Origin: a virus
Lineage: Duplodnaviria; Heunggongvirae; Uroviricota; Caudoviricetes
Virus record (IMG/VR): IMGVR_UViG_2690316099_000011
Length of the DNA stretch: 17,410 nucleotides
Direction: 5' to 3' (one strand)
How positions within the stretch are numbered: the first letter of the stretch is position 1; the number at the start of each line of letters is the position of its first letter. Made by a program: the position numbers and the translations under genes. Shown here in pieces: positions 1-17,410 of this stretch. Under the pieces are notes generated by a model. That model saw only the letters and a program-made list of their open reading frames with translations. It did no database searches and was not told where the DNA came from.

Positions 1-1
1 A

Positions 2-94
2 CGCGGTTTTAAAGTGCGTCAGAAGCCGGTTAACCGGGCCTTAAAACCGGGGACGGTGACCGCCAAAATTCGCGCCATCTGGAATAAGTTATGA
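2..94 (+). CDS. 3' end of an upstream gene of unknown function (C-terminal 30 codons, ...KIRAIWNKL*)
   Basis: Open frame running off the 5' edge of the window and ending at TGA 92-94, followed by a terminator hairpin; no recognisable motif. Confidence 0.3.
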   Translation, partial: RGFKVRQKPVNRALKPGTVTAKIRAIWNKL

Positions 95-140
95 GCGCGT
101 TTGCAGGCTGTATGAAAAATCATTCCCCCGTTAACTCCAA

Positions 141-169
141 ATCCCGCCACAGCGCGGGATTTTTATTTT
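141..169 (+). terminator. Rho-independent terminator-like hairpin (stem ATCCCGC/GCGGGAT, 6-nt loop) followed by TTTTATTTT
   Basis: Perfect 7-bp inverted repeat at 141-147/154-160 followed directly by a T-tract at 161-169, read from the sequence; it lies 35 nt upstream of the activator gene, so it may also overlap the middle promoter or operator. Confidence 0.55.
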
Positions 170-204
170 AAACTTGCCCTGTGTAATGATGACCGGAGGC
201 GGGT

Positions 205-627
205 ATGGCTGAAACACAGATGAGCATGTTTGGTGACAGCGAACAGCTGCACGCGCTGATTGACCGTCTGGATGATATTCCTGATGATGAGCTGAAAAAG
301 AACTGGCCCGGCACGCTGCGGGACCTGGTTGATGTGATCAGTGCTGAACTGCACCGTCAGGGGATTGAACCTGCTCAGGCGGGAATGCTTGCCCGTAAAG
401 TTGCGGCCGCACAGGCCGGGTACATGGGCGGGCGTGGTTATTATCTCCCGGTCGGTGAATCCCTTTTCACCGAACTGCGCAATAATGAGATTTTTTCCCG
501 CTGGAGCCAGGGCGAAAAAATTGAAACCCTGCGCCGCCACTACCAGATGTCAGAGACGCAGATTTACTCCGTTATCCGTAACCAGCGCCGCCTGCATCAG
601 GAACGCACGCAGCCCCGGCTTTTCTGA
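205..627 (+). CDS. Mor/C-family phage transcriptional activator (140 aa), probably the late-gene activator C
   Basis: 140-aa ORF with a C-terminal helix-turn-helix-like segment (MSETQIYSVIRNQRR); the size matches Mu C and it sits directly upstream of the lysozyme gene, with GGAGG 7 nt before the ATG. Confidence 0.6.
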   Translation: MAETQMSMFGDSEQLHALIDRLDDIPDDELKKNWPGTLRDLVDVISAELHRQGIEPAQAGMLARKVAAAQAGYMGGRGYYLPVGESLFTELRNNEIFSRWSQGEKIETLRRHYQMSETQIYSVIRNQRRLHQERTQPRLF

Positions 628-648
628 TATTCCGCAAATCCTGCCCAC
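621..648 (+). promoter_or_regulatory. Putative activator-dependent late promoter element (Plys-like), copy 1 of a conserved 28-nt motif TTTCTGAtatTCCGCAAAtCCTGCCCac
   Basis: 22 of 28 positions are identical to a second copy at 8894-8921 upstream of the protease/scaffold gene; both lie at the heads of late transcription units, as Plys and PI do in Mu. Confidence 0.4.
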
Positions 649-698
649 TTTTTCCCACGGTTACGCTGACTCAGAGAACACCATGAGACAGCGTAACA

Positions 699-1199
699 AT
701 GCCAAAACTCCCCGCACCCCTGCGTAAAAAGCTGATTGCCCTTGTTCTGGCCGGAGCCGGGACGTTCACCATTGCCACGCACTACACCGGCTACTGGGAA
801 GGGAAAGAAAACACCACGTACATTGATCCCACCGGCACCCCCACCATCTGTTACGGCCATACCGGCCCGGATGTGAAACCGGGGATGACAAAAACTGATG
901 AAGAGTGTCTGGAGCTGCTGGAAAAGGACATGAAATGGGCCTTTGCGGCTATCGATCGTCATGTTCAGGTGCCGCTTACCCGTGGTCAGACGGTGGCGTT
1001 GGCCTCCTGGATTTTCTGGGCCGGTGAAACGAACTTTCGCAACTCCACGCTCCTGCGCCTTATCAATGCCGGGCAGATGCCCGCGTCCTGTAAGCAGTAT
1101 ATCCGCTGGATTTATTCAAAGGGGGTGAAACTCCCCGGTCTTGAGGCCCGCCGTTCGGCGGATGAATGGTTATGTCGTTACGACTTGCCGAAAGTCTGA
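699..1199 (+). CDS. SAR endolysin (T4/lambda-type lysozyme, glycoside hydrolase family 24) with N-terminal signal-arrest-release domain
   Basis: N-terminal basic stretch then a weakly hydrophobic Gly/Ala-rich helix (LIALVLAGAGTFTIA), followed by a lysozyme E-x8-D-x5-T catalytic arrangement (EGKENTTYIDPTGTPT) and conserved HTGPD and AAIDRxVxVPLT motifs. Confidence 0.85.
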   Translation: MPKLPAPLRKKLIALVLAGAGTFTIATHYTGYWEGKENTTYIDPTGTPTICYGHTGPDVKPGMTKTDEECLELLEKDMKWAFAAIDRHVQVPLTRGQTVALASWIFWAGETNFRNSTLLRLINAGQMPASCKQYIRWIYSKGVKLPGLEARRSADEWLCRYDLPKV

Positions 1200-1311
1200 A
1201 CCGTTTCTGGCGACCGCTCATGATTGCGCTGCTGTGTGCTGTTGTGGTGCTGCGGGGTGTGCTGTGGCTGCGGTGAATAATCCCTTACCAGCCCTGATTG
1301 CCGGAGGCTGT

Positions 1312-1662
1312 ATGGCGGCGCTGGGGGTGATGAGTGTGCTGGCTGCCGTGGTATGGGGAATGCACCAGAAGACGCAGCGCCTTGAGGACAATAATCATGT
1401 GCTTGTGCGTGAACGGGACGAAGCCCGTCTGGTGCTGGCAAACCAGCAACGCACCCTGCAACTCATTTCACAAATCAGTAAGGCGGCCACGAATGAAAAA
1501 CAGCAGAACATGCAGCACAGCGAGGAACAGCAGAGCATTGTCCGCCGGTCGCTGGCAACGGTGCCTGCGGCCGCTGTTCCTGTGCCTGATGATGTGGCTG
1601 ACCGGGTGCGGCGGGCCGTCTGTGAAATACGTGCCGGTGAAGCCGGTGCCGATCCCCGCTGA
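1312..1662 (+). CDS. i-spanin (Rz-like inner-membrane spanin subunit)
   Basis: ATG at 1312 preceded by GGAGG; short N-terminus, one transmembrane helix (ALGVMSVLAAVVWGM), then a charged coiled-coil-like periplasmic domain rich in Q/E/R; position is directly after the endolysin. The six-frame ORF from 1141 is an unlikely Cys-rich N-terminal extension. Confidence 0.6.
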   Translation: MAALGVMSVLAAVVWGMHQKTQRLEDNNHVLVRERDEARLVLANQQRTLQLISQISKAATNEKQQNMQHSEEQQSIVRRSLATVPAAAVPVPDDVADRVRRAVCEIRAGEAGADPR

Positions 1663-1864
1663 ATGGCTGGCTGACTGTCTGGTCCCTTCTGTGCCGCAGC
1701 CGTTCACGTTTGGCGCATCGGTCACTTACAACCTGCAACTGCTGGCGGTGATTAAGAACTGCAACGTGGACAAGGCCAGCATCCGCCGTCTGGAGGTACG
1801 GCGACAGCATGAATTTACTGATATGGCCGGAACGTCTGCTGTTCCGGCAGGAAAGACGAAGTAA
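1493..1864 (+). CDS. o-spanin (Rz1-like outer-membrane lipoprotein), overlapped architecture in the +1 frame of the i-spanin; start uncertain (ATG 1493 or TTG 1538)
   Basis: Frame-2 ORF beginning inside the i-spanin gene with a lipobox L-T-G-C (Cys codon 1607-1609) after a hydrophobic segment LFLCLMMWL, then a proline-rich mature region; it extends about 200 nt beyond the i-spanin stop. Confidence 0.5.
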   Translation: MKNSRTCSTARNSRALSAGRWQRCLRPLFLCLMMWLTGCGGPSVKYVPVKPVPIPAEWLADCLVPSVPQPFTFGASVTYNLQLLAVIKNCNVDKASIRRLEVRRQHEFTDMAGTSAVPAGKTK

Positions 1865-1874
1865 GGAAAAAGGT

Positions 1875-2102
1875 ATGGATGATTCAGATTGTGCTCAGGC
1901 AGTCATGGAGCGGGCAACAGAACGCGCCCTTTGTGACCGGCTGACACGTAAGTGCCGGGTGGAGGATACTCCGGGCAGGCGTGTATGCGCAGACTGCGGG
2001 GGTGACATTCCGGCCGCCCGTCTGGTTGCCGTGCCGGATGCCATCCGTTGTGTGAACTGCCAGAGCATCATGGAGGCCGGTCATGTGGATCAGCATCGTT
2101 AA
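1875..2102 (+). CDS. TraR/DksA-family C4 zinc-finger protein (about 75 aa)
   Basis: CADCGG...(17 residues)...CVNCQ four-cysteine finger; ATG 1875 preceded by AAGGAAAAAGG. The longer six-frame ORF from 1809 begins inside the o-spanin gene and is not favoured. Confidence 0.7.
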   Translation: MDDSDCAQAVMERATERALCDRLTRKCRVEDTPGRRVCADCGGDIPAARLVAVPDAIRCVNCQSIMEAGHVDQHR

Positions 2103-2394
2103 AGATTATGTCGTGCCGATCCTGTCGGCAACGGCCACGGCCGGGGGGATCTTTATGGCGCTGATGCGCAAAACCTTTGTCCCCCGCGAGGCCTTTGAAA
2201 AACTCTCCGACCGGGTTGAGCGGGTGGAGAGCCGGATTTCCGGCCTGCCCACGCAGCAGGAGGTGAACAGACTCAATATCGAAATCACCACCCTGCGCGG
2301 TGAGCTTAAGGCCACCAATGCCACCCTGAAATCCGTCTCCCACCAGAACGAACTGCTGCTGGAGCAGGCTGTAAGGAAAAAACACAATGAGTGA
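2083..2394 (+). CDS. Small membrane protein with N-terminal transmembrane helix and coiled-coil domain; Mu gp25 releasin-like
   Basis: Hydrophobic segment VVPILSATATAGGIFMALM followed by a heptad-like charged region; the start overlaps the stop of the zinc-finger gene; the position is equivalent to Mu gp25. Confidence 0.55.
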   Translation: MWISIVKDYVVPILSATATAGGIFMALMRKTFVPREAFEKLSDRVERVESRISGLPTQQEVNRLNIEITTLRGELKATNATLKSVSHQNELLLEQAVRKKHNE

Positions 2395-2677
2395 TTTCAT
2401 TACTGAAGATCAGCGTCTTGTCATTCTGCGGTCGCTGGCGGATTACAACGGCGAACTGGGCGAATCCGTGCTTCAGGACTGCCTGGATGATTACGGCCAC
2501 CGCGTGTCCCGCGACACCGTGCATACCCATATTGCCTGGCTTGCCGAGCAGGGACTGGTGCGTAAGCGCACGCTTGTTAACGGTTATTTCATCGTTGAAC
2601 TGACCGGCCGGGGTCAGGATGTGGCGGAAGGCCGCGCCACCGTTCCGGGTGTGAAGAAACCACGCGCAAGGGGGTAA
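2387..2677 (+). CDS. Hypothetical 96-aa protein, possibly winged-helix; Mu gp26-position protein
   Basis: ORF with an 8-nt overlap onto the preceding gene; coding-like composition and a basic C-terminus; no recognisable catalytic motif. Confidence 0.55.
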   Translation: MSDFITEDQRLVILRSLADYNGELGESVLQDCLDDYGHRVSRDTVHTHIAWLAEQGLVRKRTLVNGYFIVELTGRGQDVAEGRATVPGVKKPRARG

Positions 2678-2679
2678 CG

Positions 2680-3261
2680 ATGGATAAGCCAACGCGTGGC
2701 CGTGTACGCAAGGTGGATTTGCTCCCCGACAGCATCCGTAAGCCGCTGCTGGAAATGCTGCGTGAAAAACGCCTGACGCAGGTCCAGATCCGCGAGGAAA
2801 TCAACCGCCTGATCCGTGAGGCGGGTCTGCCGGAAGAGCAGCAGCTTTCACCGGCGGCCATCAGCCGGGAGGCCTCCCGTAATGAGCTGATTGCCCGTAA
2901 CCTGCGTGATTTACGCGAGCAGACAAAAGCCATGATGGCCGAACTGGGGGACAAGCCGACCGGTGAAACCACGGCACTGATTCTGGAAATGTCCCGCGCC
3001 CTGATGTACCGCCGTCTGCGTGCTGCCACCGAATCCCTGAACAGCGACAGCGATGTGGATATGCGCCTTATTAAGGACATCCTCCTGTCGGCACAGCGTG
3101 CGGAAAGTGCCGCCGAGCGCAGCATTAAGCGTGAAAAAGAAATCCGGGCCGCATTTGCTGAAGAGATGGCGAACGCCGTCACCGACGAGTTGCGCGGCGT
3201 GGATGGCATGAGCGAGCAGATAGAATTCCGTATCAGGCAGATGCTGCTTGGTAAGGCGTAG
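2680..3261 (+). CDS. Mu gp27-like protein (DUF3486 family), putative terminase small subunit
   Basis: 193-aa charged, helical protein immediately upstream of the terminase large subunit, as for Mu gene 27; start 3 nt after the previous stop. Confidence 0.7.
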   Translation: MDKPTRGRVRKVDLLPDSIRKPLLEMLREKRLTQVQIREEINRLIREAGLPEEQQLSPAAISREASRNELIARNLRDLREQTKAMMAELGDKPTGETTALILEMSRALMYRRLRAATESLNSDSDVDMRLIKDILLSAQRAESAAERSIKREKEIRAAFAEEMANAVTDELRGVDGMSEQIEFRIRQMLLGKA

Positions 3262-3271
3262 GAGGTGAATC

Positions 3272-3520
3272 GTGGTAACAGATAACCGCTCACTGATGAG
3301 TAGTGCTCATCAGAAGGCATTCAGTCTTGCAACACAGTTACCTCCTGAAACCATAAAAGCGTGTCGTGAGTTGACTGAACTCAGCATTGCCGGGGAAATA
3401 TCCCTGGAACAACTGCATTCGCTGCTGGCAGAGGCTGTCACTGATGAGTTGAGTGGCGTGGACGTGATGACTGAAGAGCTTGAGTTCCGAATCAAAAGCA
3501 TTCTGACAGGTAAAGCCTGA
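3272..3520 (+). CDS. Small 82-aa protein whose C-terminus is paralogous to the C-terminus of the gp27-like protein
   Basis: GTG start with GGAGG 6 nt upstream; the C-terminal 30 residues (AEAVTDELSGVDVMTEELEFRIKSILTGKA) align with the end of the upstream gene (ANAVTDELRGVDGMSEQIEFRIRQMLLGKA); its stop overlaps the terminase ATG. Confidence 0.55.
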   Translation: MVTDNRSLMSSAHQKAFSLATQLPPETIKACRELTELSIAGEISLEQLHSLLAEAVTDELSGVDVMTEELEFRIKSILTGKA

Positions 3521-5184
3521 TGAACAAAGCCAAAGAAACGTCTCCTTCACTGATACAAATGACGCCTCCCCGCAAAATTGATCTGTCCGGTGAAAAAGCC
3601 CTGCTGGGCGTGGATGTGCCGGACAGACTTGATTTGCCCGGTGATATGCCGGTGTTTCTGGATTATCAGGCCCGCTGGTTTGAGGATGAAAGTCAGGTCT
3701 GCATTGCGGAAAAATCCCGCCGCACCGGTCTTACCTGGGCGGAAGCCGGGCGTAACGTCATTACTGCTGCAAAACCGAAGCGTCGTGGTGGCCGCAATGT
3801 GTTTTATGTGGGATCAAAGCAGGAGATGGCGCTGGAATATATTTCTGCCTGCGCCCTGTTCTCCCGCGCCTTTAACCAGCTGGCGGATGCTGATGTGTAT
3901 GAGCAGACCTTCTGGGATCGGGATAAAAAAGAAGAAATTCTGACCTACATGATCCGCTTTCCGAACAGTGGATTCAAAATTCAGGCACTGTCTTCCCGTC
4001 CGTCAAACCTGCGCGGCCTTCAGGGGGATGTGGTGATTGATGAAGCCGCGTTCCACGAGTCACTGGATGAGCTTCTCAAGGCGGCAATGGCGCTCACTAT
4101 GTGGGGCGCGCGCGTGCGTATTATCTCCACGCATAACGGCGTCGATAATCTGTTTAATCAGTACATTCAGGAAGCCCGCGAGGGGCGCAAGGATTACAGC
4201 GTCCACCGCATAACCCTGGATGATGCCATTGCGGACGGGCTGTACCGTCGTATCTGTTACGTCACCGATCAGGAATGGTCACCGGAAAGCGAGCAGAAAT
4301 GGCGTGATGATCTCTACAAAAACGCCCCGACCCGTGAGGATGCCGACGAGGAATACGGCTGTATCCCGAAAAAATCCGGCGGTGCCTATATTCCTCACGC
4401 GCTTATTGAAATGGCGATGATCCGCGACATCCCGATTCTGACGTTTGAAGCCCCGGACAACTTCATCAGCCGTGCCGCATGGCTGCGTGAATCGGAAGTT
4501 TTAACCTGGTGTGAAGAACATTTAAAACCGCTTTTAGAGAAATTAAATCCCCGTTCCCGCTTCAGCTTCGGGGAAGACTTTGCCCGCACCGGTGACCTGT
4601 CCTGCTTTGTGCTGCTGGAAATCACCGAATCCCTGGCAAAGCGCGAGGTGTTTCGCGTGGAGCTGCGCAACCTGCCGTATGCCCAGCAGGAACAGGTGAT
4701 GATGTACATCCTGACCCGCGTTCCGGCGCTGGTCGGTGCGGCGTTCGACGCCACCGGTAACGGCGGCTATCTGGCAGAAGCCGCACTGCTGGCCTTTGGC
4801 CCGGACATCATCGACTGCGTGATGTTGTCGCCGAAGTGGTACGGCGAGTGGATGCCAAAACTGAAAGCCGAGTTTGAAGATCAGAATATCCTCGTCGCCC
4901 GCCATCAGACCACGCTTGATGATTTGCGCCATGTGAAGGTGGTGAATGGTATCCCGCAAATCGACAAGGGGCGCACGAAGGACCAGAACGCAACGGCTGC
5001 GAACGCCCGCCGCCATGGTGATTTTGCCGTGGCACTCTGTATGGCAAACCGGGCGTCATACATGGAGGGATTCATCCTGGATGAATCAGCCTGTCAGGCG
5101 CTGCCGGAGCGGTCGCGGGCAATGGAGGGCGGTTATCGTGATGACGATGAGGCATATCATGAATTTGAACGGGGGTGCTGGTAG
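3520..5184 (+). CDS. Terminase large subunit (Mu gp28-like)
   Basis: 554-aa ORF following the gp27-like gene and preceding the portal; acidic-residue motifs consistent with a terminase nuclease/ATPase (VVIDEAAF, a Walker-B-like hhhhDE). Confidence 0.9.
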   Translation: MNKAKETSPSLIQMTPPRKIDLSGEKALLGVDVPDRLDLPGDMPVFLDYQARWFEDESQVCIAEKSRRTGLTWAEAGRNVITAAKPKRRGGRNVFYVGSKQEMALEYISACALFSRAFNQLADADVYEQTFWDRDKKEEILTYMIRFPNSGFKIQALSSRPSNLRGLQGDVVIDEAAFHESLDELLKAAMALTMWGARVRIISTHNGVDNLFNQYIQEAREGRKDYSVHRITLDDAIADGLYRRICYVTDQEWSPESEQKWRDDLYKNAPTREDADEEYGCIPKKSGGAYIPHALIEMAMIRDIPILTFEAPDNFISRAAWLRESEVLTWCEEHLKPLLEKLNPRSRFSFGEDFARTGDLSCFVLLEITESLAKREVFRVELRNLPYAQQEQVMMYILTRVPALVGAAFDATGNGGYLAEAALLAFGPDIIDCVMLSPKWYGEWMPKLKAEFEDQNILVARHQTTLDDLRHVKVVNGIPQIDKGRTKDQNATAANARRHGDFAVALCMANRASYMEGFILDESACQALPERSRAMEGGYRDDDEAYHEFERGCW

Positions 5185-6773
5185 TGGGACGCATAATTGA
5201 TCTTGACGGAAAACCTCTCTCCTTTGACCCGGAGATGCAGAGTACCGCGCTGGATATTCCGCAGATTGCCAGCCGTTATGTTGAGCATCCCGCCTCGGGT
5301 ATCACCCCGAACCGGGCGGCGCAGTGCCTTCGGGGGGCTGAACGTGGCGACCTGATTGCCCAGTCCGATCTGGCGGCTGACATTGAAGAAAAGGACACCC
5401 ACCTTTTTGCGGAGCTGGGCAAGCGACGTCTTGCCATTCAGGGGGTGCCATGGAGTATTGAGCCGCCACCGAACGCCAGCGCGAATGAGAAAAAGGACGC
5501 GGAAATGCTCGACGAATATCTGCATTCCGCAGACTGGTTTGATGCCATGCTGTTTGACGCCACGGATGCCATCCTGAAGGGCTATTCCTGCATGGAAATT
5601 GAGCACGGGATGCTCGGTAAAATGCACATCATCCGCGCCATCCGCTGGCGTGACAGCGGGCATTTCTGCCTTAACCCGGATGATTTGAGCGAACTGCGGC
5701 TGCGTGACGGCAGCCATGCCGGGGTGGCGTTTCAGCCTTTTGGCTGGATAGTGCATCAGTCACGTTCACGGACCGGTTACGGTGGCGCAACGGGGCTTGT
5801 CAGGACGCTTATCTGGCCGTTCATTTTCAAAAACTATTCCGTGCGCGATCTGGCCGAATTTCTGGAGGTGTACGGACTGCCGATGAAGGTCGGGAAATAC
5901 CCGTCCGGGGCAACACCGGAGCAGAAAAGCGCCCTGATGCGGGCGGTGATGGATATCGGGCGACGTACAGGCGGGATCATCCCGGCCGGGATGTCGCTGG
6001 AATTTCAGGCGGCAGCAAACGGTCAGGCCGATCCATTTGAAACCATGATTTCGTGGGGGGAGCGTTCCATCTCCAAAGCAATACTCGGCGGCACGCTGAC
6101 CACGGAAGCCGGAGACAAAGGCGCGCGCTCGCTGGGTGAGGTGCATAACGAGGTGCGCCGGGAAATCAGGGATTCTGATTTACGGCAGCTGGCTGCAACC
6201 CTGAACCGCGATCTGGTGTATCCGCTGTACGCCCTGAACACCACGCACACTATTGATATCCGCCGTCTGCCACGTATCTGCTTCCAGACCAAAGAACCAG
6301 GTGATATCACCAAAATCACCAGTGCGGTGATGCAGCTCAGTACGGGGATGGATATTTCTGATCCCTGGATACGGGAGCAGACCGGTATTCCGCAGCCCAC
6401 GCCCGGTGAAGCCATATTCCGTGTCCGTCAGAGTGGCAATGAACCGGCTCAGACCGACAGGGAAACACCACCGGAAAAACAGGAAAAAACAGAGCAGACG
6501 GCGCTGTCAGCCAGACTGCCGGAAGCGAAAAGCACGCCGCGTGATGAACTGGATGATATGGGGGACGCGGTGCCTGCCCGCCGCTTACAGGAGGCCATCG
6601 ACCCGGTACTGGAGCCGGTCATTGATGCCATCAGAACGCGGGGGCTGGCGGATGCGCTGGCAGACCTGCCTGCCCTTTATCGTGAAATGGATGATTCCCG
6701 CCTGATGACGCTGCTCAGTGATGCCATGTTCGCTGCGGAAATGAAGGGGATGCTGGATGACACAGGGGATTGA
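5175..6773 (+). CDS. Portal protein (Mu gpH/gp29-like, DUF935 family)
   Basis: About 530-aa ORF directly after the terminase with an overlapping start (GTG at 5175 or 5184, after a GGGGG Shine-Dalgarno) and an acidic C-terminal tail; position as in Mu. Confidence 0.88.
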   Translation: MLVVGRIIDLDGKPLSFDPEMQSTALDIPQIASRYVEHPASGITPNRAAQCLRGAERGDLIAQSDLAADIEEKDTHLFAELGKRRLAIQGVPWSIEPPPNASANEKKDAEMLDEYLHSADWFDAMLFDATDAILKGYSCMEIEHGMLGKMHIIRAIRWRDSGHFCLNPDDLSELRLRDGSHAGVAFQPFGWIVHQSRSRTGYGGATGLVRTLIWPFIFKNYSVRDLAEFLEVYGLPMKVGKYPSGATPEQKSALMRAVMDIGRRTGGIIPAGMSLEFQAAANGQADPFETMISWGERSISKAILGGTLTTEAGDKGARSLGEVHNEVRREIRDSDLRQLAATLNRDLVYPLYALNTTHTIDIRRLPRICFQTKEPGDITKITSAVMQLSTGMDISDPWIREQTGIPQPTPGEAIFRVRQSGNEPAQTDRETPPEKQEKTEQTALSARLPEAKSTPRDELDDMGDAVPARRLQEAIDPVLEPVIDAIRTRGLADALADLPALYREMDDSRLMTLLSDAMFAAEMKGMLDDTGD

Positions 6774-8088
6774 TTTAGGTTATGCCGCCACGCTTCCCTC
6801 AAAAGAGGCGGTGGCATACTTCCGCGCCAAAGGGGAGCATATCAGCTGGAACTGGTTCGAAACAGACGCGGATGTTCATGCCCGTTCATTCACGGCGGCA
6901 AAAGTGGCACGCCTGGACGTACTGACCACACTACAGGCGGAAGTGCAGCGTGCTGTTGATGAGGGCATTTCACAGAAAGCATTTATCCGCACGCTGACAC
7001 CCCGCCTGCAAAAGCTGGGATGGTGGGGAAAGCAGATTGTGGTGGACAGTGCAGGGAACGCGGAAGAAGTGCAGCTTGGCAGCCCCCGCCGTCTGGCGCT
7101 GATTTACAACGTGAACACCCGTGTGGCTTACAATGCCGGGCGTTACACGCAGATGATGAACAACACGGACACGCATCCGTTCTGGCAGTATGTGGCGGTG
7201 ATGGACAGCCGCACCCGCCCGGCACATTCCGCCCTTAACGGGCTGGTATTCCGCTATGATGATCCGTTCTGGAATACTCACTACCCGCCCAATGGCTGGA
7301 ACTGTCGCTGCCGTGTGCGGCCATTGTCTCAGGCCCGTCTGGATGCAATGGGGTTATCCGTTTCATCCGGTGAGGATCATCTCTCCACCCGCAATGTTGA
7401 GGCTGGCGTGGATAAACAGACCGGAGAAGTCAGAGAAATGCCGGTGACCACATATTCAGATGGCACCAGAACCATGACACCGGATGTGGGCTGGTCATAT
7501 AACCCCGGCTCGGCAGCGTTCGGCACAGACCAGGCGCTGATCCGCAAACTGATCGAGGTGAAAAGCCCGGCGTTACGGGAAATGGTGGTTCAGGAGATGA
7601 ACAACAGCCCGGAGCGGCAGCTGGCGTTCCGCATCTGGGCAAAAAACATCATGCAGACCCGGCGAGGTGGTAACGATATCCGCACGCTGGGCTTTATGAC
7701 TGAAAGCATTGCGCAGGCAGTGGAAAGCCGGACGGGAACGCCACCGGCCCGCCTGCTGGCGATGAGCGGTAAAAATGTGCTCCATGCAGACAGTGTGAAA
7801 CATCAGAATGACGGCATCGCCCTGATGCCAGAGGACTTCGGGCGCTTACCGGCAATGCTGGCAAAGCCAAAAGCGGTGCTGTGGGACAAACGGCACAACA
7901 ATCTGATGTATATCGTGGAAAATAAGGATGGCAGTGTGCAGATTGCCGTTAATGCACCGTACAGTCTGAAACGTCAGCCCGACAAACTGGATGTGATTGT
8001 GAATGCTTACCGGGTTATCAATATGGATAAGCTGAAATCGGATATCCGGGGCGGAATGCTTGAGGTGCTGGAAGGACAAATTGATTAA
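6757..8088 (+). CDS. Head morphogenesis protein, MuF family (Mu gp30/F-like)
   Basis: 443-aa ORF overlapping the portal stop by 17 nt; central region (RLALIYNVNTRVAYNAGRYTQMM...NGWNCRCRV) matches the MuF/SPP1 gp7 domain pattern as I recall it. Confidence 0.85.
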   Translation: MTQGIDLGYAATLPSKEAVAYFRAKGEHISWNWFETDADVHARSFTAAKVARLDVLTTLQAEVQRAVDEGISQKAFIRTLTPRLQKLGWWGKQIVVDSAGNAEEVQLGSPRRLALIYNVNTRVAYNAGRYTQMMNNTDTHPFWQYVAVMDSRTRPAHSALNGLVFRYDDPFWNTHYPPNGWNCRCRVRPLSQARLDAMGLSVSSGEDHLSTRNVEAGVDKQTGEVREMPVTTYSDGTRTMTPDVGWSYNPGSAAFGTDQALIRKLIEVKSPALREMVVQEMNNSPERQLAFRIWAKNIMQTRRGGNDIRTLGFMTESIAQAVESRTGTPPARLLAMSGKNVLHADSVKHQNDGIALMPEDFGRLPAMLAKPKAVLWDKRHNNLMYIVENKDGSVQIAVNAPYSLKRQPDKLDVIVNAYRVINMDKLKSDIRGGMLEVLEGQID

Positions 8089-8243
8089 CGGTCAGTGGCG
8101 GGGGTCGAACCCNNNNNNNNNNNNNNNNNNNNNNNNNNNNNNNNNNNNNNNNNNNNNNNNNNNNNNNNNNGGCACCGACTTTACCAGTTAAGCGTACACT
8201 GACCGCCTGTTTATTTTATATTCATCTTTTATGCGGAGGCAAT

Positions 8244-8769
8244 ATGTCATCCATTGATGCGGCGGTCGTGGTGGACGTTGCGCGTCTCCAGCGGGTCTTT
8301 GCCCGGCTTCAGNNNNNNNNNNNNNNNNNNNNNNNNNNNNNNNNNNNNNNNNNNNNNNNNNNNNNNNNNNNNNNNNNNNNNNNNNNNNNNNNNNNNNNNN
8401 NNNNNNNNNNNNNNNNNNNNNNNNNNNNNNNNNNNNNNNNNNNNNNNNNNNNNNNNNNNNNNNNNNNNNNNNNNNNNNNNNNNNNNNNNNNNNNNNNNNN
8501 NNNNNNNNNNNNNNNNNNNNNNNNNNNNNNNNNNNNNNNNNNNNNNNNNNNNNNNNNNNNNNNNNNNNNCGGATTATGGCGATACCTGGGCGCTGATTGG
8601 ATCAAATGAACCTTATGCAGCCATTCATCAGTGGGGGGGCCTGCCTGGTATGCCACCGGGACCGGCGGCCATTGGCGCACGTCCGTATATGGGCTTTGAT
8701 CAGGTGGCAGAACAGGAGATCATGGACGAAATCAGAAAACGCTTTAAAAAGGCCACAGAAACGCCGTAA
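8244..8769 (+). CDS. Mu G-like protein (gp31 position), interrupted by an N-run at 8313-8569
   Basis: ATG 8244 with GGAGG 5 nt upstream; N-terminus MSSIDAAVVVDVARLQRVFARLQ and a C-terminal segment ending at TAA 8767-8769 are in different frames across the gap, so the gap length is not exact. Confidence 0.55.
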
Positions 8770-8893
8770 TGGTTTAAGGTATACAAACGCATTACCTTAC
8801 CCTCTTCAGGCGCGTGTCGTGATTTTCTAACCTGTATTTAACGGGCTTTAAAATCTGCGTGAAGCGCCTTTCTCATTTTTCCCCTGTCAGCAC

Positions 8894-8921
8894 TTTCTGA
8901 AGTCCCGCAAAACCTGCCCCG
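8894..8921 (+). promoter_or_regulatory. Putative activator-dependent late promoter element (PI-like), copy 2 of the conserved motif TTTCTGAagtCCCGCAAAaCCTGCCCcg
   Basis: 22/28 identity with 621-648; lies 26 nt upstream of the protease/scaffold ATG in the only sizeable intergenic gap (8770-8946) of the head gene block. Confidence 0.4.
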
Positions 8922-8946
8922 AAAAACACCGGCTTATGCTGCCGGA

Positions 8947-10071
8947 ATGAAGACGAAAAACACGCCCAAACTTGCTTATGCCATTCTGAATGCCATCAGC
9001 CTGTCCGCAGACGGGGACGGTGACTGGTGTCAGATCATGCCAGCCGGTCGGGTAAAGGCCCGTGACGGTCGCCCGGAAAAACCGGAGGAAGGCTGGCTGA
9101 TTAACCATGCGGCCGTTGAGCGTATGGTATCCGGGGTCGTGGCACTCAATCAGCCGGTGAAGATTGACTATAACCACCAGTCACTGATTGAGGGGCATGC
9201 GGCACCGGCTGCCGGTTTTGTCATGGCCTCGCCGGAGAACTTCCGTTTCAGTGAAGAGCGGGGTTTTGAAGTGCGTCCGAAGTGGAACCCTCCGGCCATT
9301 GAACACCTGCGCAATAACGAATTTCCCTGGTTTTCCCCGGTGATTGGTTATGACGAAATCACCGGTGAACCTGTTGAGCTTCGGATGCTGGCTATTACCG
9401 GTGACCCCGGTCTGACTGGCATGAATCCTGTCGCCGCACTGTCGGCGGATGACCTTTATAACGCCTTAAACCCTCCTTTAAAGGACACCTCCATGAATGA
9501 GCAATTACGCCAGTTGCTGACGGCGCTCGGTCTGACCGTGGCCGACGGTGACGAATTTACACCGGAACTGGGCACGGCGGCGCTGTCTGCCCTTACCGGG
9601 ATCAAAACCCGTGCGGATGCGCACGACACCCTGAAAACGCAGGTTGCCAGCCTGTCGGCAGAGCTGGAAACCGCAAAAGGCACACCAACTGGCGGCACTA
9701 TTGATCTGACGAAATACGTGCCCGTTGAGACGTATAACGCCCTGCGTACCGAATATGTCGCGCTGTCGGCACAGCACGGCAGCACCACGCTGGAGCAGTT
9801 GCTGGATAAGGCTGAGTCCGAAGGACGCATTTTCAAAAGCGAACGCGGATACATGGAAGGACTCGGACAACAGATTGGCGTTACAGCACTTTCTGCACAG
9901 CTTGACGCCCGCCAGCCGGTTGCGGCTCTGACCACTCTTCAGACCGACACCGTGACCGTGCCGGATAAAAAGACCGCCACTGCTGTGCTGTCGGCTGAAG
10001 ATATCGCCGCCGCCCATCTGCTGGGTAAAACCGAAGCCGAGTTCCTGAAAATGAAAGAGGAAATGCAATAA
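8947..10071 (+). CDS. Head maturation protease / scaffold protein (Mu gpI/gp32-like)
   Basis: 374-aa ORF between the G-like gene and the major head gene; N-terminal half globular, C-terminal half Ala/Leu/Thr-rich and helical, scaffold-like. Confidence 0.8.
   Translation: MKTKNTPKLAYAILNAISLSADGDGDWCQIMPAGRVKARDGRPEKPEEGWLINHAAVERMVSGVVALNQPVKIDYNHQSLIEGHAAPAAGFVMASPENFRFSEERGFEVRPKWNPPAIEHLRNNEFPWFSPVIGYDEITGEPVELRMLAITGDPGLTGMNPVAALSADDLYNALNPPLKDTSMNEQLRQLLTALGLTVADGDEFTPELGTAALSALTGIKTRADAHDTLKTQVASLSAELETAKGTPTGGTIDLTKYVPVETYNALRTEYVALSAQHGSTTLEQLLDKAESEGRIFKSERGYMEGLGQQIGVTALSAQLDARQPVAALTTLQTDTVTVPDKKTATAVLSAEDIAAAHLLGKTEAEFLKMKEEMQ
9493..10071 (+). CDS. Possible in-frame nested scaffold protein (Mu Z-like) from an internal start in the protease gene
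   Basis: Internal ATG at 9493 preceded by AAGGA at the boundary between the globular and helical halves; Mu is known to express a scaffold from an internal start of gene I. Confidence 0.35.
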   Translation: MNEQLRQLLTALGLTVADGDEFTPELGTAALSALTGIKTRADAHDTLKTQVASLSAELETAKGTPTGGTIDLTKYVPVETYNALRTEYVALSAQHGSTTLEQLLDKAESEGRIFKSERGYMEGLGQQIGVTALSAQLDARQPVAALTTLQTDTVTVPDKKTATAVLSAEDIAAAHLLGKTEAEFLKMKEEMQ

Positions 10072-11018
10072 TGCCTACCCCGATTACACCGGCGATGATC
10101 ACCGCCCTGATGACGGGCTACCGTTCTGATTTTCAGGCCGGGATGTCCATGGCTCCGTCGCAGTACCAGAAAATTGCGATGACCGTACCGTCCACGTCGA
10201 AATCCAACACCTACGGCTGGCTTGGGCAGTTCCCGCAGTTCCGTGAGTGGATCGGCTCCCGCGTCATCGAGAAGATGAAAGCCTATGGCTACGCCATCGT
10301 GAACAAAACCTTCGAAGGCACCGTCGCCATTAGCCGCGATGACTTCGAAGACGACAATCTTGGCATCTACTCCCCATTGTTCCAGGAGATGGGGCGCGCT
10401 GCGGCGGCACAACCGGATGAACTGGTCTTTGCTGCACTGCGTGACGGGATCAGTGCGGCCTGCTATGACGGCCAGAACTTCTTTGATACCGAACACCCGG
10501 TTTACCCCAAAGTGGATGGCTCCGGGGATGCACAGATGGTCAGCAATATGTTTGTGGCAAAAACCGGCTCTGTCGGTGCACAGGCGGATTACAGTGGCCC
10601 GGCCTGGTATCTGCTCGACTGCTCCCGCGCGGTAAAACCGCTGATTTACCAGGATCGCCGCAAGGCCGAACTGGTTGCCCAGACAAAAGTCGATGAAGGC
10701 CGTGCGTTTACTGATAACGAGTTTGTGTTCGGTGCTTCCGCCCGTCGCAATGTGGGCTACGGCTTCTGGCAGATGGCCTACATGATGCAGTCACCGCTGA
10801 CGCTGGATGCGCTGTGGCACGGCTGGTCAGCCATGCGTGACTTTAAGGCTGACGGTGGCCGCAAACTCGGCATCAAACCCACCCATATTGTTGTCCCCAC
10901 TTCGCTGGAAAAACAGGCGGTGCAGCTGCTGGAGCGCGAGCTGTTCGCGGACGGTAACGCCACAGTCTCTAACGAGATGAAGGGCAAGCTGGAGCTGGTT
11001 GTCGCGGATTATCTGTAA
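10071..11018 (+). CDS. Major head (capsid) subunit (Mu gpT/gp34-like)
   Basis: 315-aa ORF whose ATG overlaps the protease/scaffold stop (TAATG); size and position as for Mu T; followed by a GC-rich hairpin. Confidence 0.88.
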   Translation: MPTPITPAMITALMTGYRSDFQAGMSMAPSQYQKIAMTVPSTSKSNTYGWLGQFPQFREWIGSRVIEKMKAYGYAIVNKTFEGTVAISRDDFEDDNLGIYSPLFQEMGRAAAAQPDELVFAALRDGISAACYDGQNFFDTEHPVYPKVDGSGDAQMVSNMFVAKTGSVGAQADYSGPAWYLLDCSRAVKPLIYQDRRKAELVAQTKVDEGRAFTDNEFVFGASARRNVGYGFWQMAYMMQSPLTLDALWHGWSAMRDFKADGGRKLGIKPTHIVVPTSLEKQAVQLLERELFADGNATVSNEMKGKLELVVADYL

Positions 11019-11025
11019 ACGGTGA

Positions 11026-11044
11026 GCCGGGCTTACGGCCCGGC
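11026..11044 (+). other. GC-rich hairpin (GCCGGGC/GCCCGGC, 5-nt loop) directly after the major capsid gene, no T-tract
   Basis: Perfect 7-bp inverted repeat read from the sequence, lying between the capsid stop and the Shine-Dalgarno of the next gene. Confidence 0.4.
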
Positions 11045-11061
11045 CCCTGCGGAGGGCAAAT

Positions 11062-11421
11062 ATGAATGAACATCACACTGTGGCAGCAACAGATGATTCA
11101 GGCCTTCAGGTCAGTGGTGACAGTCCTGTCACGGTACTGGCAGAAGTGCGTTGCAGTCGTACGCATTTTCGTCGTGCGGGGTTCCTGTTCATGCGGGGAC
11201 GCCAGCAGGTTGACGTCACCCCGGAGCAGCTTGCCCGACTGGAAGCGGAGCCATGCCTCACTGTACGAATACTACAGACGCCTGGTGATGATGCGGGAGC
11301 CGTGGCGGGTGTGGTTCATGCAGAGACCGGTGCAGATTTAGCCGAAGCCGAAACCGTACAGGATGCTCCCCGGAAAAAGACCGGCAATAACGCCAGACAG
11401 GCAAAAAAGGCGCGCGCATGA
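11062..11421 (+). CDS. Hypothetical protein (Mu gp35 position) with a basic Lys/Arg/Ala-rich C-terminal tail
   Basis: ATG 11062 with GGAGGG 5 nt upstream; C-terminus PRKKTGNNARQAKKARA; stop overlaps the next ATG. Confidence 0.55.
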   Translation: MNEHHTVAATDDSGLQVSGDSPVTVLAEVRCSRTHFRRAGFLFMRGRQQVDVTPEQLARLEAEPCLTVRILQTPGDDAGAVAGVVHAETGADLAEAETVQDAPRKKTGNNARQAKKARA

Positions 11422-11872
11422 ATTACGCCACCGAAACCGATATGCGGGCACGTTACCGCGAGGATTTGCTCAGGCCATTACTGGCCGTGCCCCGTTCGGA
11501 TGAACCGGACACGCGCAAGCTGAACCGGGCACTGACGGACGCGTCTGCCCTTATCGACAGCTATCTGTCTTCCCGTTACACGCTGCCGCTGGCGGTGGTT
11601 CCGGCGGTTCTTGTTCAGCACTGCTGCACGATTGCCTTTTATTACCTGTGCGATCAGCGGGCATCCGATCAGGCGCGTGACCGTTACCGTGAGGCGCTGG
11701 CCTGGCTGAAAGACGTCATGAACGGCAATGTGCCGGTCGGCGTGGATACCGACGGTGCGGCCCCTGNNNNNNNNNNNNNNNNNNNNNNNNNNNNNNNNNN
11801 NNNNNNNNNNATTTACCGCAGGTGCAGTCTGATGCGGCGGTGTTCGGGCGCAACCAGAAGGGCTTTATATGA
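11418..11872 (+). CDS. Mu gp36-like protein (DUF1320 family), interrupted by an N-run at 11767-11810
   Basis: N-terminal 116 aa in a clear ORF; C-terminal segment ...VFGRNQKGFI* ends at TGA 11870-11872 overlapping the next ATG; the frame differs across the N-run. Confidence 0.6.
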
Positions 11873-11881
11873 TTACGGAAA
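11869..11881 (+). CDS. 5' end of the next head/tail-joining gene (Mu gp37 position); the remainder lies in the N-run at 11882-12875
   Basis: ATG 11869 overlapping the upstream stop (ATGA); only MITETEQ is visible before the masked stretch. Confidence 0.35.
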
Positions 11882-12877
11882 CCGAACAGGCNNNNNNNNN
11901 NNNNNNNNNNNNNNNNNNNNNNNNNNNNNNNNNNNNNNNNNNNNNNNNNNNNNNNNNNNNNNNNNNNNNNNNNNNNNNNNNNNNNNNNNNNNNNNNNNNN
12001 NNNNNNNNNNNNNNNNNNNNNNNNNNNNNNNNNNNNNNNNNNNNNNNNNNNNNNNNNNNNNNNNNNNNNNNNNNNNNNNNNNNNNNNNNNNNNNNNNNNN
12101 NNNNNNNNNNNNNNNNNNNNNNNNNNNNNNNNNNNNNNNNNNNNNNNNNNNNNNNNNNNNNNNNNNNNNNNNNNNNNNNNNNNNNNNNNNNNNNNNNNNN
12201 NNNNNNNNNNNNNNNNNNNNNNNNNNNNNNNNNNNNNNNNNNNNNNNNNNNNNNNNNNNNNNNNNNNNNNNNNNNNNNNNNNNNNNNNNNNNNNNNNNNN
12301 NNNNNNNNNNNNNNNNNNNNNNNNNNNNNNNNNNNNNNNNNNNNNNNNNNNNNNNNNNNNNNNNNNNNNNNNNNNNNNNNNNNNNNNNNNNNNNNNNNNN
12401 NNNNNNNNNNNNNNNNNNNNNNNNNNNNNNNNNNNNNNNNNNNNNNNNNNNNNNNNNNNNNNNNNNNNNNNNNNNNNNNNNNNNNNNNNNNNNNNNNNNN
12501 NNNNNNNNNNNNNNNNNNNNNNNNNNNNNNNNNNNNNNNNNNNNNNNNNNNNNNNNNNNNNNNNNNNNNNNNNNNNNNNNNNNNNNNNNNNNNNNNNNNN
12601 NNNNNNNNNNNNNNNNNNNNNNNNNNNNNNNNNNNNNNNNNNNNNNNNNNNNNNNNNNNNNNNNNNNNNNNNNNNNNNNNNNNNNNNNNNNNNNNNNNNN
12701 NNNNNNNNNNNNNNNNNNNNNNNNNNNNNNNNNNNNNNNNNNNNNNNNNNNNNNNNNNNNNNNNNNNNNNNNNNNNNNNNNNNNNNNNNNNNNNNNNNNN
12801 NNNNNNNNNNNNNNNNNNNNNNNNNNNNNNNNNNNNNNNNNNNNNNNNNNNNNNNNNNNNNNNNNNNNNNNNNNNCG

Positions 12878-12949
12878 GCAGCAGAAAAACCTGCGACTGA
12901 AAAACCCGCGACTGAAAAACCCGCAGCATCAGACAAGGGGACGTCCTGA
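12878..12949 (+). CDS. 3' end of a gene (Mu gp38 position) with a C-terminal EKPAT repeat tail
   Basis: Frame AAEKPATEKPATEKPAASDKGTS* ends at TGA 12947-12949, which overlaps the sheath ATG; the upstream part is masked. Confidence 0.4.
   Translation, partial: AAEKPATEKPATEKPAASDKGTS
12884..12928 (+). repeat. Three tandem copies of a 15-nt unit (GAAAAACCYGCGACT) encoding the EKPAT repeats
   Basis: Direct tandem repeat read from the sequence; it may continue into the upstream N-run. Confidence 0.6.
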
Positions 12950-14585
12950 TGATTAACTTTGATTATATCGGCGATAACAATCGCATTCCGCTGGTACAGA
13001 TTGAAATCAATAATTCAATGGCCGTGACCGGCACTCCACCACAGCGTCAGGCGGTACTGTTGTTTGGTCAGGCTGCAATGAAAGACACCACCATTCAGGG
13101 GCGCGGTCAGCTTGATGTACCAGTACGTATTACCCGAGCTTCACAAGCAAGAGAACTCTGGGGGCGAGGTTCCATGATTGCACTGATGGTAGAGGAATTT
13201 ATCGCCATTAACCCTGACACAGAGTTATATGCCATTGCACAGGGGGCTGGAACAGGTCAGTCCAGGGCATGCGTGATGAATATCATTGGAACAGCATTGG
13301 CAGACGGGGTGTTAAGTGTTTACATCGGCGGTCGCCGTTACCTCCTGCCCGTCAGTAAGGGGAAAAAAGGTAAAGAGCTTGTGGAAGAGCTGGCTAAGGT
13401 CATTAACGCTGACACTGATGCGCCATTCACTGCTATCGCAGCTGAAGTCAGTGGTGATAATGCTGAAGGACTTAAAGGGAGCATGGGGGTTAACGCCCGC
13501 TTTATCGGTGAATGCTCAGCTCATGATTTACGGGTGAACTATTATGACGGTGAAACTACACCGGCCGGTCTTACGCTGGAGCTCGTCGCGCCAACACAGA
13601 AGGCAACAAACCCCGATATCACCCGTAGCGTCTCAGGGATGGGGAATCGTCAGTACAACTACATCGTCATGCCCTATAAGGATGCGGCAAATCTCAAAAT
13701 TCTGGCGGATGAACTGCTGAAACGCTGGGGACCGGTAAAAATGTCGGACGGTATGGTCTGGATGGCGCATACCGGCACCTTCGGTACGGCAACCAGTTTT
13801 GGTGAATCCCGTAATGACTTCCTGTTTACCTGCACTTCTATTCCTAAAGCACCAGAGCCGGATTATGTCTGGGCGGCCTCCATTTNNNNNNNNNNNNNNN
13901 NNNNNNNNNNNNNNNNNNNNNNNNNNNNNNNNNNNNNNNNNNNNNNNNNNNNNNNNNNNNNNNNNNNNNNNNNNNNNNNNNNNNNNNNNNNNNNNNNNNN
14001 NNNNNNNNNNNNNNNNNNNNNNNNNNNNNNGCGCCCTCCCTGTCAACGGATCCGGCCCGACCATTACAGACACTGGCGCTGCCTGCCCGTATGGCACCTG
14101 AAGCACCGGCTCGTCTGACGCGGGAAGAGCGAAACAGCCTGCTTTATACCGGCATGTCCACGGTGACCGTTGCGGCCGCTGATGTGGTGCAGATTGAACG
14201 TCAGGTGACGATGTACCGTCAGAATGCATACGGCGAAAGCGATCCCAGCTATCTGGATGTAGAAACCATCTACACCCTGTCATATCTGCGTTATTCCCTG
14301 CGCACCTTTATCACGCAGCGTTTCCCGCGCCACAAACTGGCCGATAACGGTACTCCCGTCCGGCCCGGTCAGAATATCGTGACGCCGGAGATTATGACGC
14401 TCCAGCTGATTGCACTGGGGGAAGAATGGGTGGAACTCGGGCTGGTCGAAAATCTGGACACCTTTAAAAAGAATCTGCTCGTGGAGCGCAACACAAAAGA
14501 CCGTAACCGTCTGGATGTGATGTGTACACCGGATCTGGTTAACCAGTTCCGCTTCATGGCCGCGCAGATCCGTTTCATTTTGTGA
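12949..14585 (+). CDS. Contractile tail sheath protein (Mu gpL/gp39-like), interrupted by an N-run at 13886-14030
   Basis: About 300-aa N-terminal part plus a 164-aa C-terminal part ending at 14585, directly upstream of the tail tube gene; size and position fit a sheath protein; the frame differs across the gap. Confidence 0.7.
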
Positions 14586-14593
14586 GGTAAGGC

Positions 14594-14959
14594 ATGAGCG
14601 GAAAACAGCATCAGGGCACGGCCACCATCCGTGTGAACGGACAGGAGTACGCCACCCTTGAGGGAGCCACGTTCTCCCCGTCCGGCTTTGAGCGTGAAGT
14701 GGTGAAAGGCGCGAAAGTCTATGGCTATCGTGAGAAACCCCGTGAGGCGACGCTGGACTGTAAATTTCCGGCTGGCGGAGAAGGTTCACCGGCTGCCGAT
14801 GAAATCAACACCTGGACTGCGGTCACGATTGAGTTCGTGGCCGATACCGGTGAAGTCCATATGATGACGAAGGCCTGGAGCAGTGAACCGGCCTCGCTTG
14901 ACGGTGGCGGTGATATCTCCGCGAAGTTCGCCAGCGCCACCAGTACCCGTGTCCAGTAA
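14594..14959 (+). CDS. Tail tube protein (Mu gpM/gp40-like)
   Basis: 121-aa ORF immediately after the sheath gene with GAGGTAAGG before the ATG; sheath-then-tube order is typical of myovirus tails. Confidence 0.7.
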   Translation: MSGKQHQGTATIRVNGQEYATLEGATFSPSGFEREVVKGAKVYGYREKPREATLDCKFPAGGEGSPAADEINTWTAVTIEFVADTGEVHMMTKAWSSEPASLDGGGDISAKFASATSTRVQ

Positions 14960-14973
14960 TCAGGAAAAATGCA

Positions 14974-15453
14974 ATGACCACACGTAAGAAAAAAACGGCG
15001 GTTTCTGACGAGGCCGTGATGGAGGCTATCCGGGATGTACTTGAAGACGGCGATCCCCGCACCGCCGGGCTGGCTGAACAGCTGGCGAACGGCTATGTGG
15101 ATCTGCTCGACGGTCTGCCGTTCGGGGAATCCCGTGAATACCGCGTCACCTTCCGCGAACTGACGGCGAAAGACAGCATTGACGCGGAAACCGAGGCCGA
15201 GCGTCTTATGGAAACCCGAAATGGCGGCCCGGTTCTGATAGCCTCGCCGGCACTGCGCGGCATTGCACTGCTGCGCCGTCAGATTGCCGCTGTTGGCCAG
15301 ATTGAGGGGCCATTGTCTCCGCGTCAGATCGGACAGCTCAGCGAGCGCGATCTCTCCCGTCTGATGGCGGCGGTAAGCCTGCTTGATTCCGCGATGGCAG
15401 GAAAGCTGGTCGCTGAACGGGGGCGACCAGATGCAGTGCCGGGATCAGATTGA
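14974..15453 (+). CDS. Tail assembly chaperone (Mu gp41 position)
   Basis: 159-aa acidic protein between the tube gene and the tape measure gene; its 3' end is overlapped by a +1-frame ORF that has no start of its own. Confidence 0.6.
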   Translation: MTTRKKKTAVSDEAVMEAIRDVLEDGDPRTAGLAEQLANGYVDLLDGLPFGESREYRVTFRELTAKDSIDAETEAERLMETRNGGPVLIASPALRGIALLRRQIAAVGQIEGPLSPRQIGQLSERDLSRLMAAVSLLDSAMAGKLVAERGRPDAVPGSD

Positions 15454-15577
15454 AGAAGCCGCAATTGTGCTGGGGATGGTGACAAAAAGCGGCCCGGAGT
15501 GGGCGCTTAACCTCCCTTTATCGCAGCTTTACCGGCACTGCCGACAGACCGAAAAAATTCTCAGAACGAAGCAGTAA
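15377..15577 (+). CDS. Putative frameshift extension of the tail chaperone (the T part of a G/GT-like pair), in the +1 frame
   Basis: Frame-2 ORF open from 15377 to TAA 15575-15577 with no ATG or Shine-Dalgarno, overlapping the last 77 nt of the chaperone gene and ending 3 nt before the tape measure ATG; the -1 frame is closed by stops. Confidence 0.35.
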   Translation, partial: ACLIPRWQESWSLNGGDQMQCRDQIEEAAIVLGMVTKSGPEWALNLPLSQLYRHCRQTEKILRTKQ

Positions 15578-15580
15578 CCC

Positions 15581-15893
15581 ATGGCAAAAAACCTGAAAGC
15601 CTCCCTGATTGTCGATTTACTCGGCAATATTTCCGCCAAATCCCGCCAGTGGTCACAGGAGCTGGGGGCGTTCTCCCGTTCCGGCAGGACAGGCCTGGGT
15701 GGTCTTGGAAATGCAGCCCGCCGGGCCGGTCAGGAAACAGAACTTGTCGGCTCCCGTATGCAGCGAACGCTTGCCGGTGTTCGTGGCAGCATCCGCACGG
15801 TAACGTCAGATTTTGACCGCCTGCAGGGCAGCATTACCGGCACCATCGGGCGGATAAGCAACCTTTACGGGATGCTGGCGGGAGGGGCTGCGG
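15581..15893 (+). CDS. Tape measure protein, N-terminal part (Mu gpN/gp42 position); continues into the N-run at 15894-17400
   Basis: ATG 15581; translation MAKNLKASLIVDLLGNISAKSRQWSQELGAFSRSGRTGLGGLGNAARRAGQ... is a typical tape-measure N-terminus; not in the ORF track because it runs into N. Confidence 0.6.
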
Positions 15894-17410
15894 NNNNNNN
15901 NNNNNNNNNNNNNNNNNNNNNNNNNNNNNNNNNNNNNNNNNNNNNNNNNNNNNNNNNNNNNNNNNNNNNNNNNNNNNNNNNNNNNNNNNNNNNNNNNNNN
16001 NNNNNNNNNNNNNNNNNNNNNNNNNNNNNNNNNNNNNNNNNNNNNNNNNNNNNNNNNNNNNNNNNNNNNNNNNNNNNNNNNNNNNNNNNNNNNNNNNNNN
16101 NNNNNNNNNNNNNNNNNNNNNNNNNNNNNNNNNNNNNNNNNNNNNNNNNNNNNNNNNNNNNNNNNNNNNNNNNNNNNNNNNNNNNNNNNNNNNNNNNNNN
16201 NNNNNNNNNNNNNNNNNNNNNNNNNNNNNNNNNNNNNNNNNNNNNNNNNNNNNNNNNNNNNNNNNNNNNNNNNNNNNNNNNNNNNNNNNNNNNNNNNNNN
16301 NNNNNNNNNNNNNNNNNNNNNNNNNNNNNNNNNNNNNNNNNNNNNNNNNNNNNNNNNNNNNNNNNNNNNNNNNNNNNNNNNNNNNNNNNNNNNNNNNNNN
16401 NNNNNNNNNNNNNNNNNNNNNNNNNNNNNNNNNNNNNNNNNNNNNNNNNNNNNNNNNNNNNNNNNNNNNNNNNNNNNNNNNNNNNNNNNNNNNNNNNNNN
16501 NNNNNNNNNNNNNNNNNNNNNNNNNNNNNNNNNNNNNNNNNNNNNNNNNNNNNNNNNNNNNNNNNNNNNNNNNNNNNNNNNNNNNNNNNNNNNNNNNNNN
16601 NNNNNNNNNNNNNNNNNNNNNNNNNNNNNNNNNNNNNNNNNNNNNNNNNNNNNNNNNNNNNNNNNNNNNNNNNNNNNNNNNNNNNNNNNNNNNNNNNNNN
16701 NNNNNNNNNNNNNNNNNNNNNNNNNNNNNNNNNNNNNNNNNNNNNNNNNNNNNNNNNNNNNNNNNNNNNNNNNNNNNNNNNNNNNNNNNNNNNNNNNNNN
16801 NNNNNNNNNNNNNNNNNNNNNNNNNNNNNNNNNNNNNNNNNNNNNNNNNNNNNNNNNNNNNNNNNNNNNNNNNNNNNNNNNNNNNNNNNNNNNNNNNNNN
16901 NNNNNNNNNNNNNNNNNNNNNNNNNNNNNNNNNNNNNNNNNNNNNNNNNNNNNNNNNNNNNNNNNNNNNNNNNNNNNNNNNNNNNNNNNNNNNNNNNNNN
17001 NNNNNNNNNNNNNNNNNNNNNNNNNNNNNNNNNNNNNNNNNNNNNNNNNNNNNNNNNNNNNNNNNNNNNNNNNNNNNNNNNNNNNNNNNNNNNNNNNNNN
17101 NNNNNNNNNNNNNNNNNNNNNNNNNNNNNNNNNNNNNNNNNNNNNNNNNNNNNNNNNNNNNNNNNNNNNNNNNNNNNNNNNNNNNNNNNNNNNNNNNNNN
17201 NNNNNNNNNNNNNNNNNNNNNNNNNNNNNNNNNNNNNNNNNNNNNNNNNNNNNNNNNNNNNNNNNNNNNNNNNNNNNNNNNNNNNNNNNNNNNNNNNNNN
17301 NNNNNNNNNNNNNNNNNNNNNNNNNNNNNNNNNNNNNNNNNNNNNNNNNNNNNNNNNNNNNNNNNNNNNNNNNNNNNNNNNNNNNNNNNNNNNNNNNNNN
17401 CGGGGTGTCA

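Follow-up and report, generated by a model that had tools for sequence, protein, structure and literature searches.

Two copies of a conserved motif mark candidate Mor/C-dependent late promoters in an Sp18-like, Mu-like prophage of Escherichia coli

The 17,410-nucleotide stretch of viral DNA analysed here (the window) holds two similar 28-nt sequences, both intergenic, both on the sense strand, one directly 5' of a phage lysozyme gene (lys) and the other directly 5' of the gene for a protease/scaffold protein of the Mu I type (I). As the first of them directly follows the gene of a Mor/C-family transcription activator, the locus raises the question of whether the two copies are the sites at which this activator would switch on late transcription, as a preliminary description had proposed, and, if so, how closely the arrangement follows that of phage Mu.

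The window is recognizable as a Sp18-like, Mu-like prophage of E. coli. It is 99.9% identical to E. coli strain JKHS016, 98-99% identical to E. coli isolate AF39 and 87% identical to a prophage family of O157:H7, presumably that of Sp18 in strain Sakai. Among 5,426 complete E. coli genomes, 231 contain the segment. Complete relatives used for comparison were L002 (AF39) and L074+L075 (O157:H7), and these carry a com-mom pair at the right end. Six N-masked runs interrupt the window, none of them at the motif. In the GemA-like (gp16) gene, 217 nt are absent at the window 84/85 junction by comparison with L001 (20085-20301), and the gene stops early (…IWNKL*), about 72 codons short; relatives that have those 217 nt are otherwise 100% identical to the window. 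In the relatives, the PGAP annotation has a minus-strand 'tRNA-OTHER' between the F and G genes (L002 19925-20004; L074 28043-28123; window ~8089-8170, partly N-masked), where ARAGORN found no tRNA. The gap between the G and I genes contains a block at 8810-8844 (GCGCGTGTCGTGATTTTCTAACCTGTATTTAACGG) that has conserved counterparts in Mu (17896-17935) and in a Citrobacter prophage; the Mu segment adjoins the annotated strong gyrase cut site of Mu, and judging from this block the large G-I gap probably also houses a central gyrase site.

The activator gene encodes a protein of the same length as Mu C, and the Pfam match to the Mor family spans residues 33-139. Identity is 40% to Mu C (111 bits) and 28% to Mor (59 bits), by which comparison the protein is C-type, nearer Mu C than Mor. 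When aligned with Mu C and Mor, it exhibits the traits of the family (a length of ~100-150 aa, an N-terminal half that is acidic, a C-terminal half that is basic and carries a helix-turn-helix, and a GG(R)xxY(I/L)P beta-strand), and residues G75, G76, Y80, P82 and G84 as well as the SxxQIY helix are invariant. One Mor-family gene is annotated by PGAP in each complete relative, L002 and L074; in L002 and L074+L075 it lies directly 3' of a GemA-like gene and 5' of lys, and no separate Mor gene is annotated in these relatives. Three of the six base-contacting residues of Mu C differ, by alignment, in the Sp18-like activator clade: R98 is replaced by E, Q116 by S, T or A, and R120 by N or E. Retained are S110, Q113 and Y115, together with R..Y.P of the beta-strand. 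The replacements are common to the members of the clade, and the changed DNA-contact residues fit a changed specificity, i.e., recognition of a different DNA motif.

Two short sequences in the protein resemble beta-clamp-binding motifs, QMSMF (residues 5-9; window 217-231) and QPRLF (residues 136-140; window 610-624), each deviating once, at the third position, from the consensus of such motifs (N-terminal Qx[D/E][L/M]F and C-terminal QPDLF; PMC12867686). Since both are kept, activation and phage replication are probably linked, as they are in Mu, and clamp-dependent activation of the kind described for MuC would, by analogy, probably apply to this protein as well. Upstream of the activator gene, the terminator-like hairpin with its T run is the upstream boundary of the late-control module and is treated as a terminator only. 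A Pm-like, Mor-type promoter upstream of position 205 was considered, the hairpin, the T run and CCTGTGTAATGA at 139-190 recalling Mu Pm; this reading was dropped, as the O157 clade does not conserve its downstream part (CCTGTG-AATGA) and other clades have TATAGT after the hairpin at a distance incompatible with -43.5.

The two copies of the motif are identical at 22 of 28 positions, with CCGCAAA and CCTGCCC uninterrupted, just as first described. The accompanying judgement that such a recurrence is unlikely by chance was overstated. Four direct 28-mer pairs with at least 22 of 28 identities occur in the real window, one of them at 23/28, and the three besides the motif pair lie in coding DNA; the average for a shuffled window is 0.33 such pairs (12 shuffles, all-against-all). 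The raw 22/28 match is by itself weak evidence, and a pattern test that gave 0 of 200 shuffles is circular because the pattern was derived from both copies. The repeat that exceeds the motif pair (23/28) joins 3175-3202 (GCCGTCACCGACGAGTTGCGCGGCGTGG), at the end of a gp27-like gene, to 3434-3461 (GCTGTCACTGATGAGTTGAGTGGCGTGG), in the next small ORF. What marks the motif pair as non-random is its register, its position, its conservation in relatives and a core restricted to the family. Collinear similarity runs on beyond the 28-mers to TTAYGCTG at equal spacing, with 33 of 50 identities over 621-670 versus 8894-8943. The first 7 bases of the lys-side copy still belong to the end of the activator gene, its final codons and its stop (TGA, 625-627), and the promoter in the window thus overlaps the codons for the activator's C-terminal LF; the TGA is nevertheless part of the motif, because distant clades have the lys-side motif well past the stop codon. 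The positions first given for the copies, directly after the Mor/C gene and in the G-I gap, hold; this gap is not, however, the only one in the head block, since 8089-8253, from F to G, is also non-coding (partly N-masked).

Conservation was followed through relatives of increasing divergence. The O157 clade has an activator 84% identical to that of the window; divergence there has affected the coding DNA just 5' of the lys-side motif but left TTTCTGATATTCCGCAAA and TTACGCTGAC intact. Within E. coli, the I-side copies read TT(T/C)CTGAA(G/A)TCCCGCAAAACC(T/G/C)G(C/T)CC, the T of 'CCTGCCC' being variable. The diverged loci, with activators 50-69% identical, comprised L004 (Salmonella), L063 (Citrobacter braakii), L008 (uncultured) and L064-L073 (IMG/VR). 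A genome-collection scan with a single protein gave no matches, and one with an alignment had Citrobacter braakii as its sole find.

A PWM trained on sites from E. coli, L004 and L008 was applied to loci outside the training set, L063 and L065-L073, the activators of which are 54-69% identical. The PI position was the top match in all eight test loci containing the region, with scores of 31-36 in seven and of 12.7, within the background range, in L073. The Plys position was among the two best matches in 8 of the 10 loci reaching it (scores 15-30) and lies 40-67 nt past the activator stop codon in the test loci; the best other matches score up to ~15. The sites at both positions have sense orientation, and in each a TAnnnT hexamer starts 13 nt after the 28-mer. 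Overall, the top match falls at the PI position in L004, L008, L063, L065-L068 and L071-L073, and the O157/Sp18 clade, like the clades with 50-56% identical activators, retains a Plys-type copy downstream of the activator gene. In alignments A3 (I side) and A4, TT.CT.A....CCGCAA..C....C and TA...T are invariant, and a TAnnCT hexamer stands at one column in all aligned Plys regions. Fourteen distinct sites give the consensus TTnCTGAnnTnCCGCAAAnCCnnnC, and the late-promoter motif consensus for Sp18-like prophages is TTnCTGAnnTnCCGCAAAnCC.

In none of 75 loci does the 13-base core appear more than twice; its copies lie on the sense strand and always ~8 kb apart. When 2.9 million IMG/VR viral contigs were scanned for the exact core, 28 stretches were returned, all but five of which are the family's two sites; the remaining five are about the number expected by chance and were set aside as unrelated contexts, L045 for instance being coding sequence of an unrelated high-GC phage. 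One sub-clade, L004/L065, has the lys-side motif replaced by a 7-bp inverted repeat, CTGCGGT-N13-ACCGCAG (L004 10430-10500), which keeps the CCGCA half only, without CTGA; its I-side motif is normal.

A TAYGCT hexamer begins exactly 13 nt past the 28-mer in both copies. Counting the hexamer as -12 to -7 places the motif at -53 to -26 of the predicted start sites, and the -35 positions read TCCTGC on the lys side and ACCTGC on the I side. No canonical -35/-10 promoter was found in 1-1200 except inside the coding region, and no canonical sigma-70 promoter in 8570-9200; both promoters exhibit the Mu-type combination of a -10 hexamer with no -35 hexamer. In Mu, late promoters likewise have a -10 and lack a -35, and C protects approximately -55 to -30, with -52 to -34 needed at Plys (PMC2582627), while a cryo-EM preprint places a C tetramer over ~26 bp upstream of the -35 (bioRxiv 10.1101/2025.05.02.651988). 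Applied to Mu Pmom (TAAGAT), the hexamer rule puts the TTAT...ATAA dyad at -43.5, as published, so the rule for passing from hexamer to start is reasonable. On the predicted starts, the extent and position of the motif would fit a Mor/C-type site. Its conserved core is TTnCTGA-N4-CCGCAAA-N-CC. A candidate dyad, TTTCTG-N6-CGCAAA, would be centred at about -44.5 on the predicted start sites; the dyad symmetry to be expected of Mor/C sites is weak, and the claim of a dyad was dropped at 5/9 and 4/9 complementary pairs versus ~2.3 expected by chance, not a convincing excess.

Table 1. Features of the two candidate late promoters, their neighbouring genes and the third core copy. Coordinates refer to the window unless a relative is named.
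Feature	Coordinates	Strand	Sequence, evidence or remark
Terminator-like hairpin and T run, between GemA-like and activator genes	139-162	+	Conserved in relatives
Mor/C-family late activator, putative C orthologue, 140 aa	205-627	+	Pfam PF08765 Mor, E 6.7e-31
Plys-type motif copy	621-648	+	TTTCTGATATTCCGCAAATCCTGCCCAC
Perfect 9-bp inverted repeat	660-697 (arms 660-668, 689-697)	+	GTTACGCTG...CAGCGTAAC
-10-like hexamer, lys side	662-667	+	TACGCT; predicted start ~674, ~25 nt leader to lys ATG at 699
Phage lysozyme (endolysin), first gene after Plys-type promoter	699-1199	+	Pfam PF00959, E 1e-36
Mu G-type virion morphogenesis protein	8254-8769		Pfam
PI-type motif copy	8894-8921	+	TTTCTGAAGTCCCGCAAAACCTGCCCCG
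Inverted repeat around I-promoter -10, ending beside ATG	8930-8946	+	CCGGC-N7-GCCGG
-10-like hexamer, I side	8935-8940	+	TATGCT; predicted start ~8947, A of I start codon
Mu I protease/scaffold, heads head-tail operon	8947-10071	+	Pfam PF10123, E 5e-73, domain from residue 28
Mu T major head protein	10071-11018		Pfam
Third core copy, L002	36608 (36608-36660)		TTTTTGAATTTCCGCAAAA
Third core copy, O157 L075	4417 (4417-4470)		TTACTGAATTAACGCAAAA

The motif stands at unequal distances from the two start codons, for which either different leaders or a different start of the protease gene had been suggested. Different leaders remain the better account, ~25 nt for lys versus 0-1 nt for I. A different start for I is disfavoured: the ORF allows no start upstream of 8947, and the next in-frame ATG, codon 31, would cut into the Pfam domain. 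The I gene has no Shine-Dalgarno sequence at 8947, and in all clades its ATG lies 6-7 nt after the hexamer (TATGCT, TAAGCT, TACGAT or TACGCT), from which spacing we infer, at slightly better than even odds, that the I mRNA is leaderless or has a 1-nt leader. An example of a leaderless phage mRNA is that of lambda cI transcribed from PRM, which the I promoter resembles in having its predicted start at the A of the ATG and no Shine-Dalgarno sequence. Gene callers extend I by ~90 nt upstream, across the promoter, in L004 (18525-18620) and L008 (10552-10650); these extended calls are probably wrong, the conserved ATG being the likelier start.

Inverted repeats accompany both promoters. Before lys, the -10 lies in the left arm of the repeat and the right arm ends directly before the lys ATG, with a predicted RNA fold of -19.2 kcal/mol (z -5.6; 0/200 shuffles). 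This hairpin could form only when transcription reads through from the activator gene, and no terminator was found between that gene and lys; it might hold back lys translation until the late promoter is active. An analogous lys hairpin is found in L008 (z -2.7), and that of L067 is not significant. A hairpin for 'late-only translation' was therefore rejected as a general feature of Plys, being strong in the window and in L008 but not in L067. The repeat around the -10 of the I promoter folds at -9.6 kcal/mol (z -2.65), and similar repeats occur in most relatives. Covariation in this repeat was likewise discarded: 74% of cells pair, but so do 94 of 500 shuffles.

Further copies had been predicted in front of the baseplate/fibre operon and of a mom-like gene, and these proved absent in the two complete prophages: no motif precedes the tape-measure, baseplate or fibre genes or com-mom in L002 and L074+L075, and no additional copy with ≤3 mismatches was found in the complete prophage. 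With no motif before the tail genes, the I operon may run ~14 kb to the tail fibre genes. Matches in L002 at 35595, 8584 and 5669 were rejected for want of a -10, the last two lying also in coding DNA. When a PWM of the 19-nt core was used, the third-ranked match in both complete prophages was a sense-strand copy separating the invertase and DUF6645 genes, outside the window, and its spacing to the hexamer (TATTCT or TATGAT) is shorter by one base than that of the other promoters. This copy is plausibly, from its sequence, a third, weaker late promoter for an accessory cluster.

With a probability of roughly 0.8, both copies in the window are the activator sites of late promoters that depend on a Mor/C-type activator in a Sp18-like prophage. 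Sequence-level tests agree with the proposal of late promoters at the Plys and PI positions, given the Mor/C gene, the lysozyme and I neighbours and the -10 without a -35, and the two-site arrangement recurs in relatives with 50-69% identical activators, the two best motif matches of a ~20 kb locus falling at these positions with equal spacing. Both the binding of the motif by the 205-627 protein and the dependence of the promoters on it we infer from sequence comparison. In the mechanism envisaged, two sigma-70, activator-dependent promoters would drive the late genes, one the lysis, packaging and early head operon from lys onward, the other the head-tail operon beginning with the I protease/scaffold gene. 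The 28-nt motif at -53 to -26 would stand in for the -35; the 205-627 protein would bind it as an oligomer overlapping the -35 region and would, once bound, recruit or activate host RNA polymerase, like Mu C at Plys and PI. Activation would probably be tied to phage replication through the beta-clamp-binding-like motifs, and transcription would start at ~674, giving lys its ~25 nt leader, and at ~8947, giving a leaderless I mRNA.

Several other explanations of the shared sequence were weighed. The motif might be a promoter-proximal site for some other regulator, such as an early or middle phage protein or a host factor, with the adjacency of the Mor/C gene a coincidence of synteny. Consistent with this are the lack of a clear dyad or of the TTAT/ATAA half-sites of Mu C, and the different lys-upstream sequence in L004/L065 despite similar activators. 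However, the predicted -53 to -26 position and the length match Mor/C footprints, the motif co-occurs with this activator clade in every examined locus, and the altered DNA-contact residues fit an altered motif; moreover, no further late regulator is annotated in the complete relatives, and inspection of the motif revealed no LexA box and no resemblance to the CRP, FNR or IHF consensus. Another regulator is therefore an unlikely source of the pattern.

The shared sequence could also act at the RNA level, as a processing, antitermination or translational signal in read-through transcripts. Motif-bearing read-through RNA is to be expected where no terminator separates the activator gene from lys, and stable hairpins lie just 3' of both copies. 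Such a role is nonetheless very unlikely, as the motif lies outside the predicted hairpins, Rfam gave no match in the window (unmasked sequence), and what is conserved is primary sequence at a fixed distance from TAnnnT, not pairing. A chance resemblance of two intergenic regions with no common function draws on the counts given above, ~0.3 pairs at 22/28 per shuffled window and three other such pairs in the real one, but hardly survives the persistence of both copies at orthologous positions where the surrounding DNA has diverged beyond alignment, or the invariance of core and hexamer spacing across clades. The comparative data effectively refute it.

On the reading of the copies as Mor/C-type activator sites, a more far-reaching proposal can be built, which is tentative and rather doubtful: the whole late programme would run via one C-type regulator, with no Mor step, from two or three promoters, and the leaderless I mRNA and the lys hairpin would together enforce late-only expression. 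If this were true, read-through RNA from upstream could not be translated into I protein, the I mRNA being leaderless, and a hairpin with the promoter's own -10 region as its left arm would hide the lys start in such RNA. The result would be a compact block on premature lysis and assembly that needs no terminators.

Sp18 has been described as an intact Mu-like prophage (PMC2669165), and that is the only mention of it found in the literature consulted, which describes the promoters of Mu and in which no description of Sp18-like late promoters was found. A testable late-promoter consensus is now available for the Sp18-like Mu-like prophages, which are common in pathogenic E. coli, and related prophages occur in Salmonella and Citrobacter. 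The comparison suggests that Mor/C-family activators have diversified in DNA specificity with promoter geometry kept. It should be of use for the annotation of prophage operons, I being over-extended in two relatives, and for structure-guided study of how these proteins read DNA. Two smaller points that lend themselves to testing are the head-tail mRNA, predicted to be leaderless, and the hairpin before lys that includes the -10. What is known of Mu-type regulation is unchanged by the finding.

Compared with phage Mu itself, the two candidate promoters occupy the positions of Plys and PI, after the C-type gene and before lys in one case and in the G-I gap before I in the other, and share with them a -10 without a -35; the putative activator site, of ~26-28 bp, would on the predicted starts likewise lie within approximately -55 to -28. 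Mu C sites are built on an imperfect 16-bp dyad with TTAT-N5-6-ATAA half-sites (PMC12867686); here, in contrast, the core is CTGA-N4-CCGCAAA, with 4-5 of 9 positions symmetric. Direct homology to the Mu C boxes was rejected, as the family PWM finds nothing at Mu Plys, PI or Pmom. There is an echo of the motif in Mu, in that Plys and PI share TCCCGCACCT and PI has TCCCGCAAAC, but in another register and at another distance from the -10. The start regions of the two I genes align, whereas Mu, as we read it, has its promoter ~26 bp farther upstream and possesses a Shine-Dalgarno sequence. Mu has four late promoters (one each for lys, I, P and mom), as opposed to two strong and one weaker here, and the P and com-mom positions have no counterpart site in the complete prophages L002 and L074+L075. 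No terminator stands between the activator gene and lys here; Mu has a hairpin in that interval. The Mor-activated Mu Pm is similar in relying on the same activator family and in its general architecture, with a site that overlaps the -35 region, as predicted here; it differs in that the protein here is nearer C than Mor and no separate Mor gene is annotated. The arrangement is most likely the expected design for a Mu-like phage, with a recognition sequence that differs from that of phage Mu.

Follow-up and report, generated by a model that had tools for sequence, protein, structure and literature searches.

The locus examined in this study raises the question of how a phage that carries a SAR endolysin and spanins, and no recognizable holin, could bring about the lysis of its host. 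A system of this kind was worked out for phage Mu in 2022, where a SAR endolysin, spanins and a releasin operate with no holin (Chamblee et al. 2022, mBio, PMC9239132). In the stretch of viral DNA analysed here, 17,410 nucleotides long and hereafter called the window, positions 699-2394 most probably hold the late lysis genes of a Mu-like (transposable) E. coli prophage of the Sp18 type, a cassette that works in the manner of Mu, as judged from its genes and its relatives (Table 1). The cassette is largely ordinary apart from a conserved 36-codon reading frame, ORF36, that Mu lacks, and the releasin mechanism, being already published for Mu (Chamblee 2022), is not new. Very little literature deals with releasin action and lysis timing in holin-less phages.

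Table 1. Features of the lysis cassette and its flanks in the window
Feature	Position	Strand	Evidence and remarks
Mor/C-family late transcription activator (Mu C equivalent, context)	205-627	+	Pfam Mor E 7e-31; 40% identity to Mu C, E 9e-35
Intergenic region, presumed activator-dependent late promoter	628-698	+	Mu Plys position
SAR-type endolysin, GH24 muramidase, Mu gp22 homologue (lys)	699-1199	+	Pfam Phage_lysozyme E 1e-36; phrog_7; 166 aa
ORF36, 36-codon single-pass membrane peptide (MVMSLRLAESLNRFWRPLMIALLCAVVVLRGVLWLR)	1166-1276	+	alternative start ATG1172 = 34 aa
i-spanin (Rz/LysB-like)	1264-1662	+	start GTG1264 by homology; alternatives GTG1273, ATG1312; phrog_214 E 1e-29
o-spanin (Rz1/LysC-like lipoprotein)	1493-1864	+	start ATG1493 or TTG1538; Pfam LysC/Rz1-like E 2e-15; phrog_3001 E 1e-39; phrog_456
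TraR/DksA-family zinc-finger protein, Mu gene-24 position	1875-2102	+	75 aa; Pfam zf-dskA_traR (PF01258) E 1e-11; phrog_54 E 1e-16
DUF2730 protein, Mu gp25 releasin homologue	2083-2394	+	Pfam DUF2730 (PF10805) E 1e-22, residues 6-97; phrog_736 E 4e-32
gp26-like winged-helix protein (context, downstream boundary)	2387-2677	+	64% identity to Mu gp26; phrog_436

With regard to distribution, 231 genomes (~4%) out of 5426 complete ones of E. coli contained the Sp18-type prophage, and the same cassette is kept in E. coli, Citrobacter, Salmonella and Serratia as well as in metagenomic relatives. Transposase, GemA, Mor and the Mu portal were found in relatives. The releasin-type holin-less strategy of Mu would thus occur in a common prophage family of E. 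coli, O157:H7 Sp18 included, and in its relatives in the other three genera. Purifying selection was observed across the cassette family, with dN/dS values of 0.19 for lys, 0.49 for the i-spanin, 0.35 for the zinc finger and 0.15 for the DUF2730 protein. It may be asked whether the copy in the window is nonetheless an inert remnant within a prophage decaying in this genome. The gemA gene of the window bears a 217-bp out-of-frame deletion in comparison with every relative examined, so that this prophage may be defective even with an intact cassette, and in JKHS016, a prophage that is otherwise near-identical, the head-tail region is inverted and truncated. Against this, every cassette ORF is intact in the window copy, only one base differs from JKHS016 over the aligned stretch 84-6647, purifying selection acts on the whole family, and the Sp18 prototype is predicted to be intact and has its DNA packaged (PMC2669165), which makes decay of the cassette an improbable account.

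Expression of the cassette would begin with the C/Mor-family activator switching on a late promoter upstream of 699. Our promoter and terminator consensus scan revealed nothing between C and lys and nothing above shuffle expectation; the lack of a sigma-70 consensus in the intergenic region fits an activator-dependent promoter, and a block within this region is conserved among relatives. The DUF2730 gene is presumably on the late transcript.

The endolysin harbors the catalytic triad (E34-X8-D43-X5-T49) and aligns from residue 1 with the Mu SAR endolysin gp22 at 39% identity. Its N-terminus consists of MPKLPAPLRKK followed by LIALVLAGAGTFTIATHY, the latter being the anchor (residues 12-29), in which 10 of the 18 residues are Gly, Ala or Thr and which aligns with the SAR domain of gp22. 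TMDs were called in this study by Kyte-Doolittle 19-residue windows alone (KD19), with a cut-off of 1.6; on this scale the best mean of the endolysin is 1.39, under the cut-off, in comparison with 1.8-2.35 for the true TMDs nearby. The basic cytoplasmic tail holds K3, R9, K10 and K11, and the dibasic K10 K11 directly before the anchor is conserved, a pair in this position being the feature that makes gp22 dependent on gp25 (PMC9239132). The domain and the weakly hydrophobic anchor support a SAR endolysin, which, by homology to Mu, would be exported by Sec and tethered in the inner membrane by its signal-anchor, and the genetics of gp22 suggest that the basic tail may lock it there.

The spanins form a two-component pair. 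The i-spanin, 24% identical to Mu gp23, displays an N-terminal TMD (KD 2.22) and a helical periplasmic domain, and the o-spanin is a small Pro-rich lipoprotein, 44% identical to Mu gp23.1, with which it has the LTGC lipobox in common (1598-1609, Cys codon at 1607-1609). The o-spanin gene begins within the i-spanin gene and extends 202 nt beyond its stop, which is the 'overlapped' architecture. By homology to Mu, this pair would fuse the inner and outer membranes once the wall has been cut.

The protein that would free the endolysin is encoded by the DUF2730 gene, the fifth after lys when ORF36 is counted, within the range of five genes downstream of the endolysin that is set for a releasin; its first 20 nt lie within the zinc-finger gene. 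BLASTP aligns the DUF2730 protein with Mu gp25 at 33% identity (E 2e-17), and both have an Arg-Lys pair at the membrane junction and a SHQxELLLExAV motif. Its N-terminal TMD (residues 10-28, KD 1.8) is followed by R29 and K30, R29 being invariant in 12 homologues, and the N-terminal flank is net neutral, so that by the positive-inside rule only the topology is predicted as N-out/C-in, as in gp25. An AF2 model is all-helical (helices 2-30, 35-53 and 58-102; pLDDT 72), with a clean heptad from V61 to A96. A scan of genome contigs with this protein returned one locus, in Citrobacter braakii. Homology supports the DUF2730 protein as the releasin of the SAR endolysin: with its helical domain in the cytoplasm it would free the anchor from the bilayer, and the released muramidase would refold and cut the wall with no holin and no membrane depolarisation.

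No ORF of at least 30 aa on either strand of the window, outside which the early region of the prophage lies, contains two or more segments with KD19 of at least 1.6, and no protein with at least two TMDs occurs among the annotated proteins of the JKHS016 prophage. A multi-TMD ORF adjoins the endolysin in 7 of 66 loci with related endolysins, a count that depends on a crude hydropathy threshold, the DUF2730 HMM applied to the same loci being narrow. A holin or pinholin could still control the SAR endolysin, with the DUF2730 protein accessory or unrelated to lysis, if it were ORF36 or a membrane protein of the early region, which the window would not contain. ORF36 shares with holins the trait of a small, conserved membrane protein with at least one TMD in the late lysis cassette, a holin- or antiholin-like role could fit it, and lysis by a SAR endolysin can require a small single-TMD protein, as with Lcc6 of LambdaSo (10.1101/2024.01.23.576932). 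However, ORF36 possesses a single TMD with neither a charged hydrophilic C-terminal tail nor a large periplasmic domain, and matches no holin family in Pfam or PHROGs. Upstream of gemA, Sakai Sp18 encodes ECs_5772 (61 aa, two TMDs, an early protein) and ECs_4959 (98 aa, one TMD), yet both are early genes with no holin family match, and the membrane proteins annotated in the JKHS016-type prophage include no equivalent of either. Mu, for its part, can dispense with its analogous non-late membrane proteins, gp19 and gp20, which DNP does not trigger (PMC9239132). As the DUF2730 protein is also the most strongly conserved protein of the cassette, control by a holin or pinholin seems very unlikely, and within the limits of sequence evidence the cassette may be called holin-less. 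The initial annotation, which had proposed an endolysin with an N-terminal SAR-type helix, overlapped spanins, no multi-TMD holin-like ORF and a single-transmembrane coiled-coil protein in the position of Mu gp25, is borne out in each of these respects and in the coordinates it gave, and its description of gp25 as a releasin acting on the SAR endolysin agrees with the published mechanism (PMC9239132).

ORF36, which lies between the endolysin and i-spanin genes, was overlooked in that first reading. It is, because of its pattern of sequence evolution, to be regarded as a real protein-coding gene. Read in the ORF36 frame, the sequence has a dN/dS of 0.35-0.43, in comparison with 2.2 for the i-spanin frame that public annotations use here, and the lys frame is interrupted by stops; moreover, variable sites favour the third codon positions of the ORF36 frame. 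The gene keeps 36 codons without indels in 30 Sp18-type and 9 Citrobacter-type loci and is found in three further lineages (L047/48, Serratia L050 and L055/56), its length being kept in all five. Residues W15, R16, P17, R30, G31, L33 and L35 are invariant or nearly so, though the endolysins of those lineages are only ~50% identical. A phmmer search against 1.84 billion representatives gave one true homologue of 34 aa (P0022), called once in public data, and two repeat-protein artefacts; tblastn against 50,697 phage records found two Stx-phage records carrying a Mu-like insert, the rest being non-significant matches to i-spanin N-termini; and a metagenome scan with the ORF36 alignment recovered only relatives at 86% identity or more. 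Mu has no counterpart.

The boundary between ORF36 and the i-spanin gene also bears on how these cassettes are annotated. The codon-position signal changes to the i-spanin frame at ~1273, every lineage has a start codon for the i-spanin 12 nt ahead of the final base of the ORF36 stop codon, and in the phrog_214 alignment residue 17 (counted from 1273) corresponds to profile position 16. The i-spanin start is therefore most likely GTG1264 and not further upstream, as the longer annotated starts at ATG1162 and GTG1234 are ruled out by the dN/dS of 2.2 in that frame upstream of ~1264. Public annotation of these cassettes is systematically wrong in this respect: the i-spanin start is read through the frame of another gene, the o-spanin is missing or cut before its lipobox, and ORF36 is not called. 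A -1 frameshift fusing ORF36 to the i-spanin was also considered and rejected, as no slippery heptamer was seen where the two frames meet, either in the window or in Citrobacter-type sequences, and the product would carry two TMDs.

It could be argued that ORF36 is not a functional protein at all and represents what module exchange has left of the 5' end of an earlier i-spanin gene (cytoplasmic tail plus TMD), which stays open only to deliver ribosomes to the i-spanin start. Its start overlaps the 3' end of lys, the very place at which the i-spanin gene of Mu and of L057 begins, and in all lineages its stop codon and the start of the i-spanin gene overlap; the codons of the conserved R30-G31 pair (CGGGGT) also provide a Shine-Dalgarno-like GGGG, 6 nt before GTG1264. 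In addition, the ORF36 profile scores the N-terminal TMDs of DUF2514-type i-spanins from NX263 (14 bits) and Vi II-E1 (11 bits), which share a WRPL...GVLW pattern with it, above all 1992 background ORFs. This resemblance is, however, not statistically significant (tblastn E 2-8) and the matches were pre-selected. A pure coupling device needs no purifying selection on the peptide, yet the dN/dS of ORF36 is like that of the i-spanin, and the seven invariant or near-invariant residues persist across lineages with widely diverged endolysins. We consider the relic explanation unlikely, though with a real chance of being correct.

As a functional product, ORF36 would be an N-in/C-out peptide with little beyond its TMD (KD 2.35), ending one residue past the hydrophobic stretch, and translationally linked to both neighbouring genes. 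As a leading guess, it may adjust either the release of the endolysin or the action of the spanins. Being TMD-only and N-in/C-out with a basic juxtamembrane WRP motif, it would mimic the tail-plus-anchor topology of the SAR endolysin. A more specific proposal, which we put forward tentatively and hold to be doubtful, is that ORF36 is a new component of releasin-type lysis, either a decoy or partner of the DUF2730 releasin (an antiholin-like 'anti-releasin' timer) or a peptide acting on the i-spanin anchor. If that were true, a holin-less phage could tune its lysis time. In any case, this conserved gene for a small membrane peptide stands at precisely the place in which one would look for control of lysis.

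Between the spanins and the DUF2730 gene lies the TraR-like zinc-finger gene, as the initial annotation had rightly recognized. The start at ATG1875 is preceded by the SD AAGGA and agrees with relatives, and the ORF start at 1809 was rejected on these grounds. The protein displays the C4 zinc ribbon of the family (CxxC-17-CxxC), and its family profile matches PDB TraR 6n57_M (E 1e-7, residues 2-69) and DksA 1tjl (E 5e-8). Residues D2, D5 and A7 do not vary among six lineage representatives and correspond to the DxxDxA motif (DEADEA) at the TraR N-terminus, whose acidic D3/D6 reach the RNAP active-site region, D3A and D6A having been tested in lambda Orf73 (PMC9239242). The suggestion that this is an odd place for such a gene did not hold, as a clear TraR-type protein occupies the slot in every relative examined and Mu has there the four-Cys protein gp24 with identical CxxC-17-CxxC spacing. 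Mu gp24 shows no zf-dskA_traR Pfam match and no significant BLASTP similarity to TraR-like proteins, and it belongs to phrog_3260, the window protein to phrog_54; hhalign gives a probability of only 70% (E 4e-5). The two proteins are positional equivalents and possibly distant homologues.

The role in lysis timing that had been thought conceivable for the zinc-finger protein deserves separate consideration. All relatives have the gene in this place, with the spanins on one side and the releasin on the other, and the last 10-20 nt of the gene overlap the start of the DUF2730 gene, so that translation of the releasin may be coupled to it and its expression or activity influenced. Nevertheless, an effect of gene overlap would be a property of the mRNA and not of the protein; the protein is TraR-like over its full length, DxxDxA included, and the TraR homologues of phages bind RNAP and act as repressors at rRNA and r-protein promoters (PMC9239242); and Mu gp22 and gp25 from two separate plasmids are sufficient for lysis without gene 24 (PMC9239132), which leaves the timing role unsupported and, in our view, highly improbable. 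Because the gene-24 slot is conserved and the match to TraR is full-length, the zinc-finger protein most likely reprograms host RNA polymerase: not being a lysis protein, it would bind the RNAP secondary channel and shift host transcription from ribosome synthesis late in infection.

In comparison with known systems, the cassette is closest in plan to Mu, being collinear with Mu genes C-22-23-23.1-24-25-26-27-28, and gene order and pairwise similarity point to Mu genes 21-28. The gp22-gp23-gp23.1-gp24-gp25 order downstream of the C/Mor activator, the SAR muramidase with a dibasic pair before its anchor, the overlapped spanins with an LTGC lipobox, the four-Cys protein in slot 24, the DUF2730 protein in slot 25 followed by gp26, gp27 and TerL, and the absence of a multi-TMD holin candidate are all alike. 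Unlike Mu, the lysis proteins are only 24-44% identical to their equivalents, an extra 36-codon membrane ORF stands between endolysin and i-spanin, slot 24 is clearly of the TraR family, gemA is followed by the activator with no gp18-gp20 middle genes between them, and the DUF2730 protein has a cytoplasmic domain of about neutral charge, with 11 acidic and 12 basic residues, whereas Mu gp25 was described as predominantly anionic. Sp18 of E. coli O157:H7 Sakai (ECs_4961-ECs_4966) has the same genes at ~90% nucleotide identity over 650-2450, ORF36 included (MVMSLRLAESLNRFWRPLMIALLCAVLLLRGVLWLR), but lacks an 82-codon ORF that the window has between gp27 and TerL; its annotation names the i-spanin 'endopeptidase', with a start reading through ORF36 in another frame, and omits the o-spanin and ORF36.

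With phage P2 (K-lysA-lysB-lysC) and other overlapped spanin pairs, the cassette shares the LysC/Rz1-like Pfam o-spanin and the overlapped architecture. P2 likewise has a membrane-protein gene, lysA, between endolysin and i-spanin, where the window has ORF36. ORF36 is far smaller than LysA, with no similarity detected between them, and the cassette has no Y-type holin. Compared with F-plasmid TraR and its phage homologues lambda Orf73 and P2 Orf82 (PMC9239242), the zinc-finger protein is of similar length (PDB TraR chains have 72-79 aa) and aligns over its full length with the four-Cys zinc ribbon and the acidic N-terminal DxxDxA motif, but its gene belongs to the late lysis/packaging operon of a transposable phage and not to an early (pL) or transfer operon. 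Lastly, Lcc6 of the Shewanella phage LambdaSo (10.1101/2024.01.23.576932), compared by description, is like ORF36 a small single-TMD protein, and acts with a SAR endolysin; it differs in its 65 aa, its 43-aa cytoplasmic tail, its gene lying far from the cassette and its work alongside a pinholin, and it provides a precedent for accessory membrane peptides in lysis.

With reference to phage Mu, window positions 205-5184 were found to be collinear with genes C(21)-22-23-23.1-24-25-26-27-28, and related cassettes were detected in 231 of 5426 complete E. coli genomes. The prophage of E. coli JKHS016 (locus L003, NZ_CP147059.1) is one base apart from window 84-6647, and Sp18 (L053), the Mu-like prophage carried by E. 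coli O157:H7 Sakai, which was reported to be intact by prediction and to have its DNA packaged efficiently (PMC2669165), shows about 90% identity to window 650-2450. The cassette order is kept in relatives from Citrobacter, Salmonella and Serratia and from metagenomes, and purifying selection acts on the cassette, the dN/dS values being 0.19 (endolysin gene, lys), 0.49 (i-spanin), 0.35 (zinc finger) and 0.15 (DUF2730 gene). An added gene of about 110-125 codons (product MTEPT...) lies between the o-spanin and TraR-like genes in some Citrobacter- and Salmonella-type relatives (L034, L035, L040 and L051, e.g. L051 3426-3800); it has no Pfam match on record and looks like cargo put into the cassette.

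Features of the lysis cassette and associated genes
Feature	Location	Size	Description
lys endolysin	window 699-1199		GH24 lysozyme
ORF36	window 1166-1276 (+)	36 codons	MVMSLRLAESLNRFWRPLMIALLCAVVVLRGVLWLR; begins before the endolysin stop (1199) and reaches the i-spanin
i-spanin	window 1264-1662 (start probable)		Rz-like
o-spanin	window, ends 1864		LysC/Rz1-like
Zinc finger	window 1875-2102		zf-dskA_traR
DUF2730	window 2083-2394		gp25-type releasin candidate
82-codon ORF	window 3272-3520 (+)	82 codons	between the gp27-like small terminase gene and TerL
ECs_5772	L053 8912-9097	61 aa	Sakai Sp18 early region; two TMDs; phrog_19804, unknown function
ECs_4959	L053 9648-9944	98 aa	Sakai Sp18 early region; one TMD; phrog_17269, unknown function

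The coordinates that the initial annotation had claimed for every cassette element were all confirmed, together with its SAR endolysin and overlapped spanins. The endolysin carries a GH24 domain (Pfam E 1e-36; triad E34-X8-D43-X5-T49), has 39% identity to gp22, the SAR endolysin of Mu, from residue 1 on, and starts with the basic tail MPKLPAPLRKK followed by an 18-residue segment with 10 Gly/Ala/Thr; this anchor is weakly hydrophobic, its top 19-residue Kyte-Doolittle mean being 1.39 against 1.8-2.35 for adjacent true TMDs. The i-spanin frame matches Rz-like phrog_214 (E 1e-29) and the o-spanin frame a LysC/Rz1-like Pfam family, with the lipobox LTGC (Cys codon 1607-1609) that is also found in Mu gp23.1; the o-spanin gene begins within the i-spanin gene and runs 202 nt past its end. 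Endolysins 41-50% identical to that of the window were observed in 66 viral contigs (L058-L120), with SAR-like N-termini nearly throughout; only 3 of the 66 harbor the type-I DUF2730 and TraR pair, and only 7 an adjoining ORF that a crude hydropathy test credits with two TMDs.

The lack of a canonical holin, also claimed initially, held within the window, as an ORF search (at least 30 aa, both strands) disclosed none with two hydrophobic segments. Since the window opens inside gemA, the early region of its own prophage lies beyond its reach; none of the annotated proteins of the near-identical JKHS016 prophage has two TMDs. In Sakai Sp18, ECs_5772 and ECs_4959 are located upstream of gemA; they have no holin-family match, nothing corresponding to them was seen in the annotated membrane-protein set of the JKHS016-type prophage, and the analogy to Mu gp19 and gp20 makes a holin role improbable for them.

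The zinc-finger protein matched zf-dskA_traR (E 1e-11), and a profile of six lineage representatives matched TraR (PDB 6n57_M; E 1e-7, residues 2-69) and DksA (E 5e-8), with the invariant D2, D5 and A7 aligning with the N-terminal DEADEA motif of TraR. The phage TraR homologues lambda Orf73, in which the substitutions D3A and D6A were examined, and P2 Orf82 bind RNA polymerase and increase phage yield, and such homologues repress rRNA and r-protein promoters (PMC9239242). The position of the gene, earlier considered odd, proved to be the rule, as it lies directly 5' of the DUF2730 gene and overlaps it in every relative examined; translational coupling through the overlap, which is 20 nt in the window, is possible. 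Mu gp24 occupies the same slot and shares the CxxC-17-CxxC spacing (hhalign 70% probability, E 4e-5), and with no Pfam match for gp24 and no significant BLASTP match between the two, homology is weakly supported by sequence comparison. The suggested role in lysis timing found no support, because Mu gp22 and gp25 alone, from two plasmids, are enough for lysis (PMC9239132).

Between the endolysin and i-spanin genes, we recognized ORF36, which the initial annotation had passed over and which displays a single strongly hydrophobic segment (KD 2.35). It has no indels in 30 Sp18-type loci, and its length of 36 codons is kept exactly in Citrobacter-type loci (at 68% nucleotide identity), in the L047/48 lineage and in Serratia. 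In L055/56, where the endolysins are only 49% identical to that of the window, it has 37 codons. Codons 13-36, which are free of other genes, have dN/dS of 0.35-0.43 in their own frame and 2.2 in the i-spanin frame, the lys frame being closed by stops, and variable sites are biased to ORF36 third positions until about 1272 and follow the i-spanin frame thereafter. R16, L23, V26, R30, G31, L33 and L35 are invariant, and R6, W15, P17, L29 and W34 nearly so. The probable i-spanin start (GTG1264; ATG elsewhere) always precedes the final base of the ORF36 stop by 12 nt and has GGGG 6 nt 5' of it, and a start at 1264-1273 agrees with the phrog_214 alignment register. Mu and the Mu-proximal L057 lineage differ in being without ORF36, and there the start of the i-spanin gene spans the endolysin stop. 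In viral contig L032 (2501-3079), indels by the lys stop fuse the endolysin in frame with the last 25 residues of ORF36 (...DLPKSLNRFWRPLMIALLCAVLLLRGVLWLR), which is probably a sequencing error or mutant allele.

ORF36 is unannotated in all public records inspected, and a single homologue, of 34 aa, was found among 1.84 billion representative proteins. Public annotation of the cassette is inconsistent and partly wrong, as observed over window 1234-1864 and in L003, L004-L007 and L054. The i-spanin starts, by strain, at the equivalent of window 1234, 1264 or 1312, of which 1234 (the Sakai 'endopeptidase') runs across ORF36 in the wrong frame and 1312 is late; the o-spanin ('lysC') is started 3' of the lipobox Cys (window 1622 or 1646) or, as in Sakai, omitted.

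By the positive-inside rule, the ORF36 peptide would be N-in/C-out with hardly any periplasmic part, the same predicted topology as the SAR anchor and the i-spanin anchor. Scored with its profile, the anchors at the N-termini of two DUF2514-type i-spanins, those of phages NX263 and Vi II-E1, reached 14 and 11 bits through a common WRPL...GVLW pattern, exceeding 1992 background ORFs; this likeness is a lead rather than a result, because the targets were pre-selected by non-significant tblastn (E 2-8). ORF36 may have descended from the 5' end of an older i-spanin gene, and it might be a coupling ORF and nothing more, or have a function in modulating how the endolysin is released or the spanins act. 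It might also be a minimal holin-like element; the usual holin architecture is not found in ORF36, which has a single TMD, no hydrophilic tail and no family match. Small single-TMD proteins can be essential in SAR-endolysin lysis, as Lcc6 of LambdaSo shows (10.1101/2024.01.23.576932).

Outside the cassette, 217 bp of gemA are missing at window 84/85 compared with JKHS016, Sakai Sp18 and many other relatives covering the stretch, so GemA ends prematurely (...IRAIWNKL, then stop); this copy of the prophage may be defective, or the window sequence may have been edited. The stretch from gemA to the endolysin (window 1-700; L003 13095-14172) contains one Mor/C-family gene only, with no counterparts of Mu genes 18-20 and no second Mor paralogue there in the window or any relative examined. 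The 82-codon ORF matched phrog_30922 (E 1e-55), and its last 30 residues are a second copy of the gp27 C-terminus, with 57% identity to residues 162-191 of Mu gp27 (E 2e-7); JKHS016 and HH35 carry this ORF, and Sakai Sp18, where gp27 abuts TerL, does not. The JKHS016 head-tail region (L003 18657-28168, against window 6648-15892) is inverted and partly deleted, with truncated portal, protease and tape-measure genes, and the window retains the forward Mu-like order. Composition dips in the head/tail region because N runs mask parts of it (8113-8170, 8313-8569, 11767-11810, 11892-12875, 13886-14030 and 15894-17400; 2995 bases in total). The right ends of L003 (30751-33422) and L053 (34939-37588), past the readable stretch of the window, harbor between the invertase and com/mom a DUF6645/DUF1378/DUF826 trio, whose DUF1378 protein has 60 aa and one TMD. 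In lambdoid and Stx phages, similar DUF1378 and DUF826 genes lie close to the lysis genes.

Phage Mu has no holin; gp22 is its SAR endolysin, gp23 and gp23.1 are its spanins, and the DUF2730 prototype is gp25, a 'releasin' needed for membrane exit of gp22, a dependence due to two adjacent basic residues of the gp22 tail, K6 and K7 (Chamblee et al., PMC9239132). DUF2730 genes of transposable phages lie at most five genes from the endolysin, and their proteins have an N-out/C-in TMD with an RR or RK junction motif (PMC9239132). The proposal that 2083-2394 encodes a Mu gp25-type releasin agrees with its DUF2730 family match (E 1e-22) and 33% identity to gp25 (E 2e-17), which keep it a good candidate; its TMD spans residues 10-28, directly before R29 K30, and the protein further displays a regular a/d heptad from V61 to A96 and an all-helical AF2 model (helices 2-30, 35-53 and 58-102; pLDDT 72). 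As the window proteins display every one of these sequence-level features of the Mu system, the cassette should work in the same way, with each functional step as homology would predict. It is a further case of the published Mu releasin-type lysis, to which ORF36 adds one new item, a conserved, unannotated membrane-peptide gene within the cassette.

Follow-up and report, generated by a model that had tools for sequence, protein, structure and literature searches.

A small open reading frame between the gp27 and large terminase genes of an Escherichia coli Mu-like prophage is probably a mosaic-joint chimera that ends in a relic gp27 tail

In phage Mu, the gene encoding gp27 is followed, after a 7-nt gap, by the gene encoding gp28, the large terminase. 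In the prophage studied here, an additional open reading frame of 82 codons (ORF82) lies between the corresponding two genes, and its 3' end repeats the 3' end of the gp27 gene. Why does a phage carry a second copy of this tail directly in front of its large terminase gene? Does the small gene encode a packaging factor, or is it a by-product of recombination? The window, by which we mean the whole 17,410-nt stretch of DNA analyzed, is the late region of an E. coli Mu-like prophage, and its junction stretch (positions 2387 to 3700) was 100% identical to strain JKHS016 by megablast. Its relatives include Mu-like prophages of O157:H7 strains and Mu-like elements inside some Stx phages. Among the O157:H7 Mu-like prophages, Sp18 of O157 Sakai is a described example (PMC2669165).

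The window encodes, in order, a Mor-like protein (205 to 627), a lysozyme (699 to 1199), a TraR/DksA-like protein (1809 to 2102), a DUF2730 protein that is Mu gp25-like (2083 to 2394), and a winged-helix protein that is gp26-like (2387 to 2677). These are followed by the gp27-family gene (Mu D, putative small terminase; 193 aa; 2680 to 3261, + strand), ORF82 (82 codons; 3272 to 3520, + strand), the large terminase gene (TerL, Mu gp28-like; 554 aa; 3520 to 5184, + strand), a portal gene (5175 to 6773), and a Mu F-like gene (6757 to 8088). The gp27 of the window was 57% identical to Mu gp27 and matched Pfam PF11985 (E 3e-33 over residues 12 to 193) and PHROG 426, "terminase small subunit" (E 9e-55); against PDB sequences, its best match was not below E 0.35. 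TerL is labeled "hypothetical protein" in RefSeq (PGAP) and had no Pfam-A match at E ≤ 1, and it was identified through PHROG 2, "terminase large subunit" (E 2e-43). Six runs of masked N bases, 2,995 bases in total (8113 to 8170, 8313 to 8569, 11767 to 11810, 11892 to 12875, 13886 to 14030, and 15894 to 17400), make the ORF lists and composition unreliable in those stretches. A 243-codon antisense ORF (2589 to 3320, - strand) overlaps gp27 and the first part of ORF82; because polymorphic sites in gp27, read on the + strand, fall overwhelmingly at third codon positions (4/3/55 at positions 1/2/3), our data suggest that it is a shadow ORF. We also observed, in a Logan contig, a 291-aa protein (P0013) in which a winged-helix (gp26-like) protein is fused to gp27 through the 2-codon gap (compare 2387 to 3261 of the window); the stop codon was presumably lost in that copy.

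The first-pass annotation had described an 82-aa gene with a GTG start and a strong Shine-Dalgarno sequence between the gp27-like gene and TerL, and direct reading of the sequence bore this out. The GTG of ORF82 is at 3272, with its first base 10 nt past the gp27 stop. The Shine-Dalgarno sequence AGGAGG (3260 to 3265, + strand) overlaps the TAG stop of gp27 (3259 to 3261) and lies 6 nt before the GTG. At the other end, the ORF82 stop and the TerL start overlap in the sequence TGATG (3518 to 3522, + strand), in which TGA (3518 to 3520) and ATG (3520 to 3522) have A3520 in common. In all loci that carry ORF82 (long form), the Shine-Dalgarno sequence was GGAGG or GGGGG and the TGATG (or ATGATG) overlap was present; the same TGATG joins gp27 directly to TerL in loci without ORF82 (short form). 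The start codon among ten alleles was ATG in most, with GTG in the window and in four of ten. Because of its strong Shine-Dalgarno sequence and because it abuts gp27, ORF82 is probably translated in the late operon.

Searches for a known function of ORF82 returned little. The protein is annotated as "hypothetical protein" (PGAP) and matched PHROG 30922, function unknown, with E 1e-55 over residues 1 to 82; no Pfam family matched even at E ≤ 1, and with respect to defense and anti-defense we found no PADLOC, Pfam, or informative PHROG match. Two database entries, P0008 (truncated) and P0009, are 49 aa long. The AF2 model of ORF82, which is of low confidence (pLDDT 64), has helices at residues 5 to 22, 25 to 39, and 45 to 59 and, beyond them, a loop and a terminal helix; a Foldseek comparison of this model with PDB folds returned nothing at E ≤ 0.001. 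Simple consensus scans found no sigma-70-like promoter in 2600 to 3800 and three terminator-like sites, all outside ORF82. The ORF82 region had no Rfam match. A hairpin with a 9-bp stem (CUGAUGAGU/GCUCAUCAG) was seen at 3293 to 3313, inside the 5' part of ORF82. In a diverged allele (L002), a 7-bp hairpin of different sequence (GGGCGCU/AGCGCCC) was seen at about 4017 to 4037, the same position relative to the gene. The 81-nt folds of these two hairpins gave z values of about -2.3 and -2.6, and the hairpin was weak or absent in L003 and L005; the match in position may be coincidence. Our literature search found no paper on ORF82, on its common tail with gp27, or on the Mu gp27 tail.

How closely does ORF82 resemble gp27? 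The last 31 codons of gp27 with the stop (MANAVTDELRGVDGMSEQIEFRIRQMLLGKA; 3166 to 3261, + strand) and codons 52 to 82 of ORF82 with the stop (LAEAVTDELSGVDVMTEELEFRIKSILTGKA; 3425 to 3520, + strand) are two copies of one tail module, the first delimited by BLASTP and DNA alignment and the second by BLASTP and hhalign. By BLASTP, gp27 residues 163 to 193 and ORF82 residues 52 to 82 aligned without gaps, with 20/31 identical (65%) and 26/31 positive residues (E 1e-12); formal alignment was thus significant for the match that the first-pass annotation had proposed for the last 30 or so residues. The relatedness that it had noted at the nucleotide level held as well, with 62 of 93 bases the same in an ungapped alignment of 3166 to 3258 with 3425 to 3517 (an offset of 259 nt) versus 43/93 for the second-best ungapped alignment across the whole window. 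In profile comparisons, gp27 residues 162 to 193 matched positions 51 to 82 of the phrog_30922 profile (E 6e-8), and family-versus-family hhalign paired ORF82 residues 49 to 82 with gp27 residues 160 to 193 only (96% probability). Both tails end in GKA. The AF2 model of gp27, also of low confidence (pLDDT 54), places the end of a long helix, a loop (172 to 178), and a helix (179 to 189) in the common module.

The likeness is limited to about 31 to 34 residues; the first ∼50 residues of ORF82 are unlike gp27. ORF82 is not a member of the gp27/PF11985 small terminase family, since the tail alone matches and the N-terminal HTH and long central helices are absent. Between Mu and the lineage of the window, few parts of gp27 are as well conserved as the tail. 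Every ORF82 allele nevertheless carries R172S, G176V, and L189T (gp27 numbering), which replace positions invariant in 11 aligned gp27 sequences; R172 and L189 are also common to Mu. Allele L002 additionally has a leucine-to-proline change in the terminal helix of ORF82.

If the tail comes from gp27, where does the rest of ORF82 come from? Codons 1 to 55 (3272 to 3436, + strand), which we call the N-module, are homologous to ORFs of 65 to 69 aa that lie 10 nt 3' of gp27 in other prophages and that have no gp27 tail. When 1.84 billion representative proteins were searched with HMMER using a profile built from ORF82 alleles, five matches were obtained: members of this prophage lineage and P0132, a protein of 67 aa in which residues 1 to 60 matched profile positions 1 to 56 (E 1e-10) and which ends differently, without the gp27 tail. 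The N-module was also related to a 69-aa ORF of Salmonella prophages (hhalign, 95% probability, E 4e-8; homology over ORF82 residues 3 to 52), and the Salmonella small ORF matched P0132 by BLASTP (E 5e-9). The tail-less relatives matched the N-module of PHROG 30922 at E 3e-14 to 5e-5. No ORF82 match was found among GTDB species representatives. The same 10-nt spacing between gp27 and the small ORF, on the same strand and upstream of TerL, was found in the window (3261 to 3272), in L002 to L009, in L013 to L016, and in L020 to L023. By both profile and position, ORF82 is a member of the PHROG 30922 small-ORF family. Because the homologues of the N-module have no gp27 tail, ORF82 is a chimera of a small accessory-ORF N-module (codons 1 to about 55) and a gp27 tail (codons about 52 to 82). 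We considered whether ORF82 could instead be the C-terminal fragment of a diverged full-length gp27, and we rejected this, as profile-profile comparison aligned the tail only and the N-module has tail-less homologues.

How common is this arrangement? When the stretch from 2387 to 3700 was searched by megablast against 5,426 complete E. coli genomes, 232 records matched. Most of them gave a two-piece match, with 1055 record bases against the 1314-base query (85 to 87% covered). Alignment with a short-form (S-type) locus, L001, showed that exactly 259 bp are missing there and that a 193-aa gp27 overlaps TerL by TGATG. The missing segment can be placed at 3218 to 3476; the placement inside the repeat is arbitrary and equivalent to 3262 to 3520. 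With the 259-bp block as the query, the full ORF was present in 24 of the 208 matching complete E. coli genomes, and in the other 184 records only the 3' end of their own gp27 matched the ORF82 tail, at 75 to 79%. About 88% of the related complete E. coli genomes are thus without ORF82. A common Salmonella relative is also S-type, with gp27 overlapping TerL and no ORF82, and no INPHARED phage record carried the full ORF82. The first-pass annotation had taken the gene to be extra relative to Mu, which is correct, and comparison of the gp27-gp28 junctions of other Mu-like prophages agreed with it: ORF82 is a minority form and is uncharacterized ("hypothetical protein," PHROG 30922).

A third junction form (X-type) was found in a near-identical prophage, L009, which is the locus of P0132. 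There, the gp27 tail has the same amino acid sequence as that of the window (QIEFRIRQMLLGKA, 3' half), followed by the same AGGAGGTGAATC and then by the 67-aa ORF. Past this ORF lies an A+T-rich spacer of ∼120 bp with a 39-codon antisense ORF (5181 to 5300, - strand), and then TerL with a different N terminus. In Salmonella prophages L020, L021, and L023, a 69-aa ORF begins 10 nt past gp27 and is followed by an antisense ORF of 72 aa (42 aa in L023) and a spacer, and then by TerL; the antisense ORF lies between the small ORF and TerL at 3429 to 3647 in L021 and at 3428 to 3556 in L023 (both - strand). In L022, the small ORF is 65 aa long. The antisense cassette ORFs, which are convergent with the late operon and in L009 have a good Shine-Dalgarno sequence (GGAGAG), had no Pfam, PHROG, or PADLOC match; they may be morons expressed in the lysogen. 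In annotation, the gp27-TerL junction can be treated as a slot for cassettes, of which we saw at least three states: no insert, the 259-bp block, or a forward ORF paired with an antisense ORF.

Which gp27 does the ORF82 tail resemble most? The DNA of the tail (last 96 nt of ORF82) was 78% identical to the gp27 tail of E. coli S-type (cassette-free) loci versus 66% to the adjacent gp27 tail, and each half of the tail, compared separately, gave this ranking. The gp27 tail next to ORF82 has the X-type amino acid sequence. The backbones of the S, X, and L (long) forms were mostly 93 to 99% identical on both sides; junction divergence was confined to about 3200 to 3575, and the G+C content fell from about 0.59 to 0.49 over the same stretch. 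Presence or absence between close relatives and a shift in composition, both expected of a moron or accessory cassette, were therefore found here; a promoter and terminator of its own, also expected, were not found by the simple consensus scans. A second mosaic patch was seen at 2183 to 2380, in the DUF2730 gene, with 75 to 81% identity to the S- and X-type sequences in a surrounding backbone of 89 to 97%.

The short form is unlikely to be a recent deletion of the long form that we sampled. The 3' half of the tail and the TerL start differ by about 20 to 26% between the two forms versus about 5% in the backbone. On our reading of the alignment, the longest exact run common to the two tail copies of the window does not exceed about 8 nt, and deletion by homologous recombination would be inefficient over so short a run. 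A search for a donor, a gp27 with the ORF82-specific tail VDVMTEELE, returned only the same long-form loci from IMG/VR and three unrelated chance matches from GTDB genomes. Either these collections do not include the donor, or the tail has changed since the fusion. Because no such donor was found, we infer the recombination partners rather than observe them.

Taken together, the best explanation that we can offer, and one that we consider reasonably probable, is that the tail of ORF82 is a remnant of the 3' end of gp27 in the recipient, carried along with the TerL initiation context, that the protein is dispensable, and that ORF82 is a near-neutral by-product of mosaic recombination. Some enterobacterial Mu-like prophages carry an accessory cassette in the gp27-TerL slot, a 65- to 69-aa ORF usually accompanied by the antisense ORF and spacer. 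Illegitimate recombination would have joined a cassette-bearing prophage on the left to a cassette-free prophage on the right. From the left would have come gp27, complete with its tail, along with the AGGAGG and some 55 codons of the small ORF; from the right would have come the last ∼27 to 31 codons of the cassette-free phage's gp27 together with its TerL, with the TGATG overlap retained. The join would have preserved the reading frame and fallen where the two sequences are briefly alike (CTGGCAGAGGCT versus ATGGCAAACGCC). The outcome at the locus is an extra block of 259 bp whose 3' end repeats the gp27 tail. Translation of ORF82 may then deliver ribosomes to the TerL start, and the duplicated tail would have been kept for the TerL initiation context and not for the need of a second TerL-binding tail; the ORF82 protein itself would be under little or no constraint and dispensable for the phage. 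Coupling between ORF82 and TerL is plausible and is not required by this explanation. In the X-type and Salmonella cassette loci, TerL stands behind a spacer and is not coupled, which indicates that coupling is not obligatory for TerL expression.

Is the ORF82 protein under selection? The sample is small, ten distinct DNA alleles from 20 loci. The 82-codon frame was intact and without indels in 10/10 alleles and 20/20 loci, and the start codon, the Shine-Dalgarno sequence, and the stop/start overlap with TerL were kept in 10/10 alleles. That no allele has an indel and that the start signals persist suggests, weakly, that the frame is maintained to some degree, and the protein may be as well. 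Pairwise dN/dS was 0.45 to 0.88 for ORF82 versus 0.02 to 0.05 for gp27, 0.05 to 0.10 for TerL, and 0.03 to 0.08 for the winged-helix gene, and ORF82 evolved about ten times faster than gp27. Polymorphic sites at codon positions 1/2/3 numbered 14/16/20 in ORF82 and 4/5/6, with no codon-position bias, in its tail alone. For TerL, the corresponding counts were 1/4/4 in codons 1 to 17 and 11/8/74 in codons 18 to 400. To obtain a neutral expectation, each of the 53 observed changes was moved to a randomly chosen site that had the same original base. Nonsynonymous changes made up 35/53 of the observed changes, versus 37.9 ± 3.1 expected (fraction at or below the observed value, 0.21), and all alleles stayed free of stops in 16% of the relocation trials (a chance of about 0.16). 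On the relocation test and the codon-position counts, the long-form ORF82 is indistinguishable from unconstrained sequence. Neither purifying selection on the tail nor retention of the gp27-invariant residues was seen among the ten alleles. As a point against full neutrality, one residue, R6, was kept in a diverged 5' block through a three-base codon change (CGC to AGG). The evidence points to near-neutral drift of ORF82. Separately, TerL codons 1 to 17 (3520 to 3570) were seen to be hypervariable; they differ among the S, L, X, and Salmonella forms, and the protein is conserved from PPRKIDL on.

The main rival to the reading of ORF82 as a recombination scar is a function in the N-module, and we regard it as a possible but distinctly less likely explanation. 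In this reading, ORF82 would be a moron-like accessory protein whose three-helix N-module has a fast-evolving job of its own (e.g., host or phage interference), and the gp27 tail would be incidental in the E. coli variant. In both E. coli and Salmonella prophages, the small-ORF family keeps to a single site, its frames are intact, it has a Shine-Dalgarno sequence of its own, and its G+C content is below that of the flanks. Between lineages, the family gave dN/dS values of 0.35 to 0.85, below 1, and it is still recognizable from E. coli to Salmonella when gp27 dS is above 1.3 (saturated). Such persistence means that purifying selection, if only weak, has acted on the N-module in the past, and the N-module may therefore have a function. 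The cassette is also moving independently of the backbone, as L021 and L023 differ by a dS of 0.18 in the small ORF versus 1.28 in gp27. Against these points, the substitutions among the 82-aa alleles are indistinguishable from neutral; the gene is rare and restricted, with the five matches among 1.84 billion representatives and none among the GTDB species representatives; and it had neither a match in Pfam, PADLOC, or PDB folds nor a promoter or terminator of its own in our scans.

A different possibility, put forward in the first-pass annotation, is that the captured gp27 tail is a putative TerL-binding peptide and that ORF82 competes with or adapts the small terminase and so modulates packaging. 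In lambda, T4, P22, and SPP1, the small terminase binds the large subunit through its C-terminal region. By analogy, the conservation of the gp27 tail from Mu to this lineage, the retention in ORF82 of about 20/31 tail residues and of the predicted helix-loop-helix shape (in low-confidence models), and the placement and presumed coexpression of ORF82 between the two terminase genes would all fit such a role. We know of no demonstration that the Mu gp27 tail takes part in TerL binding. The unbiased tail polymorphism argues against the competitor or adaptor role, as do the replaced gp27-invariant positions and the helix-breaking proline in one allele. The same gp27 tail also occurs with two different TerL N termini (L and X types), so no tight pairing of the tail with the TerL N terminus is visible, and the gene is missing from Mu and from most of the related complete E. 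coli genomes. Since what speaks for this role is resemblance, we consider it weakly disfavored and, taken as an explanation of the locus, improbable. A more ambitious version of domain capture is that a mobile small protein docks on TerL (or on gp27 oligomers) via the tail and tunes or redirects headful packaging, with its fast evolution reflecting an arms race and not drift; this we think quite doubtful. If the tail does bind TerL, the presence/absence pair of prophages would be a ready-made experiment on the contact between the Mu small and large terminases, which to our knowledge has not been mapped.

Could ORF82 be an untranslated, noncoding spacer that is open by chance? The neutral-looking substitution pattern is what such a spacer would give. 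The AGGAGG at ideal spacing, the ATG or GTG start, and the exact 82-codon frame onto the TerL start in all alleles are not, and the region had no RNA family match and no consistent structure; we consider this reading very unlikely. Least credible of all is a local tandem duplication of the neighboring gp27 3' end that is now decaying, which we rejected even with two direct tail copies 259 nt apart and an indel length equal to the repeat offset: residues 1 to 50 of ORF82 do not align with gp27, with no likeness outside the tail, and are homologous to a separate ORF family, and the tail is nearer to another gp27 allele than to the adjacent one. The first-pass annotation had raised a "decaying tandem duplication," and of this the decay agrees with the near-neutral evolution of ORF82, whereas an origin by tandem duplication of the adjacent gp27 does not agree with an N-terminal two-thirds that comes from an unrelated family.

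How does ORF82 compare with known systems? It resembles the Mu gp27 (gene D) family, PF11985/PHROG 426, in its last ∼31 residues (helix end, loop, and terminal helix) and in its TGATG-type junction with TerL, and it differs from that family in lacking the N-terminal HTH and long central helices and in having several gp27-invariant tail positions changed. With the rest of PHROG 30922 and the tail-less ORFs (P0132 and P0134 to P0137), it shares residues 1 to 55, the start 10 nt after gp27, the overlapping Shine-Dalgarno sequence, fast evolution, and a patchy distribution. The tail-less ORFs have other ends, followed by an antisense ORF and a spacer, and only the E. coli 82-aa form has the gp27 tail and abuts TerL. 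The packaging hijackers SaPI Ppi and TerS(SP) and PICI Rpp, which target terminase subunits, are satellite encoded and under selection, and their binding has been demonstrated. They are, like ORF82, small proteins encoded beside, or acting on, terminase subunits; in contrast to them, ORF82 is phage encoded, and it has no sequence relationship to them.

The closest parallel is with phage mosaicism of the type described by Hendrix, in which illegitimate recombination leaves mosaic-joint scars and partial gene duplications and in which morons are inserted in late operons. ORF82 shares with such scars and morons a sharply local divergence in a 93 to 99% identical backbone, presence or absence among relatives, a different G+C content, and, at the joint, a leftover piece of a neighboring gene. 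Classical morons have their own promoter and terminator, and none was found for ORF82; compared with ordinary scars, the ORF82 fragment is fused in frame to another ORF and the downstream start overlap is kept. The locus is in this respect a clean natural example of an in-frame illegitimate-recombination fusion that preserves a downstream start context. For annotation, the "hypothetical protein" between gp27 and TerL can be replaced by a chimeric ORF composed of an accessory N-module and a relic gp27 tail. ORF82 is probably an ordinary by-product of a mosaic joint and not a new packaging factor. Rather than being a new kind of system, it belongs with the well-known mosaic joints and accessory-cassette slots that temperate phage genomes carry.

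What the first reader, a model, noticed from the sequence alone, without database searches (positions are those of the whole stretch)
8089..8209. Dyad-flanked, tRNA-like element around the masked stretch between the F and G genes
Immediately after the F stop, CGGTCAGTG (8089-8097) is the perfect reverse complement of CACTGACCG (8199-8207), and these flank a 58-nt N-run. On the minus strand the visible ends resemble a tRNA: a 5' GTCAGTG that pairs with a 3' CACTGAC, preceded by a T-arm-like GGG-TTCGACC-CCCGC, and a D-loop-like TAACTGGTAAAG. The element would be about 115 nt if the N-run length is real, which is too long for a standard tRNA, and a 4-bp D-stem cannot be formed. It is followed on the + strand by a T-rich tract, so it could instead be a long terminator or attenuator hairpin or a small inserted structured element. 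I do not recall any feature between F and G in Mu.
Basis: seen in the sequence. Interest (0 to 1): 0.5.

Follow-up and report, generated by a model that had tools for sequence, protein, structure and literature searches.

The report
Anticodon-less tRNA mimic gene in Mu-like phages
Between two head genes of this Mu-like prophage sits a small, separately transcribed gene for an RNA that folds like a tRNA but has no anticodon and no free acceptor end; it is conserved in many Mu-like phages and in small Mor-encoding mobile elements, so it probably acts as a tRNA look-alike, not as a decoder.

Summary
The dyad and the tRNA-like ends are real. The "115 nt" size is not: the N-run length is artificial (58 N stand for 24 nt in a 98.9%-identical E. 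coli prophage).

Unmasked, the element is an ~83-nt RNA gene on the minus strand, wedged between the F stop codon and the G ribosome-binding site. It has its own sigma-70-type promoter. Phage Mu itself has no such gap, because F and G overlap there.

Across 36 distinct homologues, the terminal, D and T helices co-vary. The tRNA core and elbow nucleotides are invariant, and every wobble pair works only on the minus strand.

The anticodon stem-loop is replaced by a variable helix, mostly capped by a tetraloop. The acceptor helix runs on past position 1:72 for a total of 6-15 bp, and the predicted transcription start is its first paired base. It is therefore not a decoding tRNA: ARAGORN rejects it, Rfam's tRNA model scores it 31 against a threshold of 29, and PGAP labels it "tRNA-OTHER" or, wrongly, "tRNA-Tyr".

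The same RNA also occurs in two kinds of Mor-encoding, satellite-like elements.

Best reading: a trans-acting, non-decoding tRNA mimic whose partner is unknown. I found no Rfam family or paper describing it.

The parts
8237..8242 (-). -35 hexamer TTGCCT of the element's own promoter. It overlaps the G ribosome-binding site and start region on the other strand.
   Evidence: This is the only sigma-70-like site found in 7800-8320. The same site is found in L001 and in Sakai Sp18. Thirty-five of 36 family members have such a -35/-10 pair.
8213..8218 (-). -10 hexamer TAAAAT, with an 18-nt spacer. The predicted transcription start is about 8206-8207, which is the first paired base of the terminal helix.
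   Evidence: The distance from the -10 hexamer to the helix foot has a median of 6 nt across the family, although helix length ranges from 6 to 15 bp.
8197..8207 (-). 5' strand of the terminal (acceptor-like) helix, GGCG-GUCAGUG. This comprises the 7 acceptor pairs plus 4 further pairs, 2 of them G.U.
   Evidence: Sequence. Covariation: the helix is 97-99% paired, and 7 of its 9 pairs show double changes.
8194..8196 (-). U8-A9 plus an extra C, linking the acceptor helix to the D arm.
   Evidence: U is present in 36 of 36 members, A in 35 of 36, and C in 36 of 36.
8178..8193 (-). D arm: GCUU / AACUGGUA / AAGU, carrying A14, A15, G18, G19 and A21.
   Evidence: The loop nucleotides are invariant. 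The D stem shows compensatory changes, for example GAAU/AUUC in L085-L091.
8171..8177 (-). Linker and start of the arm that replaces the anticodon stem-loop (CGGUGCC).
8113..8170 (.). Masked stretch of 58 N. In near-identical relatives it is 24 nt (minus strand UGCCUCCGGGUGGAUCAUGUAUGC). That sequence holds the rest of the arm with its UCCG tetraloop, the AUCAUGUAU linker, and the first two bases of the T stem.
   Evidence: The window's own bases cannot be read.
8098..8112 (-). Visible part of the T arm: (GC)GGG / UUCGACC / CCCGC.
   Evidence: G53, U54, U55, C56 and C61 are present in 36 of 36 members, and A58 in 34 of 36. The T stem is 99% paired and shows covariation.
8087..8097 (-). 3' strand of the terminal helix, CACUGAC-CGUU. 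It overlaps the F stop codon (8086-8088) by two bases. No CCA is encoded.
6757..8088 (+). Flanking gene F (minor head protein). It is context only, not part of the RNA.
8244..8769 (+). Flanking gene G (virion morphogenesis protein). It contains a masked stretch whose length is not real. It is context only.

Best explanation
The element is a gene for a small, non-decoding RNA of about 83 nt that mimics a tRNA. It was inserted as a compact unit (promoter plus RNA) between the F and G head genes of one set of Mu-like phages, and it is read from the strand opposite the late operon.

**Shown**
- It has all four tRNA helices. The terminal, D and T helices co-vary. The fourth, the arm that replaces the anticodon arm, folds as a hairpin in every member, but only 68% of its aligned cells pair.
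- The nucleotides that build the tRNA core and elbow are invariant: U8, A14, A15/U48, G18G19, and the T loop UUCRA.
- The anticodon loop is replaced by a further helix of variable length and sequence. Its tip is usually a stable tetraloop.
- The acceptor helix continues beyond pair 1:72, and no NCCA is encoded.
- A sigma-70-type promoter sits so that transcription should begin at the first paired base.
- The same RNA family occurs in Mor-encoding, satellite-like elements outside the F-G setting, sometimes as tandem copies.

**Inferred**
- The RNA is made from the prophage by host RNA polymerase, probably in the lysogen and early after induction.
- Its 5' triphosphate end is locked in the helix, so no RNase P step is needed for single copies.
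- Its 3' end is produced by cleavage and trimming back to the helix, since there is no terminator.
- It folds into an L shape.
- Both working ends of a tRNA are closed off while the elbow and core are kept. It therefore most likely acts in trans by occupying a factor that recognises tRNA shape, as a decoy or competitor. Candidates are a tRNA-directed defence or toxin effector, RNase P, or another elbow-binding protein.

The identity of that partner is not known. The confidence given (0.75) is for "functional, trans-acting, non-decoding tRNA mimic"; the specific decoy or anti-defence role I put at only about 0.25-0.3.
For: **Unmasked sequence and tRNA-model hit**
- Searches give Rfam tRNA 31.0 bits against a gathering score of 29, with the acceptor, D and T arms matching. 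Divergent members score 36-37 bits.

**Structure**
- Hand-built alignment of 19 distinct variants: acceptor 99.2% paired and T stem 98.9% paired, against 37-51% when partners are slid.
- Model-fitted alignment of 36 distinct members: 90.6% paired, 18 of 23 pairs with double changes, and a covariation score of 0.511 against 0.191 in shuffles (reached by 0 of 500).

**Strand**
- All one-sided changes are G.U on the minus strand. On the plus strand pairing is lower: acceptor 93.2% (99.2% on the minus strand), T stem 95.8% (98.9%), D stem 75.0% (85.5%).

**No anticodon**
- The arm is 21-50 nt, with tips such as UCCG, UUCG, UCAG, UCAA and AGUG, and no member has a 7-nt loop.
- ARAGORN finds no tRNA in the window, L001, L002 or 30 other loci.

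**Core nucleotides**
- The tRNA core and elbow nucleotides are invariant.

**Promoter**
- It is the only sigma-70-like site in the region in the window, L001 and Sp18.
- Thirty-five of 36 members have one. At least 9 of 12 matches occur in 58% of members against 4% of shuffles.
- The distance from -10 to the helix foot has a median of 6 nt while the helix varies from 6 to 15 bp.

**Insertion**
- Mu, D108, SfMu and Shewanella phage MuM16-1 have F and G overlapping or 9 nt apart.
- Most of the 52 loci without the element (80 G-anchored loci in all) have an overlap of 4 nt or a gap of 4-11 nt. The 28 loci with the element have gaps of 85-135 nt.

**Position and orientation**
- Position and orientation are constant in 33 of 34 further loci.

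**Action in trans**
- The RNA occurs in an E. coli island of about 8 kb at tRNA-Ile (15 genomes, two tandem copies) and in Mor + gpT mini-elements.
- The second copy in the L003 array lacks a promoter, and the second copy in L090 starts 11 nt after the first.
- No conserved ORF lies downstream.

**Elbow recognition**
Against: - There are no expression data, so the promoter, the start site and the RNA ends are all predictions.
- No terminator was found, so the transcript may simply run on as antisense RNA into F.
- The middle of the window's own copy is masked and is inferred from relatives of 98-99% identity.
- The L-shaped fold is inferred from conserved nucleotides, not modelled in 3D.
- The sequences are related, which inflates shuffle-based covariation statistics. 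Alignment A5 was also fitted to the model.
- No binding partner or phenotype is known, so the decoy step is inference only.
- The terminal helix might still be opened and cut by RNase P and then receive CCA, which would make it an acceptor-competent tRNA-like RNA.
- Other Mu-like lineages carry unrelated small structured elements at the same spot and in the same orientation. That could mean the position or the antisense promoter matters more than the tRNA shape.
Confidence: 0.75

Rival explanations
1. The element acts in cis. The divergent promoter and its antisense transcript dampen or uncouple late-operon expression by transcriptional interference or RNase III-type antisense pairing over F. 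In this reading the tRNA-like fold only stabilises the 5' end.
For: - It always lies antisense to the late operon.
- The -35 hexamer overlaps the G ribosome-binding site.
- There is no terminator, so read-through into F is likely.
- Unrelated small structured elements occupy the same slot and strand in other Mu-like lineages.
Against: - Simple 5' stabilisation does not explain invariant elbow and core nucleotides or four co-varying tRNA helices.
- The same RNA occurs away from F-G, in Mor-encoding elements, and as tandem copies.
- In L111-type lineages the alternative RNA terminates exactly at the F stop codon, so it overlaps no coding sequence.
Confidence: 0.12
2. The RNA is an acceptor-competent, non-decoding tRNA-like RNA. 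RNase P and 3' nucleases open the extended helix, CCA is added, and the RNA is charged. It is then used outside decoding, as an amino-acid donor or as bait for enzymes that act on the CCA end.
For: - The 7+5 bp acceptor/T stack and G1-C72 are conserved.
- Tandem copies without their own promoters must be excised like tRNAs.
- From my own knowledge: T4 tRNAs that lack an encoded CCA are matured by RNase BN and the CCA-adding enzyme.
Against: - Pair -1:73 is kept in 19 of 19 distinct variants with five pair types, and pair -2:74 co-varies. That argues for a closed end.
- The discriminator base is not conserved (C, U, A or G), so there is no common synthetase identity.
- The predicted start is the first paired base, and in L085-L091 it lies within the acceptor helix, leaving no leader for RNase P.
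Confidence: 0.1
3. It is a genuine decoding tRNA with an odd anticodon arm, for example the tRNA-Tyr that PGAP calls in the island copy, or a suppressor or frameshifter tRNA.
For: - PGAP labels one island copy tRNA-Tyr.
- ARAGORN labels one L090 copy tRNA-Lys.
- The Rfam tRNA score is just above threshold.
Against: - No member has a 7-nt loop.
- The tips are interchangeable tetraloops or triloops. The "Tyr" copy has CAGCC-UGUACA-GGCUG, and the "Lys" copy has a 7-bp stem with a UUU triloop.
- ARAGORN rejects all the other copies.
- The discriminator position is base-paired.
Confidence: 0.03
4. It is a plus-strand feature of the late mRNA: a long terminator or attenuator hairpin between F and G.
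For: A 9-bp GC-rich dyad is followed by a T-rich tract on the plus strand.
Against: - No terminator-like site is found on either strand.
- The dyad encloses a four-way junction, not a hairpin.
- The wobble pairs become A.C mismatches on the plus strand.
- The T-rich tract is the complement of the minus-strand -10 region.
- G has to be expressed downstream.
Confidence: 0.03
5. It is a decaying tRNA pseudogene with no function.
For: The tRNA-model score is weak, the anticodon is missing, and PGAP calls it "tRNA-OTHER".
Against: - Compensatory changes occur in the terminal, D and T helices.
- The elbow nucleotides are invariant.
- The promoter is kept.
- All of this holds across phages whose G proteins are only about 40% identical and whose hosts range from Escherichia to Shewanella.
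Confidence: 0.04

Closest known systems
Canonical bacterial and phage tRNA (Rfam RF00005)
   Same: It has a cloverleaf with a 7-bp acceptor helix, a D arm, a 5-bp T stem with a UUCRA loop, and the core nucleotides U8, A14, R15-Y48, G18G19 and G53-C61. It scores just above the Rfam gathering threshold.
   Different: It has no 7-nt anticodon loop and no anticodon. The acceptor helix continues past pair 1:72, so the discriminator base is paired. No CCA is encoded, and there is an extra C after A9. ARAGORN rejects it.
Bacterial pseudo-tRNAs with regulatory roles, for example Bacillus cereus tRNA-Other (recalled from my own knowledge, not tested here)
   Same: Both are tRNA-shaped small RNAs that gene finders label "Other" and that are not used for normal decoding.
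   Different: tRNA-Other keeps an anticodon loop and is aminoacylated. This family has both ends closed, and it is carried by phages and satellite-like elements of Gammaproteobacteria.
YrlA / bacterial Y RNAs, which are tRNA mimics bound by Rsr (recalled from my own knowledge)
   Same: Both are non-coding RNAs that mimic the acceptor/T/D part and elbow of a tRNA without an anticodon, and both are also found in phages.
   Different: In YrlA the RNA ends lie in a Ro-binding helix on the anticodon side, and the acceptor-like stem is closed by a loop. The genes lie next to rsr. Here the ends are in the acceptor-like helix, no conserved Ro-binding helix is present, and no rsr gene is nearby.
tRNA-like domain of tmRNA
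   Same: Both have an acceptor/T-arm mimic that lacks an anticodon arm.
   Different: tmRNA is about 360 nt, has pseudoknots and a tag reading frame, and carries a G3.U70 pair and a CCA end. ARAGORN's tmRNA search finds nothing here.
P1/P7 c4 and P4 CI antisense immunity RNAs (Rfam C4 family; the RNase P-processing and tRNA-like features are recalled from my own knowledge)
   Same: These are small, stable RNAs of temperate phages and satellites, with tRNA-like features that serve processing.
   Different: c4 and CI act through loops complementary to targets in their own operon. Here there is no Rfam C4 hit and no excess of complementary sites in the prophage. The tips are tetraloops.
Phage "morons" (autonomous accessory units inserted between conserved genes)
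   Same: This is a compact unit with its own promoter, inserted between two genes that are adjacent or overlapping in relatives. Presence and absence vary within each host group.
   Different: The product is an RNA, not a protein, and no terminator is present.
Engineered "tRNA scaffold" RNAs, in which the anticodon arm is replaced by a payload helix (recalled from my own knowledge)
   Same: The architecture is the same: a tRNA body with the anticodon stem continued into an extra helix, a design known to give stable RNAs in E. coli.
   Different: This one is natural. Its payload helix is short and variable, with no recognisable aptamer. Its acceptor end is also closed.

Membership tests
tRNA (decoding transfer RNA) | Cloverleaf with acceptor, D and T arms and the conserved core and elbow nucleotides | tested here: met
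   The Rfam tRNA model aligns positions 1-71. The helices co-vary. The core nucleotides are invariant.
tRNA (decoding transfer RNA) | 5-bp anticodon stem with a 7-nt loop carrying an anticodon | tested here: not met
   The arm is 21-50 nt with tetraloop or triloop tips that differ between close relatives. The Rfam alignment skips this region.
tRNA (decoding transfer RNA) | Unpaired discriminator base followed by a CCA end (encoded or added) | tested here: inconclusive
   No CCA is encoded. Position 73 pairs with -1 in 19 of 19 distinct variants. Whether CCA is added after processing cannot be tested here.
tRNA (decoding transfer RNA) | Recognised by dedicated tRNA gene finders | tested here: not met
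   ARAGORN finds no gene in the window, L001, L002 or 30 other loci. Its single call in L090 is a triloop hairpin. PGAP gives "tRNA-OTHER".
tmRNA | tRNA-like domain plus a tag reading frame and pseudoknots | tested here: not met
   ARAGORN's tmRNA search is negative. The element is only about 83 nt.
C4 / CI antisense RNA (RF01695) | Match to the family model, and loops complementary to targets in the same element | tested here: not met
   No Rfam hit other than tRNA. Complementary 10-mers in the prophage number 10 against 6.7 expected, and 12-mers number 0.
Intrinsic terminator / attenuator | GC-rich hairpin with a short loop, directly followed by a U tract on the transcribed strand | tested here: not met
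   No terminator-like site is found on either strand in 7800-8320, and none at the element in L001 or L004.
YrlA / Y RNA | Ro(Rsr)-binding terminal helix with a conserved bulge, and a neighbouring rsr gene | tested here: not met
   The terminal helix has no conserved sequence, since all of its pairs vary. No rsr gene is annotated in the prophage. Rfam gives no Y RNA hit.
Phage moron | Insertion between genes that are adjacent in relatives, with its own promoter | tested here: met
   F and G overlap in Mu and in most loci that lack the element. The promoter is conserved.
Phage moron | Its own terminator | tested here: not met
   None was found.

The most novel reading that the evidence does not exclude
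Mu-like phages and the Mor-encoding mini-elements that seem to ride on them share a family of "double-capped" tRNA mimics, in which the elbow is kept and the anticodon and acceptor end are closed. These would work as lineage-matched RNA decoys. They would either neutralise a tRNA-directed immune or toxin effector, or mediate cross-talk between helper phage and satellite. The E. coli island carries one copy resembling each of the two E. coli Mu-like lineages. If so, this would be a new class of RNA-based counter-defence or helper-satellite factor.
Probability: 0.25. Interest if true: 0.8.

Novelty: new variant of a known kind. Interest (0 to 1): 0.6.

Why it matters
tRNA-targeting nucleases and toxins are now recognised as a major arm of bacterial anti-phage immunity, and phages are known to answer with replacement tRNAs.

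A conserved phage RNA that keeps only the shape of a tRNA would be a different kind of answer, or a new regulatory RNA. It would give a direct handle, by pull-down with the RNA, on whichever host or phage factor reads tRNA shape.

The finding also has three practical consequences:
- It corrects database labels. The "tRNA-OTHER", "tRNA-Tyr" and "tRNA-Lys" calls in these prophages are not decoding tRNAs.
- It defines a family that is missing from Rfam.
- It marks the F-G junction of Mu-like phages as a hot spot for small RNA genes.

Tried and rejected
- **First genome-contig scan.** A pattern spanning both the D and T arms found nothing. The D-arm-only pattern gave nine hits, of which only the Shewanella MAG (L042) was real. 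The Acinetobacter hits lie inside a coding sequence (dnaJ-like), and the others lack a T arm.
- **ARAGORN.** It was negative on the window and on more than 30 loci. Its one "tRNA-Lys" call (L090) is a 7-bp stem with a UUU triloop.
- **Rfam.** Only weak tRNA hits were found. No family matched the window at gathering threshold, and none matched the other F-G elements.
- **My covariance model with filters off.** It does not recognise the other slot occupants, which score about 9 bits, at noise level. I do not claim homology for them.
- **c4/CI-type antisense idea.** The element has no excess complementarity to the rest of its prophage.
- **Coding payload idea.** The 77-aa minus-strand ORF at 8079->7846 is absent from near-identical relatives.
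- **Link to the AAA_13 / PDC-S06 defence gene next to the L050 copy.** This is not general, because L159 and the E. coli island lack that gene.
- **Strong-gyrase-site idea.** The G-I gap that holds the gyrase site in Mu is retained separately, and selection is clearly at the RNA level.
- **Literature.** Seven searches of the held library found no description of this RNA.
Full report
**1. What is in the window**

The window is the late (head and tail) region of a Mu-like prophage: terminase, portal, F (6757-8088), G (from 8244), protease I (8947-10071) and major head protein T.

Directly after the F stop codon (TAA, 8086-8088) lies CGGTCAGTG (8089-8097). With two G.U pairs the helix reaches 11 bp (8087-8097 with 8197-8207).

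Between the two arms are 15 readable bases, 58 N (8113-8170) and 26 readable bases. ARAGORN finds nothing in the window, and Rfam finds nothing at gathering threshold.

**2. The mask length is not real**

A search of complete E. coli genomes found the F-G region in 229-231 of 5,426 genomes. The best relatives (98.9% identity, for example NZ_CP010183, locus L001) span 34 fewer bases than the window.

Anchoring on the flanks shows that the 58 N correspond to 24 nt. The next N-run (257 N, inside G) corresponds to 205 nt. The element is 80 nt as annotated, or about 83 nt with the 9-bp helix.

**3. What the unmasked element looks like**

On the minus strand L001 reads:

(CG)GUCAGUG-UAC-GCUU-AACUGGUA-AAGU-CGGUGCCUGCCUCCGGGUGGAUCAUGUAU-GCGGG-UUCGACC-CCCGC-CACUGAC(CG).

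- PGAP annotates it as "tRNA-OTHER".
- Rfam's tRNA model scores it 31.0 bits against a gathering score of 29. The acceptor, D and T arms align, but the anticodon-arm region is skipped.
- ARAGORN rejects it.

**4. Homologues and structure**

DNA-pattern scans of viral contigs supplied many copies. So did one genome-collection hit (a Shewanella MAG), annotated E. coli loci and 80 loci anchored on G-protein relatives.

I built a covariance model from 19 variants. It detects the element in 28 of the 80 G-anchored loci. In every case it lies on the strand opposite G and just upstream of the G start. This holds down to phages whose G protein is only about 40% identical.

Counts on a hand-made, ungapped alignment of 19 distinct variants:

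| Helix | Cells paired |
|---|---|
| Acceptor | 99.2% (4 of 7 pairs with changes on both sides) |
| T stem | 98.9% |
| D stem | 85.5% |
| Slid controls (whole structure) | 37-51% |

On the model-fitted alignment of 36 distinct members, 90.6% of cells pair and 18 of 23 pairs show double changes. The covariation score is 0.511 against 0.191 in shuffles, reached by 0 of 500 shuffles. This alignment leans towards the model, and the sequences are related, so both figures are generous.

All one-sided changes are G.U pairs on the minus strand. They become A.C mismatches on the plus strand, where pairing falls to 93.2% (acceptor), 95.8% (T stem) and 75.0% (D stem). The RNA is therefore the minus strand.

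The nucleotides that build the tRNA core and elbow are essentially invariant:
- U8, A14, A15, G18, G19, A21, U48, G53, U54, U55, C56, R57 and C61 are present in 35-36 of 36 members.
- A58 is present in 34 of 36.

**5. Why it is not a decoding tRNA**

The region between the D and T stems is 21-50 nt long. It folds as a basal helix of 3-5 bp (where the anticodon stem would be), a small asymmetric internal loop, and an apical helix of 3-8 bp.

The tip differs even between close relatives: UCCG or UUCG in one group; UCAG, UCCG or UCAA in another; also AGUG, UGAG, a UUU triloop, and loops of 10-14 nt. Most tips are stable tetraloops. No member has a 7-nt loop.

At the other end, pair -1:73 forms in 19 of 19 distinct variants with five different pair types, and pair -2:74 co-varies between C-G and A-U. 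Extended into the flanks, the terminal helix is 6 to 15 bp long depending on lineage. No CCA is encoded, and the discriminator base is not conserved.

PGAP's "tRNA-Tyr" (E. coli island copy) and ARAGORN's "tRNA-Lys" (one L090 copy) are false readings of such hairpins.

**6. It is an independent transcription unit**

The only sigma-70-like site in the region is on the minus strand immediately upstream of the element. This is true of the window, of L001 and of the roughly 80%-identical Sakai Sp18 prophage. In the window it is TTGCCT (8242->8237), an 18-nt spacer, and TAAAAT (8218->8213).

Across the family:
- 35 of 36 members have a -35/-10 pair, with a mean of 8.5 of 12 matches against 6.2 in shuffled upstream sequence.
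- At least 9 of 12 matches occur in 58% of members against 4% of shuffles.
- Some lineages are near consensus (TTGAAC-17-TATAAT or TATACT).

The number of bases between the -10 hexamer and the first paired base of the terminal helix has a median of 6 and is mostly 4-9. This holds although helix length varies from 6 to 15 bp. The predicted start is therefore the foot of the helix. That is an inference, since no transcript data are available.

No intrinsic terminator follows the element, and no conserved ORF lies downstream.

**7. It is an insertion**

In Mu, F and G overlap by ATGA. D108, SfMu and related phages match only from G onward. Shewanella phage MuM16-1 has a 9-nt gap.

Most of the 52 G-anchored loci that lack the element have an overlap of 4 nt or a gap of 4-11 nt. 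The 28 loci that carry it have gaps of 85-135 nt, which the promoter plus the RNA fill exactly. In 33 of 34 further loci found with a generalised pattern, the element again lies between F and G on the opposite strand. Presence and absence vary within both the Escherichia and the Shewanella groups.

**8. Other contexts**

(a) *An E. coli island of about 8 kb at tRNA-Ile.* It carries an integrase, an HTH regulator, Ash, Icd-like genes, a RepA helicase, SSB, PerC and a Mor-family activator. Iteron-like repeats follow, and then two tandem tRNA-like genes. It is present in 15 genomes. One copy resembles the L001-type RNA and the other the Sp18-type RNA. The second copy has no promoter of its own.

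(b) *Mini-elements L045, L050 and L159.* These carry a Mor-family gene (PF08765), a Mu-like gpT head gene (PF10124) and variable cargo. In L050 the cargo is an AAA_13 ATPase matching PADLOC candidate PDC-S06 end to end, plus a DUF2971/PDC-S31 protein. In L159 it is a DUF4238 protein. Their RNA copy has a terminal helix of 14-15 bp (one mismatch) and its own extended -10 promoter.

L050 and a Mu-like prophage that carries the element (L049) come from the same source genome. E. coli JNEC-KY203 likewise has both an island and a Mu-like prophage.

These contexts, and the tandem arrays (also three weak copies in L090), argue that the RNA works in trans and is not only a local antisense feature.

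**9. Mechanism**

*Shown:* the RNA is tRNA-shaped, with a conserved core and elbow. It has no anticodon and a closed acceptor end. It has its own promoter and is conserved under selection.

*Inferred:*
- It is made by host RNA polymerase from the prophage or island.
- Late-operon transcription from the other strand would be expected to occlude its promoter late in infection.
- Its 5' end is sequestered in the helix. From general knowledge of E. coli RNA decay, this protects against 5'-end-dependent decay and leaves no leader for RNase P in single-copy genes.
- Its 3' end must come from cleavage and trimming. In tandem arrays the copies must be cut out of a common precursor.

What remains exposed is the part of a tRNA read by shape-recognising partners. 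The tRNA elbow is recognised by the ribosome, RNase P, T-box RNAs and many proteins, and some viruses use elbow mimics as decoys (PMC4810234).

My best guess is therefore a decoy or competitor for a factor that recognises tRNA shape. I cannot name that factor. A tRNA-directed defence or toxin effector is attractive but untested.

I put about 0.75 on "functional, trans-acting, non-decoding tRNA mimic", and about 0.25-0.3 on the specific decoy or anti-defence role.

**10. Rivals**

- A cis-acting antisense or interference role is the strongest rival. It rests on the constant antisense position, the lack of a terminator, and the unrelated structured elements in the same slot in other lineages.
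- An acceptor-competent RNA produced by RNase P and CCA maturation is possible, but the conserved closure of the end argues against it.
- A decoding tRNA, a plus-strand terminator and a dead pseudogene are each contradicted by tested features (sections 4-6).
- A c4/CI-type antisense RNA is not supported. The prophage shows no excess of complementary sites, and there is no Rfam C4 hit.

**11. Novelty**

RefSeq already flags these loci as "tRNA-OTHER", so their existence is recorded. Rfam has no family for them beyond marginal tRNA hits. Seven full-text searches found no description.

I classify it as a new variant of a known kind: tRNA mimics and pseudo-tRNAs. What distinguishes it is that both functional ends are closed, and that it is shared between Mu-like phages and Mor-encoding mini-elements.

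Noticed in passing
window 8313-8569, 11767-11810, 11892-12875, 13886-14030, 15894-17400: The window holds five further N-runs. At least the one inside G is not length-preserving (257 N stand for 205 nt in L001). It also breaks the G reading frame, so ORF calls and distances across masked stretches in this window cannot be trusted.
   Followed up: partly
L111, L112, L113, L117, L118, L120, L129 at about 2399-2501; L127 at 2335-2441 (minus strand): Other Mu-like lineages have a different small RNA-like unit in the same F-G slot and in the same orientation. It has a -10-like TATATT, about 85 nt of structured sequence, and a strong hairpin plus U7 terminator that ends exactly at the F stop codon. 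It matches no Rfam family and is not related to the tRNA-like RNA (scores at noise level).
   Followed up: partly
L095-L097 at 2287-2402; L115 at 2327-2450; L105 at 2253-2411; L125 at 2333-2483 (minus strand): GC-rich Mu-like lineages carry 114-157-nt F-G spacers. On the minus strand these fold into four-way junctions or long closed stems, for example L095 closed by GGACGAGUG/CACUCGUCC after a TATACT. They may be very diverged relatives or analogues of the tRNA-like RNA. My model scores them only about 9 bits.
   Followed up: partly
L003 / L132 (NZ_AP045176.1, 744,506-752,667): An integrative island of about 8 kb sits at tRNA-Ile. It carries an integrase, Ash, Icd-like genes, a RepA helicase, SSB, PerC and a Mor-family activator. 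A block of GTGAAA-type iteron-like repeats lies between mor and the two tRNA-like genes. It looks like a phage satellite that could depend on Mu-like helpers. It is present in 15 complete E. coli genomes.
   Followed up: partly
L050 1-9180; L045; L159: These mini-elements encode only Mor, a Mu-like gpT head protein and a 184-aa protein, plus swappable cargo. The cargo is an AAA_13 ATPase matching PADLOC PDC-S06 and a DUF2971/PDC-S31 protein in L050, and a DUF4238 protein in L159. They look like a capsid-encoding satellite of Mu-like phages with defence hot spots.
   Followed up: partly
L003 5996-6077; L090 2126-2200; L006 1691-1773: Annotation pitfalls. PGAP calls one island copy "tRNA-Tyr", and ARAGORN calls one L090 copy "tRNA-Lys(ttt)", although neither has an anticodon loop. 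A single T-loop change (UUCGACC to UUCAACC) is enough for PGAP not to annotate otherwise identical copies in many O157 genomes.
   Followed up: yes
L168 (Shewanella phage vB_SspS_MuM16-1, MZ568827, 18,697-21,523): This cultured Mu-like phage lacks the F-G element. Instead it has accessory genes between G and the protease gene: a two-helix protein, a transcriptional regulator and an RNA-directed DNA polymerase. Together with section 7 of the report, this points to the junctions around G as accessory-gene hot spots in Mu-like phages.
   Followed up: no
window 7846-8079 (minus strand): A 77-aa ORF with a TTG start begins 9 nt after the RNA gene, antisense to F. It is absent from near-identical relatives (L006, L009, L021), so it is a chance ORF.
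   Followed up: yes
L090 2127-2435 (minus strand): One distant Mu-like phage has three tandem, weakly scoring tRNA-like units in a 340-nt F-G gap. The middle one is hit weakly by Rfam tRNA-Sec (33 bits against a gathering score of 47).
   Followed up: partly

Follow-up and report, generated by a model that had tools for sequence, protein, structure and literature searches.

A Mu-like prophage of E. coli very probably carries, in its late region, a copy of the -2 frameshift of phage Mu, in which a small share of the ribosomes would slip back by two nucleotides on GG-GGG-CGA near the end of the tail assembly chaperone gene and produce a fusion protein of 201 amino acids. The stretch of DNA analysed, referred to here as the window, comprises 17,410 nucleotides of that region (IMG/VR record IMGVR_UViG_2690316099_000011), and the reading given here is drawn from its sequence and from analogy with Mu. 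A programmed frameshift is supported because the slip site is identical to that of Mu, because the extension encoded past it is homologous to that of Mu, and because relatives conserve both this site and the reading frame used for the extension. It amounts to an orthologue, itself unannotated, of the well-known -2 frameshift of Mu and is in that sense already known. Recoding by this mechanism is textbook material, so that little is gained from the finding apart from a correct annotation of the gene pair.

Genomic setting

Mu-type genes in the window include those for Mor, gp27, the Mu portal, MuF, protease I and the major head protein T, and genes for a lysozyme and a sheath protein are also present. 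Among 5,426 complete E. coli genomes, 230 contain similar DNA. The tail tube gene (14594..14959; plus strand, as are the gene pair, its slip site, the helix arms and the tape measure gene described below), the analogue of Mu gp40 / M, matches Pfam PF10618 Tail_tube (E 1.4e-29) and lies directly 5′ of the chaperone gene; in the identical record of E. coli AF39, PGAP names its product 'phage tail tube protein'. The tail assembly chaperone gene itself (14974..15453), the zero-frame 'G' of the pair, encodes a protein of 159 aa and 17.1 kDa. This protein is a homologue of Mu gp41, with matches to Pfam PF23746 Gp41_Mu (E 1.2e-32; 112.7 bits against a cut-off of 27) and to PHROG 508 'tail assembly chaperone' (E 3.8e-42). 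The 5′ part of the tape measure gene follows (15581..15893), its remainder being masked by a run of Ns (15894-17400), and the AF39 chromosome, which is 100% identical, has a 685-aa 'tape measure protein' in the PGAP annotation. The gene pair is therefore found between the tail tube gene (14594-14959) and the tape-measure gene (ATG 15581), as an arrangement of the G/GT type requires.

Six runs of N (8113-8170, 8313-8569, 11767-11810, 11892-12875, 13886-14030 and 15894-17400) hide sections of the sequence, the greater part of the tape-measure gene among them. Listed ORFs that cross these runs, for instance 11418-12956 and 12949-14118, are artefacts of the stop-free Ns. Elsewhere, an ORF of 554 aa (3520-5184) lies directly 5′ of the Mu-type portal gene, a position at which the large terminase is expected; a Pfam search with this ORF gave no match at E ≤0.001. 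After the lysozyme gene, two long ORFs (1141-1662 and 1334-1864) overlap in different frames, and the second of them contains an Rz1-like LysC domain, an arrangement which suggests an embedded pair of spanin genes.

The chaperone gene and the overlapping frame

The chaperone ORF extends from ATG 14974 to TGA 15451-15453, in the frame with position mod3=1. A second frame (mod3=2) is free of stops from 15377, just after a stop at 15374-15376, to TAA 15575-15577. The two have 77 nt in common, and the ATG of the tape-measure gene (15581-15583) is found 3 nt past the end of the second frame. The third frame (mod3=0), into which a -1 shift would lead, is closed by stops at 15384, 15414 and 15480. 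An earlier note on this DNA, made from the letters and a list of ORFs, had described this geometry accurately, both in the coordinates of the frame-2 ORF (15377-15577), its 77-nt overlap and its end 3 nt before the tape measure ATG, and in the blocking of the -1 frame by stops. It was mistaken in holding that the frame-2 ORF has no start codon, as TTG 15383 and ATG 15431 (7 nt past the G-run) are both present in it, though not conserved. The junction that it gave for the shifted product, ...GGDQMQ..., is a raw reading of frame 2, and no shift at CGG-GGG-CGA would produce it.

The upstream part of the open +1 frame (15377..15424) precedes the shift point and is probably untranslated in the +1 frame; the corresponding open stretch ranges from 12 to 270 nt in length across relatives. 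The length of the ORF was considered as evidence for the feature but discarded, since the window has many long open +1 frames: 31% of the +1-frame codons inside its genes sit in stop-free runs of at least 66 codons. As judged from sequence, the reality of the feature rests on conservation, and the open frame alone is not beyond chance.

The slip site and the extension

The putative slippery octanucleotide GG GGG CGA (15419..15426) is identical in Mu and SfMu, and it falls within three successive zero-frame codons of the chaperone, CGG 15418, GGG 15421 and CGA 15424. The 'T'-like extension (15425..15577) consists of 50 aa and a stop codon, read in the +1/-2 frame after the shift. It is 51% identical to the extension of Mu, in the same frame (BLASTP, E 9e-21), and matches PHROG 12783 (E 1.2e-36). 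In Pfam, neither the extension by itself nor the tape-measure fragment matched any family. The proposals of the earlier note on these points hold up well. It had placed the shift at CGG-GGG-CGA (15418-15426), and the octanucleotide there is the one used by Mu. It had also recognized that the programmed frameshift is of the G/GT type and is placed between the genes for tail tube and tape measure, a view borne out by gene position, by the conservation of site and frame, and by the match to Mu. The alignment with Mu that it had suggested places the extension in the same frame after an identical site.

By the proposed mechanism, most ribosomes would end at 15451 and release the 159-aa chaperone, and a minority, which in Mu is about 2% according to the literature, would slip. 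Before the slip, the P site would contain tRNA-Gly paired with GGG 15421-15423, and the A site would contain tRNA-Arg(ICG) paired with CGA 15424-15426. A backward slip of two bases would allow the two tRNAs to re-pair on GGG 15419-15421 and GGC 15422-15424, respectively. Reading would then resume at GAC 15425 in the +1/-2 frame and continue up to TAA 15575, yielding a fusion of 201 aa in which ...VAERGR is joined to DQMQCRDQIEEAA.... The product predicted for this tandem -2 slip has a mass of 22,173 Da (22.2 kDa) and the junction ...ERGR/DQMQ; that predicted for a +1 shift has 200 aa, a mass of 22,017 Da and the junction ...ERG/DQMQ.

The roles of the two proteins can be proposed from lambda gpG/gpGT, as outlined in PMC5009743. 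Through their common part, the two would attach to the tape measure protein, and the extension of the less abundant fusion would bring in the tail tube protein. The frequency of frameshifting would fix the ratio of the two, and neither would end up in the virion. By analogy, the -2 mechanism and its efficiency are presumed to be the same in the prophage as in Mu.

Conservation among relatives

Relatives were collected from viral contigs and GTDB genomes, and 63 distinct sequences were analysed. The survey covers several orders of Proteobacteria and spans Kluyvera, Citrobacter, Brenneria and Serratia among the Enterobacterales, as well as Vibrio, Marinobacter and Magnetospirillum. GGG-CGA is found in the chaperone frame in 63 of 63 relatives, 21-57 nt ahead of the chaperone stop, and all 63 have an extension of 46-51 aa in the +1/-2 frame. 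Early stops close the -1 frame in nearly every relative. The codon before GGG-CGA is CGG in 54 relatives, AGG in one and AAG in eight; accordingly counted from the P-site codon, base -1 is G in 63/63 and base -2 is G in 55/63. The slip site is thereby conserved while the codons that flank it and the extension peptides diverge, and across distant lineages these peptides have little in common but an LPL-x-x-L-like motif.

Codon use sets the site apart from the genes in which it lies. In the same genes, NGG makes up 27% of Arg codons, GGG 17% of Gly codons and CGA 7% of Arg codons, against 100% for each of the three at the slip site. Because this choice is so far from the same-gene background, the slip site is considered to be selected at the nucleotide level. 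The extension, in turn, is considered a translated and selected coding sequence, because past the zero-frame stop variability is distributed as the codon positions of its frame would have it, with values of 0.255, 0.155 and 0.415 at positions 1, 2 and 3, respectively, in the 33 alignable relatives.

Two kinds of variant site were encountered. A Citrobacter-like clade (L013, L015, L018, L042-L047) has AAG-GGG-CGA, in which four Gs follow one another; the site lies about 24 nt ahead of the stop codon of the chaperone, and the extension is unchanged in frame and length. In some other relatives, four Gs are found instead of five (CGGGGCGA), which brings chaperone and extension into one frame (...ERGEWLQC...). 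These four-G variants comprise L020, L072 and L022, each near 1847, and the proteins P0101 and P0102; examples are found in Kluyvera genomosp. 3, in Erwinia tracheiphila ICMP 5845 and among 187-aa Mu-like proteins from Logan assemblies. Sequencing errors in the homopolymer, prophages in decay and genuine constitutive fusions are all conceivable explanations.

Direction of the shift and alternative origins of the extension

The shift is most likely -2 rather than +1, a direction transferred from Mu by homology and suggested also by the upstream Gs. The -2 direction is favoured because the identical site of Mu is recorded as a verified -2 site, and because Gs are conserved 5′ of the P-site codon. 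Their conservation fits backward re-pairing in the P site by two bases. The alternative is a +1 shift in which tRNA-Gly would move in the P site from GGG 15421-15423 to GGC 15422-15424 while a slow CGA waits in the A site, and it is improbable. Such a slip gives the same frame and is consistent with CGA being invariant at the site when it supplies so few of the Arg codons elsewhere, as a pause-driven shift might demand. However, it needs no Gs 5′ of the P-site codon, yet the -1 base is G in every relative and the -2 base in 55, in genes where NGG is otherwise just 27% of Arg codons; it also runs against the record for the Mu site. The AAG-GGG-CGA sequences (8/63 relatives) require no extra assumption under a +1 shift. 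Under a -2 slip, P-site re-pairing in these sequences is limited to just two of three bases, which attaches a small reservation to the fully tandem -2 model.

The earlier note had favoured +1 and had treated the feature as a departure from described cases. The frame that it assigned to the extension is confirmed by Mu and by the 63 relatives. The direction is not, as the Mu site is recorded as a verified -2, and an identical site in Mu that serves as the classic verified -2 frameshift makes the feature a familiar one.

An origin of the extension without any frameshift is more improbable still. It would be a separate protein of 48 aa started at ATG 15431, with the G-run 7 nt upstream acting as a Shine-Dalgarno-like element. 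Annotation offers some grounds for it: PGAP calls the ORF from ATG 15431 as a 48-aa 'hypothetical protein' in E. coli M1, in phage D108 the extension is covered by a separate 'gene 41.5' (571-717 in L097), PHROG 12783 gathers small ORFs of this kind, and an ATG at the equivalent of 15431 recurs in several clades. Against this, 19 of the 63 relatives lack any ATG, GTG or TTG from which the extension could be started independently, and one of the 19 is Mu, whose fusion is verified. Close relatives of the window have DQAQ or EQAQ where the window has DQMQ, and a separate start would leave the invariant GGG-CGA in the chaperone frame unexplained. Some independent initiation in the window is conceivable, because ATG 15431 lies 7 nt past the G-run.

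Least probable of all is slippage of RNA polymerase on the G5 run (one G lost or two gained) or a chance ORF that is not expressed, for although the frame-fusing four-G variants in assemblies would suit the former and the abundance of equally long open +1 frames in the window the latter, both are opposed by the conserved CGA codon and by an extension that is conserved as a protein would be, and Mu is annotated as a translational shift. In known cases of programmed transcript slippage, the homopolymer runs are far longer than five Gs.

A candidate downstream RNA helix

A -2 frameshift of the Mu type may be assisted by structure 3′ of the slip site, and a candidate is found in the window. The 5′ arm of a putative helix, GCAGUGCCGG (15433..15442), begins 6 nt 3′ of CGA and would pair with the 3′ arm, CCGGCACUGC (15532..15541). 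This long-range helix of 10 bp is present in both the MFE and the centroid folds of the window. It closes a domain of about 100 nt over most of the extension coding region, with an inner hairpin formed by 15492-15495 and 15501-15504. That the helix is a 3′ stimulator of the -2 frameshift, its short spacer helping -2 over -1, is a tentative proposal that is more doubtful than probable, and the helix is best regarded as a lead, below the rank of a finding.

Several observations agree with the pairing. Across the 33 distinct enterobacterial relatives (33/33), all 330 of 330 cells are standard pairs, and two pairs are compensatory. In the first, C-G or U-G becomes U-A in three sequences; in the second, G-C becomes A-U in L048, which changes Cys to Tyr in one arm and His to Tyr in the other. 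The covariation observed over three tested helices jointly was reached in 4 of 500 shuffles. The pairing is confounded with protein constraint, because the arms encode the conserved residues Cys-Arg and Arg-His-Cys. For bases +5 to +16 past CGA, the predicted probability of pairing with downstream sequence is 0.83 in the window, a value reached by 5 of 60 synonymous controls, and 0.99 in Mu, reached by none of 60. It is 0.84-1.0 in four unrelated, distant lineages whose sequences do not align with that of the window.

Folding energy gives a different picture for the window and for Mu. Compared with dinucleotide shuffles, the predicted downstream fold of the window (z -1.5) is far weaker than that of Mu (z -4.3), and compared with synonymous recoding the values are z -0.24 and z -3.1, respectively. 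Within the window's own clade there is no excess of structure over synonymous recoding (z -0.24 to +0.6), and therefore no structure is claimed for the window on energy grounds. RNAalifold found no convincing equivalent of the helix in the Marinobacter-like and Brenneria-like clades, and an Rfam scan of 15300-15700 at E up to 1 gave no known RNA family. Should the helix prove to be a stimulator, it would provide a bacterial model for how the spacing of a 3′ structure chooses -2 over -1 slippage.

Annotation of the gene pair

Existing records treat the extension unevenly. In E. coli AF39, RefSeq/PGAP annotates only the 159-aa chaperone, and the extension is absent. In strain M1, PGAP places an ORF at 1338-1484 of L017, corresponding to 15431-15577 of the window. 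Elsewhere the extension appears as a separate 'hypothetical protein', as 'gene 41.5', or within PHROG 12783, to which no function is assigned. Among the annotations compared, the joined -2 product is found only in GenBank AF083977, the record of Mu. The survey may be of use to recoding databases in that GGG-CGA and the -2/+1 frame are invariant across the gp41-family chaperones surveyed.

Comparison with known systems

Backward slippage by two bases that likewise opens the +1 frame is found in arterivirus nsp2TF and in Trichomonas vaginalis virus 1 (PMC5009743, PMC3622925). Both are eukaryotic RNA viruses with other slippery sequences, CC CUU UUU in the case of Trichomonas vaginalis virus 1, and they are unrelated to the window's site in sequence and function.

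Lambda is closer in position and logic. As summarised in PMC5009743, lambda makes an abundant chaperone and, through slippage of ribosomes close to the 3′ end of the gene, a rare form that is extended at the C-terminus (Levin, Hendrix and Casjens, 1993; Xu et al., 2013, 2014), and gpG/gpGT likewise precede the tape-measure gene (PMC5009743). In lambda the shift is -1; stops close that frame in the window, where the extension is read in +1/-2. In the literature, values for the ratio of the two proteins are given only for lambda and Mu.

The nearest system is that of Mu. In GenBank AF083977 (Mu_41/Mu_56), the entry for the joined CDS Mu_56 reads 'verified -2 translational frameshift in PMID 15469818' and also carries the label 'tail assembly chaperone frameshift product', its cited source being Xu, Hendrix and Duda (2004). 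PMC3458567 describes tandem -2 slippage on GG GGG CGA in Mu and states that tRNA-Arg(ICG) re-pairs better in the -2 than in the -1 frame at this site; a literature search for the literal site sequence returned PMC3458567 as the sole match. Mu is listed among the users of -2 frameshifting in PMC5009743, an efficiency of about 2.2% is given in PMC3498833, and the Mu -2 frameshift is mentioned in passing in PMC2628397 and PMC3622925. The window differs from Mu in several respects. Its chaperone shares about 46% identity with Mu gp41 and is longer at the N-terminus, its zero-frame stop comes 30 nt after the GGG codon as opposed to 24 nt in Mu, and its extension frame contains an ATG that is absent in Mu. 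The two are alike in that their chaperones belong to the Gp41_Mu family and in the order of tube, chaperone and tape measure genes; and in Mu and SfMu the identical AACGGGGGCGA is found near the end of gene 41, followed by a 50-aa extension in the same +1/-2 frame.
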